From contig JAEOUG010000027.1 of assembly GCA_016839445.1 (NCBI GenBank), positions 35,113 through 99,112 on the forward strand: DNA of 64,000 nucleotides, given 5' to 3'. This document shows, piece by piece, positions 1 through 64,000 of the stretch; within the stretch, counting starts at the first letter, position 1; every line of letters begins with the position of its first letter. The DNA is from Candidatus Thorarchaeota archaeon. GTDB taxonomy: Archaea > Asgardarchaeota > Thorarchaeia > Thorarchaeales > Thorarchaeaceae. The notes under the pieces were generated by a model, which was not told where the DNA came from, did no database searches, and saw nothing but the letters and a program-made list of their open reading frames with translations. The position numbers and the translations under genes are program-made.

Positions 1-94
1 GAACCTTCCTTATGGACGCAAGGTCAACCGGTTTCTCCTCAAAGACCCTTACGCTACGCCGTGATGACACTACATCATAGAAATCGCGCATCAT
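1..94 (-). CDS. Nitroreductase family protein, N-terminus only (runs off window edge)
   Basis: Manual translation MMRDFYDVVSSRRSVRVFEEKPVDLASIRKV contains the RRSxRxF..PV nitroreductase FMN-binding start; GGAG SD-like sequence upstream; not in ORF track. Confidence 0.8.
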   Translation of the reverse strand, partial: MMRDFYDVVSSRRSVRVFEEKPVDLASIRKV

Positions 95-118
95 AGTCAC
101 TTCTCCTGCTGGATACTG

Positions 119-955
119 CTAGAGCTTCTGACAGCTGGGGCAGTAGTATATCGCACCGCCCAGATAGCTCTCCTTCACTATCTTTGTGTTGCAGACATCA
201 CAGGGTGTTCCTGCGGTCTTGCTGTGTAGTGCTCTCCGGTAACCTCCAGATGCACCATACAGATCCACTTCACAGTCACGTCCGCCGAGATCAATCATCT
301 TCTGTAGCTCGCGACAAGACACCTCGTAGAGCTTCTTAATCTGAGTTTCAGAGAGTTCTGACATCTCCTGCTTGGGATGGATACCTGAGTGGTAGAAGAT
401 GTCTTGGATGACTCCGTTGCCGACTCCATTCAGTCCCGGCTCGCTGACAAAGAACTTCTTGGCACTGAACTTCTGTCCTTCGGGCAAACCCGTGATCAGA
501 TCCCTGAAGGCCTCCAGTGTGAAGTCCTTTGAGAGAGGTGTCAGCTTGTCCTTCGAGATGTGGGGGTGCTCTCCGAGGTTCTTCCGCTCCAGAAGTCTTG
601 TCTCACCCCACCCAGATATGGTGACAGATAGGTAGTCATCATCCTCGAACCTGAGGAGTAGCTGGTGTTTCTTTGGCAGACTAGTCGAATCCTTGTGGTA
701 GAGAATCCTCTCTCCTCCACATCCCAAGCTCAGTACATAATCCGGTAAGATCTCAGTCAGGATGATATTCCCGTTAGACCAGCTCTTGCCTATCTTCCGG
801 CCAGACACGATTCTGCTGAACTCCTTGTCAGAGTGCTTCCCTACAAAGGCGAATTTGTGGGGGCTCTCGTTTCTCACGGCAGTCCGGATCGTTTTCCCTT
901 TGAGGGCCTTGTTCATCTGCTCGGCAAACACAACGGCCTCTGGCAGTTCTATCAT
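119..955 (-). CDS. Fpg/Nei-family DNA glycosylase-like protein (H2TH + C4 zinc finger)
   Basis: N-terminal MIELPE (cf. MPELPE), H2TH motif GVGNG..QDIFYHSGIHP, C-terminal CxxC..YYCPSCQ zinc finger. Confidence 0.85.
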   Translation of the reverse strand: MIELPEAVVFAEQMNKALKGKTIRTAVRNESPHKFAFVGKHSDKEFSRIVSGRKIGKSWSNGNIILTEILPDYVLSLGCGGERILYHKDSTSLPKKHQLLLRFEDDDYLSVTISGWGETRLLERKNLGEHPHISKDKLTPLSKDFTLEAFRDLITGLPEGQKFSAKKFFVSEPGLNGVGNGVIQDIFYHSGIHPKQEMSELSETQIKKLYEVSCRELQKMIDLGGRDCEVDLYGASGGYRRALHSKTAGTPCDVCNTKIVKESYLGGAIYYCPSCQKL

Positions 956-1077
956 CTTTCAGCACACTCGTTTCTATATTGCGCCTTTGAAACAGGTCGA
1001 CTTCCTGATAAAATCGATGCACCGCTTGAGCAAATGTCGTGTGAAACGAACATGACATCACGGATATGAGCAACATG

Positions 1078-1114
1078 AAAAAGAGAGGGAAGAAGCCCGC
1101 AAGAACGGGCTTCT
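1078..1114 (-). terminator. Hairpin plus pyrimidine/U tract terminator
   Basis: GAAGCCCG-N6-CGGGCTTC inverted repeat followed on the minus strand by TTCCCTCTCTTTTT just after the stop of 1124..3598. Confidence 0.6.
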
Positions 1115-1123
1115 CGTCTATTT

Positions 1124-3598
1124 CTAGGACTTGGGCCTTCGCTGCTTGTAGAACAAGAGCCCAACAATGAGGATGACAGCAGCTGCGGCTCCAGCAACAA
1201 CCAGCAACAGCGGGAACTGGCTGGGGGGTGGAAGCACATGGACCGTCACCTCATCCATCGCAGAGTAGCCGTTGTTGTCGTACACCACGATCTGGAAGAC
1301 ATATGTTCCACGGGTCAAACCGTCGAGGTCATAGACTACCAGCTCTCCGGACCAGGCTATGTTGACTACCTCGGAGGCATCCTGGTAGATAACGTACCTG
1401 ACCGGGAGCGGGCTCTCTGGATTCCAGGCTATCTCGAACCCAGTTTCGCCTTCCACGAACTCGATGTCAGCAGGCTGATCGATGGTCGGCCTTATCATGA
1501 AGGCAATCTCGTTGATGAACAACTCGTAGTTGTCAGCATAGGTTGAGTTGTCGGTGTCATCGAGATACTCAGAGATGGCAAACAGATTGCACAGTGCGTT
1601 CCCACCGACGCTCAGGACTATGCCGGCCTGACTGCTGTTGTAGGTGGACGTTGCTCCTGCCAAGGCTGTGGCATTGTCCAGAAGGTCTACATTTACGAAG
1701 TCCGTCGTGAATAGGTCATGACTGGACTCGATTGTAGCTGCACCGTATTCAACAGGCACATTGAACACTGAGTGCCCCTCATCCCACAGATATATGTCCA
1801 TAGGACCACTGGTGACATAGCTGTCGGTGCTGTTCCATCCAAGGTAGTTCCACATCGTGTTGTAGGAGCTCGACCTGAAGTACCAGTCCCTCCAAATCAG
1901 CTTGCCGCCTCCCTCCAAGTGACTTCTGATTAGAGTATGTGAGCCAGTAGGTGTGTAGTAGTTTGCATCGATGACCACCAGGCTCCATGACTGCATTGAC
2001 AGACACTCGTTGAACACGGCCAGATTATTGGTCATGAAGTAATCAAGGCCAAGCTCGTTGAGAGCCAGAGCCGCTGGTGACCTGTAGAAGGTGTAGTCGA
2101 TTCCAAGTGAACCAGGACCGTCGGTGTAGAGGAGGATATCGGAGCCTCCTGAACAGAGCCAGTTGGCGATACTCTCGGCTAGATCAACATTGTCCTCATA
2201 GTCAATGTAGTTGCCGATGAAGTTGATGTCTCCCGCGAGAATCACTCGCCCTTGTCCGACTTCTTGTGCCACTAGCAACTCTTCGTCGGGTGCATCTAGC
2301 CAAATCAGAGTGAAGGCATCGCCCCAAGACTCGACTAAGGATCCTCCACTGAATTCTGCAGATGCCACACCCTCAGTTGCTGGATGAAGAGTCACGTTTG
2401 TGGTGACCTGTTCTAGACTGAAGTCAGTCGTGGTTATGTTCATGTCATAGCCTGCAAGAATCTGCCGGACGTTCTGATTCTGATCTGCAAATGACTGCCA
2501 CTCGCCAGCCAGCAGCAGACCACCGCCCTCAGAAACCCACTGGTGAATTGCATTGATTTCGGTAGATGTGTACGCTTCATCAGGAGCATTGATGTACAGC
2601 ATGTCGTATTGCCTGAGGAAAGCCAGTGTCAATGGTCCATCATCAGGATACGCCTTGTCGCAGGTGAATCTGTTTCTCACCCAGTAATCCCGCAGCGCAA
2701 AGTAGCGTCCTTCACCCGAGTAGCCGGTCGGGTCACCTGCATCAACCGCGTAATACGGGGTGTGTGTCAGGTCAAACAGGACTCGGCCCTTGGGTCGCAT
2801 CGCCAGCCAGTCAACCGCTTTAGTCAGCAAATCTGCATCAGGATTGCGGTCGGGATTGTCATCGCCGAATATCTGGACCACTCGTCCACCCTGATACTCA
2901 GGATCTCGGGCCACGCCGTTCGCCCAATACGTGCCGTCCTGTGCAAGTGTCAAGGTCGTGTACTCAGACGCAGTGGAACATGTCAGCAGCAAGCTTGTGT
3001 TGTAGGCAGCCCAATCGAAGGTGTTTGTGATGGTGGCCCCGACCTCATAGTCCTTAGTCACAGGGTGGCGGTTCGCGATAGTCTGGTACGTTGCCCAGAC
3101 ATAGTTCCAATCCTCGCCGTAGTCGTTGGTCCCTTCAGTGTCAGGAACCATGATTCCGAAGTAGTTGATGTAGTTGATTGCCCCATCTATGCTTAGTATG
3201 CCGCCTCCCCCCAGCCAGTACTGCTTCACGAGCGACGTGATGTTCTCACGAGGGCTGTTGTCAAACATGACGAAGACATCATAGTCAGCCACCTTCAGGT
3301 CGTGGTTCAGAATGTCCTGAAAGGTGAGCGTCACCACTTCATAACCAGCAGCCTCAAGCATCAGCGCAATAGCAGTGATGTTTGTGCTAGGCATTCCGCC
3401 GTGTCCGTAGGCAGGCAGGGTACCATTCGGCTCATCATATATGGCCACACGGATGTCCCGAGGAACTTGTCCTGCGAGTAGGGAGTCAACCTGAACCGAT
3501 TCTGATTGCCCCTCGTTGACATCGCTTGTGGTCACTGGAACGAAGAAAGTCCCAGCAATGAGGAGCACAAGCAATGGTAGGATGTAAGTCCTTTTCAT
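1124..3598 (-). CDS. Secreted, C-terminally membrane-anchored surface glycoprotein with repeated GATase-like (DUF4350-like) domains and an Ig/PKD-like domain
   Basis: Signal peptide MKRTYILPLLVLLIAG, three internal GGG-containing alpha/beta repeats, many NxS/T sites, C-terminal TM plus basic tail; start moved to ATG 3598. Confidence 0.7.
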   Translation of the reverse strand: MKRTYILPLLVLLIAGTFFVPVTTSDVNEGQSESVQVDSLLAGQVPRDIRVAIYDEPNGTLPAYGHGGMPSTNITAIALMLEAAGYEVVTLTFQDILNHDLKVADYDVFVMFDNSPRENITSLVKQYWLGGGGILSIDGAINYINYFGIMVPDTEGTNDYGEDWNYVWATYQTIANRHPVTKDYEVGATITNTFDWAAYNTSLLLTCSTASEYTTLTLAQDGTYWANGVARDPEYQGGRVVQIFGDDNPDRNPDADLLTKAVDWLAMRPKGRVLFDLTHTPYYAVDAGDPTGYSGEGRYFALRDYWVRNRFTCDKAYPDDGPLTLAFLRQYDMLYINAPDEAYTSTEINAIHQWVSEGGGLLLAGEWQSFADQNQNVRQILAGYDMNITTTDFSLEQVTTNVTLHPATEGVASAEFSGGSLVESWGDAFTLIWLDAPDEELLVAQEVGQGRVILAGDINFIGNYIDYEDNVDLAESIANWLCSGGSDILLYTDGPGSLGIDYTFYRSPAALALNELGLDYFMTNNLAVFNECLSMQSWSLVVIDANYYTPTGSHTLIRSHLEGGGKLIWRDWYFRSSSYNTMWNYLGWNSTDSYVTSGPMDIYLWDEGHSVFNVPVEYGAATIESSHDLFTTDFVNVDLLDNATALAGATSTYNSSQAGIVLSVGGNALCNLFAISEYLDDTDNSTYADNYELFINEIAFMIRPTIDQPADIEFVEGETGFEIAWNPESPLPVRYVIYQDASEVVNIAWSGELVVYDLDGLTRGTYVFQIVVYDNNGYSAMDEVTVHVLPPPSQFPLLLVVAGAAAAVILIVGLLFYKQRRPKS

Positions 3599-3784
3599 TC
3601 TCTTATCTCCCGAGCGATTCACAGCATGCACTGAATTCCGTCAAGAAGAGTATGGCGCGCGTGTAGAACCGCATCAATTGTACTGACTGCGTCAGAGCAG
3701 GCGCATATAATACTTCTACGTAGTCTCTCCGCCTCGGTCCCGCTCGACCAAAAGGGATATGACAACTTCTATGGCACTTCGCCT

Positions 3785-4453
3785 ATGGCAAGCTCCGCAG
3801 TCAGAAAGGCAATCTACGTTATCGCATTCTATGGGGTCTATTTCAACATCTTTCTGCTTCTGCTCGTACCTTCTATTTACAGCACCATCCTGTACGTTTC
3901 GTTTCTGGTGGTCTACTACGGAGTTGGCATAATCGACACTGCCGTCAGGCCAGTAACAGAGGAAGACAAGGGGGTCGACAAGTACACTCGGTACCTTCTC
4001 ATCTTCTGGCTTCTGCACCCGTTCATATTCACCCTGATGTTCTACGAGAACGCCTACTTCACACAGCTGTATCTTGCTCCGCAGACGGCCTCAATACTAG
4101 CCTGGACGGGACTACTCGTCTATGCGGCTGGAGGACTGATTTCAATAGCCAGTAGGATTCAGCTAGGGAGGCATGGGAGCGGTAGGCTTGTGCTCCAACA
4201 GAATCACGGCTTGGTCACATCTGGCCTCTACACGCGCGTGCGCCACCCCATGTACACAGGAGGATTGATTGGCAGTATCGCCTTCGGCATGGTGTTCCGT
4301 AGCCTCTTCGTGATGGTTCTAGACGTCGCTGTCTACTTCGTGATATTCCGCCAGCGAATGCAGAGAGAGGAGGAACTCATGGAACAGGAGTTCGGAGAGG
4401 AGTACTTGGACTACAAGAGAAAGACAAGACGTCTTCTTCCGGGCGTCTATTAG
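3785..4453 (+). CDS. Isoprenylcysteine carboxyl methyltransferase / PEMT (Ste14-like) family membrane methyltransferase
   Basis: LVTSGLYTRVRHPMYTG and EEELM..FGEEY..Y motifs; multiple TM helices. Confidence 0.85.
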   Translation: MASSAVRKAIYVIAFYGVYFNIFLLLLVPSIYSTILYVSFLVVYYGVGIIDTAVRPVTEEDKGVDKYTRYLLIFWLLHPFIFTLMFYENAYFTQLYLAPQTASILAWTGLLVYAAGGLISIASRIQLGRHGSGRLVLQQNHGLVTSGLYTRVRHPMYTGGLIGSIAFGMVFRSLFVMVLDVAVYFVIFRQRMQREEELMEQEFGEEYLDYKRKTRRLLPGVY

Positions 4454-4482
4454 CTTGATGTCAGCATAGAACATAGGAGTGC

Positions 4483-4761
4483 ATGGTCGTAATGGCAGCA
4501 TATCCAGAGAATCGAAAGGAGTGGGAGGCGTGGCTGGAAACACAGCTTGGCGTGCGGCAAAGTGATGGGAGGAGGCTGTTCCTGAGCGGCAGATTCCCGA
4601 TTACAGATCTTGTCGAGTCTTGGCGTCGTGAGTTCACTCCAGAGAGAGGATACAGCCCTGATTTCGTACCGGCACTAATTCGCAACCAGAAAGGGTTTCT
4701 AAAATGGGTCCTTGGGAACGGCCCAGAGCCCAACTGGGCCCGTGATGATAACACTCAGTAG
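4483..4761 (+). CDS. Small hypothetical protein
   Basis: ORF filling the gap between convergent neighbours, GGAG upstream; no recognisable motif. Confidence 0.5.
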   Translation: MVVMAAYPENRKEWEAWLETQLGVRQSDGRRLFLSGRFPITDLVESWRREFTPERGYSPDFVPALIRNQKGFLKWVLGNGPEPNWARDDNTQ

Positions 4762-4807
4762 AGTCATCTCATGAGAAGCAGCAAGAGCGCACCAATCGCT
4801 GTCGGTC

Positions 4808-5416
4808 TCAGAGCGTGATCTCAGTTCCCGCGGTGTATGCTGCATCCAAGGCGCCAGTGGCCCACAGCTGGTATCGGTACGTGCCGTGAACTACACCGTT
4901 CGCTGCGACAGTGGCATTACCAAAGACATAGATTGAGGGGATTCCGTTTCCTCCCGAGGTCAGAATCAGAGCAACAGGCTTGCCCTGGAAGTCGACGCGC
5001 TCCAGGTAGCCTAGCATGGCCACATGGGGTTGTCCTCCGTTGGTGGGACTTCCGAGCACAATCAAGTCATAACCCGTTACATTGGTGGGAGTCTGGGACG
5101 AAGTTGTGGTGATGTTGACACGCCAGTCTGAGTCCACTAGGCCTCGGACGAAGGCATTCACGATGTCCTCGTTCCAGCTTGTGACTCCTGGTCTGAACAC
5201 GACAAAGACAGTGCCTGTGGCTCCTGCGGGGTTCAGAGTCTGCACATCTCGTATAGTCGCACGGCCGTTGTAAGCAACAACCGCGACGCTAGTGACAACG
5301 AGAGATGCGACAATCACGACGAGCACAATGCTGCAGAGACGTCTCCTCCTCATGGGCTCATCTGGTTTCACCATGACTAATGAATCTTCAGTCCTTCTTC
5401 CATGATCCATAGACAT
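4808..5416 (-). CDS. Membrane-anchored flavodoxin-like protein
   Basis: N-terminal TM helix, then YDLIVLGSPTNGG and GKPVALILTSGG flavodoxin-fold motifs; start uncertain. Confidence 0.7.
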   Translation of the reverse strand: MSMDHGRRTEDSLVMVKPDEPMRRRRLCSIVLVVIVASLVVTSVAVVAYNGRATIRDVQTLNPAGATGTVFVVFRPGVTSWNEDIVNAFVRGLVDSDWRVNITTTSSQTPTNVTGYDLIVLGSPTNGGQPHVAMLGYLERVDFQGKPVALILTSGGNGIPSIYVFGNATVAANGVVHGTYRYQLWATGALDAAYTAGTEITL

Positions 5417-5915
5417 ACCAAGTGCGGAACCCGAGGAGTATCACCGTATAGACAAGAACGATGAGGAGGACTCCGCCGTACACAATCTCCAATGGGAAGA
5501 GAAGGGTTACTCCGACCGCGCCAATGAGGAAAATGCCATAGTATTTCCCCACGGGGTCATAGGTCGGTTCTTCTGAAGTGGACGTCGCAAGGAACAAGGT
5601 GAACATGAGAAGGAAGAGAGCCAAGATCCAGATGGGGTAGATATGCGTCAGCACAAAAGCTGCGAAGGAGAACATCACAAGCACGAAGTCAGCCAGAGGG
5701 TCCAGATACGCCTCTATCTTTGATGAAGCAGTGGTGCCCAGCCTTCGTGCGAGCATGCCATCCACTAAGTCTGAGCCAAAGGCAACCGTGTACAGAATAA
5801 CAGAAGCCTCGAAGTAGTCTGAAAGGAGTGTGTAGAAGAAGGCAGGTGCAATGCAGAGTCGAACTAGGACTACCACGTACGGGAGCTTCTGCACTCTGCT
5901 CTGATCTTGGCCCAA
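5388..5915 (-). CDS. CDP-alcohol phosphatidyltransferase family protein
   Basis: SDLVDGMLARR...LDPLAD signature (DxxDGxxAR..D..D); TM helices. Confidence 0.85.
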   Translation of the reverse strand: MGQDQSRVQKLPYVVVLVRLCIAPAFFYTLLSDYFEASVILYTVAFGSDLVDGMLARRLGTTASSKIEAYLDPLADFVLVMFSFAAFVLTHIYPIWILALFLLMFTLFLATSTSEEPTYDPVGKYYGIFLIGAVGVTLLFPLEIVYGGVLLIVLVYTVILLGFRTWYVYGSWKKD

Positions 5916-6045
5916 TTCGCCAGCTCCAGATTGACTACGGTCATGTCATCCTTAAGAATCAGTCACCTATCATGGCTCGCAACTCGTGGTCTCCGAGAAA
6001 CGCAAATATGGCTGTGCTTCTTCATGCTACCGCAGACGTGAGTCA

Positions 6046-9000
6046 ATGGAAATCAAGGTCAGAGGAGCAAAGGAGCACAATCTGAAGTCTGTGGACGTCG
6101 ACATAGGTGACGGACTGACAGTAGTCACTGGGATATCAGGTTCAGGCAAAACATCGCTTGTCTTTGATACCATGTACCACGAGGCAAGACGGAGGTTCTT
6201 GGACGTCTTCAGGTCAGGTAGCTCGACAGTCCGTATGCCCCCAGCAGATGTGAAATCGGTGAGTGGCATAGGACCTACAATCGCAATCGAGCAGAATGTC
6301 CTCAACCTCAATCCTATGTCAAGCTTGGCAACAGCTTCCGGACTACATCCATTCCTCAGGCTTCTCTACTCAAGATTCGGCACAAGGCTCTGTCTTGGGT
6401 GCGGTAACAAGCTAAGTGTGCTTCGGGAGGATGAGGTTGTGTCGCTCCTGAGGCAGGACGCAGAAGACAGGGACCTTGAGGTATTTGCGCCACTCGTAAC
6501 AGCTGTGAAGGGAAGTCATCGGACGCTGCTGGACCTTCTCGAGAATCAGTTTGGCCGCTCGGCCCTCATCGTAGATGGAAAGCCATATGACAGCTCTCCT
6601 CTCGACCCGAAGAAGGCCCATGATATCAGAGTGAGAATAGGCGCGCTCGGCCCCAGGTCCAGGATTGCGGATTTCAGAGAGGCAATAGAAATCTCATCTG
6701 TGCTGGGGGCGAACGCGGTGTCGCTCAAGTCAGGAAGCGAAACGAGGGAGTATGCCCTCAGCAACCTCTGTGTGCATTGCGGGAAGTGGGCTCGAGAAGT
6801 CGAACCAAAACACTTCAGGATGGACTGTCCCTACTGCAGGGGCAAGGGCTGCGAGCGATGCTCAGACACTGGGGTTCATCCTCTGGCTGCATCTGTCAGG
6901 TGGGAGGGCAAGACACTCAAGGAACTCCTCGCCCTGACGGTCGAAGAAGCAAGAGACCTCCTCGATGCGTCTCATTTGCCCCCAACTGCGGCGCGTCTTG
7001 TATCAGAGATCGCCAAGAGGCTTCATGCTCTCAGCACAGTGGGTTTAGGCTACCTCCAGCTCGATAGATCCTCTCCCAGTCTTTCGCGCGGTGAATCGCA
7101 GCGAGTCCGACTTGCCGTCTCTCTGACCAGTCGGCTCGAAGACATTGTGCACGTCTTGGACGAACCGACAATTGGCCAGCATCCACATGATGTGGCGAAC
7201 CTGATGCCGTCATTTAGGAGACTGCTTGGACCAGTGGTCTTCGTAGAGCACGATAGACTGGCTGCTTCCTATGCAGACACCGCAGTTGACCTCGGGCCGG
7301 GAGCGGGACACGCAGGCGGAGAGGTTACGTTTCAAGGGACCCCTGCTGAGCTATGGCGAAGCGACACAACGACTGGACGATACTTCAGCCTGAGAGAGCG
7401 TGTTCCCAGATTCGAGCAACGCGATTACCCGGATGAGTTCATCACCATCAGGTCAGCCTCCCGACACAATCTGAAGGGGATTGATGTGCGAATCCCCCTG
7501 AAACGTCTGACTGTGATTACGGGAACGAGCGGGTCAGGCAAGAGCACCCTGGTTGAGCATGTCCTGGTTCCCTCTCTGCAGAAGAGCAAGCCGATAGGAT
7601 GCAAGGCACTAGAAGGCAGAAAGGTCAAGCCAATCATGGTGGACCAGAAACCCGTGGGGAAAAATCCCAGGTCGAACCCAGGAACCTACACAAAGCTCTC
7701 CGACATGGTTCGAGACCTCTATTCGTCTGAGACTGGCCTATCGGCGTCACACTTCTCATTTAACCGACCTGAAGGGGCATGCACTGGCTGCAAGGGCATG
7801 GGCTCAGTTGAGGTGAAGATGCGGTACCTTCCATCCATCTGGATAACGTGCTCCGACTGCAATGGTCGTAGGTTCAAGGACGAGGTCCTCGAGTCGCGGG
7901 TCAAGTTCGGAGACCACGAGCTGAGTATTGCGGACTTCTATGACCTCTCCATAGGTGAGGTCCGGGATCTACTACGGGACGACAAACGGCTTCCCGAAGG
8001 CAAGAGGAAGGCATCCACGAACATCTTGGATGCACTGAGCACGATTGGACTTGGCTACCTGAAACTGGGCCAGAAATCCCCAAGTCTCTCGGGAGGAGAA
8101 TCTCAGAGGATCAAGCTGGCCAAGTTCCTCGGCAAGAAGTCGCTGTCGTCAAGAGTGATAGTACTCGATGAGCCAAGTTCCGGTCTCCACGCCGCTGACT
8201 TGAGCGGCCTCCTGAAGGTCCTCCACAAGTTGGTTGAGCAAGGAGCGACAGTAGTGGTTGTGGAACACAATACAGACGTGATTCGGTCTGCGGATTGGGT
8301 CGTGGACCTCGGGCCACAGGGAGGGCCAAACGGCGGAGAGGTCCTATACTGTGGCCCAGCCTCTGGTCTTGCTGATGTTGAGGAGTCTCTAACCGCTCAG
8401 GCTCTGGCAGAGGAGGAGAAGCTCAGACCAAGAGGCAGGCCCAAGAGGTCTAACGCCCTCGCTGATGTGATCCGTATCAAGAATGCCACCGCGAACAATC
8501 TGAAGTCGGTGAGCGTAGACATCAAGAAAGGAAAGATGACAGTGGTCACTGGCCCGTCGGGATCAGGGAAGTCATCATTGATTCGCGACGTTCTCCAAGC
8601 AGAGGCGGACAGACGCTTTCTGGAGTCGCTGTCGATCTATGAACGACAGGGCATGTCAGAGGGGCCAGAAGCACCCGTTGACACCATAACCGGGCTGGGG
8701 GTCTCTCTGGCGGTCTCAACCCGAAGAAGAAGAGGAGCTGGATGGTGGGCAGTCTACGAAAGGCGAGCGACTGTAGGAACGGTATCGGAGGTCTCTAATC
8801 AGATAGACGTCCTGTTTGCTGCTCTGGCCAAGAGGGCGTGTCTAGAGTGCGGCGCCGAGATGAAACGGAAGGACAAATGGATTTGTGAGAAGTGCGGAAG
8901 CACTGACACCCTCGATACACCACGAGCCTTCTCCCCTTCAACGTACTATGCCGCCTGCAACGAGTGCAGCGGAGTTGGTTCCAAGAACCAGCCAGTCGTC

Positions 9001-10935
9001 GAGAAGCTCATCATTGCCCCCGAGAAGCCAATCTGCAAGGGCGCGATGTACTCTCCAGGATACTTCCCGGCGAAGTACTTCTGTGAGCCAACGAGTGCGG
9101 CCTCAGGAAGACTGATTGCTTTGGGGCACAAGTTTGGGTTCGACCCTCAGACGACTCCCTGGCGTGAGATCAGTGAGGAGGGGAAGAGAGCCTTTCTCTT
9201 TGGGGATGATGAGAAGCTTGAGTACACGTACCTTGGTACTCATCGAGGGAAGAGAGCAGAAGTCACAGCAAGGAGTCGCTGGTCGGGCTTCTTCCGACTG
9301 GTAGGCGACTGGGACGTTGGCCAGACCTTCACGGACCGCGTAGCATGCGAAGTATGTGGAGGGACCGGCCTCAAACCGAAGTACCTCAGTTATAGGATTG
9401 CAGGACATGATGTCCACCGTTTGAAGAACAAGACAGTGTCGGCGCTTCTCCAGATTCTAAGAGAGGTAAGGGCCCCTGAAGATGACGTCTTCTTCGCAGC
9501 CGAGAATCTGAGGAGGGCCCTCACGAAGCTGGAGTTTCTCGAGCAGGTCGGTCTCGGATACATCCACCTGAACCAACCGTCTCTATCACTCTCTGCAGGA
9601 GAAGCTCAGAGAGTGATTCTTGCAGGAATCCTCGGCAGCGGCTTGACCGCTCTGACCGTACTCCTAGACGAGCCTTCTAGAGGCATGCACCCATCCGAGG
9701 TCGGTGGTCTGGTAAGGGCTCTTGAAGCACTCAGAGACGAAGGCAACACACCCATAGTGGTTGAGCACGACCCTGTGGTGATCCGCGCGGCCGACGAGCT
9801 TATAGACATGGGGCCGGGAGCAGGTGCGGGAGGCGGAAGGGTTGTGGCAATGGGAAGCCCTGAGAGCGTTGCCAAGGCGGCCACGGTCACCGGGAGGTGG
9901 CTTCGAGGGGAGCGTACCATAGACTACTCGACTGCTATACGAAAACCGGACTTATGGATGACAATCAATGGAGCCAGAGGAAACAATCTCCAGAACATTA
10001 CGATAAGGATTCCTTTGGGGGTTCTTGTTGGGTTCTGCGGGGTCTCTGGATCAGGGAAGAGCACACTCATCGTAGACACACTAGCAAGAGCTCTATCACC
10101 CAAGGAGTTCACAACAAGTGTGGCCTACGAGGAAACCGAACCTGAAGCACACGACTCGATTGAGAATGCACCTGAGAGGGTGATTGCCCTCGACCAGGGC
10201 AGGAAGGGAGTTGGGTCTCCAGGCCAGTGGTTGGGAATACTCAGTGGACTTGAGGCAATCTACGCCAGTAGTGCGGATGCAGCGGCCCTTGGTCTGACCA
10301 AGAAAGCTCTCAGCAAGCAGTGTAGCGTGTGCGGGGGTTCAGGGCAAGTACGCACCGAGCTCGGTTTCCTCCCAAGCGTCTATACGCCATGCGAGGCCTG
10401 TGACGCTAGTGGGAGGTCTCATGAGGCCTGGGGCGTGAGAGTGAAAGGATATGCATTGCCGGAACTCAACAGTCTGACCCTCAGACAGATTCACGACCTG
10501 TTCAAAGACGATGAGCGGCTTCGGAACATCCTGCAATCTGCACTAGATGTGGGTCTTGGCTATCTTGTCCTCAGACAGCCCTCTTGGGCGCTCTCAGGAG
10601 GGGAGATTCAGAGGCTCAAGATCGCCAAGGAACTTGCGAAGAAGAGCACAGAGACCTCGCTCTTCATTCTTGACGAGCCCACAGTGGGGCAGAGCCTCGA
10701 AGATGTAGCACGACTGATTCACGTGCTGCGTCGGCTTGTTGCAGAAGGACACAGCGTCATCGTCATTGAGCACCATCCCCAACTTCTTGCAGCATGCGAC
10801 TGGCTGATTGAGCTTGGCCCGAAGGGAGGGCCTGAAGGCGGCAGAGTAATAGCACAGGCGGAGCCTTCAGCGATTGCGAGGATGACCACGCCGACTGCTC
10901 CGTTCATCAGAGACGCACTGGAGGGGATGATATGA
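6046..10935 (+). CDS. uvrA: Double-length (tandem-fused) UvrA-family ABC ATPase
   Basis: Four Walker A motifs (GISGSGKT, GTSGSGKS, GPSGSGKS, GVSGSGKS), four signatures (LSRGE, LSGGE, LSAGE, LSGGE), CxxC zinc fingers; MEIKVRGAKEHNLK start at 6046. Confidence 0.9.
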   Translation: MEIKVRGAKEHNLKSVDVDIGDGLTVVTGISGSGKTSLVFDTMYHEARRRFLDVFRSGSSTVRMPPADVKSVSGIGPTIAIEQNVLNLNPMSSLATASGLHPFLRLLYSRFGTRLCLGCGNKLSVLREDEVVSLLRQDAEDRDLEVFAPLVTAVKGSHRTLLDLLENQFGRSALIVDGKPYDSSPLDPKKAHDIRVRIGALGPRSRIADFREAIEISSVLGANAVSLKSGSETREYALSNLCVHCGKWAREVEPKHFRMDCPYCRGKGCERCSDTGVHPLAASVRWEGKTLKELLALTVEEARDLLDASHLPPTAARLVSEIAKRLHALSTVGLGYLQLDRSSPSLSRGESQRVRLAVSLTSRLEDIVHVLDEPTIGQHPHDVANLMPSFRRLLGPVVFVEHDRLAASYADTAVDLGPGAGHAGGEVTFQGTPAELWRSDTTTGRYFSLRERVPRFEQRDYPDEFITIRSASRHNLKGIDVRIPLKRLTVITGTSGSGKSTLVEHVLVPSLQKSKPIGCKALEGRKVKPIMVDQKPVGKNPRSNPGTYTKLSDMVRDLYSSETGLSASHFSFNRPEGACTGCKGMGSVEVKMRYLPSIWITCSDCNGRRFKDEVLESRVKFGDHELSIADFYDLSIGEVRDLLRDDKRLPEGKRKASTNILDALSTIGLGYLKLGQKSPSLSGGESQRIKLAKFLGKKSLSSRVIVLDEPSSGLHAADLSGLLKVLHKLVEQGATVVVVEHNTDVIRSADWVVDLGPQGGPNGGEVLYCGPASGLADVEESLTAQALAEEEKLRPRGRPKRSNALADVIRIKNATANNLKSVSVDIKKGKMTVVTGPSGSGKSSLIRDVLQAEADRRFLESLSIYERQGMSEGPEAPVDTITGLGVSLAVSTRRRRGAGWWAVYERRATVGTVSEVSNQIDVLFAALAKRACLECGAEMKRKDKWICEKCGSTDTLDTPRAFSPSTYYAACNECSGVGSKNQPVVEKLIIAPEKPICKGAMYSPGYFPAKYFCEPTSAASGRLIALGHKFGFDPQTTPWREISEEGKRAFLFGDDEKLEYTYLGTHRGKRAEVTARSRWSGFFRLVGDWDVGQTFTDRVACEVCGGTGLKPKYLSYRIAGHDVHRLKNKTVSALLQILREVRAPEDDVFFAAENLRRALTKLEFLEQVGLGYIHLNQPSLSLSAGEAQRVILAGILGSGLTALTVLLDEPSRGMHPSEVGGLVRALEALRDEGNTPIVVEHDPVVIRAADELIDMGPGAGAGGGRVVAMGSPESVAKAATVTGRWLRGERTIDYSTAIRKPDLWMTINGARGNNLQNITIRIPLGVLVGFCGVSGSGKSTLIVDTLARALSPKEFTTSVAYEETEPEAHDSIENAPERVIALDQGRKGVGSPGQWLGILSGLEAIYASSADAAALGLTKKALSKQCSVCGGSGQVRTELGFLPSVYTPCEACDASGRSHEAWGVRVKGYALPELNSLTLRQIHDLFKDDERLRNILQSALDVGLGYLVLRQPSWALSGGEIQRLKIAKELAKKSTETSLFILDEPTVGQSLEDVARLIHVLRRLVAEGHSVIVIEHHPQLLAACDWLIELGPKGGPEGGRVIAQAEPSAIARMTTPTAPFIRDALEGMI

Positions 10936-11966
10936 CCTGGGGACCGCTCCTTCTCGCAGATAGGTCAGCCAACCTCCGTTACCTCGTTCTTGCCGAGCTT
11001 CTGGGCAAGGCCGCGGAGGAAGAGGCGATGGAGTTGAGTGCTCTACGTGAAGAAGACCCCATTGTGAAATCCCTTCTTGCATTGCAGGGCGAGGGAGGCA
11101 AATGGAAACAGCTTGACCAGGCGGGATTCACAATCGGAGGCGCAGTCAGGGGGACTTCGGCAGCCCTCATGCGTCTCGGGTATCTGGGATTCACAGCAAG
11201 CAATCCAGCAGTCAAGAGAGGAGCGGAGTATCTCTTCTCAAAGCAGCGAAAGGATGGTTCATGGCCACTGCCCGAGCGAGTATCGGACTTCGAGTTCACG
11301 AAAGGCCCCTACACAATGACTCCAGTCCAGACCTCTGTGCCACTCCTTGCCCTAGCCATGTGCGGCTTTGCCGAAGACCCCCGTTCCGAGAGAGGTTATG
11401 AGTGGCTCGTGGAAACTAGGCTTGAAGACGGAACCTGGCCAGCCGGGAAGGTTGATGAGGTATTCGTGCGAATCGCAGGGTACCGAAGGCTGCCCCGTTC
11501 CGAGTGGGGTTGCAGAACGAACACAACCCAAGCGCTGCTCTGCTTCGCCCACCACAGGAAGAGGGCAAAGGAGAATGAAGCTCGCCGGGCCCTTGATCAC
11601 TTGCTCTCCAGAGAAACTCGTGACAGGGGCAACCTGGGATTCAATGTTGCCCGATACTTGGGCTTCGAACCCTTCAGAGGAGCGCTCACGTATCATGCCA
11701 GATTCGACCCAGCCCTTGTGTTGAGCATCTGCTCGAAGGTGGGGGCCAACAGATCTGACAAGCGAGTCGAGGAACTCATAGAGTGGCTGCTTCAACAGCA
11801 GGGGCCATACGGTCTCTGGGACTACGAGCCCAACCCTGAAGTGTCTCGCTGGGTGACCTTTGATGTCCTCCGGTCTCTTCAAGGGATTGACGATAGCACT
11901 CACTGGTTTTCTGCGAAGACGCGCGAGAAGTTCAGGGCCTATCCTCCGAAGAAGAAGAGGTTCTAG
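10932..11966 (+). CDS. Prenyltransferase/squalene-oxidase repeat (alpha-alpha toroid) protein
   Basis: Repeated L..Q..DG.W motifs (LLALQGEGGKW, LFSKQRKDGSW, LVETRLEDGTW, LLQQQGPYGLW); ATGA overlap with uvrA stop. Confidence 0.75.
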   Translation: MTWGPLLLADRSANLRYLVLAELLGKAAEEEAMELSALREEDPIVKSLLALQGEGGKWKQLDQAGFTIGGAVRGTSAALMRLGYLGFTASNPAVKRGAEYLFSKQRKDGSWPLPERVSDFEFTKGPYTMTPVQTSVPLLALAMCGFAEDPRSERGYEWLVETRLEDGTWPAGKVDEVFVRIAGYRRLPRSEWGCRTNTTQALLCFAHHRKRAKENEARRALDHLLSRETRDRGNLGFNVARYLGFEPFRGALTYHARFDPALVLSICSKVGANRSDKRVEELIEWLLQQQGPYGLWDYEPNPEVSRWVTFDVLRSLQGIDDSTHWFSAKTREKFRAYPPKKKRF

Positions 11967-12040
11967 TGACTTGAATCGGGCGTTGGGTCCAGAGGCCCTC
12001 ACGCCTTCAGTGGATTGTGCCCTCTCGGAAAGAAGCAAGG

Positions 12041-12463
12041 CTATTTCGCACTCGACCTCGCAATGATGGTTAGAATGAGGCCAATGGCCCAAGCAGAGTG
12101 AGAGACCAGCCAAGTAAGAACGAGCAGAGCTGCAACACCGCCCATCAGATACGTACCGACTATGACGAAAATCAGGCTGAACAGACCGAACCCTGTAGCA
12201 ATCGCGATGACCAGTTTCCCAGCACGCACATGGGATGTTGTCAGAAGATAGCCACCGATGATGACTGCAAGGCCACCAGACCACGCGATGACGAATAGGA
12301 CGAGGAGAATAACGTCAATGACTGGATACAGAGATGCGAGCTGAGGAATGGCATGGAAGAAGACGTAGAGCATGACTACTGTGCCAATACCATAGTTGTA
12401 GCTGGAGAAGATCAGTAGAAGTCCACCAATGATACAGAGGGCAAACGGCGTTTGATTCTTCAT
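12041..12463 (-). CDS. Small 4-TM membrane protein
   Basis: Hydrophobic helices from MKNQTPFALC; the upstream part of the track ORF overlaps a divergent gene. Confidence 0.65.
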   Translation of the reverse strand: MKNQTPFALCIIGGLLLIFSSYNYGIGTVVMLYVFFHAIPQLASLYPVIDVILLVLFVIAWSGGLAVIIGGYLLTTSHVRAGKLVIAIATGFGLFSLIFVIVGTYLMGGVAALLVLTWLVSHSAWAIGLILTIIARSSAK

Positions 12464-12612
12464 AGACTTCCTCTCTACCATGACGGTACTTGAACGTGCT
12501 ATTGTGTCTTGCCCATAGAGGACGACCTTGCGCAGACCCGTCTTGGCCCAAAGACACAAGACGTATGTTGCTGCACCATTGTCCAGCCTTCGAAGATCAC
12601 TGAGGGAGAGAA

Positions 12613-13359
12613 TTGGTATCAAGACTTGAGGAACTAATGCGAATTCGGCAAGAGGTAGATGCGACCGCAGATGAGATTCCTGCTGATACACGGAAGGAGT
12701 TCTGGAAACTTGTGCGGTCCATCAAACGTGAACAGGAGCCAAACATCGAAGAGGTCAAGCTTGCCACAGAGATTCGCAACATTCTCTTCTCAATTGATAG
12801 GAGCGGTGTATATAGGATAGGCCCATGGCTAGGGACTCAGACTGTAGGGGCCGCCGTTGCAGCCTGCCTGTTTCTGTATGGACTGTCTATTCCAGTAGAC
12901 TGGCTCGCACTTCTGTCTTGGTCACTGTCTGAGGTCTTTGCCGTCGTCCTGAGATTCCTGGGCCTATTCCTCATTGTAGCACTTCTCTACCCCTATGGCA
13001 GGCTTATCGCAAGCAGGCTCACGGGAATCCGGGTTGACGGGATGTGCTTTGACGAGTATAAGGAGCCGACTATCAAGATCGATTACGAGACATTCCTCCT
13101 TGCGTCGCCGCCAAAGAGGAAGTGGTTCTTCTTCTTCTCAGGGCTGTGGACACTCATTTTGTCACTCTCTACTGGTTTCATCGGTTTCGTTCTTGCAGGT
13201 GACATTCTGGGATTCACATTTGGCGCATTCCTTGTCGTGTTCTATGCGTTTACCCTGACCTCTGGGACCACGTCACACTCGCGCGGCGAGATGGCGCATT
13301 ACAACCGAGAAAAGCGAATCGAGAGAGCATGGAAGAAGAAACGCGAGCAGAAGCAGTAG
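12613..13359 (+). CDS. Hypothetical membrane protein (soluble N-terminal helical domain + about 4 TM)
   Basis: Charged N-terminal helices followed by TM segments; GGAG SD before TTG. Confidence 0.6.
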   Translation: MVSRLEELMRIRQEVDATADEIPADTRKEFWKLVRSIKREQEPNIEEVKLATEIRNILFSIDRSGVYRIGPWLGTQTVGAAVAACLFLYGLSIPVDWLALLSWSLSEVFAVVLRFLGLFLIVALLYPYGRLIASRLTGIRVDGMCFDEYKEPTIKIDYETFLLASPPKRKWFFFFSGLWTLILSLSTGFIGFVLAGDILGFTFGAFLVVFYAFTLTSGTTSHSRGEMAHYNREKRIERAWKKKREQKQ

Positions 13360-13478
13360 ATGACCATCTCTTCACGAATCTAGGTCACATCTCGCGACCC
13401 TCACTTGTGACCCCAACAAGTGGCTTCGGGTTATATACTGAGCAACCGGGGTCTACTAGTATCTGGAGTCAGATTGAG

Positions 13479-15005
13479 ATGAGCAGAACTTCCTCATTCA
13501 TGGGATTCACTGACGCCGACGAGAAAGCCATGCATCTTGGCCGTGTGCTCATGATCCTTCTACCTACTGCCAACATCATCTTCACTCTCAGCTCGACGTT
13601 CTACACCATCTTTGTAGCGGAGGCTCTGGGTGGTGGTAGTTTCATCGAGGGATTGGGAATGCTAGGTGTCCTAGTTGCCATTGAGATGGTTGTTCAGACC
13701 GCATTGGACTACCCTTCGGGAGCACTTGGGGATTGGTTGGGCCAGCGGTACGTCATCGCAGTGGGCAACATGCTCTACGGTGTCGTGTTCTTCATGATAT
13801 CCTTCGTCGATCGCTTCACGCCCTTCTGGTACCTCGTTCTCATCTACGTCATTCAGGGTGTGGCCCAATCCCAGATTAGTGGAGCTTGGAGCGCTTGGTT
13901 TGACAACAACTACAGAGTAGCCATGCCGGCGGACACAGAACGCAAGCAGTATGGCGTCTTCTGGGGCCGTATGGGGATGATTAGTCAGATTGCGTCAACG
14001 GCGGCACTAATCCCGGGAAGCCTTCTAGCAGCTGCCTTCCAGCGTCCGTTTGTCTTCCGCTTAGAGGCAATAGGGGCAGTCTTCTTCGCTATGCTTGTGA
14101 TGCGCTACATCAGAGACTTCCCTGAGGTGGAAGCCATGCGTGAAGAGAAGCCCACCCTTAGCCAGTACACAGGTCTGCTCAAGGAGGGTCTCTCCTACAT
14201 GTGGAGAACTCCCTTCGTGAAGTGGCTTGTCCTGGGATCAATGCTGACTGCCAGCTCGATGAGCGTATGGGGCAACCTCATCCTCTTTCCGCTCTACTAC
14301 TCGTATCTGATCACAGACGTTGCGGTAGCCTCCTATCGCACAATCCTGTTTGCGCCAGGAGTCTTCGCAAACGAGAGGTCAGGTGTATGGTCGCAGCGCT
14401 TTGATGCGAAGAAGTGGATACCGAGATTCAGGATACTTCAGGCATGCAGTGTTGTCTTCTTCATTGTAGTGGCGGCACTCATGTTCTTCTTCCCTCCAGT
14501 CGGAGAGGATGTGGCACAGATGGTCAGAGTGATGTGGCCCTTCACGAGCATAGTGCTCATCGAACTTCCGATGCAACACATTCTGCCAGCCATTATCCTC
14601 TTCACTCTGTTCACTATAACGCTGTTCTTCAATGGATTCGCCGAAATCCTCACCCAGAGAGTACTGCTGGATGCGATCCCTGACAGGAACCGTAACTCCC
14701 TGTACTCGTTGCAGCCGACAATACTCCTCATCTTCTCCGCGCCTCAGATTGCACTACTCGGATGGCTAATTCCAGCAATAGGATTCCCTGCAACACTTCT
14801 GATTTGCTCGGGTGTTTCGATGGCAGGCGTTGTGATAATCAGATACGCGCTTGACCAGGAGAGACCTCAGATTCAGCGAGTGGGTCCACAGGCCGAAGGC
14901 AGCGAGGCCGGAAGCCCTGATGGACTGAATGCAGACCTGTCGGAAGAAGAAGTGCGGGAGGACGTCGAGAGAGTAATCGCGCCGGGTGTAGAATTGGCAG
15001 ACTGA
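13479..15005 (+). CDS. MFS transporter
   Basis: About 12 TM; DYPSGALGDWLGQR motif A variant; start moved to ATG 13479. Confidence 0.85.
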   Translation: MSRTSSFMGFTDADEKAMHLGRVLMILLPTANIIFTLSSTFYTIFVAEALGGGSFIEGLGMLGVLVAIEMVVQTALDYPSGALGDWLGQRYVIAVGNMLYGVVFFMISFVDRFTPFWYLVLIYVIQGVAQSQISGAWSAWFDNNYRVAMPADTERKQYGVFWGRMGMISQIASTAALIPGSLLAAAFQRPFVFRLEAIGAVFFAMLVMRYIRDFPEVEAMREEKPTLSQYTGLLKEGLSYMWRTPFVKWLVLGSMLTASSMSVWGNLILFPLYYSYLITDVAVASYRTILFAPGVFANERSGVWSQRFDAKKWIPRFRILQACSVVFFIVVAALMFFFPPVGEDVAQMVRVMWPFTSIVLIELPMQHILPAIILFTLFTITLFFNGFAEILTQRVLLDAIPDRNRNSLYSLQPTILLIFSAPQIALLGWLIPAIGFPATLLICSGVSMAGVVIIRYALDQERPQIQRVGPQAEGSEAGSPDGLNADLSEEEVREDVERVIAPGVELAD

Positions 15006-15151
15006 CCCAGCTAATCAGAGAGGGATCTGATTCCGAGCCTCGTTTCGGCTGTCCCTCGTCATAGTGAGGAGTGGGATAGCAACCACTCCTCCCATTGTGA
15101 GGAAAATTGCTCTGAAATCGCACCTTAATTACGAATGGTGGCTGGTTTCTC

Positions 15152-16198
15152 GTGCAAGAGGTTCACAAGGTGACAGTGTCATACAAGAAGATAGACGACA
15201 CACTAGTGCTCATGCACCAGTTCCACGGTCGAATTGGAGACCTACCTGAGATCTTCGGCAGACTTGAAGCAGAGGCGGGAGATGCCAAGAGTGGGCATCC
15301 TGTAGTTGTACATCATTGGCCTCTGACAGATGAAGAAGGCCGCACTATGGATGTCTGCATCCCATTGGCACACAAGATCGAATCTGACGAATACGAGGTG
15401 ACTACACTGGAGGGCGGCATGGCGGCCACGGCCGTTCACAAGGGGCCCTATGCATCGATCAGCGAAACATATCAGAAACTCATCCCAGAGATATATCGGC
15501 ACGGACACCCGGTGCAGGAGAACGGTCGGGAGGCTTACATCTGCTTGGACCTTGAGAACCCCGAGAACACAATTGTCGAAATCCAAGCCATGCTTGTGAG
15601 CTTTGAAGAGAAGTTCGCCACGAACCTACAGAGGGTTCTTGGAGAGGTGGATTCCGAACAGGTCATTGCCAAGATGTCAGACCTGGAGATGGAAACGAAT
15701 CAGCCACAACGATCTGCTGTTATTGCGGAGGCCCTCAAGAAGCTTGACGAAGTGGCTACGGACGACCAGAAGTACGAAATCCTCTCTCCCTGCGGACACC
15801 AGTTTCCCAAAGAGCTGATAGAAGACATGCGAAAGCTGTACCTAGAAACTAACAGCATCGACCATGTCATTGAAGCAATGAGGAATGGACACGCATTCTA
15901 TCCGAAACTTCGACGCGAGGGCAATGTCATCTATGACAGAAAGGGACCAGCCAGAAGAGAGGCGTTCGAGAAAGCTGAAACACGAGAAGAGAAGATGCGA
16001 GCGACATGCTTCTGTCCACTCTTGAAGGACGTCTGGGACGAGATGCCGTGGACATTCTGCTACTGCGCCGCCGGTTGGCCCAAACGACTTCTTGAAGGCA
16101 TTCTGCAGCAGCCTGTCAGAGTGGAAGTCAACAGAGCCCTCACAAAGGGCGATGACTACTGCGAGTTCGCGATTCATCTGCCGGACGGCGTGACGTAG
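15152..16198 (+). CDS. GyrI-like small-molecule-binding domain fused to a Cys-rich (DUF6144/V4R-like) domain
   Basis: AATAVHKGPY..I..TY..L and E.Y motifs of GyrI; C-terminal C..CFCP..FCYCAAGW..GDDYCEFAIHL. Confidence 0.7.
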   Translation: MQEVHKVTVSYKKIDDTLVLMHQFHGRIGDLPEIFGRLEAEAGDAKSGHPVVVHHWPLTDEEGRTMDVCIPLAHKIESDEYEVTTLEGGMAATAVHKGPYASISETYQKLIPEIYRHGHPVQENGREAYICLDLENPENTIVEIQAMLVSFEEKFATNLQRVLGEVDSEQVIAKMSDLEMETNQPQRSAVIAEALKKLDEVATDDQKYEILSPCGHQFPKELIEDMRKLYLETNSIDHVIEAMRNGHAFYPKLRREGNVIYDRKGPARREAFEKAETREEKMRATCFCPLLKDVWDEMPWTFCYCAAGWPKRLLEGILQQPVRVEVNRALTKGDDYCEFAIHLPDGVT

Positions 16199-16200
16199 GC

Positions 16201-16626
16201 CTACGACTTCATCAGCGTGACGAGAGCCTCACCCACAAGCACGGTCTTGCCATCCTGGTTGACACATGAGGTTGCGAGAGTGACTCGCCTCTTCTCGTCA
16301 TTCAGGTTGGATACCTCTACGCGTGCTGTGATTGTATCGCCTATTCGTACAGGCCCCAGGAACTTCATGCTCTGGCTCATGTATATCGTGCCTGCACCTG
16401 GAAGGTGCATGCCGATGGCCGCACTGATGTAGGAGGCTGTCAATATGCCGTGTGCGATACGACCCTCAAACATCGTTGTCTTCGCCCAGTCCTCATCGAA
16501 GTGTAGCGGATTGTAGTCTCCACTGAGGTCTCCGAACGTCTGGATATCTTTCTCAGTCACAGTGTGGACAACCTCTGCAGATTGCCCGAGCTGAAGATCT
16601 TCGTATTTCGTCAGTTTCATTCTCAA
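16201..16626 (-). CDS. MaoC/PhaJ-type (R)-enoyl-CoA hydratase
   Basis: FGDLSGDYNPLH hydratase-2 motif, RIAHG, FLGPVRIGDT. Confidence 0.9.
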   Translation of the reverse strand: MRMKLTKYEDLQLGQSAEVVHTVTEKDIQTFGDLSGDYNPLHFDEDWAKTTMFEGRIAHGILTASYISAAIGMHLPGAGTIYMSQSMKFLGPVRIGDTITARVEVSNLNDEKRRVTLATSCVNQDGKTVLVGEALVTLMKS

Positions 16627-17652
16627 TCACTCCTGGGGGCCCCACTTGATAGCCATCGCATTCCATGACCACCCGATGCCTGCTGCAGTCAGGACCACAA
16701 GGTCACCTTCCTTGATCTTGCCGTCCTTGAGACCTTCTTCTATGGATACGATTGCATCATTCTGGCCCATATGACCCCACTCCTCGAAGTAGGTTGATTG
16801 CTTGTAGGGATCCACACCGAGCTCGTTTGCCACGAACTCAAAGGCGCTCCTCTTCATGCGAATGAGTCCTAGATAGTCTATGTCCTTCCTTGAGTAGCCA
16901 CTGCGCTCCAGAGCCTCATCAACGACCTTGAGGAAGTTCTGCATCGACAGCTTGTCTAATCGCTCCTTGAGACCCTCAGGGTCAGTGACATCGAGATAGA
17001 TGAGCTCCTTCTCGATTGCTTCGCAGGAGATCGGCATGACAGTGCCACCAGCGGGAACGTATACATCCTCCGAGAAGCGTCCGTCTGAGATTACGCTACC
17101 CTCGAGAACCACATTTCGCGGATAGTCAGCGCGGAGAATCATCGCGACACCGCTTGCTGCAAGATCGTGCATGAAGCGGGTCCGGATGTTCTTGTAGTTG
17201 ATCAGATCGCTGTTTCGATAGCCGCTGCCAATCAGTACTCGCTTGTACCCGTGGGCTTCCATCAGTGCTTTCGCCAGAATCATGGCAACTACAATGGTGC
17301 CGCACCGCTGGTTCACATCGAAGGCCCAAGCGTTCGTGGCGCCAACCTCTTGCTGGAACTTGATTCCGTAGGTCTGCATCGGACGCTCAGCATAGACTTC
17401 TCCCGCCCAGATCACAACGTCGATGTCCTTTGCAGGGTCAATGCCGGCGCGCTCAATAGCAATCTTCGCGGCTCGCACGCCCATGGCAACCGTATGGTCG
17501 TCTGGGCCCGGGACTGCCTTGCTCTTGAGCCCCATCTTTGTGATGAGAATCTCCTCTGGTGTTCCCGAGTGCTCCGAGATGTAGGCGGCTGTGTGTCGCT
17601 CCTTGGGAATGTACACTCCGATGGATTCTACTCCAATCTTCGTCTTGCTCAT
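16627..17652 (-). CDS. 3-oxoacyl synthase III (FabH)-like condensing enzyme
   Basis: AFDVNQRCG catalytic Cys, WGHMGQND, GDLVVLTAAGIGWSW. Confidence 0.85.
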   Translation of the reverse strand: MSKTKIGVESIGVYIPKERHTAAYISEHSGTPEEILITKMGLKSKAVPGPDDHTVAMGVRAAKIAIERAGIDPAKDIDVVIWAGEVYAERPMQTYGIKFQQEVGATNAWAFDVNQRCGTIVVAMILAKALMEAHGYKRVLIGSGYRNSDLINYKNIRTRFMHDLAASGVAMILRADYPRNVVLEGSVISDGRFSEDVYVPAGGTVMPISCEAIEKELIYLDVTDPEGLKERLDKLSMQNFLKVVDEALERSGYSRKDIDYLGLIRMKRSAFEFVANELGVDPYKQSTYFEEWGHMGQNDAIVSIEEGLKDGKIKEGDLVVLTAAGIGWSWNAMAIKWGPQE

Positions 17653-19190
17653 TGCTTGTCCTCCTTCTCAAGTTCTCTCTTCAGTATCTTTCCAGCAGCA
17701 CTCTTCGGAAGCTCGTCACGGAATTCGTAGTGCTTGGGGATCTTGTATCTCGCCAGTTTCCCTTCCAGATAAGAGAGTATCTCCCCCTCTGTGAGTTCCA
17801 TGTTAGGTTTTGTCACAATGAAGGCCTTGCCAACTTCACCCCACTTCTCGTGCGGAACGCCGACCACCGCTGCCTCTAGGACAGCAGGGTGCTTGAAGAG
17901 CAGCTCCTCAATCTCGGTGGGGTAGACGTTCTCTCCCCCCGAGATGAACATATCCTTCTTCCTGCCCACTATGTAATGGAAGCCCTCTTCATCCTTCATC
18001 GCTAAGTCGCCCGTGTGAACCCAGCCGTCTTCCTCAATGGCATTGGCCGTTTCCCCAGGTTCATCCCAGTATCCTGAGAAGATGTGCGGCCCACGCAGCA
18101 TGAGCTCACCAACCTCTCCCGGTGCAACTTCATTGAGGTCGTCATCTGCAATCTTCATATCGCAGTGAAATACCGGAAATCCGACAGCTGTGGGCTTGCG
18201 CTTCACCTCACTCTCAGGCAAGTAGAAGTTGTTCGGTCCGACCTCTGTGAGACCGTATCCCATCTTCAGAATCTTGTCGCGAGCCCAGTACCTCTCCATG
18301 ATGGCCACCGGGCACGGCGCCCCACCACTAATGAACACGCGCACACTGCTGAAGTCTGCCTTACTGAACTCTGGTGACTGCGCCATCATGTTGAACATGG
18401 TGGGAACTCCAATCACAATGGTGCAGCGCTCATCACGAATGACTCGCAGGGTTTCTTCAACACTGAAGTCACCCATGATGATAGACATCGCGCCCAGATG
18501 GTAGAAGGGGACGAGGAGTACATTGATGCCACCCGTATGAAACAACGGGAACAGCAGAGGCTGAATATCATCGGGGCGAAGCTCCCATGAAACTATGGTG
18601 TTCACCGAGTTCCAGAAGACCAGTCCATGAGACAGGACTGCTCCTTTTGGCAGGCCTGTTGTGCCACCTGTGAAGACTATCAGATAGGGATCGTCAAATG
18701 TGAGGGAGGGCCGCTCTACAGCCGCCACAGACTTCAGCCTTCTTAGTGATGCCATATCCTTGTCGCCATCTACCCCCTTCTCACCCATGACGAATGTGTC
18801 CCTCTTTCCAACCGAATCGCGGAAAGCCTCGAACTCGCTCGACGTGCTGGGATCGTAGAAGAAGACCTTTGGATCCGTCTTGTCTATCAGATAGTCTACT
18901 TCTCTTGGAGTGAGTCGAGTGTTGAACGGTACAAGGATGCTACCTATCTTGCCGCATGCGAAGAGGAGGTCAAGGAAGTCGAACCGGTTCTTGGCATACA
19001 CTCCCACACGATCACCTTTCGACACACCCAAGTCGAGCAGAGCACGCGCCATGCCATTGGCTCGCTCGTCCATTGATAGGAAGGTGTATCTAGCGCCACT
19101 CAGGTTGTCGACAATGGCTTCCTTCTTGGGTGTCAGGAGGGCGCGTCTTCCCGTCCAATCACCTATCCAAGACCAGTCGTTCCATTTCAT
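17649..19190 (-). CDS. Acyl-CoA synthetase / long-chain fatty acid-CoA ligase (ANL family)
   Basis: FTGGTTGLPKG P-loop, GYGLTE, HTGDLA, SGGENVYP, LPKSAAGKILK. Confidence 0.92.
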   Translation of the reverse strand: MKWNDWSWIGDWTGRRALLTPKKEAIVDNLSGARYTFLSMDERANGMARALLDLGVSKGDRVGVYAKNRFDFLDLLFACGKIGSILVPFNTRLTPREVDYLIDKTDPKVFFYDPSTSSEFEAFRDSVGKRDTFVMGEKGVDGDKDMASLRRLKSVAAVERPSLTFDDPYLIVFTGGTTGLPKGAVLSHGLVFWNSVNTIVSWELRPDDIQPLLFPLFHTGGINVLLVPFYHLGAMSIIMGDFSVEETLRVIRDERCTIVIGVPTMFNMMAQSPEFSKADFSSVRVFISGGAPCPVAIMERYWARDKILKMGYGLTEVGPNNFYLPESEVKRKPTAVGFPVFHCDMKIADDDLNEVAPGEVGELMLRGPHIFSGYWDEPGETANAIEEDGWVHTGDLAMKDEEGFHYIVGRKKDMFISGGENVYPTEIEELLFKHPAVLEAAVVGVPHEKWGEVGKAFIVTKPNMELTEGEILSYLEGKLARYKIPKHYEFRDELPKSAAGKILKRELEKEDKQ

Positions 19191-19243
19191 TCGGGTGCAC
19201 CGAAGTCAGATTGACTATCGTTGGTATTAGTCTTACTCCTCGA

Positions 19244-19255
19244 AAACACGTGTTT
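19244..19255. promoter_or_regulatory. Perfect 12-bp palindrome AAACACGTGTTT in divergent promoter region (candidate transcription factor site)
   Basis: Seen directly between the acyl-CoA ligase operon and the GNAT-OB gene. Confidence 0.35.
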
Positions 19256-19310
19256 CCACGGAGAAACGAACTTATCAATCCAGAGTGATATGCAGTGATG
19301 TGTGTTCAGC

Positions 19311-20120
19311 ATGCCAAGTGCGAGAGGGACTGTCACCATTGTAGACGCGCAACCCGAGGATGCCCCATTACTGGCGGAGATATCTAAACGTGCATTTGAG
19401 TCAGACATCGAAGTCGGAGCGAGTGCGAAGGGAGGCCCCCAGGGGTATGACTCGAAGACCGCACACAGACGAGATGTCGAGAGCGACTACCTTGACTACA
19501 TCAAGATACTCTTCAACGGAGAGCTTGTCGGAGGAATGAGGGTATTTCGGGCAAACGACGCGGGGCAGTACGACATCTGGGGAGTGTTCGTTGACCCAGA
19601 ATACCACAGAAGAGGCATCGCATCAAGAGCATTCCGCCTAGTGATGGACAGGTATCCAGAAGCCAAGATATGGACTCTTGACACTCCCGAGTGGAATGTC
19701 AGAACAAGGAGATTCTACCAAGACAAGCTGGGGTTTGCGAAGAGAGGCATTCTGCGATGGGAGCAGGATTTCGATCTAATATACTACGAGCTTCTCGTTG
19801 ATGAAACCTATGAGCATCCCTTGACTCCCCTTGCCGAGTTGGTCGATGGACTCAAGGGGCTTGCAGTAGAAGGATTGGTCACCTCTGTTGGGAACATCAA
19901 GAAGGTCTATTCGAAGCGGGACGGCAAGAACCACATGGTGGCAGAAGCCGGACTGCAGGACGGTACGGGCACCGCAACACTAACGCTTTGGGATGACTTC
20001 ATTCGGCAAGTGAGAAAGGGAGAGAGAGTCCGGATTGAGAGAGCGTACACTTCAATGTACGACAAGGAGCTCTTCCTCAATGTCAGCAGATATGGGAGAT
20101 TGGTCATACTGACTGAGTGA
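19311..20120 (+). CDS. GNAT acetyltransferase fused to a C-terminal SSB-type OB fold
   Basis: VFVDPEYHRRGIA acetyl-CoA motif, RRFY..LGF; C-terminal LQDGTG...LTLWD....VRKGERVRIERAYT..Y...L.LNVSRYG aligns with the two SSBs in this window. Confidence 0.8.
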   Translation: MPSARGTVTIVDAQPEDAPLLAEISKRAFESDIEVGASAKGGPQGYDSKTAHRRDVESDYLDYIKILFNGELVGGMRVFRANDAGQYDIWGVFVDPEYHRRGIASRAFRLVMDRYPEAKIWTLDTPEWNVRTRRFYQDKLGFAKRGILRWEQDFDLIYYELLVDETYEHPLTPLAELVDGLKGLAVEGLVTSVGNIKKVYSKRDGKNHMVAEAGLQDGTGTATLTLWDDFIRQVRKGERVRIERAYTSMYDKELFLNVSRYGRLVILTE

Positions 20121-20126
20121 AAGAAC

Positions 20127-22367
20127 TCAATTGGCGTGCACAGGTATCTGTACTATGTATGTAGTCTTGCCTTGGTCAGTGGTGTCGGATACAATCAGTG
20201 TCCCCCGGAAATGCTCCAAGATCCTGCGAGCGGCGATGACACCCAGACTGCTCCGGCCCCGTACACCGCGATCCAGACGGTCTGGGATGGCCTCGATGGG
20301 GACTCCTGAAGTCCGTATCGTCACCGCCCAATAGTCATCCTCCACCTGATCTACCAATCTTATCTCTGCCTTGATGGAAACCTTCTCAATCCCTTTCTCC
20401 AGCGCGATATACAGGATGTTCAGAAACGCGTGGACGAGATGTTGGTCTGCCAAAACCGGACAGTCTGCACGTTCTGGATCGAATTCGACAACAACGTTCT
20501 CAGAACCGACCTTCTTCGTGAAGTAGTCCAGGGCCGCCACGAACGCGGCTACCAAGTTAACTGGCTCAAGGTCAGCCGTGCGCACGCGATCGGTTTCAGT
20601 GAGTAGACGAACGTTCTGAATCAGCCGCTCAGCGAAGGAGATGATCTGGCGCCCATCAGCTGCAACTCGAGCCCGCCTGCCAGCAGGTAGGTCTGTTGAA
20701 CCGAGAAGCTCGAGAGATGTCATGAGCATCTGATTGTAGTTGGTGACGTCATGCATCAATAGGTCAGCAAAGAGGCTTGAGCGCTCGTACAGCTCATTGG
20801 ATTCATTCAACGCCTTGACGTACAGCCAAGCCAAGATTGGTGGTCCCGCTATTATTCCCATAAGAAGGAGAATCTCAGACACCCACCAACCAAGAGTCCA
20901 GACTGCGTAGTAGCTCTTCAACACGCTCGGGAGAATCCAGATAGCCAACAAGAGAGCCATGTACAGTGAAGCAGACGTTTCGCCCTTAGGCCGCTTCGCC
21001 AGTAGGAGAATGACATAGGTGAAGGCGAGCATGACAGCCAGACTCAGTACTAGAAGAGCTGCCTCACCAAGTAGGCTGTCGATGTATGAGGGATTCGTGA
21101 GAAGGAAAAGCTGATTCACGGACTCCCCGATTATCGACAGCAAGACACACACACTGAAGGCCGCAAGCATCCTCGTCGTCGAAACCTCGCGTTTTGGTGG
21201 AGATTTCTCATATCTGGCAGCCACATGCAGCAGAACCAAGGTGAGGATGGCCCCCACAATGTAGAGGGCAGTCGGCTCTCCCAGAATCAGGAACGATGGA
21301 GAAACGAAGCTGATCAGAAGAACGACAGAGAGGGATGCCCATAGGCCGAAGATCAGCACCAAGGGGTAGTAAGTCCAAGAGGGCCTATATTTCGAGTAGA
21401 GGAACAGCAGAATCGCCATCATCGCAGAAAGAGAGCCGGCTCCAATGTGTATGATGGAGTATGCGAGAAGATTGGCCGCTGGTGGGATAAAGCTCAGCCC
21501 AGAAGACTCTATTCCAATGGTGATAAGGAGGGGCAGATAGAAGACGAAGACGAGACCGAGGATTAGGCCGTATGCTTGCTGTCTTCCATGTCCCATCCTA
21601 CGTAGATAGGGGGTCCCAGTACCCAGAGATAGAACCACAAATGATGCCATCATCACTGTTTCTGAGAACTCCCAGCCGAATAAGCCAAATGTGTGGTAAA
21701 GACTGAGCATCAGGACTGAGATCATGAGCATCAGAACACCACTAGCGAAGTATCCTCTGTCCAGAGGCAACTCCTGCGTTCTCATTCGTGGGAGAAGAAA
21801 CAGGACCACTAGGAAAAGCATCTCGGCGATGAGTAGCTGAATCCAGATGAAAGCCGTCAACGTGGCCGTGGAAAGAACAGGAAGAACTGCGAACCATATT
21901 ATGCCACGCAGGGCAAGCGGCACCATTAGGAAGAGGAGTGCGAATAGCATCGCCCTGCTTGCATGCTCCACGAGCGGCCTTCGTGAATAGCACAGCGACA
22001 ATGCCAAGAGCATGCCTGCCAAGAGCATCATCTCCGCGAGGTCTGCAGCTGTGTTCAACGAAGTATGCTCCACTTCAGGGGCTGGAAGAAGGAGAAGATT
22101 TGTGACCGCCTTTCCGATATGGATGACCACGGGAAAGGCAAAGACAGCAGAGGCAACAAGATGAGAACGAAGTCTAGCGCTTCTGAAACTGAGAACTCCG
22201 ACGACCAGTGGAATAGATATCCAGTATGCAAGCAGGCAGTTGACGCTGACTCTTGTTGCAGGTGAATACGAAACCAAACCTCCTGGCCCGATTGCCAGTA
22301 AGGAACCAATGGTTGCAGAAGGTACGAGCACTAGTACCTTGAGCAAGGCTCGGTGGCTTGGCTTCAT
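20127..22367 (-). CDS. Multi-TM sensor histidine kinase-like protein with degenerate HATPase domain
   Basis: About 14 TM helices, H-box DLLMHDVTNYNQ, eroded N/G boxes; start moved to ATG 22367. Confidence 0.7.
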   Translation of the reverse strand: MKPSHRALLKVLVLVPSATIGSLLAIGPGGLVSYSPATRVSVNCLLAYWISIPLVVGVLSFRSARLRSHLVASAVFAFPVVIHIGKAVTNLLLLPAPEVEHTSLNTAADLAEMMLLAGMLLALSLCYSRRPLVEHASRAMLFALLFLMVPLALRGIIWFAVLPVLSTATLTAFIWIQLLIAEMLFLVVLFLLPRMRTQELPLDRGYFASGVLMLMISVLMLSLYHTFGLFGWEFSETVMMASFVVLSLGTGTPYLRRMGHGRQQAYGLILGLVFVFYLPLLITIGIESSGLSFIPPAANLLAYSIIHIGAGSLSAMMAILLFLYSKYRPSWTYYPLVLIFGLWASLSVVLLISFVSPSFLILGEPTALYIVGAILTLVLLHVAARYEKSPPKREVSTTRMLAAFSVCVLLSIIGESVNQLFLLTNPSYIDSLLGEAALLVLSLAVMLAFTYVILLLAKRPKGETSASLYMALLLAIWILPSVLKSYYAVWTLGWWVSEILLLMGIIAGPPILAWLYVKALNESNELYERSSLFADLLMHDVTNYNQMLMTSLELLGSTDLPAGRRARVAADGRQIISFAERLIQNVRLLTETDRVRTADLEPVNLVAAFVAALDYFTKKVGSENVVVEFDPERADCPVLADQHLVHAFLNILYIALEKGIEKVSIKAEIRLVDQVEDDYWAVTIRTSGVPIEAIPDRLDRGVRGRSSLGVIAARRILEHFRGTLIVSDTTDQGKTTYIVQIPVHAN

Positions 22368-22500
22368 TGTCACTCCTCGAGGATTGTTATGGAGTATAGA
22401 GAAAAGCATTCCTTGACTATATGTCTGCTTGTCGTTCATACACAATTGGCCATGGCGATGGCCGAAAAGCACTATAAGTAGACGGCTAGCCAGCAGAAGT

Positions 22501-23712
22501 ATGATTGAGGTTCGTGAAGCCAGAGAAGAAGACAGAAACTCCGCAGTCAGACTGATGTGGAAGGCATTTGATGCAGCATCCAACCTTGACGACGTCAGGA
22601 GCCAGGATTGGATTAACCGATGGAACTCGCCAAAGACTAATGATTGGGCCTATGTTGCCACAGATGACGGGAGAGTGGTGGCAAACCTTGCCTTCTTCGC
22701 CACAAAGGCGGAGGACCAGACAATCAGAGGCCGGCCACTCCGATTTGCGGGTGTTTGGGCGGTCGCAACAGACCCTGCCTACAGAAGGAGAGGGCTAGTC
22801 AGGAGGCTCTTCGAGGAGTCGCTGCCGAGGATGAGAGAGGAAGGTGCGAGTCTCTCGATACTTGATCCGTTCTACCGACCCTTCTACGAGAAGTTCGGAT
22901 ATGCCCTGGCAGAAACACGAATGAAGCATACTCTGAAACGAGACCAGATTCGCGTAGGCCCGAAGAGAACAGACGTGGTGGCAAGAGAGGCAACAAGCGA
23001 GGACTTCCCGGCGCTTCATGACATTGAAACAAGCATGGCAAGGTTCGGATCCCGCTTCTACACAAATCCTTCAACCTTCGACTACTTCATCAAGAGTGGC
23101 CATCTCCACATACTTGAAGACTCCTCAGGCCCAGTCGCCACCATATGGTTCCGGTTCGCCAGAGGAGACAACTACGCCCAAGGTGAACCGGGCTACAGCA
23201 TCACAGCAGGCTGTACTAGATACAAGTCCGATGATGTGTTCCCGTCCATCGTGGAGCTAGTGAGGAACTACTCGGTCAATGCCAGCAAAGTGACATGGTG
23301 GACAGATCCAGACGCTCCCGTCAGACATTACCTTGCAGACATACATACATCACAGACACAGGCGATTGGCTCAATGATGATGAGGGTCGTGGATTTCGAG
23401 GATTACTGTCAGAGCATTGCCATTCCTGAAAGCGCTAGTGAAGGCGTGACCATGGAGCTGAGTGATGACCACTGCCCGTGGAATAATGGAACCTACAGAC
23501 TAGTACCGACGGACGGAAGGCTTGAGGCCCAGAGGAGCGACAAAGAACCAGACATCAAGCTCACAGCGTTTCATCTATCTGAACTCATTGGAGGGCAAAC
23601 GCCTCCCACACTCTTGAGGTCACTTGGTAGTATCGTCTGCAGTCAGGGTACTGCTCGGAGGTTGGACTCAATCTTTCCTCCAGACAACTTCGTTTCATAT
23701 GTGAGGTTCTAG
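22501..23712 (+). CDS. Eis-like GNAT acetyltransferase with C-terminal SCP2-like domain
   Basis: VATDPAYRRRG, FYEKFGY, D..CPWNNG motif typical of the Eis family. Confidence 0.85.
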   Translation: MIEVREAREEDRNSAVRLMWKAFDAASNLDDVRSQDWINRWNSPKTNDWAYVATDDGRVVANLAFFATKAEDQTIRGRPLRFAGVWAVATDPAYRRRGLVRRLFEESLPRMREEGASLSILDPFYRPFYEKFGYALAETRMKHTLKRDQIRVGPKRTDVVAREATSEDFPALHDIETSMARFGSRFYTNPSTFDYFIKSGHLHILEDSSGPVATIWFRFARGDNYAQGEPGYSITAGCTRYKSDDVFPSIVELVRNYSVNASKVTWWTDPDAPVRHYLADIHTSQTQAIGSMMMRVVDFEDYCQSIAIPESASEGVTMELSDDHCPWNNGTYRLVPTDGRLEAQRSDKEPDIKLTAFHLSELIGGQTPPTLLRSLGSIVCSQGTARRLDSIFPPDNFVSYVRF

Positions 23713-23724
23713 CACGGCCATTGA

Positions 23725-24945
23725 CTAGAAGAACGTGGGACCTCCCTCGTACTGGTGTTTGGGCGGTTCCATGTTTGCTGTTTGGTCGGCTGAGAGAATC
23801 TCGACAAGCTTGTACTTGCTTGATCCAAGACCCATTTTCTCACCATACTGGGCCACGCGGTATGGGTCCTTCATGGGGCCATGAATCAGCTGGAATGGAT
23901 GCAGCCTAGCTGAGAGATTCGGATTGACTCGCATGTACTTCTCGGGAATTCTAGCCAAGACGTCTCTGTTCAATCCAACCTTCCTGATGAGGTCAAGACT
24001 TGCCGTGTCTACTGCTACTATGTCCCGACTGGCCGCGATTCCCACATCATCTATGACTGACGGCATAGCCATACCCATGCAGTCGCAAAAGGGTGTGATG
24101 TCAAGCATGAAGTTGATGTGGAAAACCTTGGAGCTCTCAAAGCTGTCGAGAATGATCTTGGCTGCCGCGGCCATGATCTCCTGAAACGCATCGAAGTTCT
24201 CCTGCTTCACTGTCCAGCCAGTTAGTCCTCCATCTGCATCCTCGCAGAGCTTCTTGCCGCCGTGGCACTGGTCGCAGTCATAGAACATGAGAGATGCTTT
24301 CTCAGTAGTTTCATTCCATTGAGGCGCGTTCCTGGGACAAGCCGCCTTGATCGTCTCCAGGTGCTCCTTGGTCATCTTGGACTCGTCGAAGTACTTATCG
24401 CGATGCACAATGCCATGAATTGTCTGCCAGCGTGTGGGACCGCTGTAGCCGCCCAGAGCGATGTTCTTGAAGGCACCCCCGTAACCACAGGATCCATGTC
24501 CCTTTGAGTGTGTCAGATTGATGAGAACGTCAGCATCTAGCAGAACACCGGCAGCGTTCAGGCTTGTGATGCCCTCCACTTCGACCTTCTTCTTCTTCAC
24601 GTACTTGTCTTTCACGCCAGCAACAGGGATAATAGGACATCCACAGGTCTCAGCAGTGTAACCCCTCTCAGCCGCTTGATAGACAGCTGTTGGGTTGTCA
24701 GTAACAAAGGGGAAGGCCCCCTGTTCCTTGATAGCCTCCACAATCCTGCGCACGAAGAAGACAGGGACAGTCTGATATCCGTCATTGAAGCCCAGGTGCA
24801 TCTTGACGGCCACCTTGTCCCTTTTCTCAATCGTGCTGAAGTCCAGCATTTCGAGTATCTTGTCCAGCTTTTCGCTCATGTTGGCGAATCTAGAAGTCAC
24901 TCCAGAAATCAACGAACCGTAGTATACCTCAGGAACACTAGCCAT
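23725..24945 (-). CDS. DUF362 domain Fe-S protein
   Basis: KVAVKMHLG, THSKGH..CGYGGAFKNIALG, ITPFCDC, ASRDIVAVD. Confidence 0.8.
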   Translation of the reverse strand: MASVPEVYYGSLISGVTSRFANMSEKLDKILEMLDFSTIEKRDKVAVKMHLGFNDGYQTVPVFFVRRIVEAIKEQGAFPFVTDNPTAVYQAAERGYTAETCGCPIIPVAGVKDKYVKKKKVEVEGITSLNAAGVLLDADVLINLTHSKGHGSCGYGGAFKNIALGGYSGPTRWQTIHGIVHRDKYFDESKMTKEHLETIKAACPRNAPQWNETTEKASLMFYDCDQCHGGKKLCEDADGGLTGWTVKQENFDAFQEIMAAAAKIILDSFESSKVFHINFMLDITPFCDCMGMAMPSVIDDVGIAASRDIVAVDTASLDLIRKVGLNRDVLARIPEKYMRVNPNLSARLHPFQLIHGPMKDPYRVAQYGEKMGLGSSKYKLVEILSADQTANMEPPKHQYEGGPTFF

Positions 24946-25030
24946 CTCTCATTGCCTCACTGCTGCTTTGGGGAGATGAGGAAGTATCTGTGGACTATAT
25001 GAGATTGTCCATTCACGAACGTTAAGCGAT

Positions 25031-25072
25031 TAAGAAAAACAAGAGGCACGAGTAGCCTGCTGGCCACTCGTG
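25031..25072 (-). terminator. Hairpin plus U tract terminator of SSB gene
   Basis: Minus strand CACGAGTGGCC-AGCA-GGCTACTCGTG (one G-U pair) followed by CCTCTTGTTTTTCTT. Confidence 0.6.
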
Positions 25073-25090
25073 TATGTGTGCTGGAACGAA

Positions 25091-25660
25091 TTAGTATCTT
25101 CTGCGTCTATCACGACCACCGTAGCCGCCACTGCGACCACGATCACGGTCACGGCCGCCGTAGCCACCGCCACCGCCACCGCCGCCGTCACGGTAGCCAC
25201 CGCCACCGCCACCGCCGCCTCTGCTGCCGCCATAGCTTCCGCCGCCACCTCTTCGGCCGCCGAAACCACCGCGTCTGCGTGTGTCCTCGTGCTCCTCTGC
25301 GCTCATGTCGTTCTCCATGTTGACTTCCTCGATGGCTTCCTCAGCCTGGCTGAGCTCACCATACTTGCCAACATTAAGACGGAGATTTCCGCGGAAGAGA
25401 CCGGTGTATCCATTACGCAAGGTGTAGGTACCACCTTCTTCAACGCTGTCAATAGCCTCATCCCAGAGGGGAACCGCGACACAACCTGTCGTGTCTCCGA
25501 CAATGGCATCAAGTACTCGATGCGACGTGTTGTCATTTCTAGAGGTAACCTCGCGTTCCTCGCCCTTCTCGACCACCTTGAAGGTGATGATCAAGTTCTT
25601 CATTCGTGGCTTCAACTCAGCCACAGTAGCCTCAATTGGCTCTCTTTCTTCGTAGCTCAT
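25091..25660 (-). CDS. ssb: Single-OB-fold ssDNA/RNA-binding protein (crenarchaeal SSB type) with long Gly/Arg-rich tail
   Basis: VGDTTG...VPLWD...NGYTGLFRGNLRLNVGKYG OB fold; tail RRGGFGGRRGGGGSYGG..RDRDRGR; start ATG 25660. Confidence 0.85.
   Translation of the reverse strand: MSYEEREPIEATVAELKPRMKNLIITFKVVEKGEEREVTSRNDNTSHRVLDAIVGDTTGCVAVPLWDEAIDSVEEGGTYTLRNGYTGLFRGNLRLNVGKYGELSQAEEAIEEVNMENDMSAEEHEDTRRRGGFGGRRGGGGSYGGSRGGGGGGGGYRDGGGGGGGGYGGRDRDRGRSGGYGGRDRRRRY
25115..25270 (-). repeat. Low-complexity GGC/GGT codon repeats encoding poly-Gly/YGG/RDR tail
   Basis: (CCGCCA)n runs on the plus strand inside the ssb CDS. Confidence 0.8.
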
Positions 25661-26013
25661 TGTGTTTTCTCTCACTTTGAGTTTGCAGGTGCTCAAAACT
25701 AGCGATTCTTCGTGGACTCTGCGAATCGGGATATGGTTCCACTCACGCGATCTAGAAAGGACCTCTTGCTTGGTATGCCTGCAGGATTTCCTCAATTACA
25801 ATGCCTTAAGAACTTGTGTAAGGAGCCATAAGAGGCCAAAACTGCAACCACTGACAGCGAGAAGAACACGCACGACCTAACCAGATTTCTTAATTAGCCC
25901 ACGTGCAAGACCAATGCCAAGTTCGCGTGGTCTGAATCAACGTTAGGTACTGGTGACTTGGTATACGTCAGTTCTATCTGTTGACTCGGCCTCGCAGAGG
26001 GAGGTATAGGAAC

Positions 26014-28572
26014 TTGCGCGCCAAATCGGCAATAAAAGAGAAAATCCTGTGTTCACTCCTCATTGCCCTACTTGTTGCTAGCTTTGGAAGTACCGTGGCA
26101 ATCAGGAGTTCGGTACCAGTGGCCCAAGCATTGCCAGACCGTGTAGATCAGGGCACGACAGCTGCGGGCCTAGATCTCTATGTTGATGAAGAACTAACAT
26201 GCTTCATAGAGGACTGGCCGGACACGGCCACCAGTGCAGGCGTCGAAAACGTTGCCAACATAGTTGGAGAACCTGACGGCCTGATGATGAATATGGTTGC
26301 GAGTACAACCTTCGAGTATGCCTTACTGAAGGTAAACGGCTCCATCATGAGCGACTACATGTGGTTGAGAGGGTGTGTCGATACAGGTGGCGCTCACACG
26401 ACACTGATGGTATACAGCTGGATGGACCCGTATACCGAGCCTGACCTTTCAAAGGTCTATGAGTCTAGCCCTGAGATTCGCCAGGAGTGGAATTGGCTGG
26501 CCTATCTCGTCACACCGGAAGGTGATTTCCTCGTTGAGTATTCAAACACCTCAATCGAGTACATCCTGCTTGTGGGTCTATCTGATGCGCCCGGACTTGG
26601 TACGTGGCATAGCTTCGACGCCATCGAGATTCATGGATACACGAATGTCATGGCAGACGAGGAGAACAATGGCATACCTGATATCTGGGAGTATCCGCAA
26701 GTAGTGATGAACGAGTCATCGGTCGAAGTGGACCTCTTCGGTCACACGTGGGGGGTCATGGGTCTCGTTGGAGTAGCCGCAGAGGGTAGCACAAACCTCG
26801 ATTTCCTCACGCCCTTCATCAAACTGGGCGTTGTAGACCCCGAGGATGTTGATGAGTCCCACTTCTATGTGATATGCCAGTGTGAACTCACGACGGACTG
26901 GAACGGAACAGAAGATGAGGACCGATGGTTCTACTACGAGTTCCTGGAGTCATATGACCTGATGAACTGGACGTATATTCAGGGCAACGCCACCATAAGA
27001 GACGCAGTTGATGATGCGTTTGGGAAGTACTTGGGCATCGACGGTAGGATTCGCACATACCATGTCATAGACTACACAGTTGATGGGACCTTCGACCCAC
27101 ACGATTACTATGGCTCGCAGGGTCAGATCAATGCGGAGTACAATACACTGGATGTGAAGACAAACACACCCAGCACAGCTCAGGAGAAGTTCGACCTTGA
27201 CGTCAGCATAGTGCTCGACATCGTCGAGAACGTGATGGACGCGGTGATGGTCGGTGGCGACATGACGAAGCAGTTCATGAGCAAGCTAATCGGGTTCATT
27301 CAGGGTAAGATGCTTGATGGCATCGGCAAGGAACTCCTTGAGAAGATTACGAAGAAGGCTCTCAAGACAGCTCTGAAAGCAATCATATCGTTCACGACAA
27401 TCAAGGACATCGTGGTTAAAGGTTCAAAGATCCTAGAGAAGCTCGGAGTCACACTTCCCGACTGGCTCAGGAAGGCCCGTGACTTCGTGGAGAGCATACC
27501 CTTCATAGACCCGCCAGTTGAAATCTGGAGAGTCAGACTGACCTTTGTCAATGAAACGACAGGACTACCTATTCTTGGCTATGACTACATCAACAATGTG
27601 ACAATAGACACGCACCCGCAGGGGATATACTTCGGGGACACCTACAGCGCCCAGGTGATCATTTCATCTAGGGACATATTCCCCGTCATAGGTAGAATCC
27701 AATCAGTGAACGGATCACGAACCCTGACTGGCAACCTGTACGTTGAGGACTTCGGCCTGCTAGAGGCCACCAGAGCTCGGTCATCCTTGGAGCCGGGTGA
27801 GGCTGCTCACGGCCGCATGTATACCATACCACCAGACGGATCTGTTGTCATTAGCCAGTGCCAGATATCGGTTGCTTCCAGTCTCCCCTCTACCGTGGAG
27901 ATAGGAGGGCAGTTCAACGTCTCTCTGTCCGTAAGCGATGAGAACGGGACGCTAATGTCCGACGTCGCGCTCTTGCGGGCGGCGATTAACAACATGCCCA
28001 ATGAGATGGTTGAGCTACCTGCAACCCCGGAGGTCGATGGAACATTCACCCTCATGGTGGACACTGGAACACTCGGTGTGTCACCAGACGACCACATGAT
28101 TGCAGCTCTCTACAAGCCAGCTACTATGTTCCATGACTACTGGAACTTCACCTTCGTGCTTGACGACACCGTGGCACCCACAATACAGAATGTGACTGCC
28201 ACGTTCAGTGAAGACGGAAGCACCGTCATCTTCAGCGCGAGGGTGACCGACTACGACCTCAACATCAGCAGTGTGATGCTGAAGACCATCGATGGCTCCA
28301 CGGACCCGCTGCTTGCCGTGACACACACAATGACATACAACGGAAGTCACTTCGTCGCCAATCTAGCATCTTCGGAATTCAGTGCCAATATGATCTACTA
28401 CCGAGTTCAGGCATCTGACAATTCCGGGAACGATGCCCAGTCGGCTCTTGCATCAATAAGACGGGGTGGGCTTTCTGAGCTCGGACCTCTTACCATTGCA
28501 ATAGCAGCTGGAGTCGGGATTATAGCCGTGGCAGGGATTGGTTTCTACATGATGAGACGTCCAGGACGGTAG
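26014..28572 (+). CDS. Large secreted, C-terminally anchored surface protein
   Basis: Signal peptide, acidic beta-rich body with NxT sites, Ig-like C-terminal domains, C-terminal TM + RR; GGAGG SD before TTG 26014. Confidence 0.7.
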   Translation: MRAKSAIKEKILCSLLIALLVASFGSTVAIRSSVPVAQALPDRVDQGTTAAGLDLYVDEELTCFIEDWPDTATSAGVENVANIVGEPDGLMMNMVASTTFEYALLKVNGSIMSDYMWLRGCVDTGGAHTTLMVYSWMDPYTEPDLSKVYESSPEIRQEWNWLAYLVTPEGDFLVEYSNTSIEYILLVGLSDAPGLGTWHSFDAIEIHGYTNVMADEENNGIPDIWEYPQVVMNESSVEVDLFGHTWGVMGLVGVAAEGSTNLDFLTPFIKLGVVDPEDVDESHFYVICQCELTTDWNGTEDEDRWFYYEFLESYDLMNWTYIQGNATIRDAVDDAFGKYLGIDGRIRTYHVIDYTVDGTFDPHDYYGSQGQINAEYNTLDVKTNTPSTAQEKFDLDVSIVLDIVENVMDAVMVGGDMTKQFMSKLIGFIQGKMLDGIGKELLEKITKKALKTALKAIISFTTIKDIVVKGSKILEKLGVTLPDWLRKARDFVESIPFIDPPVEIWRVRLTFVNETTGLPILGYDYINNVTIDTHPQGIYFGDTYSAQVIISSRDIFPVIGRIQSVNGSRTLTGNLYVEDFGLLEATRARSSLEPGEAAHGRMYTIPPDGSVVISQCQISVASSLPSTVEIGGQFNVSLSVSDENGTLMSDVALLRAAINNMPNEMVELPATPEVDGTFTLMVDTGTLGVSPDDHMIAALYKPATMFHDYWNFTFVLDDTVAPTIQNVTATFSEDGSTVIFSARVTDYDLNISSVMLKTIDGSTDPLLAVTHTMTYNGSHFVANLASSEFSANMIYYRVQASDNSGNDAQSALASIRRGGLSELGPLTIAIAAGVGIIAVAGIGFYMMRRPGR

Positions 28573-28671
28573 ATCAAGGCATCCAGAACACCCAGGACAA
28601 GGGGCATGTATCGTCTCTTGTCCCCTTCTCTTTCTGGTCACCTTTGAAGCCGATGATCCGCAGCTCCGCGT

Positions 28672-29610
28672 TTATTCAATGCGAGATTTCATTCCATCGT
28701 ACTCTCGGGCACGGTCTTCAACATCATTGTCAATCAGGTAGCGGGCATAATCAAGATAGTCAAACCAGTCGACTGCCTCAACAAGCCCCTGCTTTGTCAA
28801 GCCATACTGCAAGAAGCCCCACATGGAGAAGAAGAATATGAGCATGAACTTCATCCCTGCCAGTCTTAGACGATGCTTGGCAGTACTATTCCCGAAGTAA
28901 GACTCTATCAGCAACTCCTCCAGCTCAGATGGAATGGGCCCAATATTGTCATGGCAGTAGACAAGGCTCGCGAGATCATGATATGGGTCGCCCATTCCTG
29001 CAAACTCGAAGTCGAGGAGAGTGATCTCCCGGGAGGAGTCAGACTGGACCATGTTCACACATACAAGATCGTTGTGGGTGAAGACAGGCCTGTAGCTCTC
29101 ATCCTCTTGCTGGTCTAGCTCAATCGAACATACGGTCTCAAGTAGCCGGTCCATACGTGTGGGCAAGGGTACGTCCAACCGCACACAATCGTCTACATAT
29201 CGCCGCACTCGCTTGAAGGGACATGCATCAGCCGAGATTGCAGGAAGAGAATGGAGGCGCTTCAGAAGGTGTACGACTTCAGCAATCTTGCCTTGGGTTC
29301 TGTACTCCTCAGGAGTCCAATGTTTCCCTGCAATCACCCTGGTTAGAAGGTGTCCTTCGGGCAGGAGATACTCAATGACTTCCGGCCCGATTCCTGCGCG
29401 TGAGGCCACATTCAGAGCCTCCAGTTCATTCTCCCGATTGATGCCGAGGTAGGATGCATTCGGCCCGCCAAGCCGAAGAACGTACTCATTGCCTTCAGTT
29501 TTCACCAAGTAGTTCTTGTTTGTGAGGCCCCCGATTCTTTGCACTGATAGGTGCGTCGCTTCTCTCAGGGCAGGAATCCTGTCAATCAAGCCGTCCGGAA
29601 GTTCTTCCAA
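28672..29610 (-). CDS. Choline/ethanolamine kinase (APH-like phosphotransferase)
   Basis: GGLTNKNY, VLRLGG, HNDL..N (Brenner motif), LLDFEFAG. Confidence 0.88.
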   Translation of the reverse strand: MEELPDGLIDRIPALREATHLSVQRIGGLTNKNYLVKTEGNEYVLRLGGPNASYLGINRENELEALNVASRAGIGPEVIEYLLPEGHLLTRVIAGKHWTPEEYRTQGKIAEVVHLLKRLHSLPAISADACPFKRVRRYVDDCVRLDVPLPTRMDRLLETVCSIELDQQEDESYRPVFTHNDLVCVNMVQSDSSREITLLDFEFAGMGDPYHDLASLVYCHDNIGPIPSELEELLIESYFGNSTAKHRLRLAGMKFMLIFFFSMWGFLQYGLTKQGLVEAVDWFDYLDYARYLIDNDVEDRAREYDGMKSRIE

Positions 29611-29676
29611 GTCCTCTGAAACACTCCTTAATCAGTTAATGCCAAGAACGAGAATATAAGTGAGAATCTTTGAGGA

Positions 29677-29716
29677 CAAGAGGAAATGGAGAGTGGGAGC
29701 ATGCCCCCACTCATTT
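29677..29716 (-). terminator. Hairpin terminator of the fdh operon
   Basis: Minus strand GAGTGGGGGC-AT-GCTCCCACTC followed by TCCATTTCCTCTTG. Confidence 0.55.
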
Positions 29717-29732
29717 GAACGCAGGGGCGTCG

Positions 29733-30995
29733 CTAACGACTCTTGCTCGAGCCCTTCTCCTTCTTCATTATCGCCTGAATATCCAGAAATGTGTCGTCAA
29801 TCTGCAGCTCCTTGGTCATCGCATTAAACAATGGAGGTCCCTGTTCAATGTCCATGCCTGGAACATACTCGAAGACCTCACTCAGCTGTGAGTTCAAGAG
29901 AGTGAAGAGCTTTGATAGAGGCAGGTCCATTGGACATGCGTCTTGGCATTGCCCACATCCAACGCAGGAATCAGCAACGTGCGCCAACCGAGTCAGAGGA
30001 AACAGTGCATTTGGCGGAATCACTCCGGCCTCCAAGAACTCCCTGTCAGCCTCCAGCAGGCACGTCTCGCAGTAGCAGATAGGACAAGCGTCTCTGCAGC
30101 CGTAGCACTTAATGCATTTGTCAAACTCATGCTTCCAGTACTCGAATCTCTCCTCCAGAGACATCTCCATTATTGGCCCGAAGTCTCTCTCCCTCCATTC
30201 CTCAGAGAGTCTGACTTCTTCCTCTTCATGCTTTGATCTCAGTTGTACTGCATTCTTGGTTGGCTTCTTTGCTTCAATGCAGCCATTCTCAACACCGTTG
30301 TTGAGCAGTAGTCGCCCCTTATCCGATCCCACCTCGATGAACGTAGCACCTTCATCCTCGTCTTCAGTTCCCCACTTCCCACAGGCTAGATCTGCGAAGA
30401 CTGGTATCTTAGTGGTGCATCTTCTGCAGTTGTCCCTCCGGCCCTTAGAGTCTTCTTCGAGCTTCTTCAAGTCAATCGATTTTCTCGTACCATCTTTCAA
30501 GAAGATCGTAAGCTTGCCACTATCGATGTCTTCACGAATGACGTCTGCAGGATCAACTCCGAACTCCTCTCTGAGGACTCGTCGAGCCTCTGAAGGTGAG
30601 ATGGTTCCGGTGCAGTTGAGGCCTATCAGGAAGAGGTTTTCTCGCTCGATCTGCTGGCGCTTCTGGAGCTCTATGATGGCTCTGATGTCACAGGGCTTTC
30701 CCACGACCGCGAGCTTCATCGATGTACCGCCATCAAGATACTCCTTCACGAAGCGAGCGATATTTGGGATCGAGAAGTGCAGTGACCCTGCTGAAGCAGC
30801 AAGCTCCTCTGGCATGGATAGCAGAACAGGGATACCTGAGAACCTATCACCATTCTTGGCCCTGACTGCCACCACTCCATCAATGATTCCTTTCTCAAGT
30901 GCACATTTGAGAATCGTAGTGACTACTCCGCCAGATGGCACTGCTTCCAGTATGCTCTTGTCCAGAGACCTGACAATGTACATGTTATCGCTCAT
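29733..30995 (-). CDS. fdhB: Formate dehydrogenase beta subunit (FrhB/FdhB family, FAD and Fe-S)
   Basis: SGGVVT, VGKPCD, IGLNC, CRRC, CIKCYGCRDACPICYC, CVGCGQCQDACP; ATGA overlap with fdhA. Confidence 0.9.
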   Translation of the reverse strand: MSDNMYIVRSLDKSILEAVPSGGVVTTILKCALEKGIIDGVVAVRAKNGDRFSGIPVLLSMPEELAASAGSLHFSIPNIARFVKEYLDGGTSMKLAVVGKPCDIRAIIELQKRQQIERENLFLIGLNCTGTISPSEARRVLREEFGVDPADVIREDIDSGKLTIFLKDGTRKSIDLKKLEEDSKGRRDNCRRCTTKIPVFADLACGKWGTEDEDEGATFIEVGSDKGRLLLNNGVENGCIEAKKPTKNAVQLRSKHEEEEVRLSEEWRERDFGPIMEMSLEERFEYWKHEFDKCIKCYGCRDACPICYCETCLLEADREFLEAGVIPPNALFPLTRLAHVADSCVGCGQCQDACPMDLPLSKLFTLLNSQLSEVFEYVPGMDIEQGPPLFNAMTKELQIDDTFLDIQAIMKKEKGSSKSR

Positions 30996-33019
30996 TTCGA
31001 CACCTCCAGCTTCACAGCGCAGACTTTGTATTCTGGCATCCCGCAGGTGGGATCCAACACGGGGTTGGTAATCTTGTTTGCACAAGACTCACTGAAGTGG
31101 AACGGGAGGAAGACAAGACCCTCCGGCACTTGCTCGGAGATCAGAGCTTCAGCCTCGACGCTCCCCCTTCTGGTCCGAAGTGTGACTTTCTGACCGTTTC
31201 TGATGTTCTCGGATGACGCATCCTTTGGATTGATCTGACATTGAGCGTACGAGACCTCAGAGTCAAGCTTGGGTGTCCTGCGACTCATTGTCCCTGTATG
31301 GTAATGGAATATGGTCCTGCCCGTTGTCAGGAAGTAGGGATACTCCGAGTCCGTTAATTCAGCAGGCGGTCGGTATTCCACAACCTGAAGGTGTCCGAGA
31401 CCATCGGGTGTGTTGAACTTCTCCGTGAAGAAAGTAGACGTACCGGGATGGTCTTCAGTCGGACATGGCCACTGAATGCCGCCCAAGGCCTCCTTGAGGC
31501 GTTCGTACGTAATGCCCTTGTAGGGCGGAACTACTTGTCGGATTTCCTCGAATATCTCGCGGGGCGAGGAGAAGTCGAACTTCTCTTTGTAGCCCATCCT
31601 CTCCGCCACCTCTACGACGACCCACCAGTCGGGCTTTGCAGAACCTGGAGCCTCGATGAGTTTCTCTATCTTCTGAACGCGCCTGTCGACATATGCATGG
31701 ATTCCTTCACGCTCCACCCAAGTAGCAACTGGGAGTACTACGTGCGCCAGCTCAGCAGTTTCCGTTAGATAGATGTCCTGGACAACAAGGAATTCCTTTG
31801 CCTTGAGAGCCTCCCTGACATTGTCCACATCAGGGGCAGCCATCATCGGATTGGTGCCCACTATCCACATGTACTTGGTCTGCTGAATCATCTTGGTGTA
31901 GGGAAGGCCGGGCTCTGCAGGGAGATTCTCCACATCCCAGAGTTTCTCAAACTTCTCATGAGCGCCGGTTCCTACCTTCTGGAAGCCCGGGTAGAAGACG
32001 TTCAGGCACCCCATGTCACCTGTGCCTTCTCCGTTAATTTGGCCTCGTGTCGGACTGAGCCCAGTACCAGGTCGGCCGTACTGGCCAGCTATCAGTGCCA
32101 GTGACGCAAGGGCTCTGATTGCGTCAGAACCGGTAGTATGCTGGTTCACACCCTGATTGTAGAGCACGGAGCCGGTCTTGGCCTTGGCGAAGCACCGAGC
32201 CGCCTCCTGCAGAGTCCCAATTGGAATCTCGCAGGTCTCAGCGAGCTCCTCAAGAGAGAGAGAGGAGAGATACTTGCGGAGTTCGTCAATACCTGTAGTC
32301 CTTGACTCTATGAACTCCTTGTTCTCCAGTCCCTCATCCAAGATTATCTTCATCAGGGCATTGATGACTGCCACATCAGTCCCAATCTTCAGTTGGAGAT
32401 GGATGTCACCCAGTTCTCGTGCCGTGACTGTCCTTCTGGGATCCACCACAATCACCTTGGCCCCATTCTCCTTCGCTCTCATTACTCTTCGAGCCATAAG
32501 CGGAAACGTCTCCTTCAGGTTGATTCCAGCAAGGAAGACGCAATCGGCACTCTCGAGGTCGAGCTGCGAGATCGGCATCACTCCGGACCCGACGACGGGG
32601 CCCAAGCCAGCGGCAGTGGAAGAGTGGCAAAGGCGGCCGCAGTACTCCACATTGTTGGTCCCCATGACCACACGAGTGAACTTCTGAAGAACGTAGGCAT
32701 CTTCGTTGGTGTTCTTCCCAGATGCGAGGAGCCCGAACTCGTTCTTGCCAGCCTCCTTCAACTTGGACGCAATGAGGTCAAGGGCCTCATCCCAAGTGGA
32801 TTCGACGAGGGTCCCATTCTTGCGGATCAGTGGAGTCTTCAACCGATCTTCAGAATAGAGGAACTGGTAGGCGTTCCGACCTTTCGGGCAGTTGCCCCCC
32901 TCATTGACCGGGTGGTCGCTCTGTGGTTCTTGCCCAATGATCTTGCCGTCCTCAATGACGAGGTAGATTCCACAACCACAACTGCAGTAGGGGCAAATGG
33001 TCTTCTCGTAGGAGACCAT
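30992..33019 (-). CDS. fdhA: Formate dehydrogenase alpha subunit (Mo/W-bis-PGD), Cys form
   Basis: CPYCSCGC...CPKG 4Fe-4S motif, RLCHS active-site Cys-His, TTGR..FHYHTG. Confidence 0.92.
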   Translation of the reverse strand: MVSYEKTICPYCSCGCGIYLVIEDGKIIGQEPQSDHPVNEGGNCPKGRNAYQFLYSEDRLKTPLIRKNGTLVESTWDEALDLIASKLKEAGKNEFGLLASGKNTNEDAYVLQKFTRVVMGTNNVEYCGRLCHSSTAAGLGPVVGSGVMPISQLDLESADCVFLAGINLKETFPLMARRVMRAKENGAKVIVVDPRRTVTARELGDIHLQLKIGTDVAVINALMKIILDEGLENKEFIESRTTGIDELRKYLSSLSLEELAETCEIPIGTLQEAARCFAKAKTGSVLYNQGVNQHTTGSDAIRALASLALIAGQYGRPGTGLSPTRGQINGEGTGDMGCLNVFYPGFQKVGTGAHEKFEKLWDVENLPAEPGLPYTKMIQQTKYMWIVGTNPMMAAPDVDNVREALKAKEFLVVQDIYLTETAELAHVVLPVATWVEREGIHAYVDRRVQKIEKLIEAPGSAKPDWWVVVEVAERMGYKEKFDFSSPREIFEEIRQVVPPYKGITYERLKEALGGIQWPCPTEDHPGTSTFFTEKFNTPDGLGHLQVVEYRPPAELTDSEYPYFLTTGRTIFHYHTGTMSRRTPKLDSEVSYAQCQINPKDASSENIRNGQKVTLRTRRGSVEAEALISEQVPEGLVFLPFHFSESCANKITNPVLDPTCGMPEYKVCAVKLEVSK

Positions 33020-33020
33020 C

Positions 33021-33467
33021 TCACAGCCCTCCTATGGGGTTAGGACCGAGTTCCTTGATCTTCTTCACGAAGTCGTCCACCACAGCGGCATACTTGTTTG
33101 CCTCCGAGGCTGAGACCCACTCGAGACGAACTCTCTCAGGATTAATCCCCGCCGTTTCCAGCAGAGTCCTGAGCATCATGTAACGGCGCCTCGTGTAGAG
33201 GTTGCCAGTCTTGTAGTGGCAGACCCCAGGATGACATCCCGCAATGAGTACACCGTCGGCTCCCATCAGTATGGTCTTTAGGACCGTGGCCGGGTCGATG
33301 CGGCTCGAGCAGTTCACGCGGATCGCATGAACATGAGGAGAATACTGGATGCGGCTCGTGCCCGCCAAGTCGGCTCCGGCATAACTGCACCAATTACAGA
33401 GGAACGCTATGATTCGTGGCTTGAAGGTCTCAGACTTGGAGACCGCTTCGTTTGCTGCTTCTACCAT
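33021..33467 (-). CDS. mvhD: MvhD/FlpD-type [2Fe-2S] subunit
   Basis: FLCNWCSYAGADLAG, RVNCSSRID, GCHPGVCHY, WVSASE. Confidence 0.92.
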   Translation of the reverse strand: MVEAANEAVSKSETFKPRIIAFLCNWCSYAGADLAGTSRIQYSPHVHAIRVNCSSRIDPATVLKTILMGADGVLIAGCHPGVCHYKTGNLYTRRRYMMLRTLLETAGINPERVRLEWVSASEANKYAAVVDDFVKKIKELGPNPIGGL

Positions 33468-33522
33468 GGTACTCCACCAAGGTCGTTGGTCTAGGTTTCC
33501 CTGTCAATCACAGCCCCAGTGG

Positions 33523-33605
33523 TTACATTATGTAAGCGCAGCAGGGGAGTATCATTAACAAAGGTAATCTCTATGAATCATGATTCGAAATAAACCCCCT
33601 TAAAA
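33523..33605 (-). promoter_or_regulatory. Putative promoter of mvhD-fdhAB with palindromic operator(s)
   Basis: TTTTAAG TATA-like box (33605-33599), perfect palindrome GAATCATGATTC (33575-33586), TTACAT-T-ATGTAA (33523-33535). Confidence 0.4.
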
Positions 33606-33669
33606 GTATCACCAATGAGTCAAAGCCGATTGGCCCGACTACTCGTTGGTCGGCCGAGAAGTGGACTAG

Positions 33670-34335
33670 CTAGGCCCCAAGTACAACTGAGAAGAAGTAC
33701 GTAAGGACTACGATTGCCACACCTGAAGCTGCAGTCTTGATTCCATAGATGACCATGTTGGTTCTGGAAATGTGCCCAAGGAACAGCCCCAGTGCAAACA
33801 GGATGCCCATTCCCATGAGTATAGCGACCAAGAATGAGAGCTGGACGCTGAACCCAAAGAAGACCAGAGCAAGCGGCGATGCGGTGATGAGGGCAGTGAG
33901 GAAAGGAGATAGACCATTGATGACCGAGACCACAATGGTTGTGGTTCGAGATGCCTTCCAGTGAATGCTGTTGTGTAGGTCGGCAAGCATCGACTGCTCC
34001 AGCTCTTGGATGTCTCTCTTCCTCTCCGCACCTTCAGCAAGATAGGAGGACGTAATCCCAGACACAAGCATGGCTGAACTCGTCGCAAGTATAGCTAGAA
34101 GAGAGGTCTGGTAGATCAGAGACGGTGTCTGATGCGCCATTGAGATGTAGCCGCCAACAAGAATTCCCAGGATGGGCAGCAGGCCATCAAATGCGTTTAT
34201 CGTGAAGTAACGCCGGGCCAACTCCACGCCATGCGTCATGGCAAGCTGTGTTCTGATTCCATCGAAAAAGCCCGGTGCTTCCTCTCTATCATTATTCCGA
34301 GATTCACTTGCGTTGTCGATATCTTGCTCACTCAC
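33670..34335 (-). CDS. VIT1/CCC1-like membrane protein
   Basis: RRYFTINAFDG..., SGITSSYLAEGAE, TM pattern; start uncertain. Confidence 0.75.
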   Translation of the reverse strand: MSEQDIDNASESRNNDREEAPGFFDGIRTQLAMTHGVELARRYFTINAFDGLLPILGILVGGYISMAHQTPSLIYQTSLLAILATSSAMLVSGITSSYLAEGAERKRDIQELEQSMLADLHNSIHWKASRTTTIVVSVINGLSPFLTALITASPLALVFFGFSVQLSFLVAILMGMGILFALGLFLGHISRTNMVIYGIKTAASGVAIVVLTYFFSVVLGA

Positions 34336-34515
34336 TAGGATTGACTCCAATCGCCAGTATAGGTTCTGCATCTACCTTAAAGAACTTAACTATTGTGCAT
34401 TTCTGCTTGTGGCGGTTTGCGCCACGCTGCAAGAGGAAGTGGAGAAGAGCCCCACTTCGACTCGGCACAAGAATCGCGAGAGGAGCACAAATGCCCCTCT
34501 CATTCCAGCCTAGGT

Positions 34516-36879
34516 TCACTTCTTCTTGAGAACGATCACGAGCACAACAACCACAACAACTGCGGCACCGGCGCCAACCACAAGAACAAGCGTGGCGGGA
34601 AGACCGGGCTGCGTGACAGTAACGGTGACACTCAGTGAAACCGAATGACCGTATGGGTCAGCTGCCGTTATCTCAAACGTATAGCTTCCGGGGGTGAGAT
34701 CGACAATGCTGGTCAGGAGGCCAGTTGAATCGATGGCGAAGTTGATATCGTCGTCCACGGACCACTCAACACCAGACGGGTCCTCCGAGGTGTACTGAAC
34801 AGAGACCTCTCCACCAAGAACGATTGACACTTGAGCGGGACCTTGAATTGCCGATGGGGGCGTGAGGTCTTGTACAGTGACATTCGACTCGTAGCCCAAA
34901 CCGTGACCGGAGATGTGCATCACAGCGAGCATCACTTCATGAAATCCGTGAGCTAGACCATCCACACTCAGTTCGACTAATCCGCCATCCCAGCTTGCAG
35001 AATATGCCAACTCACCATCAATGAAGACCACGTAGCTACCAGGGTTCTTGGCGTACGCATTCCAAGTGAGCACATTGCCTGTTTCAAGTATCTCATACGA
35101 AACTGGAGTCGCAGATGTCAGATTCAGACTGCATTCCGGATACATATCATAGGCCACGGTGCCTGTCCCGTTGGTGATTGGATATCTCTCGATGCCTTCT
35201 CCTGTGGGTGGCACATGATCGCTCCACCAGTTACCGTAGGTCGAGTTTGCGTTGTACCACTCATTGTTCGGTTGACCCAACTCCTGCAATGCATTGATGC
35301 CATTCCAGCCGATGTCGTTCCCATAAATGGAACACCACATAGAGCTATACAAGTGAACTCCGACAGCGTTATCGTACACGATGTTTTCGAGCACATCCGT
35401 GTAGCCGGCATAGAGGAATACTCCGGCCTCGGTGTTGTCGTGAACTACGTTGTTCTCAACACGATTCAGGTTTGTCATCTCGATGTTTATCCCGTGCCCG
35501 ATTGTATCGTAGACTTCGTTGTAGGTAACATTATTGAGAGGTCCATGACTGACGATTCCACTGCCTGAGTTGTTGTAGACCACATTCCCTGTGATTGTGC
35601 AGTTCTCGTAGCCGTAGAGACTAATCCCACCTGTTGGTGTTCCATATCCGTTTCCGTAGACCTCATTCTCCTGAATCAGAAGGCCCTCGCTGACGCCGTA
35701 TGAGTAGGCGTATATTCCTCGATCAGTGTTGTTGTAGATCTGATTGTTGCGTATCTCGACATTCTCGGCAAGCTCTACAGAGATTCCACTCGGAGTGTTG
35801 TTCCATATCTGATTGGTGGAGATTACCCATCCCTCAGAATCAGGCCCAAGGTAGATCCCACAGAGCGCATTGATCATGACAGGCCACCACCCGTTGCCGA
35901 AGATGTCGTTCTGAGTGATGGTTCCGTTAGCGGAATACAGTGCGTACACACCATGATCAGAGTTGTCGTAGATGTGATTGTCAAAGATGTATGCGAATTC
36001 GGAGTTGTAGAAGTAGATGCCGTTCCGAGCATTATGGAAGATCTCGTTCCCTACTATTGCAGCATAATCTGAGCCCTCAAGATGGATCCCACACATCGGT
36101 CCTGTGTAGTACCAGTTGTCATGAATGATGTTGTTCTCTATGGTCATGTTGGAGCACTGGAGCGCCCAGATTCCGCTGTACTCGCACTCGGTTATCTCAT
36201 TACCGAGAATCGTGACGAAATAGGAGTTGTATGAGTAGACTCCCGAACCGAAATTCAGAGACGAGATGTGAGTGCCTGTGATCAGGGTGTTGTTCGACTC
36301 TTGTAGTCCGATTCCAGTGTAGAAGCAGTCGTAGATCTCGCAATCATCGATGTTTGCTCCATTGCAGTGATTAAGATAGATGGCTTCATTAAGAATGTCA
36401 GTCAGTGAGCAATTGGTGATGGAGAGAGAGTCTATTTGCTCGAGCTCCATCCCGAAGTGTGTTCCCTCCACTACGGTGTCGACTATCGACACCTGAGGAA
36501 CATCGATGATGCCGATACCATAGGAACTCCATGGTACAACGTTGGATATGTAGCAACCCCGAATCTCGAAGCACAGAGTGACGTGCTGAATCACCAAGCA
36601 AGTGGTGTCAGCGGTGATGTTGTAGCCCTCTATGACATACGGGGTCTCTGGAGCGCCGTTTCCTGCCCATGACTCGGCAGCTGCCATAGCATGGGCTGCT
36701 GTATCATTCAGGATCCAGATTGGACCATGAGTGTCATATGACGGGGCACTAAGCCCTGTGGGGCTTGGCCGTGTTGCAGCCGGAGCTACATCAGGAACAT
36801 GCAAAGCAATTGTTCCCGAGAGAAGCAACGATATTAGAAGTAGAACCATGAACGATGTGGCCTTTGAGATGGGCTTCAC
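34516..36879 (-). CDS. Surface protein with right-handed parallel beta-helix (NosD/CASH) repeats and C-terminal anchor
   Basis: W.GNG..ETPYVIEGYNI, many I..N.I..N...GI repeats, GNWWSD, C-terminal TM + KKK; GGAGG SD before GTG 36879. Confidence 0.85.
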   Translation of the reverse strand: MKPISKATSFMVLLLISLLLSGTIALHVPDVAPAATRPSPTGLSAPSYDTHGPIWILNDTAAHAMAAAESWAGNGAPETPYVIEGYNITADTTCLVIQHVTLCFEIRGCYISNVVPWSSYGIGIIDVPQVSIVDTVVEGTHFGMELEQIDSLSITNCSLTDILNEAIYLNHCNGANIDDCEIYDCFYTGIGLQESNNTLITGTHISSLNFGSGVYSYNSYFVTILGNEITECEYSGIWALQCSNMTIENNIIHDNWYYTGPMCGIHLEGSDYAAIVGNEIFHNARNGIYFYNSEFAYIFDNHIYDNSDHGVYALYSANGTITQNDIFGNGWWPVMINALCGIYLGPDSEGWVISTNQIWNNTPSGISVELAENVEIRNNQIYNNTDRGIYAYSYGVSEGLLIQENEVYGNGYGTPTGGISLYGYENCTITGNVVYNNSGSGIVSHGPLNNVTYNEVYDTIGHGINIEMTNLNRVENNVVHDNTEAGVFLYAGYTDVLENIVYDNAVGVHLYSSMWCSIYGNDIGWNGINALQELGQPNNEWYNANSTYGNWWSDHVPPTGEGIERYPITNGTGTVAYDMYPECSLNLTSATPVSYEILETGNVLTWNAYAKNPGSYVVFIDGELAYSASWDGGLVELSVDGLAHGFHEVMLAVMHISGHGLGYESNVTVQDLTPPSAIQGPAQVSIVLGGEVSVQYTSEDPSGVEWSVDDDINFAIDSTGLLTSIVDLTPGSYTFEITAADPYGHSVSLSVTVTVTQPGLPATLVLVVGAGAAVVVVVVLVIVLKKK

Positions 36880-36969
36880 TCGCAATCCTCCTAGAGAAGC
36901 GAACCGGAGTTCTGTTGAGCAATCGCCCTTATTACTAGCTCGATGCCAAGGGAGACCCGTGCAGATGTC

Positions 36970-37368
36970 ATGGAGAAACGTGCAGTGAAGAGTCTGAAGA
37001 TCTACGTCGCCGGCCCGTATACTGGTTCCACAATCAGAGAGATTGAGGACAATGTTGAGAGAGCTATGGAAGCAGGGCTCAGAATCTGGAAGAAGGGACA
37101 CTTCCCATACATCCCTCATCTCACGCACTGGCCGGATATGTGCGCCCAGCGCCTCAACATTGAGATGGACTGGCACGACTACATGAAGTGGCACGCGCCA
37201 TGGGTCGACCATTGCGACGCGCTATTCCTGCTGGGCGAGTCAAGAGGGGCCCTTCTAGAACTCCAACGTGCAACTGAACAGGAGAAGACAATCTTCAGGT
37301 CTCTTGACGAGATTCCGGTCGTCAGCCGCCGAGAAACCTGGGCAGACGAGATCTCAGGTACTCAATAG
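36970..37368 (+). CDS. DUF4406/DUF1937-like (nucleoside 2-deoxyribosyltransferase-fold) protein
   Basis: KIYVAGPYT, PYIPH, CDALFLLGESRGA..E motifs. Confidence 0.7.
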   Translation: MEKRAVKSLKIYVAGPYTGSTIREIEDNVERAMEAGLRIWKKGHFPYIPHLTHWPDMCAQRLNIEMDWHDYMKWHAPWVDHCDALFLLGESRGALLELQRATEQEKTIFRSLDEIPVVSRRETWADEISGTQ

Positions 37369-37457
37369 GCCATGCAACCAGCTGGAGATAGCAACCATCG
37401 AGGACAACCAGAGCTGACCATAGTCTTTCTTATAGAAGCGAGAACTACAGGACCGGG

Positions 37458-38264
37458 ATGTGGACTGCCATGCCGCACATAAGACCCATGAAAACTGACG
37501 ACTGGGAAGGATTCCAGAAACTGGACCTAGAAGTCTTTCCGAGAGACCCGGTGAAAGAAGATTGGTTCGTGACGCGCATACAAGAACCAGGATGCTTCGC
37601 CTTGGTGCAGGATGGAGAGGTAATCGGACAGCTCTTTGTGACTCGTTTCGGTGTGGACAAAGCGCATCTTGGACGGATTGGAGTTGCTAAGGCGCACCAG
37701 GGGAAAGGATACGGGTCCATGCTGCTAGAATATGCAGTCCAATGGTTCCAGAAAGACGGTGGAATAAGAGCAGCACACCTCTACACTGAGGACTACAACG
37801 AAGTTGCTCAGAGTCTCTACAAGAAGTATGGATTCAAGAGGATAGGAACAACCTGGCACTACTTCGTGCCATATGACTCGGTTGAGCCCAAGAACATGTA
37901 CACTTGTCATGAGATTGATGAAGAAGAGATCGATTCAGTTGCGGAAATCTTCCCATCCATCCCTGCAGAAGTGATCAGGAGATACGTGTCACGTGAGGAG
38001 GACGTGTTCATTGTGCTAGAGGATAAGGAAGGCAACATTCAGGGTGCTTGTAGATTCACACCCTCCTTTCCAGGGTGTATGCCCTTTGAGATCACGAAGC
38101 TGGAGTGCTTCGACGACTTCATGGTGGGCCTTATGGAATTCAAGCTTCAGGAACATGACTACTGTAGAGTGACCTTCACAGACAATCAGGAACTTGCAGA
38201 CCTCTGCCAGAAGAGGGACTATCGACTGCACCATCGGCTGCACAAGATGGAACTCATCCTGTAG
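37458..38264 (+). CDS. GNAT (RimI-like) acetyltransferase
   Basis: IGVAKAHQGKGYG, N..AQSLYKKYGF. Confidence 0.85.
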   Translation: MWTAMPHIRPMKTDDWEGFQKLDLEVFPRDPVKEDWFVTRIQEPGCFALVQDGEVIGQLFVTRFGVDKAHLGRIGVAKAHQGKGYGSMLLEYAVQWFQKDGGIRAAHLYTEDYNEVAQSLYKKYGFKRIGTTWHYFVPYDSVEPKNMYTCHEIDEEEIDSVAEIFPSIPAEVIRRYVSREEDVFIVLEDKEGNIQGACRFTPSFPGCMPFEITKLECFDDFMVGLMEFKLQEHDYCRVTFTDNQELADLCQKRDYRLHHRLHKMELIL

Positions 38265-38347
38265 AAGAGAAGTCAGCCGCCATTTCAGAAGCATCATATA
38301 CCAATTCGGGCATAGAGATGGAACTCGATGTCCAAAGGTGAGTCATC

Positions 38348-39232
38348 TTGACCAAGGTTGCCGTCATCTCAACTTCAGACAGAATCTACGGAGTAGACAA
38401 GTCCTTCGAACTCCTAGGAATCAACCCAGTCAGGGGCAAGAAGGTCGTCCTGAAACCAAACTTCAACACGGCTGACCCACCGCCAGCATCAACGCATATG
38501 GATACACTCAGACAGATCCTCGTCAGAATCCAAGAGATGGGTGCAGTGTCTGTCACAGTGGCAGAACGATGCGGTCCAGCAGATACTGAAGAAGCATTCA
38601 AGCGCAAGGGTCTCTACGAGTTAGCAGAGGAGTTCAAGTTCGGCATAGTGAACCTGTCCACAGCTCCTGAAGAGGAGTGGGTCATGAAGAACCCCGAGGG
38701 CAGCCATTGGGAGAATGGATTTCTCTTTGCGAAGGTGTACGATGATGCTGAGTGTGTCATTGAGACCTGCTGTCTGAAAACACACCAGTACGGGGGGCAC
38801 TTCACACTCTCGATGAAGAACGCCACAGCCCTCGTTCCAAGAAACGGATACCGGTACATGAGAGAACTCCATAGCTCGCCTCACCAGAGGAAGATGATTG
38901 CAGAGATCAATGCAGCCTACAAGTGGGACCTGGTCATCATGGATGGCGTACTTGCTTTCGTGGATGGTGGTCCGATGAGCGGCACCCTGAGAGAGGCAAA
39001 TGTATTTGTCGCAGGAACTGACAAGGTCGCCATCGACGCCGTTGGGGTGGCACTTCTGCGGATGCTTGGCACAACGCCTGAAGTTTCGAACGGGCCCATC
39101 TTCGAGCAGGAACAGATAGCACGAGCTGTGGAACTTGGCATAGGCATTTCTTCCTCTGACGAGATCGAATTCGTCACTGACTCATCCGAAAGCGATGAGC
39201 TTGTTGAAAGGATACGAGCACAGTTCAGCTAG
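38348..39232 (+). CDS. DUF362 domain protein
   Basis: VVLKPNFN, LKTH..GGHFTLSMKN, MDG....DGGP, DKVAID. Confidence 0.85.
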   Translation: MTKVAVISTSDRIYGVDKSFELLGINPVRGKKVVLKPNFNTADPPPASTHMDTLRQILVRIQEMGAVSVTVAERCGPADTEEAFKRKGLYELAEEFKFGIVNLSTAPEEEWVMKNPEGSHWENGFLFAKVYDDAECVIETCCLKTHQYGGHFTLSMKNATALVPRNGYRYMRELHSSPHQRKMIAEINAAYKWDLVIMDGVLAFVDGGPMSGTLREANVFVAGTDKVAIDAVGVALLRMLGTTPEVSNGPIFEQEQIARAVELGIGISSSDEIEFVTDSSESDELVERIRAQFS

Positions 39233-39851
39233 CCTGCGACTTGCTCGTCTGTCTTTGACGACTGGAAACCCGCTTCAATATGCCAATGGCGTAGGAGACA
39301 AGTAGCATCACCCCGAATAGCCCAGCTATGATGGGATTAGCGAAGTTAGCTCCAATTAGCAGACCATGGACGAAGGCGAAGGTAAGCACCACATACATCA
39401 GTCCGTGAATGAAACGCCAGTACTTCTTCACCCTGTTTCTCAGGAGTCCGGCTAGTAAAGCAGCATAGGCCAAGTACAGTGCGGGCCTTCCAGCAAGACT
39501 CCAGAATGCGTACCATGATGAGAAGTCAGGAACCATCACAAGCAGGCTACCTGAATAGATTGCGAAGGTGACGGGGTGTACTGTGATGAGTATGACACCT
39601 AGAATAGCGAACCAGTGATGAACTCTGAGGAACGGCCTTCCGAAGATCTGACGGACCTCGCGCATATAGTTGGAGAGCACTGTTGATACGAAGATTGAAA
39701 CATATCCGAGCAGGGCTCCAAGTCGAATGATGTTGACGTAGATATCGGGTTCTCCTAGAAGAGCAACGGATACAATAGGCACAATGTAGAGAAGTGCAAT
39801 ACTGACTAGCACGAGCGGTCTTCTGTGATCCTTGATGGACTGCATAGACAT
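39225..39851 (-). CDS. Ferric reductase-like transmembrane (heme b) protein
   Basis: His pairs in TM helices (LRVHHW...H; WRFIH...FVH). Confidence 0.7.
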   Translation of the reverse strand: MSMQSIKDHRRPLVLVSIALLYIVPIVSVALLGEPDIYVNIIRLGALLGYVSIFVSTVLSNYMREVRQIFGRPFLRVHHWFAILGVILITVHPVTFAIYSGSLLVMVPDFSSWYAFWSLAGRPALYLAYAALLAGLLRNRVKKYWRFIHGLMYVVLTFAFVHGLLIGANFANPIIAGLFGVMLLVSYAIGILKRVSSRQRQTSKSQAS

Positions 39852-39961
39852 CTGGAAGGAAGTCATCTGGTTTAAGTGTTGAGAAAGGCCGGGGGCCGAG
39901 AAGCTTCGCTGCCTGCACCATAGCCCGCTCGGAGGCATAGTGGAATATCCTCGCAAGACTT

Positions 39962-41326
39962 ATGAAATCGGAGGATTCCTGGGAAGCCAGGGGTATAGTT
40001 GTAGTGAAGCTAATCAGAGTCCTGTTGCTCCTCCTCGTGCTCAGTGCATTTCCAGTTCCGGTTTCGGCGGTCGCGGAGCCAGACTCACTTGAAGTGGCCC
40101 AATTAGCGTTTGAGTCGAGCGGACTGAATGAGAGCCTGCCAATAGACATCAGAACGAACGCTGACTTCGAGTCCAAGTACTCCTTCGAGGGCAACGGGAC
40201 ACCGGAGAATCCCTACCTGATTGAGAATCTGTACATCAATCTCAACTCATCTGAAATACCGGATGACTTCTGGCTAGACAACTACTCTGCAATCACCATC
40301 TTCTGCACTAGTGCACACTTCATAATCCGCAACTGCCTCTTTATGGGTGAGGCCAGGTGGGACAACGAGACCTATGTCGAACCGTTTCTGGACCTCCGCG
40401 GCTACGGTATCCATCTGCAGGCCCTCTCCAATGCGACGGTCTACAATAACACGTTCGTCTTTACGACTGTTGGAGTGTACGGATACTACATTCACGAATG
40501 CAACATCACTGGCAACAACTTCCTCGGCAATCCGCTGGCCCCCCATCCGATGGAATATGGTGTTGGTGGCATTGAGATTGAAGAGAACAGCGCGCACAAC
40601 ACGATATCATTCAATACAATGCAGAACTGCTGGAGCGGAGTTCTTCTGGAAGACACCCATGACAATTCGGTTCTCAACAACACAATAACCCAGTCAGACT
40701 GTGCCATTCACCTGTGGAGAGGAGCCTTCGACAATCTCGTATCGTTGAACAACTGCAGCTACAACTACTTCTACGGGATGGGCGTAGGGGCTGCCTGGAG
40801 CAATATGATCTCCAACAACACTGTCTGTTGGAACGTCAGAGCGGGAATCTTAGTGCAAGAGCAAGCTTCTGGGAACGTCATTGCGTTCAACCTAGTGGCA
40901 GGAAACGGGGTCCTCGAAGATGCATGGTTGCCTTCTGATGATGGTATCGACTACCTAGGTCATGGGATTTACCTTGAGGAAGGGAGCGATAATACCTTGA
41001 TTCAGAACGATGTGATTGGCAACAAGATCAATGCACAGAACGATGTTTCTGAGAACCTCTACGACGCCAACTACTGGTCAGACTACGAAGGCGTCGACTC
41101 TGATGGAAACGGGTACGGAGACACTCCCTACGAGATACGAGGAGTCTCTTCGGCGTACGATGAGAATCCACGAATGGAGTCAGTCTTTGGATTGGACCAT
41201 CTGTTCATTGAGAGTCCGGCAGACGGCGGCTTGAGCCCGGTGCAAGCTGGCATTGCAGTGACTTCGATAGCGGCAGTTTCATGCATCTCTATCATCTATA
41301 TCTTCAGTAGGAGAAAACCTGTCTAG
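39962..41326 (+). CDS. NosD-like parallel beta-helix surface protein
   Basis: GNGTPENPYLIENL, N-rich repeats, NYWSDY.G.D.DGNGYGDTPY, C-terminal TM; true start probably about 40004. Confidence 0.85.
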   Translation: MKSEDSWEARGIVVVKLIRVLLLLLVLSAFPVPVSAVAEPDSLEVAQLAFESSGLNESLPIDIRTNADFESKYSFEGNGTPENPYLIENLYINLNSSEIPDDFWLDNYSAITIFCTSAHFIIRNCLFMGEARWDNETYVEPFLDLRGYGIHLQALSNATVYNNTFVFTTVGVYGYYIHECNITGNNFLGNPLAPHPMEYGVGGIEIEENSAHNTISFNTMQNCWSGVLLEDTHDNSVLNNTITQSDCAIHLWRGAFDNLVSLNNCSYNYFYGMGVGAAWSNMISNNTVCWNVRAGILVQEQASGNVIAFNLVAGNGVLEDAWLPSDDGIDYLGHGIYLEEGSDNTLIQNDVIGNKINAQNDVSENLYDANYWSDYEGVDSDGNGYGDTPYEIRGVSSAYDENPRMESVFGLDHLFIESPADGGLSPVQAGIAVTSIAAVSCISIIYIFSRRKPV

Positions 41327-44300
41327 TAGATGAGTAGGAACCTTGCCTCGTTCTCAGCATCGACAGGACTAGGAGTCATTCCTAGGTCAGAGAACCTCTC
41401 AAAGAGGCGGAGGGACTCCTTGAGATGTGTTTCTGCCCCTTCTTCGTCACCCCTTAGTCTGAGCAAGGAGGAGTAGACTCGGAGCGTGTGCTCTCGGTAG
41501 TAAAGGTAAGACTCAGGTGCAATATCGATAAGCCGTGACTCAAGGTCCAGTGCCTCCCTCAGTAGTGGCTCCGCTTCATCGAAGCCACCCTTCTGCTTCT
41601 GGGCCACGGCAAGATTGGTGAGAATCTCCGCAACCCAGCCGGGATGAAGCTCCGGTGCCCGCACCATGTAGTCACGGAGCACTCTGACAGCCTCTGTCAA
41701 TCGTTCGATGGCTTCCCCGAGCCTTCCTGTCTGCAGAAGAAGAACACCACAATTGTTGAGGCTTGATGCCAAGTAGAGCTGAGTGTCCGCCATATCGATT
41801 CTCGTTTCTTGAAGGACCTCGATTGCTTCTATGAGTGATTCCTCTCCACGAGAGACCTCACCAGCACTGGAGTATATGATGCCCGCGACATTCAGAGAAA
41901 GCCCGAATCCCAACCCCCAGTCAAGGTGCCTCATCAGATCACGCCTTATGGAAACGGCCTTTGCGACAAGGTCCAGGGCCTCCTGGGTCCTGCCCTGTTC
42001 CAGGCATGCGTAGGCCAAACCACTAAGCGCATACCCAATCTGGCCTGCCCAATGCCCGGGCACTTCCTTTGGCATGAGTTCTAGGGCCGCAAGTGAGTCT
42101 CGAAAACGCTCCTGATCTTCCAGCAGATCTCGGGCATACGAGTAGTAGTAACCCAGCTGGTCCCTTATTGTGACCAGCGATTCTCGGAAGTACGTCTCGG
42201 CCATCTGAGGTTGCCGCAGAGTGCGCAAATAGAAGAAGGCAACATTCTGAAGTGTGATCGCCTGACTTGGCCTATACGTCTGAGGCTGCAGTTCGACAGC
42301 GGCTCGTCGGAGTTTCAGAGCCTGCTCAAACAGGTTTCTCGTTTCTAACTCATGTCCACGAAACTCCTGGAGAGCCCCGACATTATTCAAGAGTCTTGCA
42401 TAGGCACTGATCTCCCTTGGCGCATCGGGGGCCATCTCCAGCAGCTGTCGCTGAATCTCCAGGCTCCTCTGGTTTGGCTCATCGGCCTCTGACCACCTAA
42501 ACAGATTTGTACGGACTAATGCGAGAACGCTGAAGGAAATGCTCTTGGCACGCAAGAGGCTCTTGCTGCCTGGATCATCGATGCCAGAGAGTATGTTCAG
42601 TGATTCCAACGCGTGCTTCTCCGCTTCATCAGGCCATCTATTGAGCATGGACTGGGCCCGCACTATAAGCGACCAAGCCAACCCCAGACCATACTTGTCA
42701 GGCTCCTCGTCCGCAAGCTCCCTGCGGATAGCGATTGCCTCCTTGAAAGACTTCTGAGCACCTTCCTGGTCAGGCACCTCCAAAAGCATCCGACCGTACT
42801 GAGAAAGGCAGTCCGCAAGAAAATCGCGTTGCGCTGTTGTCATTTCTGTTCCCAGTCCCCGGAGATGTTCGATTGCAGATTGCAGCTCGACCTCTGCCTC
42901 GGCGTATCGACTGGACAGAAAGAGTGCCTTGCCTCTCAGCCCCTGAATAACGCACCTACCCATGCCATCACTCAGGACAGTGCTAGCCAAGAGATGATGG
43001 GCATCGTCGGCGAGATGACTCTCGATCAGCTCATCAACAGCCTCACGGAGCCTGGCAATGGCAATCTCACCTGACGCCAGTGAATAGGCTGAGAAAGCCA
43101 TCCCAAGGAGTGACAAGTCAGACCTCTCCTTTGATGCCGTCTCCAGACTGTCGGCCACATCCTCGACAGCATCCTTCAGTCTTGGCCCCAGCTCGCTCAG
43201 TACCAGCTCCTTGGCTAGCTCGTGCAGCACATAGGTGCCATCACTCTGTTCTCTGACGAAGCTGAGTCTTCTGAGTCGATCCCATTGGTCGGAGGTCAAG
43301 GAGGGCGACACGATGGTCATCACGCTTTTCGTGAAGTGCGGAAGGAGACCTGCATGGTTCACCGGCTCATGAAGACCCTCCACATGATCGAACAACCTCC
43401 TCCAGGTCCTCAGCCGCACCTCCCCAAGGGTGTCCGCCTGCAGGCAGTCCACATCCTCAAGTGAAACACGTTCGGTCTCCAACATGTCGCATATAGCGTC
43501 GATCACGAAGGGATTCCCTCCGCTCACGCTTACTATCCTTCTCTGAAGATCTCCGTCATTGACACTCCTTTCATGAAGCAGTTCAACACTGCTCTTCTCG
43601 TCCAGCTCCGTCAATTCATGCTGCTCGAGACTGACGTCATCGCGCAGGGCAGTAGAGATGGCTAGGCGTGTGGCAAGTACTCCTACGCTGTTCCTCACTT
43701 GTGAGAGAAACACGCACCATAGTTCTGCTTCAGAGATCTTCTTCCCTCCGTACTTCCAGTCCTTGCTCGCGTCATCCACATGCTCGAAGTGGTCCAGCAG
43801 GAAGAGAAGTGCTCTATCAGATTCCGACCGGGAGTTCAAATCCTCGGCCAATGCGTCCATGAAGAGAAACTGGGCGTGCCTTGGGGCTTTCCACAGAATC
43901 TCGAGCAGGCTCTCAATGTGGTTCTTCCCAAGACGGTCTTGCAGCCAAGCTGCCAATTCGCCATATCTGCTCTTGAGCTTTGGAGCAACCTTCGCACTGA
44001 TTGCGCCTATTGCCCCTCCAATGCTTGCTAGGGAGCCGATGAACGGAATGGCAACCAGGACTTCCTTTGCCCATTCGCGGCCCTCTTCCTTCACAGGCTC
44101 CAGACCCTCGACAAACCTCAGTCGGATCTGCCAGAGAACGTCGAATCGCGGCAGTCTTAATCCAAGCAGAACTGCTCCTTTTGCTAGCACGTTTAGTCTG
44201 GAGTAGAAATCAGCATGTTGCCTGCAGTCCAAGCGGATGGTAGTCTCTATCGTTCTGTTCCAGTAATCAAGCAGTGCGCTCTTCCCAATACCTCCAATCC

Positions 44301-44418
44301 CGGAGAGCTGCAGAACCACAGCCTTCTCCTTGCAGCGCAGAAGAGCATCTGACATCCAATCGAGATACTCCTCTCTGTCCACGAACACCTGCTCAGATGG
44401 CTCGAAGCGCTTGTACAA
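41323..44418 (-). CDS. STAND-class P-loop NTPase with winged helix and TPR array (NLR-like)
   Basis: FVDRE..L, Walker A GIGGIGKS, Walker B LFLLDHFE, GGNPF (GxP), LHEL (MHD-like), multiple TPRs (A..LNN.G). Confidence 0.8.
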   Translation of the reverse strand: MYKRFEPSEQVFVDREEYLDWMSDALLRCKEKAVVLQLSGIGGIGKSALLDYWNRTIETTIRLDCRQHADFYSRLNVLAKGAVLLGLRLPRFDVLWQIRLRFVEGLEPVKEEGREWAKEVLVAIPFIGSLASIGGAIGAISAKVAPKLKSRYGELAAWLQDRLGKNHIESLLEILWKAPRHAQFLFMDALAEDLNSRSESDRALLFLLDHFEHVDDASKDWKYGGKKISEAELWCVFLSQVRNSVGVLATRLAISTALRDDVSLEQHELTELDEKSSVELLHERSVNDGDLQRRIVSVSGGNPFVIDAICDMLETERVSLEDVDCLQADTLGEVRLRTWRRLFDHVEGLHEPVNHAGLLPHFTKSVMTIVSPSLTSDQWDRLRRLSFVREQSDGTYVLHELAKELVLSELGPRLKDAVEDVADSLETASKERSDLSLLGMAFSAYSLASGEIAIARLREAVDELIESHLADDAHHLLASTVLSDGMGRCVIQGLRGKALFLSSRYAEAEVELQSAIEHLRGLGTEMTTAQRDFLADCLSQYGRMLLEVPDQEGAQKSFKEAIAIRRELADEEPDKYGLGLAWSLIVRAQSMLNRWPDEAEKHALESLNILSGIDDPGSKSLLRAKSISFSVLALVRTNLFRWSEADEPNQRSLEIQRQLLEMAPDAPREISAYARLLNNVGALQEFRGHELETRNLFEQALKLRRAAVELQPQTYRPSQAITLQNVAFFYLRTLRQPQMAETYFRESLVTIRDQLGYYYSYARDLLEDQERFRDSLAALELMPKEVPGHWAGQIGYALSGLAYACLEQGRTQEALDLVAKAVSIRRDLMRHLDWGLGFGLSLNVAGIIYSSAGEVSRGEESLIEAIEVLQETRIDMADTQLYLASSLNNCGVLLLQTGRLGEAIERLTEAVRVLRDYMVRAPELHPGWVAEILTNLAVAQKQKGGFDEAEPLLREALDLESRLIDIAPESYLYYREHTLRVYSSLLRLRGDEEGAETHLKESLRLFERFSDLGMTPSPVDAENEARFLLIY

Positions 44419-44586
44419 GACCCCTCGCCTTGTGAAACGTAATGCTCTGTATTAGCTGAGGTATCTCATAAGCCAGTCGGTGTCCCATCTGGAATCGGCT
44501 TAGAGAGGATCAGGAGCAGCCATGAGCCAGAGGTGGTCGCAATACTTATTGCAGACCGAGTCCTGCAGGTTCAGCCGGGGAAGCGA

Positions 44587-45810
44587 ATGAGGAGAAGCCG
44601 GGTACGGTCGGTTCTACTATTCTGCATCATGCTCGCTCTCATTGGAGCCCCAGCTGGTGCTCAATCTGCAGCGAACACAATCGTGATCGACTATGGCGAT
44701 ATACCCGAGTCACAGCCCATCCTAGAAAGCTCGATAAATCTGGCTGAAGGCGAGGACGTCTATGGTCCCTGGAGTATGGGCAATGGTACGTTCTACTTCT
44801 CCATTCGCAGCCTCGCAAATGATACTATGACTCTGCTCAGATACGATGACGAGGGGTTCTCGCCACGGCTGGCAACTCACCCAGATCGTGTGATGGGACC
44901 TCTATACGTCAACGGTTCTTTGTATGCCTTCAGTGCTGAGCTATTCATTAACAGAACCGTCTTCATGCTGATGCAGATTGACCCAGTTGGTGACCTCATC
45001 ATAGTAAGAAACGTCACAATAGAGGGTGGGCTATTCACATTCCGAGCAGTTGTCGGGCTAGATGACGCAGTCTATCTTCTAGGAGATCTGTCATCCCCCT
45101 ATCTTGACACCGAGGCTCACATATTGAAGATCTTCATCAATGGCACAACCGCCTGGAATCAGAAGCTTTCAGGACATGGTTGGGACTATGATGTAAGCCT
45201 GCTGCAGGACGGAAACCTGTTCCTAGTGAATATGACCCACATCGAACTCAGAGACAGCAATGGCGAACCCGTGTGGTTGCGCGAGTTTCCTGACGGAAGG
45301 TACGGCGAGAAGGTTCTAGCATATAACAGCAATTCAGCCATCGTGAAGTCCTACTGCTACTCAGACCCAAGCGGGTGCAGCATCTACAGGTATGACCTAA
45401 CCGGGAACATGATTGCGAATACAACGCTTCTTGGAAGAACTCCCACCGGGTCGGAAGCAGGAGTCGGCGCCAATGTCTACATCGAGGGCGATGCCATCTA
45501 TGCTCTTGTCGGCTTTGACACTACCATGAAAGACCCATTTCTCATCGAGCTCTCCAGTAATCTGGAATTCGTGAGCAGCTCCTCGCTGTTCGTTGTCGAC
45601 CTTCGTTTCTCCCATCTGGCCTTTTCCTCCGACCATTCGCCTCTGCGGTTCGGTATTGGAGAGACAGAAGATGGGGACTTGTTTTGCGCATACAGCTTCA
45701 GCGAGATTCGTGGAAGCACGTCCTTCCCGTTCTTGCTCCTCGTCACTATGCTCTCACTAGGCTGCATCGGGGCGGGTGTGCTGATTCTGTATTTGCTCAG
45801 GAGAAGATGA
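44587..45810 (+). CDS. Secreted, C-terminally anchored beta-propeller-like protein
   Basis: Signal peptide, beta-rich repeats (G...W), C-terminal TM + RRR. Confidence 0.6.
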   Translation: MRRSRVRSVLLFCIMLALIGAPAGAQSAANTIVIDYGDIPESQPILESSINLAEGEDVYGPWSMGNGTFYFSIRSLANDTMTLLRYDDEGFSPRLATHPDRVMGPLYVNGSLYAFSAELFINRTVFMLMQIDPVGDLIIVRNVTIEGGLFTFRAVVGLDDAVYLLGDLSSPYLDTEAHILKIFINGTTAWNQKLSGHGWDYDVSLLQDGNLFLVNMTHIELRDSNGEPVWLREFPDGRYGEKVLAYNSNSAIVKSYCYSDPSGCSIYRYDLTGNMIANTTLLGRTPTGSEAGVGANVYIEGDAIYALVGFDTTMKDPFLIELSSNLEFVSSSSLFVVDLRFSHLAFSSDHSPLRFGIGETEDGDLFCAYSFSEIRGSTSFPFLLLVTMLSLGCIGAGVLILYLLRRR

Positions 45811-45816
45811 ACCTGC

Positions 45817-45862
45817 AAAAAGAGAAGTGCTGGAAGGAGGGGCGACAAGCGCCACCCCCTAG
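45817..45862 (+). repeat. Direct repeat copy R1 (degenerate) of vhuU-downstream element
   Basis: AAAAAGAGAAGTGCTGGAAGGAGGGGCGACAAGCGCCACCCC versus R5 consensus. Confidence 0.65.
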
Positions 45863-45884
45863 ACAAGACACGATCCAGAATTGT

Positions 45885-46277
45885 CTAGTATCGTGATCGA
45901 CTGCTGTGCTCTTCGGCAGACATGTCTACTTCTGAGTTCACTTCGTCGATTGGTTCTTCGGCTTGGGCAATTATACCGAACTTCCCCAATTGTAGTCGTA
46001 GATTGCCTTTGAAGAGACCTGTATAGCCATTCGTGAGGGTGTAGGTTGCACCGTCCTCAATTGCATCGATGGTCTCGTTCCAGATTGGCATCAGGATAAC
46101 CCCTGTCGAGTCTCCAACTAGGGCATCTACTACTCGGTATATCTCGCCATTCTTTCGGGACTCGACCTCGCGTTCTTCACTAGTATTCAAAACCTTGAAG
46201 GTGATGTTTACGCTTTTCATTCCGGGCTTAAGCTCGGCAATAGTAGCCTCAACGGCTTCTGCTGTGTTGTCATACAT
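45885..46277 (-). CDS. ssb: Second single-OB SSB paralogue lacking the Gly/Arg tail
   Basis: EATIAELKP...VGDSTG...PIW...NGYTGLFKGNLRL; clearly homologous to 25091..25660. Confidence 0.88.
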   Translation of the reverse strand: MYDNTAEAVEATIAELKPGMKSVNITFKVLNTSEEREVESRKNGEIYRVVDALVGDSTGVILMPIWNETIDAIEDGATYTLTNGYTGLFKGNLRLQLGKFGIIAQAEEPIDEVNSEVDMSAEEHSSRSRY

Positions 46278-46496
46278 TGTATATCACTCGCTTGTGCGAA
46301 TTCAGGTCATTGAAAACTAGAGTAGTCCTCGAGTGGAAGTAGAGAAAGGTCGTTAATCTTCAGTAGAACCAGTCTGAGAAGGTCTGCATAGTTGCTATGC
46401 CTGTAGGTGGAAGAGGCGGGAGTTTGCTTAAGGGCTTATGCATCGGCCTAGAAACATGTACGACTGCTCCATCTGCCAAGCAAGATGGCTCTTAGT

Positions 46497-46530
46497 GAGA
46501 AGAGAGAGGGGATGGAAGGAGGAGCACTCA
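46497..46530 (+). repeat. Direct repeat copy R2 (5' half only)
   Basis: GAGAAGAGAGAGGGGATGGAAGGAGG matches the R4/R5 left half. Confidence 0.6.
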
Positions 46531-46598
46531 GGGCCCTAGGCGCAACTGATGAAAACCAATAAATCGTTGTCTGCGGAAGACTTGCAGGGGCATGTCAA

Positions 46599-48935
46599 GT
46601 GGGCAATCTCCAGAAACGATTGAGTGACTCTATCTCCTCTTTGGGAATCGTGAGTTTCTCCGTCTTGCCGATTGCCGTGGAGACTGTCTTGTTGCAGCAG
46701 CGTTTTGACTTCCGACTGGCTATGGTCATCGCTCTAGCCACGTTCCTTGCCGCAGATTACTACTTCCGCCAGATGTCAGAGATCTCTGTAAATCCGGGTA
46801 CCGAGATTTTCGCATGGTCCATCATGATTAGCATGGGAGTCCTCCTTCCACTTGTCTGCCTTGGTGCTCTTTCGTGGCTTACTTCGATGCCGCTATGGAA
46901 CATAGTGATGACCATTCTGTCTTTCTTAACCCCCGTTCCACTCGGGCTCTGCTTAGCAGCTGTCGTTCCTGTGTCCAAGGCCCCCATTGCGGTTGCCGGG
47001 GAAATCCAGAAGTGGCCAGCAATACTAGTACCACTGGTATGTTTGTCATACACATTGGCGCTGTCTCTGGCTGTTGTTTTCTCTGTAGATATCATGCTGC
47101 TACACCTTCTTGGGGTTCTCGTGCTACTACCTAGTCTATGGGCAGCTAGGAAAGAATCGACAAGACCTCTGCCGTCTCCCTCGGATCTCAGAGCTGGACG
47201 GAAGACCCTCCGAGATGTCATGCGCAGGAGGCTTGCGAACGCATCAATGCCCTCGCTCATCATAATGTTAGTATTCCTCCCAGGTGCATTCCTAGCCATT
47301 CTTCTCTCGGGACTCTGGTCTTTCGCTCCATTACTAGCCCTGCTTTCGATTATGGTGTCCTATGCAGGGCTCACAGCACTTGTCTGGGGAGTTCGAAGAT
47401 CCGACGACATGATTCAATTTGGGGTTGATGGACTGGCTCGCTACTTGTTTGGACAGCCTCACAGGATAACCTCCAGCCCAGGATTGATGCTGCCCACAAT
47501 GGTGTATTCACTCCTCTATCTGTCACTCACGGCAAGTCATCAGCTCTATACAGGTCCAATCCTGTTGCTCTCACTCCCAGTGTTCTTTCTTGCATCTCTC
47601 GGTGCCGCATTCAGGGTTTCTGCTGCAACTCCTAGGAGAATCTGGCAGTTACTGGCAACGGTGCTAGGAATGCTGGGAGTCTGCATCCTTGTCGGCCGAT
47701 CTCTGATTGCGCTGCTAGGAGCACAAGATCTCTACCACATCTGGATGCACGCGGGTGTCATTGTGACCCTAATTGCGTATGCAGGGAGCTGCGCGGGAGG
47801 CCTCCTAAGTCGACGAGTGCTTGCGATGTATTGCAGGAAGAGGCTTCGAGAAGAAATCACAGTCGTGCGAGGGATGACGCGTAGTGGCGAGATAGAGTTG
47901 AAAGAGATTCCCTTTTCGAAACGGGATGTCAAGCTCCCAGGAGAGGGATTCCGAAGCGACGGAACGACACCTTCCACCGACACAGACCTTGGTGGGAGAT
48001 ACATCACCAATCTTGATCTTAGTCTGCTCCCGTTCCGGCCCAGCACAAGAATCAAACCGGTTAGCCGGGGATCCGGTTACTACCCCTCGCTTGAGTTCCA
48101 GCTCGCAATACTTCCCAACCCTGACCTACAGGACGAGGATACAGTGTCGGGAATCTATGAAGTGGTCGAGAAACTGGGCGCCGTTGGGAAACCCCTCAAG
48201 CAGGAGTCCAGCCTAGGGGAGCGCAGCACAATCCATCACATCGTGCATAGTCAAGGATGGGGTGAAGTCCTCAATAGAGTCAAGACCATCTATCCCCAAC
48301 TGGACCAGACTTGCAGGCGGCTCCTCAACCTCTGGGCATTGATCGAGTTGGAACTTGAGGAGTTTGGAGACCTCGAGTTCGACTTGAGGAGGATTCTTTC
48401 CAGGGCAATCAAAGAGGCCAAAGACCCCGCCCGGCTCGGTGAGATGGTGCGGGAGCAGTTGGTTCCTCTCCTCAAGCCGCATCTCCAGGGAGGCGGCACC
48501 ACATTCTTCATGAACCCAGAAGTGATGAGAACACATGGAGAATCGGCTCAGCATATTCCCATGATTCTTGAGTCGCGTTACCACGAGTTCAAGAGGGCAA
48601 GAGAGCAATGGCTGGCGTCTGAATCCAAGTCGGACCTGAAAGGTCTCTGGAGCACTTACTACGGCTTCTCTTTGCTCTCATCTTTGGAGCCTCCGGTTCG
48701 CCTCACGATGTATACTGGCGACGAACTGATGATTGCAGACTTGCTGCACCACGTCCAGTTGGCAGAGGACATCTCTCAATATGCTTCGCCTGCCGGAGAA
48801 GGTGGATCGCCGCAAGCATCTAGGAACATGATTCTTCTTCTTGTGGGCCAAGGCTTGGCTCCTCAAATCAGGAGTATCCTGAAAGACAGAACGGCCATCT
48901 CTGCAATGAAGCGAAAGCCATCAGGTCTCAGATGA
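46599..48935 (+). CDS. Hypothetical protein: about 12 N-terminal TM helices + soluble C-terminal helical domain
   Basis: Hydrophobic N-terminal 400 aa, single LRR-like ITNLDLSLL segment, soluble C-terminus. Confidence 0.6.
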   Translation: MGNLQKRLSDSISSLGIVSFSVLPIAVETVLLQQRFDFRLAMVIALATFLAADYYFRQMSEISVNPGTEIFAWSIMISMGVLLPLVCLGALSWLTSMPLWNIVMTILSFLTPVPLGLCLAAVVPVSKAPIAVAGEIQKWPAILVPLVCLSYTLALSLAVVFSVDIMLLHLLGVLVLLPSLWAARKESTRPLPSPSDLRAGRKTLRDVMRRRLANASMPSLIIMLVFLPGAFLAILLSGLWSFAPLLALLSIMVSYAGLTALVWGVRRSDDMIQFGVDGLARYLFGQPHRITSSPGLMLPTMVYSLLYLSLTASHQLYTGPILLLSLPVFFLASLGAAFRVSAATPRRIWQLLATVLGMLGVCILVGRSLIALLGAQDLYHIWMHAGVIVTLIAYAGSCAGGLLSRRVLAMYCRKRLREEITVVRGMTRSGEIELKEIPFSKRDVKLPGEGFRSDGTTPSTDTDLGGRYITNLDLSLLPFRPSTRIKPVSRGSGYYPSLEFQLAILPNPDLQDEDTVSGIYEVVEKLGAVGKPLKQESSLGERSTIHHIVHSQGWGEVLNRVKTIYPQLDQTCRRLLNLWALIELELEEFGDLEFDLRRILSRAIKEAKDPARLGEMVREQLVPLLKPHLQGGGTTFFMNPEVMRTHGESAQHIPMILESRYHEFKRAREQWLASESKSDLKGLWSTYYGFSLLSSLEPPVRLTMYTGDELMIADLLHHVQLAEDISQYASPAGEGGSPQASRNMILLLVGQGLAPQIRSILKDRTAISAMKRKPSGLR

Positions 48936-48945
48936 TTCGGTGGCT

Positions 48946-49010
48946 GAGAAGGGGACGTAGGGAGGCGCGACCAGCGAGCCGATGCAAGTGGTGCCAGACC
49001 CGGTCAGTTT
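48946..49010 (+). repeat. Direct repeat copy R3 (degenerate, extends into SECIS 3' arm)
   Basis: GAGAAGGGGACGTAGGGAGGCGCGACCAGCGAGCC...GTGCCAGACCCGGTCAGTT aligns with 55680-55746. Confidence 0.65.
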
Positions 49011-49099
49011 ATTTTGTCGTTATTTCTGACGAATTCTGAATCAGAAAGAGGAGAACCATTGAACGCTATTAGGCAGAAAAACGGACTGAGGTTTGACTT

Positions 49100-49645
49100 G
49101 TGATTCTAGCTGTTTTTGGTTTTGGGCTTCTGGCCTTTAGGATTTGGCTAGTTGAAGTAAAACTGAGAGAGGAGCTACAGTTCAGACGTCGGTATTTCAG
49201 TAGATTCTTCGCCTACTACGCATGTCTTGCACTTGCTTTCGAGCTGACTGCATTGCCTTTCAATAGTATGGTGATGGTTGCATTCCCAATTCTCATTGTG
49301 ACTTCAGTTTGGGATGTCAACTTCTATCGCAGGCTAGACACGCAGCCATACTGGTCAGCAAAGAAGCGGTGGGCAATTCTTGAGCGGCTAACACTGCACC
49401 CGCCGGTTGCCATTCTGGCCATCTATATGATCGTCACTGGCGCAAGGCATTATATCCAACCGCCAAACCTAGTTGTGTTTGTCGTTTCGGTAGTAGTCCT
49501 ATTCATACCCTTCTTCCTAGTAGACGAGAGATGGACAAAACGATACAAATGGCCTGAGGCGCTTGTTGTGATAGGTCTAGTAATACTGTCAGGACTGTCG
49601 TTACTGATAGCTGAAGCTGTTCTATGGGGCGTCCCAATATGGTAG
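49100..49645 (+). CDS. Hypothetical membrane protein
   Basis: About 6 TM helices; GAGGT SD before GTG. Confidence 0.6.
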   Translation: MILAVFGFGLLAFRIWLVEVKLREELQFRRRYFSRFFAYYACLALAFELTALPFNSMVMVAFPILIVTSVWDVNFYRRLDTQPYWSAKKRWAILERLTLHPPVAILAIYMIVTGARHYIQPPNLVVFVVSVVVLFIPFFLVDERWTKRYKWPEALVVIGLVILSGLSLLIAEAVLWGVPIW

Positions 49646-50934
49646 CTGATTCTCTCAAGTCACCAGAGACCTTCTGGGAGTACTTCAGGAGATCTCGTCT
49701 ACTCAAGTTCGCTCTTGCATTCAATCTCATCTACTTCTTTGGAGTTCTAGTGTGCTTTGCGATTCTTTTCCTTCAGGGTACTCTCCTTGACACTGTGTTC
49801 ACGGTGGACTTCAGAGTCTTCTATGAAAGCGGGCAAGTATTCGCGAACACACCTGGGCAAATCTACGAAGTGAATCCCAACGGCCTCCCTTTCAGATACT
49901 TGCCGTCTTTTGCAGGTTACATGGCGTTGTTTTCATTCATTCCAATGATCCCACTCTACTTGATCAATGTCTCACTCATGATGATCTGCAACGCGGGAAT
50001 TGTCTACTTCGTTTACCAGGTCTGCTTGCAGAACGGAGTAAGTGCTCAAACGAAGAACTTCGAAAGGACACTCGCTGTTGTATTCATGGTCCCCCAACAC
50101 ATTGTCAATATCATGTTTGGACAAATCACTCAACTGGCAATATTACTAGTGCTAGTCTCATTGACTATCCTCCAATCAAAAGACCACGATAGGATTCAGT
50201 GGTTCTTCATTGTTGGTGTCTTGATTGGTCTAGCATCGACAATCAAACCATTCTTCCTGGTCTTCTTTGTCTTCTTGATACCTGTCAGCATTGGAGGAAG
50301 ATTCGGCATTTCCGTATCACTTCGTCACTTTGCAGGAGTATCAATCGGATTCATGCTGACAATGGTCCCCAATCTCGTGTACTTCATCCTATACCCAGAT
50401 GCACTTAATGAATTCCTGGCAATCAATCTGACACAATCTCTTACAGGCCAGCATAGCACAAGTCTCACGAACCTGATACTTGCGTTTGCTCCCAATACAC
50501 AACTTATCAGACTTGGAATCATAGTGACTATTGGGGGCATCATTCTCTTCAGGAGCTACTTCGGATTTCTGAGAACCCCTCAGACACAGAAGTCATTTCT
50601 CCGACACTTCACTGACATGACATTCCTCGTTCTTCTGGTCTATCCTGATTCTTGGTTCCTCTTTCTTGCGGTCTGGTATGCATTTCTAGCTCCATCCATG
50701 CTCTCACTCTATGACTCACCTTCAATATCAGAAGATGAAATGAGGAAACTCGACTTGCTTTGGTCAGGGTCCAACAATCTGCTGGCATTCTTCTGGATTG
50801 GCATCGTTATCCATTACCTGATTCTTGGCTTCGATCCAATAATGCCAGTCTGGCTATTGATATTGTATGTTCTATACCAGCGAGCAATAGCAAGAATAGC
50901 ATCGCCACAAGACACTGCGGGCATGGGTCATTGA
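49639..50934 (+). CDS. GT-C fold glycosyltransferase family 87 (DUF2029-like)
   Basis: DFRVFY..G, FRYLP, GQ.., GLASTIKPF motifs; multi-TM. Confidence 0.8.
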   Translation: MVADSLKSPETFWEYFRRSRLLKFALAFNLIYFFGVLVCFAILFLQGTLLDTVFTVDFRVFYESGQVFANTPGQIYEVNPNGLPFRYLPSFAGYMALFSFIPMIPLYLINVSLMMICNAGIVYFVYQVCLQNGVSAQTKNFERTLAVVFMVPQHIVNIMFGQITQLAILLVLVSLTILQSKDHDRIQWFFIVGVLIGLASTIKPFFLVFFVFLIPVSIGGRFGISVSLRHFAGVSIGFMLTMVPNLVYFILYPDALNEFLAINLTQSLTGQHSTSLTNLILAFAPNTQLIRLGIIVTIGGIILFRSYFGFLRTPQTQKSFLRHFTDMTFLVLLVYPDSWFLFLAVWYAFLAPSMLSLYDSPSISEDEMRKLDLLWSGSNNLLAFFWIGIVIHYLILGFDPIMPVWLLILYVLYQRAIARIASPQDTAGMGH

Positions 50935-51025
50935 TTGCATCGAAATAAGAGTAGTTCCAGGCCACAACACACAGGATTCCATTGCTAGCAGAATCGGACT
51001 CATACCGATTGCTGCTCGTTGCGGA

Positions 51026-51484
51026 TCACCAGAAGCTTGGCATAGTGATTGGGAAGATGGAGGACCAGAGATAGAGAATTGTGAAGAGGATGATGAGCAC
51101 TGTAATCATTGCGACAAGAGTCTTCGAGTATCCCTTTGGAATGAGCATTTCCTCTCTATCCATCTTACGAGCAAGAGGAAAGAGACCTACGTAGAATGTC
51201 GCAATTGAGAGTACCAGTGCAAGCAAAACCCATGGATGAAGATCTGGCGAACCAAAGATGACGATAACTGCAAGCAATGAAAGGAAGATGACTTTCGAGC
51301 CCGCAACCCAGTTGATCAAGTACTTCGCGAAGTCGTTAATCTCCGGGTCAGATTTGGTCTTTTCCCATGCCTTGAAGACTCCAATTCCGTTAGCTCTAGT
51401 GGAATCCTTCTTGAAGTAAAGCATGAAGACATTGGATGATTCCAGAACCATAAACAGAGCAATCACTACAATAACGAGACTCAT
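51026..51484 (-). CDS. Hypothetical 4-TM membrane protein
   Basis: Hydrophobic helices; LESSNV..LYF, LINWVAGSK. Confidence 0.65.
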   Translation of the reverse strand: MSLVIVVIALFMVLESSNVFMLYFKKDSTRANGIGVFKAWEKTKSDPEINDFAKYLINWVAGSKVIFLSLLAVIVIFGSPDLHPWVLLALVLSIATFYVGLFPLARKMDREEMLIPKGYSKTLVAMITVLIILFTILYLWSSIFPITMPSFW

Positions 51485-51685
51485 TCTTCATGCAGAGATG
51501 GTTGTTCCATAAATACATGGTTCTGCCGTGAGTAGTTCGATCGTAGCTATGATTAGTCCTTGCCTCATCGTAAATTTAAAAAACGACATCATAGGAGAAT
51601 TCCAAACTTCCCTACAAGCACTATCGATGAGAATGATGGTAGAAATGATCCGTAGTGTCACATCTACAGGATAGTCTACGGGTCA

Positions 51686-52660
51686 GTGAATGAAGAAGTC
51701 GTATGGGTGAGAGAGTTGAGTAAGAGGAAGTACATCAAGCAATACAAATGGTCCAACATCTTAGCAATGATGCGAGGTGGGGGAAAGGAACTAGAAGAGT
51801 GTACTGATGACTTCGCAGGACGCTTGGTGGTTATCACAGGAGCCACATCAGGAATAGGGTATGCAACTTCAAGAGAATACGCTTCACATGGTGCAAACCT
51901 GCTTCTCATTAATCGAAATGAAGAGAAGTCGATTGCGCTTTGTGAGGAGATCCGCCAGGAATTCCAGGTAGAATGTGACTATAAGATTGCAGATTTCTCA
52001 CGATTGTCTGAAGTGCGCCAAGTTGGAAAGGAACTTCTAGAGTCAGACCTCGAAATAGATGTCCTTATCCATAATGCTGGCATTTACTCAACGAAGAAGA
52101 TAATCACCGAAGACGGTAACGAGTTGGTCTTTCAAATAGACTATCTTGGGTCTTTCGTCCTGAACTACATACTCAAAGATAAACTGAAAGAGCAAGGAAA
52201 GGCACGCATCATCTTTGTCAACTCAGAAGGTCATCGCTTCGCTGTTTGGGGCATTGGGCTGCATGGCCCTACATATGAGAAACGCAGACACTCCGGTCTG
52301 GGGAGTTATGGAGTAGCGAAAACAGCCCAACTCCTTTCAATGATCAAGTTTGCTGAATACTTCGAAGGTAGCGGTGTCACCATCAATGCTATGCACCCCG
52401 GAAATGTCAAGACAAGTAGTGGTTCGCAGAATGGACGGATCTATCGTTGGTACAAGAGAAACCTGATCGACCGTAGCGCAAAAGACCCACAAATGTCTGC
52501 GACAGCACTATACTATCTCGGAGTCTCGAAGGAAGTCGAGGGCCTGAGTGGGAAGTTCTTCAATCTCACCAAGGAGGAAGATCCTGCACCCCCAGCACGA
52601 GACATGGAGGTAGCAGAGGAACTCTGGCATAGATCAATAGAGATGGCGGGGTTGGAATGA
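51686..52660 (+). CDS. SDR oxidoreductase (retinol dehydrogenase-like subgroup)
   Basis: VITGATSGIG, LIHNAG, YGVAK (YxxxK), MHPG, LW..S C-terminus. Confidence 0.88.
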   Translation: MNEEVVWVRELSKRKYIKQYKWSNILAMMRGGGKELEECTDDFAGRLVVITGATSGIGYATSREYASHGANLLLINRNEEKSIALCEEIRQEFQVECDYKIADFSRLSEVRQVGKELLESDLEIDVLIHNAGIYSTKKIITEDGNELVFQIDYLGSFVLNYILKDKLKEQGKARIIFVNSEGHRFAVWGIGLHGPTYEKRRHSGLGSYGVAKTAQLLSMIKFAEYFEGSGVTINAMHPGNVKTSSGSQNGRIYRWYKRNLIDRSAKDPQMSATALYYLGVSKEVEGLSGKFFNLTKEEDPAPPARDMEVAEELWHRSIEMAGLE

Positions 52661-54258
52661 GCGATAACAATCAACGGACGATAGTCGTCGGCGGAGGCAT
52701 GTCAGGATTAACAGCTGCTGTATATCTGGCAAGAGCTGGTCATGACGTCCTTCTACTAGAGAAGAACAAAGAATGCGGTGGGCTCCTTAGTTCATTCAGT
52801 CGAGATGGGTTCACGTTTGATGCTGGAGCACGAGCAATCCTGAATGCAGGGATAGTTCGTCCTATGCTCAAAGAACTCGAAATCGAACTCGAGATGGTTG
52901 ACAGCCCAGTATCAATTGGAGTCGAGAACGATGTGATCAACCTTGATGTGGAAACCATCCTAGATGACTATAGACATCTGCTAGAGAGATTGTATCCCGA
53001 AAGCATCAGCGATATAGAGAAGATCATCTCCAAGATTGAGAGAAGCTTCAAAGACATGGCGATTCTGTATGGTATTGATAATCCCTATTTTCGAGACATG
53101 AAGAAGGATAGAAGCTTCCTCCTCAAGGAAGTCCTTCCATGGATGGGGAAGTTCATGTTCGCCCTACGTCGAATGAACAAGAATAACGAACCTGTTGAGT
53201 CGCATCTAGAGAAGCTAACTTCTAATCAATCCCTCATTGATATCATTGCTCAGCATTTCTTCAGAGAAACGCCAACAGCTTTCGCATTGGGCTACTTCTA
53301 TACATATACTGATTACAGGTATCCAAGAGGAGGCACTGGTGAGCTGCCACGGGCAATGGTGCGAAAAATCCTCGAACTAAACGGAGAGATCAAAACAGAA
53401 ACAGAAATCATTGAAGTCAATCCATCCGAGAAAACCGTTCGCGCCAGTGACGGCAATACTTACTCATTCGATCATCTCATCTGGAGTGCCGACCTGAAGA
53501 CACTATATCGAATCCTGGACACCAATGGTCTGGATGAAGATGTCACCCACGAAATATCCGAACGAAAGGAGTCTCTTCTATCAAAACGCGGGTGCGAGTC
53601 TGTCTATACGATGTTCGTTGGTGTAGATATGCCACTAGAGTCTTTCAGGTCTATTTCAAATGGGCACTTCTTCTACACACCATTGAAAACGGGCCTTAAT
53701 GAAACGCATACGTCAGAACTTGATTCCCTAATTGAGAATTTTGATAGTGTACCGAAGAAGCAAGTTCTGCAATGGTTGGATAGGTACTTCCAGCTCACAA
53801 CGTACGAGATCTCTATTCCTGCACTTAGAAACCCCGAGTTGTCTCCCGAGGGAAAAACTGGCCTAGTAATAAGCACGCTCTTTGAGTACGACTTGATCAA
53901 GAAAATCAAGGATGCCCTTTGGTATGATGAATTCAGAGCCGAAGTCGAGAACCGTATGCTGGATAACCTCTCGAATTCCATCTATCCAGGTCTGAAAGAC
54001 AAGGTAGTCTTCAAAGCATCTTCAACTCCGCTCAGTATCGAGTCGGTAGTAGGAAGTTCAGAAGGTGCGATTGTGGGCTGGTCGTATAAGTCACCTGTAC
54101 CGGTTGTAAGTGAGCTCCGAAAGATGGGAAGCGCAGTCAAAACACCAATTCCAGATGTATACCAAGCAGGCCAATGGGCATACAGTCCTGCAGGCTTACC
54201 TACTGCGATCCTTACTGGTTGGCATGCTGCTCAAAATGCAATGAAGGCGAAGAGATGA
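52657..54258 (+). CDS. Phytoene desaturase-like FAD-dependent oxidoreductase
   Basis: VVGGGMSGL, EKN..CGG..SF.RDGFTFDAG, YPRGG, STP, LY.AGQW..P.G.P.A..TG; ATGA overlap. Confidence 0.85.
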   Translation: MSDNNQRTIVVGGGMSGLTAAVYLARAGHDVLLLEKNKECGGLLSSFSRDGFTFDAGARAILNAGIVRPMLKELEIELEMVDSPVSIGVENDVINLDVETILDDYRHLLERLYPESISDIEKIISKIERSFKDMAILYGIDNPYFRDMKKDRSFLLKEVLPWMGKFMFALRRMNKNNEPVESHLEKLTSNQSLIDIIAQHFFRETPTAFALGYFYTYTDYRYPRGGTGELPRAMVRKILELNGEIKTETEIIEVNPSEKTVRASDGNTYSFDHLIWSADLKTLYRILDTNGLDEDVTHEISERKESLLSKRGCESVYTMFVGVDMPLESFRSISNGHFFYTPLKTGLNETHTSELDSLIENFDSVPKKQVLQWLDRYFQLTTYEISIPALRNPELSPEGKTGLVISTLFEYDLIKKIKDALWYDEFRAEVENRMLDNLSNSIYPGLKDKVVFKASSTPLSIESVVGSSEGAIVGWSYKSPVPVVSELRKMGSAVKTPIPDVYQAGQWAYSPAGLPTAILTGWHAAQNAMKAKR

Positions 54259-54276
54259 TTTGCAGAGGAGAGAGAG

Positions 54277-54696
54277 ATGTCTGAAGTTGATAGACTCAAG
54301 CATAGAGCTGCAAAACTCCTGTTGACATGGAGCATTGCTAGCATCGCGATTGGAGCTGTTTTGAATCTGGGTTCACCAAATGCAATCATTGAAGGGATTG
54401 GCCTTCAAGCTGTCATATGGGGAGTAATCGACGCGGTAATTGGATTGTCTATTCTTTTCCGGCAGAAGGAGCAATCAGTTGAGAAGATAGCAAAGACAGT
54501 TGCAGCAAGCATTAGATTGGATATCATCTTCCAGGTTGCGGGTCTCATTGTGGTTCTGGTGTTCTTGCAGAATCCGTATTATATGGGAAATGGGATTGGA
54601 GTCATTATTCAGGGATTCTTCCTTCTTCTTCTGGACAGCAACTACATGAAATCACTCAAGAATCTCGAAATGAGAACTACAACTCAAGACTCGTGA
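54277..54696 (+). CDS. Small 4-TM membrane protein
   Basis: W...SI, GLQ..IWG.ID..I, G.G.GVIIQG.FLLLLD. Confidence 0.65.
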   Translation: MSEVDRLKHRAAKLLLTWSIASIAIGAVLNLGSPNAIIEGIGLQAVIWGVIDAVIGLSILFRQKEQSVEKIAKTVAASIRLDIIFQVAGLIVVLVFLQNPYYMGNGIGVIIQGFFLLLLDSNYMKSLKNLEMRTTTQDS

Positions 54697-54710
54697 ATAT
54701 GCTCTAGAGT

Positions 54711-54765
54711 GAAAAGAGAAGGGATGGAAGGAGGTGCGACGAGCGCACCCTTGCAGGGTGTGACC
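54711..54765 (+). repeat. Direct repeat copy R4 (near-identical to R5)
   Basis: GAAAAGAGAAGGGATGGAAGGAGGTGCGACGAGCGCACCCTTGCAGGGTGTG. Confidence 0.85.
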
Positions 54766-55328
54766 TAGTTCGCTGAATTCTTACTCTCAGCATCCCTTAG
54801 GAAATTCTGAAGCAAATTCCCAATGCCAAGCATTTCGCACGTTGATTCTATGTAGTCGAAATCAAGCTTCTCGGCATTTCGCTTTACTATGCCAATAGCA
54901 TCTCTCAGATCCTGCTCTCCTTGAAAGAGAATCTTGTTCACAAGGGTATCTTCTGCGGTGCCAATTCGTATCGGTGTTCCAAGCAAATCGACCATCATTG
55001 CCCGGTCTATCGTCATCCTATCAAAATTGGAGTTAATCCCTTGAATATCAAGTCGAAGCAGTGTGTCTTTGAAGAATGATGTGCTATGTGATCCCTCTTT
55101 GAACGCAGCTCTGATATCTGAGGCTGATGCCACAAACCCCCGTGAGTTCAGAAATTCAGCGAATGGAGAGATTTCTGCGTCCTCCAGTTTGAGGATGAAA
55201 TCTATGTCTACTGTGGTTCGGGGTACACCATGATACATCACGGCCACTCCACCAACTATGACATAGAGGATGTGGTTTTCATTAAGATATGAACAGACTG
55301 TCTTAAGAATCTCTGAGAACTCTTCCAT
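54765..55328 (-). CDS. Pol-beta-superfamily nucleotidyltransferase (DUF6036/AbiEii/MenT-like)
   Basis: IVGGVAV..HG.PRTTVDID motif, ED.LV.K, QDLRD. Confidence 0.8.
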   Translation of the reverse strand: MEEFSEILKTVCSYLNENHILYVIVGGVAVMYHGVPRTTVDIDFILKLEDAEISPFAEFLNSRGFVASASDIRAAFKEGSHSTSFFKDTLLRLDIQGINSNFDRMTIDRAMMVDLLGTPIRIGTAEDTLVNKILFQGEQDLRDAIGIVKRNAEKLDFDYIESTCEMLGIGNLLQNFLRDAESKNSAN

Positions 55329-55481
55329 CTATCTTTCACCCGCGATTTGTAGCGCCAACGCCGAAAGCTTCAATCCCATTATCAGAGTTTCAAGACCTGT
55401 GTAGCGCCTAGCTTCGATGGCGGTTCTAACCTGTTCAAGGTCCCTTCTGCGCCTTACTTGTTCAGCTATCGGGATTGTCAT
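55329..55481 (-). CDS. 50-aa helical protein, putative antitoxin (not in ORF track)
   Basis: MTIPIAEQVRRRRDLEQVRTAIEARRYTGLETLIMGLKLSALALQIAGER; its TAG directly abuts the nucleotidyltransferase ATG. Confidence 0.6.
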   Translation of the reverse strand: MTIPIAEQVRRRRDLEQVRTAIEARRYTGLETLIMGLKLSALALQIAGER

Positions 55482-55675
55482 TCTCTTCTCATAGTAGTAT
55501 TCGCTCTGCCTCTCATATATTCTACTATCATGAAGGAGTAGAAAGAAATAAGGAATGATGGAAATTCACTATAATTAACTCCAGTTTCCGAAAACCTCCA
55601 TCCACCGCCAGTCACTAGTTACAACCGGAATAGCTCCTGGCTCTTCATAATGACATCTAATGTCTTTCAGTTGAT

Positions 55676-55730
55676 AGAAAAGAAAGAGGGATGGAAGGAG
55701 GTGCGACGGGCGCACCCTTGCGGGGTGTGT
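55676..55730 (+). repeat. Direct repeat copy R5 = hairpin/pyrimidine terminator region of the mvh-vhuU transcript
   Basis: AGAAAAGAAAGAGGGATGGAAGGAGGTGCGACGGGCGCACCCTTGCGGGGTGTG; minus strand gives GGTGCG/CGCACC hairpin + CU/U tract. Confidence 0.85.
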
Positions 55731-55765
55731 CGGACCCGGCTCAGTTCTTTACGCCGGACCTTCAT
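55729..55765 (-). promoter_or_regulatory. Eukaryote-like SECIS element (3' UTR of vhuU)
   Basis: AUGAA-GGUCCGGC-GUAAAGAACUGA-GCCGGGUC-CGAC: AUGA/GA tandem core, 8-bp helix, unpaired AAA in apical loop, about 80 nt downstream of the in-frame UGA. Confidence 0.75.
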
Positions 55766-55914
55766 CCTCCGCCGGTCACTAGCTCCTTCCGGACTATCTC
55801 GCGACCCTCATCGTCAACTACGACGAGATGAGCGCCGCATGATAGTCAGCAGTCATAGCACCGCACAACCATCTCGAGGAGGTTGAGCAGTCCTTCGGGA
55901 ATTTCTTCCGTCAT
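55762..55914 (-). CDS. vhuU: VhuU selenoprotein (separately encoded C-terminal Ni-binding peptide of [NiFeSe] hydrogenase); Sec at codon 23 (55848-55846)
   Basis: MTEEIPEGLLNLLEMVVRCYDC-U-LSCGAHLVVVDDEGREIVRKELVTGGG; matches the R.YD.[C/U]..C..H motif missing from upstream mvhA. Confidence 0.9.
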
Positions 55915-55938
55915 TGTTTTCACGTTTCCATTCTTTCC

Positions 55939-55945
55939 TTTATAA
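55939..55945 (-). promoter_or_regulatory. TATA-like box TTATAAA about 25 nt upstream of vhuU ATG
   Basis: AT-rich box at archaeal spacing for a leaderless transcript. Confidence 0.45.
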
Positions 55946-55959
55946 TCCTCAGGTGGTGG

Positions 55960-57276
55960 CTAAGTCTTCACCATCGGATCTGGTAACTTGAGGCTCTCAT
56001 GGGCCTTGTCCTCAAAGATCTGCTTCGCAGCATCCATGAGCGACTTCTCAATACCAGCAATGTTGTTGTTCGTCGCGACAATCAGGTTCGCCTTGGTGAG
56101 CATGCCATTCTCGTCGCTGACATAATTGTGCAGGAGGGTTCCTCTCGGAGCCTCCACGATTCCGACTCCTTCGCCGGCCCTCGGTTCGACATCTGAGAGT
56201 TTCACGTCTTTGCTGACGATTTCGGGGTCCTCAAGAAGCGTCTTGATCCACTCAGCAGCCTGGACCATCTCAACCACCCTTGCATAGTGGAATGCAAAGG
56301 TATGGTGGGAGGGTCGACCGATGAGCTCACGCATCTCCTTCAGCGCCGCGTCTGCCAGAGGTGTAGCCATCTTGTCTGCCACATTGCACCGTGCTAGCGT
56401 GTTGGCTCGCCAGATGCCCTCTGGGTATCCGGCAGGCTTGTAGTAGATATGCGTAGCATAGCTGTGCTTCGGGACGTGCTCGCCATAGTACTTGGTGTAG
56501 TCATGAGGATCGAAATCAGCAACAATCTTGCCTTCGGGATCCATGACTCTGACTGTCCCATCGTAGATGTCAAGCACACCCTTGTTAGCCAAGCCGAGGT
56601 AGTAGGTCGGTGTGACTGCAACCTTGGTGATGACATCGATGTAGTCGTTGACTACTGTCTTAGCAAGAGACACAGTCTTGTTGATGTTCTCAAGCATCTC
56701 AGGAACCCTGCCGAGCCAGAGGTCTCTATCCTCTTCTGACATGGGAGTCAGCTGACCACCAGGAATGGCTGTCGTCGGATGGATGGCCTTGGCACCCACG
56801 GTCTTGATCAGCTCTTGACCGAACTCCATGAGCTTGATGGCCTGAACAGCGACATCCGGCAGATGCTTCAACACTGCAGCCACATTCCTGACAGCTGGGT
56901 CCGCAAAGGGACCGAACACGAAGTCCGGAGCCGCAAGAGCGTAGAAGTGGATAGCATGGCTTGAGAGCTGCTTAGCCTCAATCATTAGCCTGCGTATCTT
57001 CACAGCTGCAGGAGGAGGTGTGACACCCCATGCATCCTCTACTGCTTTCACCGAGGCGAGGTGGTGAGGAATCGGGCAGATACCACAGATTCTTGGAGCG
57101 ATTCTTGGCGCCTCCTCCATGGGGCGACCTTCAAGAAACTTCTCGAAGAACCGGGTGGAGTTCACATTGAACTGAACATCCTTCACCTTTCCATCCTTGC
57201 CAAGTTTCAGGGTGAGCGAACCATGGCCCTCAAGACGGGTCACTGGGTCGACTCGTATCACTTTGTCTTCAGTCAT
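55960..57276 (-). CDS. mvhA: Group 3c [NiFe(Se)] hydrogenase large subunit, C-terminally truncated (VhuA type)
   Basis: TRLEGH, RICGICPIPH L1 motif, EAPRG.L.H; no DPCxxCxxH at C-terminus. Confidence 0.92.
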   Translation of the reverse strand: MTEDKVIRVDPVTRLEGHGSLTLKLGKDGKVKDVQFNVNSTRFFEKFLEGRPMEEAPRIAPRICGICPIPHHLASVKAVEDAWGVTPPPAAVKIRRLMIEAKQLSSHAIHFYALAAPDFVFGPFADPAVRNVAAVLKHLPDVAVQAIKLMEFGQELIKTVGAKAIHPTTAIPGGQLTPMSEEDRDLWLGRVPEMLENINKTVSLAKTVVNDYIDVITKVAVTPTYYLGLANKGVLDIYDGTVRVMDPEGKIVADFDPHDYTKYYGEHVPKHSYATHIYYKPAGYPEGIWRANTLARCNVADKMATPLADAALKEMRELIGRPSHHTFAFHYARVVEMVQAAEWIKTLLEDPEIVSKDVKLSDVEPRAGEGVGIVEAPRGTLLHNYVSDENGMLTKANLIVATNNNIAGIEKSLMDAAKQIFEDKAHESLKLPDPMVKT

Positions 57277-58196
57277 TTCTTCTTGGCCTCCTCGCGCTTG
57301 ATCCTGATTTGTCCAAGGTGGCTCGTTGGATAGTCGAACCTCCAGAAGGTTCCTAGCGGATCCTTAACCTGGTCGACGAGGTCCTTTGGATCCATTGGAG
57401 CGTATGAGCCCAACATGGATATTGAGTTGGCTCCGTGGTCCTGCATGATTGGAGGCGGCGGACCGAAGCAACCACGACACGTGGCGCCCTTGTTCACACA
57501 CTGCCCCTCACACAGACCCCAGGTTGCAGAGCCTACGCAGATGTATCCCTGCTCAAGCAGGCATCGGTCAGGGTCAGCGATTCCCTGATAGGGTCTCAGA
57601 ACCTTCTCGATGGGAGTCTCCTTCTTCTCACGGTTGCAGTAATGACACACGGTGTGAGGAGGCAGCTCGATTGGCTTGCCCTCAAACAGTGCGGTCAGGG
57701 CCGTGAGAATCAGTTTCGAGGTTGGCGGGCACCCTGGAAGGTAGATCTCGAAGTCCACAAACATGTTGTTGGGCTTCACCACATCAGCGATGGGTGGTAG
57801 GTTCTCAGTGGGAACCTCTCCTCCAGTGACGGTCTTGTTCTCGCGGAACTTGACGTCGTAGCACTCCTCGATGTCTGAGAAGTTCGCCATGCCGGGAATA
57901 CCTCCAAAGCATGAACATGAACCAAAGGCAATCATGGTTTGACACTTCTCTCGCATCACCTTGAGAAGGTGTATGTCCTCCTCAGTGCGAGCCATTCCTT
58001 CGTATATTCCGAGGGCGATTGACTTGTCCGGATAGCTTTCCAAGTGATGAAGTTTGAAGTCAGCCACGGCCTGCCAGTACTTGATGTCAAGCTTTGGCAA
58101 GACATCGGCCAAGGCCAGATGTATGTCAACGAGACTCTGGAAACAGCCCCAGCAGGAGCTGCCCTGTCCTAGTGCTACAGATACCGGTTCAGTCAG
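57273..58196 (-). CDS. mvhG: Hydrogenase small subunit MvhG/VhuG, probable CTG start
   Basis: In-frame upstream extension LTEPVSVALGQGSSCWGCFQS supplies the CxxC cluster ligand; GSCSCFGG, PGCPP, C..C..CLL..G..C.G, CRGC.GP. Confidence 0.9.
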   Translation of the reverse strand: MTEPVSVALGQGSSCWGCFQSLVDIHLALADVLPKLDIKYWQAVADFKLHHLESYPDKSIALGIYEGMARTEEDIHLLKVMREKCQTMIAFGSCSCFGGIPGMANFSDIEECYDVKFRENKTVTGGEVPTENLPPIADVVKPNNMFVDFEIYLPGCPPTSKLILTALTALFEGKPIELPPHTVCHYCNREKKETPIEKVLRPYQGIADPDRCLLEQGYICVGSATWGLCEGQCVNKGATCRGCFGPPPPIMQDHGANSISMLGSYAPMDPKDLVDQVKDPLGTFWRFDYPTSHLGQIRIKREEAKKK

Positions 58197-58198
58197 TC

Positions 58199-58435
58199 TT
58201 AGACCTCCTTGATTCCATACGTGAGTTCCCCTTCTTCCTCCGCCACAACCTCAACGTCACCCCATTTCAGCATCCCCATCAGATTCCAGACAACCAATTC
58301 CTTGGCGTATCTGGTCTCCTCAGAGATCTTGGTGACATTGGAAGGTCCCTTCTGGAGTATCGCCTTGATTGCAGCGCGCTGCTTGCGAACGTCTCCTCGC
58401 TTCTGAGAGAAGAACTCCTTGAACATTCTGCTCAT
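58199..58435 (-). CDS. Small winged-helix protein in hydrogenase operon
   Basis: I...LQKGP.NVTKISEET......VVWNL..M.K.G.V; ATGA overlap with mvhD. Confidence 0.7.
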   Translation of the reverse strand: MSRMFKEFFSQKRGDVRKQRAAIKAILQKGPSNVTKISEETRYAKELVVWNLMGMLKWGDVEVVAEEEGELTYGIKEV

Positions 58436-58878
58436 TTCCACTCCCTCTCAATCGGACCCAACTGCTTCACCTGCTCAACTAATGTCCTCACACCATCTGC
58501 GAAGATCTGAGCCTCTGAAGCAGAAGCCCACTGGAGTCGAACCCTTCTTGGGTCCAATCCAGCCTGTTCCAGGGCCTTTTCCATCAAGGCCCATCTAGCA
58601 CGTAGTTTCAGATTACCGCTTGTATAATGGCAGTCGCCTGGATGGCAGCCTGAAACTAGGACTCCATCTGCACCCATATCGAGTGCAGCCAATATGAACT
58701 CAGGACTAATCCTTCCTGTGCAGTTCACCCTCAGGATGCGTGCGTTTGTCGGATACTGTATTCTACTTGTTCCCGCAAGGTCGGCGCCAGCATAGGAGCA
58801 CCAGTTGCAGCAATAGGCCACAATTCTTGGCTCCCAGGCATCGCCGGACTCTTTGACTTCGGTTGTCTCTGCTGTCAT
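58432..58878 (-). CDS. mvhD: MvhD [2Fe-2S] subunit
   Basis: YCCNWCSYAGADLAG, RVNCTGRI, GCHPGDCHY, WASASE. Confidence 0.93.
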   Translation of the reverse strand: MTAETTEVKESGDAWEPRIVAYCCNWCSYAGADLAGTSRIQYPTNARILRVNCTGRISPEFILAALDMGADGVLVSGCHPGDCHYTSGNLKLRARWALMEKALEQAGLDPRRVRLQWASASEAQIFADGVRTLVEQVKQLGPIEREWK

Positions 58879-60635
58879 GCGGAACCACCTCCCTGAACAT
58901 CGGGCACGGTGCAGAGGTAGGCCTCCACCATGGCCATGATCTGTTCATCGGTTGAGTGATACATGATGATAGCGCTACTCGGACATGCTGCTGCACAGGT
59001 GCCACATCCATGACACTTGGCCTCGGTGACAAGGGCCACGGGAGGATCGTGTGACTCATCCATGGCGATTGCACCATAGGGGCATGTTGAGATGCAGGTG
59101 TGACAGGAGGAACACAGATCGGGAATCACATGAGATACTGTCGACTCGATCTCGACCTCTCCTTGTGCCATAAGACCAACAGCCTTGGCAGCTGCTCCGC
59201 TGGCGTCGATGACGGCCTCTGAGGCGTTCTTCGCAGCCTGAGCAGCGCCAGCAATCATAACACCTGCAGTGTGTGTGGTGAGAGGAGCCAGTTTGATGTG
59301 TTCAGGATTGAAGAACCCGTCACCGCTACGAGTGAGCGAGAAGAGCTTAGCAGTCTCGGTCACATCAGCTGGCGGTTGCATTCCAGTTGCGAGCACGACG
59401 ACATCAGGCTCGAACTCGAGCCTATCACCTGAGAGAACGTCAAGCCACTCCATGTGGATCTTTCCAGTCTTCTTGTTGACCTCAACAATCGGCTTCTCCT
59501 CCTGTGGGAACTTCGTGTAGATGACGTGCTTCTGCCGGGCCATCCTGTGGAATTCCTCATGTCCTCGCCCGTAGGTTCGGATATCCTGATAGAGGACTAT
59601 TGCCTCATCCACCATATCACGTAGATCACCAGCAGCCTTGGCTGTGGCTGAGCAACAATACCGGGAGCAGTGTTCATGACCAGTGACACCCGGCTCCCTA
59701 GAGCCAACGCAACCGATGAAGGCAATCTTCTTCACAGGTTTGCCATCACTGGGCCGGAGCAGCTGCTTTGCTGGCGGGAGCTCCTGCAACTCTGCAAGGG
59801 TCACAATGTCAGGTGACAACTCATAGCCGTAGTATCCATTGGGCCTGAAGGGCTCAAACCCTGTGGCAACGATGACTGTGCCAACCTCCATCTTGTGCTC
59901 CTTGTTTGTCTTCATGTTTGTAATCGTGACGCCGAAGTTGCCGATGTACCCGTCAAAGGCAGTGACCTTGCTGTCCAAGAACACCTTGATTCGCTTGTGC
60001 TTCTTGACCCCTGTGATGAGTGGCTTGATGACCTCATCGCCCGACTCGTCGGCAGGGAAGAGGTGAGTCCACTTCCGAACGCTTCCGCCAAGCATGCTGT
60101 CCTTCTCGACAAGCACGACATCGAAGCCGCGTTCACCTATATCGAGGGCGGCCCGCAGCCCTGCGATACCGCCTCCTACAACGAGGCAGACGGGCTTCAC
60201 GTTGACTGTCTTGATCGGGAGCGCCTCAAGCCTCGCGGCTCTGGCCACTGACATCTTGACCAGATCCTTTGCCTTCTCAGTGGCCTTTTCGGGTTCGCGA
60301 GAGTGACACCAGCTCACATGCTCGCGCAGATTTACCTGGTCGAACATGTACCTGTTCACATTCGCGTCCTCAACGACCTTCCTGAAGGTAGGCTCGTGCA
60401 TCCGCGGACTGCAACTGGCCACGACAACGCGGTTCAGCTTGTGCTCGGCAATCTTGTCCTTGATCAGCTGCTGCCCTGCGTCTGAACACATGAACATGTG
60501 CTCTCCAGAGTACGCGACTCCGGGCAAGTCAGCGGCCATTTTCGCTACTGCAGTGACGTCCACGGTGCCTGCAATGTTGTGTCCACAGTGGCACACGAAG
60601 ACGCCAATGCGTACTTCATCATCTGTTCCTGACAT
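58875..60635 (-). CDS. hdrA: HdrA-like protein with N-terminal Fe-S domain, FAD domain and C-terminal ferredoxin but no inserted ferredoxin
   Basis: GVFVCHCG, MCS, ASCSP, GGGIAG, GCVGSR..CSRYCC, CSSCHTC...CP / CHGCGTC...CP. Confidence 0.88.
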   Translation of the reverse strand: MSGTDDEVRIGVFVCHCGHNIAGTVDVTAVAKMAADLPGVAYSGEHMFMCSDAGQQLIKDKIAEHKLNRVVVASCSPRMHEPTFRKVVEDANVNRYMFDQVNLREHVSWCHSREPEKATEKAKDLVKMSVARAARLEALPIKTVNVKPVCLVVGGGIAGLRAALDIGERGFDVVLVEKDSMLGGSVRKWTHLFPADESGDEVIKPLITGVKKHKRIKVFLDSKVTAFDGYIGNFGVTITNMKTNKEHKMEVGTVIVATGFEPFRPNGYYGYELSPDIVTLAELQELPPAKQLLRPSDGKPVKKIAFIGCVGSREPGVTGHEHCSRYCCSATAKAAGDLRDMVDEAIVLYQDIRTYGRGHEEFHRMARQKHVIYTKFPQEEKPIVEVNKKTGKIHMEWLDVLSGDRLEFEPDVVVLATGMQPPADVTETAKLFSLTRSGDGFFNPEHIKLAPLTTHTAGVMIAGAAQAAKNASEAVIDASGAAAKAVGLMAQGEVEIESTVSHVIPDLCSSCHTCISTCPYGAIAMDESHDPPVALVTEAKCHGCGTCAAACPSSAIIMYHSTDEQIMAMVEAYLCTVPDVQGGGSA

Positions 60636-60637
60636 GT

Positions 60638-61933
60638 CTATGCACTTCCTCCGCTGAGTACTATGGTGGCCTTCATCGCTGCCGCACTTCCCGCAGAGAC
60701 TGAGTCGGGAATGTCCTTTGGTCCATCAGCACACCCGCATACGAAGATTCCAGGTGTCTTGGTAAGTATTGGTCCGAAGAACGTGTGTTCGATAGCTATG
60801 TAGCCGTCTTCGCTTTGGTTCACACCCATTTTGGTCGCCAGCGTATCCATTCCCTCAGGAGGAAGGATTCCTGGACTAATCACAACAAGGTCGTGTTCGA
60901 CCAGCCGGACCTTGGAGCTCAACGTGTCCTCGACCTTCACCACCAGATTGCCAGTGGTGCGGCCCTCCATGATCTCAGCAACTCGACCTCGTACAAATCT
61001 CACACCGAACCGGTTCTTGGCCATCTCGTAGAACTCCTCGAAGCCCTTGCCAAAGGCTCGGATGTCTGCGTAGTACACCCACACCTCTGCATTGGCGTCG
61101 TGTTCTAGGGCCATAACAGCGTTCTTGATAGAATACATGCAGCATACTCGACTGCAGAACGGGACACCCTTCTGAACGTCCCGTGCACCCACACATTGGA
61201 TGAATCCTATGCTCTTTGGCCTCTTGCCATCACTCAGTCGTACAAGATGACCGCCCGTGGGCCCAGCGGCATTGATGAGACGCTCGAACTCCATGGCATG
61301 AATGACGTTCCTGTAGGTCCCATAACCAAGCCGGGGATACTGACTGATGTCAAACAGCTCAAAGCCGGTAGCAACAATGATGGCGCCCACGTTGACGTCA
61401 ACCATCTCATCCTGCATATCGAAGTCTATGGCCTTGCGCTCGCACACCTTCACACAGCGGCCACAATCGATGCAGGTGTCTCTGTCCACAGTGTAGACGT
61501 TTGGGGTTGACTGAGGGAAGCCTACGTAGATTGCCTTTCTGAAGCCCAAGCCCTGGTCAAACTCGTTCGGGACTTCTACCGGGCACTCATCGGCACAGTC
61601 GCCACAACCTGCACAGAGATCTTCCCGTACGTATCTGGCCTTTCGCCTGATGCGCACATGAAAATCGCCAGACTTGCCTGAAACGCTCCCAACCTCCGAG
61701 TAGGTCATCATCTTGATGTTCTTGTGATGAGCCACCTCGCTCAGCTTGGGTGTCAGTATACAGGCACTACAGTCAAGGGTCGGGAAGGTCTTGTCAAGCA
61801 TGGCCATCCGGCCGCCCAGTGAGGGACTCCGTTCAACCAAGTAGACCTGGAATCCCTGATTAGCTACATCTAGCGCGGCCTGCATTCCTGCAACGCCGCC
61901 TCCAATGACCAATGCAGCCTTTGACTCGTTCAT
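60638..61933 (-). CDS. hdrA: HdrA-like protein with FAD domain and inserted 2x[4Fe-4S] ferredoxin, lacking N- and C-terminal Fe-S domains
   Basis: GGGVAG, KTFPTLDCSAC, CAGCGDC..ECP / CIDCGRC..VC, QCVGAR..CSRVCC, GPKDIP. Confidence 0.9.
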   Translation of the reverse strand: MNESKAALVIGGGVAGMQAALDVANQGFQVYLVERSPSLGGRMAMLDKTFPTLDCSACILTPKLSEVAHHKNIKMMTYSEVGSVSGKSGDFHVRIRRKARYVREDLCAGCGDCADECPVEVPNEFDQGLGFRKAIYVGFPQSTPNVYTVDRDTCIDCGRCVKVCERKAIDFDMQDEMVDVNVGAIIVATGFELFDISQYPRLGYGTYRNVIHAMEFERLINAAGPTGGHLVRLSDGKRPKSIGFIQCVGARDVQKGVPFCSRVCCMYSIKNAVMALEHDANAEVWVYYADIRAFGKGFEEFYEMAKNRFGVRFVRGRVAEIMEGRTTGNLVVKVEDTLSSKVRLVEHDLVVISPGILPPEGMDTLATKMGVNQSEDGYIAIEHTFFGPILTKTPGIFVCGCADGPKDIPDSVSAGSAAAMKATIVLSGGSA

Positions 61934-61938
61934 TCTTT

Positions 61939-62814
61939 CTACGCCTTCTGTGTCACTTGAAGCAATTGCTCCGGGTTGATCTTGTTCAGTCGAATTCCCA
62001 GAGCATCAAAGTCGATTCCCATTGCGTAACCGAGGAACTGCGTCAAGGGGAAGACGGGAATCTTCGGAGCGTTTCCGGCCAATTCGTCAAACTGAATCTG
62101 TGTCAACTGAATGTCACAGAACTCGCAGGCCGTAACAATCCCTTGCGCCCCCTCGGCACGGATATTGGAAATCTTGTCAAGCCCAATCTTGGTGGCCACC
62201 TCTGCATCCATAGCCAGCATTGGCCCACCACAGCAGCGGGTCTTGCCTGTGTAGTCCACTGGAGTACCACCAGCAATCTCAACAATCGTGTCGATGATTG
62301 TAGGGTTCTCCGCATCATCAACCTGGACAATCTCCTCTGGGCGGGTCACGTGGCATCCATAGTGAGCTGCAATGCGCACACCGTCGTAGGGTCTGACAAT
62401 CGCCGCTCTAACGGCGTCGTAGCCTATGTCCTCGCGGAACACCTGTAAGAGATGTTTCACTCGAACAGTTCCCGTGTACTTGAGGCCTTCTTCCTCCAGT
62501 AGGGCATTCACTTCCTTTCTGAGATCCTCATTGTGGTCAAGCTCGTGCTTGACATGCTTCAGAGAACCGGAGCAGGCCCCACAGAGTGCAATGATGTCCT
62601 GATCCATGCTCTCTCCAAGAGCGAGTATCCTCCCGCTCATTGCAGCAAAAGCACTGTGGTTCAGGGACTCAACATATTGGGAGCCGCAGCAGTTGGCGTC
62701 AGTCATTGTAGTGATGCGAAGTCCCAGCTTCTCAAGCACCAGTTTGACTGATGCCTCATAGGCTGGAAGTCTGACCGGAGTGGTGCATCCAAGGTATAGT
62801 GCGTACTCCTTCAT
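61939..62814 (-). CDS. hdrB: Heterodisulfide reductase subunit B
   Basis: Two CCG domains: YLGC..NCCG..CGAC and HYGC..RCCG..CEFC. Confidence 0.92.
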   Translation of the reverse strand: MKEYALYLGCTTPVRLPAYEASVKLVLEKLGLRITTMTDANCCGSQYVESLNHSAFAAMSGRILALGESMDQDIIALCGACSGSLKHVKHELDHNEDLRKEVNALLEEEGLKYTGTVRVKHLLQVFREDIGYDAVRAAIVRPYDGVRIAAHYGCHVTRPEEIVQVDDAENPTIIDTIVEIAGGTPVDYTGKTRCCGGPMLAMDAEVATKIGLDKISNIRAEGAQGIVTACEFCDIQLTQIQFDELAGNAPKIPVFPLTQFLGYAMGIDFDALGIRLNKINPEQLLQVTQKA

Positions 62815-63329
62815 TACTGCTTGCCTCCCTTGAAGTACTTCTTCCTGAGTTTCTTGACGAACTTGTCATTCCAGTTCAGATCGGTATGAAGCCCTAGATC
62901 GTCTCTGTCATCCTCTTCGAAGTCTGTGTAGGAGTCCTTCAGAAGCCAACCGTCTTCGAGGACCTTGTCCACGGTTTGCCGATACACAGGAGGAATGTGT
63001 CCCTCCCTAGCCGCAATCTCGCGGACTGCCGTGAAAATCTCGGAAAGGTCAACGTCTTCTTGGCAGCGCTCCTCACAGAGCTTGCACGACATGCAGAGCC
63101 AGGGCAGCTCGCTGGCAAGGACCTCTTCTCGCTTGCCTAGCAGAATCTTCTGAATCAGCTTGCGAGGCCGATATCGCTCTGTCATGCTGGCAACCATACA
63201 GGAGGCCGTGCACATCCCGCACTGGATGCACTTCATAATGCCTGCTCCACCAGGTTCCCGCTCAATCTCTCTCGCGAAATCTGAAGAGGGTTCATGTGTT
63301 ATCGCTGGTCCTTCATTCGTTGTGTCCAT
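62814..63329 (-). CDS. hdrC: Heterodisulfide reductase subunit C
   Basis: CIQCGMCTASC, W.CMSCKLCEERC. Confidence 0.9.
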   Translation of the reverse strand: MDTTNEGPAITHEPSSDFAREIEREPGGAGIMKCIQCGMCTASCMVASMTERYRPRKLIQKILLGKREEVLASELPWLCMSCKLCEERCQEDVDLSEIFTAVREIAAREGHIPPVYRQTVDKVLEDGWLLKDSYTDFEEDDRDDLGLHTDLNWNDKFVKKLRKKYFKGGKQ

Positions 63330-63331
63330 TG

Positions 63332-64000
63332 TCAGTCGCCTCCATTCACCTTGGACAAGATGATCGTGGCCCTCATGGCCGCTGCACTCCCAGCAGACAC
63401 GCTGTCGGGGATGTCCTTAGGACCATCTGCACAGCCGCAGACGAAGACCCCGGGAACTACCGTGTCAACAGGAGCAATCACATTGTGACTCACGTCAACA
63501 TAGCCCTCCTCAGAGAGGTCCATATTGAGCTCCACTGCAATGTCTTCCAGGCCCTCAGGCGGCTGAATTCCAGGGCTGATGATGATCAGGTCATGCTCGA
63601 CATCCTTGAGCTCGCCGCTCTCGGTGTCCTCGACCCGGGCAACAAGTCGCTTCTTGTCACGGCTCTCAGTCACTTCGGCAACTCTTCCTCTCACGAAGTT
63701 GACACCAAAGCGAGTTCTAGCCATCTCATAGAATTCCTCGAAGCCCTTGCCAAAGGCCCGGATGTCGGCGTAGTACACAGTCACGTCAGCATCTCGCTCA
63801 TGTTCTTTAGCCATCACAGCGTTCTTGATGCCATACATACAGCACACGCGGCTGCAATAGGGGACTCCCTTCTGGACATCTCGGGCACCGACGCACTGGA
63901 TGAACCCTATGCTGTGAGGCACTTTGCCGTCACTCAGGCGCACTAGATGTCCGTGGGTTGGACCGGCCGCGTTTATCAGCCGCTCGAACTCCATGGCATC
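63332..64000 (-). CDS. hdrA: HdrA-like protein, C-terminal part (5' end beyond window); close paralogue of 60638..61933
   Basis: MEFERLINAAGPT, QCVGARDVQKG..CSRVCC, GPKDIPDSVSAGSAAA. Confidence 0.88.
   Translation of the reverse strand, partial: DAMEFERLINAAGPTHGHLVRLSDGKVPHSIGFIQCVGARDVQKGVPYCSRVCCMYGIKNAVMAKEHERDADVTVYYADIRAFGKGFEEFYEMARTRFGVNFVRGRVAEVTESRDKKRLVARVEDTESGELKDVEHDLIIISPGIQPPEGLEDIAVELNMDLSEEGYVDVSHNVIAPVDTVVPGVFVCGCADGPKDIPDSVSAGSAAAMRATIILSKVNGGD

Follow-up and report, generated by a model that had tools for sequence, protein, structure and literature searches.

How do five same-orientation copies of the 3´ end of a selenoprotein gene come to separate blocks of unrelated genes? 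The question is raised by a locus in the genome of Candidatus Thorarchaeota archaeon (GCA_016839445.1, here G000; 190 contigs, 2.91 Mb), from which a stretch of 64,000 nucleotides, the window, was analysed. A first-pass annotation of these letters had proposed serial site-specific insertions beside the hydrogenase gene vhuU, each of which regenerated the terminator, in an integron-like system.

vhuU and its SECIS element

By translation, vhuU (55762..55914, minus strand) is a gene of 50 codons with a selenocysteine codon (TGA) at 55846-55848 and a TGA stop codon at 55762-55764. The 50-residue VhuU had no match in Pfam; in a PDB sequence search it aligned with the C-termini of [NiFe]-hydrogenase large subunits of solved structure (best match 3zfs_A, E 1.4e-6), and the in-frame TGA stands where the C-terminal hydrogenase motif has its Cys. 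Folding placed a eukaryote-like SECIS at 55720..55772 on the same strand; its AUGA...GA core and the stop codon overlap. The element has the features of eukaryote-like Asgard SECIS elements, namely this core, a helix, an A-rich apical loop and a location in the 3´ UTR of an mRNA whose reading frame includes a UGA, and its apical loop type agrees with that in the accessible text of PMC11227280. Across 36 native sequences, compensatory changes were found in eight of the nine helix pairs. The rest of the hydrogenase operon occupies 55960..58878, also on the minus strand, and encodes, as assigned by Pfam, a large subunit without its C-terminus (55960-57276; PF00374), a small subunit (57273-58112; PF01058) and an FlpD/MvhD-type subunit (58432-58878; PF02662).

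Five copies of the vhuU 3´ segment in the window

The repeat corresponds to the distal vhuU transcript, which on the mRNA strand consists of the last codons, all or part of the SECIS, a GC hairpin and a C/U-rich tail; its initial description as the terminator and SECIS flank of vhuU is supported. All five copies follow the minus-strand sense of the parent 3´ UTR (coordinates are those of the plus strand). R5 (55676..55751) is the native copy, the distal vhuU 3´ UTR, with the tail at 55676-55698, a 7-bp hairpin at 55699-55717 and the 3´ half of the SECIS. R4 (54710..54783) is near-full: tail and hairpin are there, and the SECIS 3´ arm survives in remnants. R3 (48946..49015) is degenerate, its core eroded and its hairpin and SECIS 3´ arm still recognisable. 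R2 (46497..46530) consists of the left part only, a purine tract and an exact 13-nt core, and R1 (45816..45856) of the purine tract, the core and the first half-hairpin. R4 is squeezed between convergent genes, and the stop codon of a nucleotidyltransferase (NTase) gene lies inside it.

A 40-nt pattern matched exactly at R4 (54721-54760) and R5 (55688-55727) and in none of 100 shuffled sequences; the two copies share 83% ungapped identity across 63 nt. When a 28-nt version was allowed up to three mismatches across the whole 2.91-Mb genome, only the R4 and R5 sites were matched, and the reversed control gave none. Blastn-short with R4 as query against its own genome returned R5 as the best match after itself (43 nt, 95%, E 2e-13), as well as R1 (35 nt, 88.6%, E 7e-4) and R2 (20 nt, 95%, E 0.045). 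Leave-one-out profiles that drew on the window copies alone found R1 at E 0.15 only and, recovering neither R2 nor R3 at E≤10, were too weak to judge these two. They were replaced by a genus profile of 33 copies from 18 loci, to which G000 contributed R4 and R5 only. This profile recovered R1 (45816-45856, E 0.004) and R3 (48961-49015, model positions 24-78, E 0.015), and its best four matches in the whole genome were R5 (E 1.4e-19), R4 (E 1.5e-16), R1 (E 0.049) and R3 (E 0.18), all on the plus strand and all at the array locus, the fifth match having an E of 3.9. R2 was missed by every profile (leave-one-out, genus and the whole-genome genus-profile scan); its exact core, GGATGGAAGGAGG, lies at 46510-46522 behind the purine tract, and this 13-mer occurs four times in the genome, three of them within the array locus. 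The array with its five copies is thus confirmed, with R4 and R5 certain and R2 the weakest. In this 2.9-Mb genome the motif is restricted to one 10-kb locus, as the pattern, blastn and profile searches all found, and is not a generic terminator or MITE scattered genome-wide.

Two claims of the first-pass annotation stood in part. In the window, conservation is indeed highest in the copy next to R5, but across 22 arrays only a weak and non-significant trend was found (Spearman -0.26, p 0.09). Covariation in the hairpin is real at the genus level, with C:G changed to U:A in 11 of 36 native copies; instead of having arisen independently, it may descend from two native types.

Cargo between the copies

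The order and content of the four blocks, with open reading frames (ORFs) called by a simple greedy rule, were as first described. On its left side, the array is bounded by a 425-residue ORF without a Pfam family (44533..45810, plus strand; cluster c25), a homologue of which forms, in G011, a cassette between a repeat copy and the native repeat beside vhuU. Cassette A (45885..46277, minus strand; interval GC 48.2%) encodes a 130-residue Ssb-like OB-fold protein (PF21473, E 8.5e-17; NCBIfam single-stranded DNA-binding protein, 123 bits, under the cut-off) that belongs to cluster c2, recurrent in many arrays. The short repeat variant represented by R1 also follows Ssb-like genes, at their 3´ ends, in G004, G015, G023 and G003, and a repeat copy lies within 220 nt of 11 of the 24 such genes. 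Cassette B (46599..48935, plus strand) is a single 778-residue ORF without a family; it found nothing in Pfam, NCBIfam or PADLOC and no homologue in the other loci, and is thus a singleton.

Cassette C (49100..54696) carries six ORFs on both strands. Three of these, at 49100-49645 (plus), 49624-50934 (plus) and 51026-51484 (minus), are followed on the plus strand by Pfam-assigned SDR (51686-52660), FAD amine oxidase-like (52657-54258) and DUF6992 (54277-54696) ORFs. Genes of this cassette are found rearranged and bounded by repeats in G023, G003, G014 and G002. Cassette D (54765..55481, minus strand) is a toxin-antitoxin-like pair composed of a DUF6036 NTase (54765-55328; PF19502, E 2.5e-5) and an upstream ORF of 50 residues (55329-55481), the latter found at 57-86% identity next to the NTase in 12 other loci. 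The GC profile showed foreign composition in both blocks, 45.4% in cassette C (below the first percentile of 5.7-kb windows) and 44.5% in cassette D against 52.6% for the genome. Just left of R5, cassette D also contains an orphan fragment (55593..55645, minus strand) that resembles the last codons and stop region of vhuU (positions 83-137 of the long native model, E 0.003 genome-wide).

Among public contigs, one covers cassette D with its flanks (54413-55797), and others part from this sequence precisely at the left borders of R4 (loose end at 54710) and R5 (55679), a population-level hint of variation. In these contig-level data no circular intermediate was seen. A reported joint from 45497 to 56157 in these contigs was set aside, as its 21-nt side is too short to trust. 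Cargo without a family found nothing in NCBIfam or PADLOC. For two recurrent cargo proteins of unassigned family, the ESM Atlas gave weak leads, to a surface Ig-like/CarboxypepD_reg-like protein and to an RDD-like membrane protein, neither of which suggests a recombination enzyme. There is no tRNA within the window, and an Rfam scan of 44-64 kb returned no known RNA family, only noise at E>4.

The array in related genomes

Across Thorarchaeota, 133 copies were found in 52 loci, 37 of them with two to six copies, although these locus counts overstate independence because the same or nearly the same organism was in places assembled twice (e.g. L145/L041 and L182/G013). Every copy within a locus has the same orientation, and none was found on the opposite strand at E≤0.05 in the loci searched. 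The 81 intervals between copies have a median length of 1255 nt, and 50 contain one ORF of at least 80 residues. Cargo ORFs lie on either strand (90 of 137 minus, 47 plus), and in the L137 array the same HepT/NTase pair is present in both orientations. The exact core matched 40 times in 22 of the 28 genus genomes (reversed control, 0); multiple matches in one genome were on the same contig and strand, bar single extras on other contigs in fragmented assemblies only (G041, G042, G008, G004, G012 and G010). From metagenomes, 76 loci were fetched by a pattern of core plus half-hairpin, but in 43 of these the profile matched nothing, the 18-19-mers being there by chance, and in several more it gave a short match only, which leaves about 25 true arrays, some of them duplicates. 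One match among viral contigs, of about 20 nt and without related genes, was attributed to chance. The array is present throughout the genus and in neighbouring lineages; none was found at paralogous Thorarchaeota vhuU loci or at the vhuU loci of Loki- and Atabeyarchaeia. Among these array-less loci, L082 has a single extra partial copy.

Identical cargo clusters recur in differing orders and combinations among the loci, which identifies the site as a real gene-shuffling hotspot; gene order is not invariant among relatives, which display insertion and absence polymorphisms bounded by repeats and, in some genomes, a nearly empty site. Between L066 and L068, an alpha/beta hydrolase cassette and an 806-residue cassette are swapped at 93-96% identity, and a repeat copy that is native in one of them occupies an internal place in the other. 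G013 carries a cassette of 1821 nt between 26-nt direct repeats, where G001 has a single copy at the same site; the 26-nt duplication is exactly the core plus the half-hairpin. L182 and G013 share a left flank that is 99.9% identical over 5.9 kb, beyond which L182 has two further cassettes, so that beside vhuU G001, G013 and L182 carry one, two and four cassettes, each set nested in the next. In L182, the former 3´ UTR, as found in G013, has become internal and a different SECIS and terminator are native to vhuU. Thus, in at least one case the inserted DNA supplied the SECIS and terminator that now serve vhuU; with the native/internal switch of L066/L068, this directly supports the proposal that the terminator is regenerated at each insertion. 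The point within the repeat where old sequence meets new differs from event to event, and in the two well-resolved events (L066/L068 and L182/G013) the junctions lie about 60-80 nt from the core, near the vhuU stop codon.

Anatomy of the repeat

Internal copies align to the native vhuU 3´ UTR, the long ones also to the last codons, and vhuU itself stands intact with its SECIS beside the array. The distal ends of the copies are fixed, at model positions 3-11 in 62 of the 67 copies not classed as native, and their gene-proximal ends are scattered from position 43 to 207. The 13-nt core is both the part common to nearly all copies and the best conserved, about 83-85% identical whatever the neighbours, while the remainder decays. 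Such conservation could mark a protein-binding or crossover site; it is partly an effect of ascertainment, because the copies were found with a core-dominated profile, and native copies are under a further constraint there, the core being one strand of a possible long-range mRNA helix. Beyond the core, an all-pair average with coarse clusters gave no clear linkage of repeat variants to the left or right neighbour. The hairpin keeps its pairing in 85% of cells of internal copies, and on the minus strand each copy presents this GC hairpin followed by a C/U-rich tract with runs of U.

Search for a recombinase

A scan of 134 flank proteins gave no match to any recombinase or transposase family. 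Most of the 28 genus genomes, and all array contigs examined, were without tyrosine, serine and HUH recombinases: six-frame searches found PF00589 in eight genomes, PF00239 in eight and PF01797 in one, none on an array contig, and in the genome of the window PF00589 gave only an 18-bit partial match at a contig end. With MAG completeness at 71-99%, these absences fall short of proof. Searches in and beside the arrays examined, including six-frame searches that read through stops, found no integrase or integrase fragment, and the PF00589 search of the 28 genomes found no IntI next to an array or in an array contig. Inspection of R4, R5 and about 60 copies disclosed no inverted core sites of the attC type. 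With cargo on both strands and varying junctions, these results do not uphold site-specific insertion, or membership of the integron family, for the locus.

How the array may be built

The account that we prefer, and hold to be evenly poised between right and wrong, is a lineage-wide, additive gene-cassette array anchored at the vhuU 3´ end and probably driven by homologous recombination. A cassette, typically one gene of about 0.5-2 kb, is bounded by same-orientation copies of the vhuU 3´ segment. The donor would be DNA that carries this segment, either a circle formed by looping-out of the DNA between two copies or a linear fragment from the array of a relative, and it would recombine with a resident copy. 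Selection would retain an intact 3´ UTR on vhuU, whereby the distal end of every copy would be fixed, and internal copies would subsequently decay. The exchange would most likely be carried out by the general machinery of homologous recombination, using 25-140 nt of homologous sequence, and not by a dedicated integrase. Homologous recombination between repeat copies is, by exclusion, the likeliest driver, and the variable junctions fit it better than one fixed crossover point. As a counterpoint, the G001/G013 duplication sits exactly in the core and hairpin, as for a site-specific event, and variable junctions are compatible with a fixed primary site because exchange of array segments via flanking homology can blur the original junctions.

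That counterpoint leads to the strongest alternative, which we judge somewhat unlikely: a dedicated site-specific recombinase of an unrecognised family, encoded at another place in the genome and acting in trans on the core and hairpin, possibly as folded single-stranded DNA, in a true analogue of the integron. The shared and best-conserved core, the strictly uniform orientation of the copies, the integron-sized and mostly single-gene cassettes, the G013 flanks and the maintained hairpin pairing would all suit such an enzyme. However, no candidate gene was found, with tyrosine, serine and Y1 recombinases missing from most array-bearing genomes; the two well-resolved junctions lie off the core, the proximal ends are scattered over more than 100 nt, and the conservation of the core is explicable by ascertainment and its native mRNA role. 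A broader formulation, unlikely in our estimate, is that Thorarchaeota possess an integrase-less (or new-recombinase) gene-capture platform that uses a SECIS and terminator as its attachment site and brings with each cassette a spare functional copy able to replace that of vhuU, an integron analogue independent of IntI and attC.

Serial integrations at the vhuU 3´ end by integrase-carrying elements (proviruses, plasmids or tycheposon-like elements), whose integrases were later lost so that cargo and att remnants stayed behind, are quite unlikely. Partial 3´-end copies together with a replaced functional 3´ end are what integrases directed at the 3´ ends of genes classically leave behind, and tycheposon arrays with partial tRNAs are described in the accessible text of bioRxiv 10.1101/2020.12.28.424599. 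The nested series G001, G013 and L182 resembles additions next to the gene, and cassettes C and D are foreign in GC. Against this reading, the arrays examined hold no integrase remnant, their cassettes are single genes of about 1 kb rather than element-sized, and single cassettes relocate without an element backbone (L066/L068).

Still less probable is that the copies were retained solely as terminators or insulators and multiplied by local duplication and ordinary rearrangement, without cassette capture. The hairpin and U runs of their minus strand, their location directly 3´ of minus-strand cargo and the predominance of that strand among cargo ORFs agree with such a role; yet the motif is used nowhere else in the genome, copies also follow plus-strand genes, to which they offer no U run, and foreign-GC cassettes and clean, repeat-bounded insertion polymorphisms need more than local duplication. 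A canonical integron or CALIN (an attC cluster without integrase) can hardly be entertained: such arrays are reported as enriched in Asgard MAGs in the accessible text of PMC9668308 and share the architecture, but this locus has no IntI, its repeat has, by inspection, no inverted attC core sites and is homologous to the 3´ UTR of a gene, and its cargo lies on both strands.

Significance

Whether assembled by homologous recombination, as we prefer, or otherwise, the locus shows that an Asgard genus has built a fast-turning accessory-gene island largely without the usual integrases, with surface proteins, peptidases, toxin-antitoxin-like pairs, Ssb-like proteins and enzymes as cargo. Literature searches on Thorarchaeota selenocysteine and SECIS elements, on archaeal and Asgard integrons and on Asgard mobile elements, with the accessible text of PMC11227280 and PMC9668308, gave no description of this array, although supplements to these papers could list the loci. 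The SECIS is here horizontally exchangeable as part of a cassette, which bears on the evolution of Sec-decoding signals in the lineage nearest to eukaryotes. The repeat also provides a short, defined DNA segment with which gene gain and loss can be tracked in metagenomes and enrichment cultures. Should a dedicated enzyme exist, it would constitute a new recombination system.

Comparison with known systems

Phage 21 and e14 integrate in the 3´ end of a protein gene, icd of E. coli, and carry a substitute 3´ end. As in the vhuU array, the incoming DNA replaces the target 3´ end and the displaced original persists as a pseudo-copy on the far side; however, these are single prophages that encode an integrase, whereas here many small integrase-less cassettes stand in series and the replaced part includes a SECIS. 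Tn7-type insertion occurs downstream of glmS, in the terminator region, and there too the 3´ flank of a conserved gene offers a safe place for insertion, at which islands can build up. The vhuU array differs from it in showing no transposase genes, terminal inverted repeats or target-site duplications, and its boundaries are long homologous repeats.

In architecture the array is integron-like, but it is not an integron. With integrons and CALINs, including archaeal ones as outlined in the accessible text of PMC9668308, it shares short, mostly one-ORF cassettes, structured same-orientation repeats, toxin-antitoxin-like cassettes and a cassette order that is shuffled between relatives. Beyond the missing IntI and attC architecture and the cargo on both strands, it differs in having a repeat that stems from a functional mRNA 3´ UTR and is able to take the place of one, and in that crossover positions vary.

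The array most resembles the tandem att-repeat islands at tRNA and tmRNA genes, such as the Prochlorococcus tycheposons as outlined in the accessible text of bioRxiv 10.1101/2020.12.28.424599. In both, same-orientation partial 3´ ends of the target gene separate the cargo blocks, newcomers settle beside the gene and displace earlier ones outward, copies degenerate with age, and the accessory cargo varies between close relatives. The array shares with att-repeat islands the direct repeats that are partial copies of the target 3´ end beside an intact gene, but not an element-encoded integrase, none of which, whole or fragmentary, was found in the 52 loci. Compared with tycheposon-type islands, its units are mostly single genes of about 1 kb and it targets not a tRNA but a protein-coding selenoprotein gene, at the 3´ end that carries the SECIS and terminator.

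Repeat copies and the vhuU 3′ untranslated region

The genome carrying the window (G000; 2.9-Mb, 52.6% GC) encodes, on the minus strand at 55762-60635, a hydrogenase/heterodisulfide-reductase-type operon, recognised by its gene families and composed of an HdrA-like gene, an FlpD/MvhD-type gene, a small subunit, a large subunit without its C-terminus and a separate vhuU. The latter, at the end of the operon, translates as 50 codons with an in-frame TGA (55846-55848), and its peptide aligns with the C-termini of [NiFe]-hydrogenase large subunits of solved structure, with the TGA at the position of the metal-binding cysteine. The vhuU 3′ UTR folds into a SECIS, whose AUGA...GA core overlaps the stop codon, followed by a 7-bp GC hairpin and then a C/U-rich tail. 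Among 36 native Thorarchaeota sequences compensatory changes occur at 8 of 9 pairs of the SECIS helix and 2 of 4 pairs of the hairpin, and the SECIS apical-loop type agrees with that reported for Thorarchaeia hydrogenase genes (PMC11227280). Further right, within the operon region, a 300-nt direct repeat (60960-61259 and 63660-63959; 75% identity, 2.7 kb apart) probably marks paralogous genes.

The first-pass annotation had described the repeat as the vhuU terminator/SECIS flank, and indeed the repeat as read on the plus strand corresponds, reverse-complemented, to the distal portion of this UTR. In the minus-strand RNA, the repeat core is complementary to vhuU codons just upstream of the stop (GGAAGGAG with CUCCUUCC; 55783-55790 with 55690-55697). 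RNAalifold predicts here a long-range, 8-bp helix enclosing the SECIS and hairpin, which is 93% paired in the 36 sequences and nearly invariant, with one compensatory pair, in 2 sequences.

Five same-orientation copies, R1 to R5 (45816-55751; R5 being the native copy of vhuU), had been proposed. R4 and R5 are beyond doubt from pattern and blastn matches, and R1 and R3 are supported as the third and fourth best genome-wide matches to a profile based on relatives; the four best matches share a strand and fall inside 10 kb, with the fifth at an E of 3.9. R1 is also of a recognisable short type that recurs in other genomes, where Ssb-like genes have it at their 3′ end. R2 contains the exact core GGATGGAAGGAGG, which occurs four times in the genome, three of these being inside the array locus, as well as the purine tract, yet no profile recovered it; we accept it with moderate confidence because it sits at a block boundary.

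Arrays across the genus

In a DNA search of 40 relatives, many same-genus genomes proved to have extra repeat copies clustered beside vhuU, all genomes compared being MAGs. Once the relatives' flanks had been fetched and set in the orientation of the window, a profile biased toward copies retaining the core found 133 copies in 52 loci (E ≤ 0.01), 37 of which hold 2-6 copies, and found no opposite-strand match in these loci at E ≤ 0.05. Multi-copy metagenome contigs likewise carry all copies on one strand in every contig. Successive copies bound 81 intervals, whose median length is 1255 nt (interquartile range 829-1932). Some loci are repeated assemblies of near-identical organisms, so that the counts given here are not independent. 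By a greedy longest-ORF rule, a single ORF of 80 aa or more occupies 50 of the 81 intervals and two occupy 19, with 90 cargo ORFs on the minus and 47 on the plus strand.

Of 28 genus genomes, 22 contain the exact core, with 40 matches in all, and its reversed control had 0 matches in the same 28. Where a genome has several matches they share contig and strand, except for single extras on other contigs in fragmented assemblies. Outside the genus the native copy alone is frequent, as in the complete chromosome CP070658.1 (L077) and in loci L072, L073, L056 and L051. In three loci (L034 of G002, L033 of G014, and L197) the entire vhu operon is absent. The array there runs straight up to a PEPCK gene, and its final repeat copy is cut short inside the SECIS loop.

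Cargo and its order

Clustering of proteins (BLASTP, E 1e-5, 50% coverage) bore out the earlier suggestion of variable cargo, as recurring cargo stands in different orders among relatives. A DUF6036 NTase with a conserved small ORF, cassette D of the window, adjoins vhuU in seven genomes (G000, G023, G003, G005, G015, G016, G018) and is internal in six loci (L137, L145, L149, L182, L187, L197); a subtilase cassette adjoins vhuU in G006 and G020 and is internal in G002, G022 and G018; and the 425-aa gene beside R1 in G000 forms the vhuU-proximal cassette in G011. Further families include Ssb-like OB proteins, HepT/NTase and PIN-like pairs, an AMP-dependent ligase, AsnC-type regulators, LVIVD beta-propellers of ~1000 aa, LRR and Kelch proteins, an alpha/beta hydrolase, and the block of SDR, FAD oxidase and DUF6992 seen in cassette C. 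The GC contents of cassettes C (45.4%) and D (44.5%) are both below the first percentile of similar-sized windows of the genome.

Several other features were observed in and around the arrays. Locus L137 carries a HepT/Pol-beta NTase pair twice (~1960-4160, oriented), in neighbouring cassettes and opposite orientations, with the bounding repeats all pointing one way. The Ssb-like cassette gene has a paralogue ~20 kb upstream, outside the array (46165-46252 against 25548-25635; 88 nt, 75%). Just left of the array, 41323-44418 encodes a 1031-aa STAND-type NTPase with TPR repeats (weak AAA_16/NB-ARC matches plus TPR), for which PADLOC gave no match. Near an array elsewhere, a partial ORF at the end of a contig (L194:4058-4540) matches the double-jelly-roll major capsid N-terminal domain PF16903 (E 1.4e-13), and the left flanks of L030 (G005) and L031 (G015) hold, a few kb beyond the arrays, a formate dehydrogenase-like set of molybdopterin oxidoreductase, FrhB/FdhB-like and FlpD genes.

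Insertion and exchange events

Related loci resolve individual events. Between a common subtilase cassette and vhuU, L066 and L068 (93-96% identity) have hydrolase and 806-aa cassettes swapped, and one sequence, the copy right of the 806-aa gene, serves as the working UTR of vhuU in L066 and as an internal copy in L068; their first repeat is identical for ~95 nt and then cassette-specific from near the vhuU stop codon. In G013 a 1821-nt cassette lies between the two copies of a 26-nt duplication of the core and half-hairpin, where G001 has one copy. On the left, L182 matches G013 at 99.9% identity over 5.9 kb, and it has two extra cassettes (NTase pair, LVIVD protein). The native UTR of G013 survives in L182, as far as the stop codon, as one of the internal copies, in agreement with the first-pass claim that insertion regenerates the terminator, and the vhuU of L182 now has a UTR with the alternative type of hairpin. 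The resulting nested series by vhuU (one cassette in G001, two in G013, four in L182) fits addition at the gene-proximal end, but might instead have arisen by deletions in the reverse direction. For the window itself, among assembled contigs from public runs, one reads from R4 across cassette D and R5 into the start of vhuU, confirming the arrangement, and contigs in three runs leave the window sequence precisely where R4 and R5 begin on the left, which fits other neighbours there in co-occurring strains or species.

The shape of the copies was scored against a 235-nt model of the native region for 67 copies not classed as native, ~12 of which reach the end of the model and are likely to be native copies missed in the labelling. 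Distal ends are fixed (62 of 67 start at model positions 3-11), and the ends proximal to vhuU are spread: 17 at 43-62, 11 at 69-80, 8 at 91-97, 3 at 111-126, 5 at 134-137, 8 at 148-153, 2 at 166 and 1 at 207. A single crossover predicts this combination, provided that the incoming DNA has a segment copy reaching from the distal end of the UTR to a cassette-specific point and that selection keeps the vhuU UTR whole. A sixth, orphan fragment (55593-55645; long-model positions 83-137, E 0.003 genome-wide), similar to the end of vhuU with its last codons and stop region, lies inside cassette D, ~30 nt left of R5. It looks closer to vhuU ends of other species than to that of G000, and its placement is at odds with the simple single-crossover picture.

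Possible mechanisms

No recombinase or transposase family matched among 134 flank proteins. Six-frame, stop-read-through searches of the 28 genus genomes found tyrosine recombinases in 8, serine recombinases in 8 and Y1 HUH transposases in 1, none of these on array contigs; in array-bearing genomes of 93-97% completeness, tyrosine recombinases were wholly missing. Of the 28 genomes, 20, some of them 93-97% complete, are without a detectable tyrosine recombinase, thus also without a XerA-type gene. Such absence is unusual for archaea, and assembly gaps may contribute to it.

Because no recombinase was found and the junctions of the three resolved events differ in place (core and hairpin, or ~60-80 nt off at the stop codon), we rank first homologous recombination between repeat copies, which would proceed by looping-out, re-entry and import from relatives' arrays; together with the description of the array, we give this account an even chance. 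An unrecognised site-specific enzyme acting in trans is a distinctly less probable second: no part of the copies is better conserved than the core, which one event duplicates exactly, but that conservation is partly an ascertainment effect and the core is also one strand of the possible 8-bp helix with the pre-stop codons. That the arrays are decayed integrase-borne elements is improbable and ranks third because integrase remnants were found nowhere in the arrays and flanks searched.

Comparison with known systems

Integrons and CALINs are reported in Asgard MAGs (PMC9668308), and the Thorarchaeota locus is like them in array architecture. It nevertheless lacks their defining features, so that the integron-like reading suggested at first does not extend to membership of that class: the array is without IntI, the repeat on inspection is without attC core sites and the cargo lies on both strands. 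The array is also close to prophages that replace the 3′ end of a protein gene with one of their own. The closest known kind is the tandem islands with partial target-gene 3′ ends at tRNA genes of Prochlorococcus (bioRxiv 10.1101/2020.12.28.424599). Unlike these islands and prophages, the Thorarchaeota arrays have units mostly of single genes, with no integrases, their target is the SECIS/terminator of a selenoprotein gene, and the SECIS itself is exchanged.
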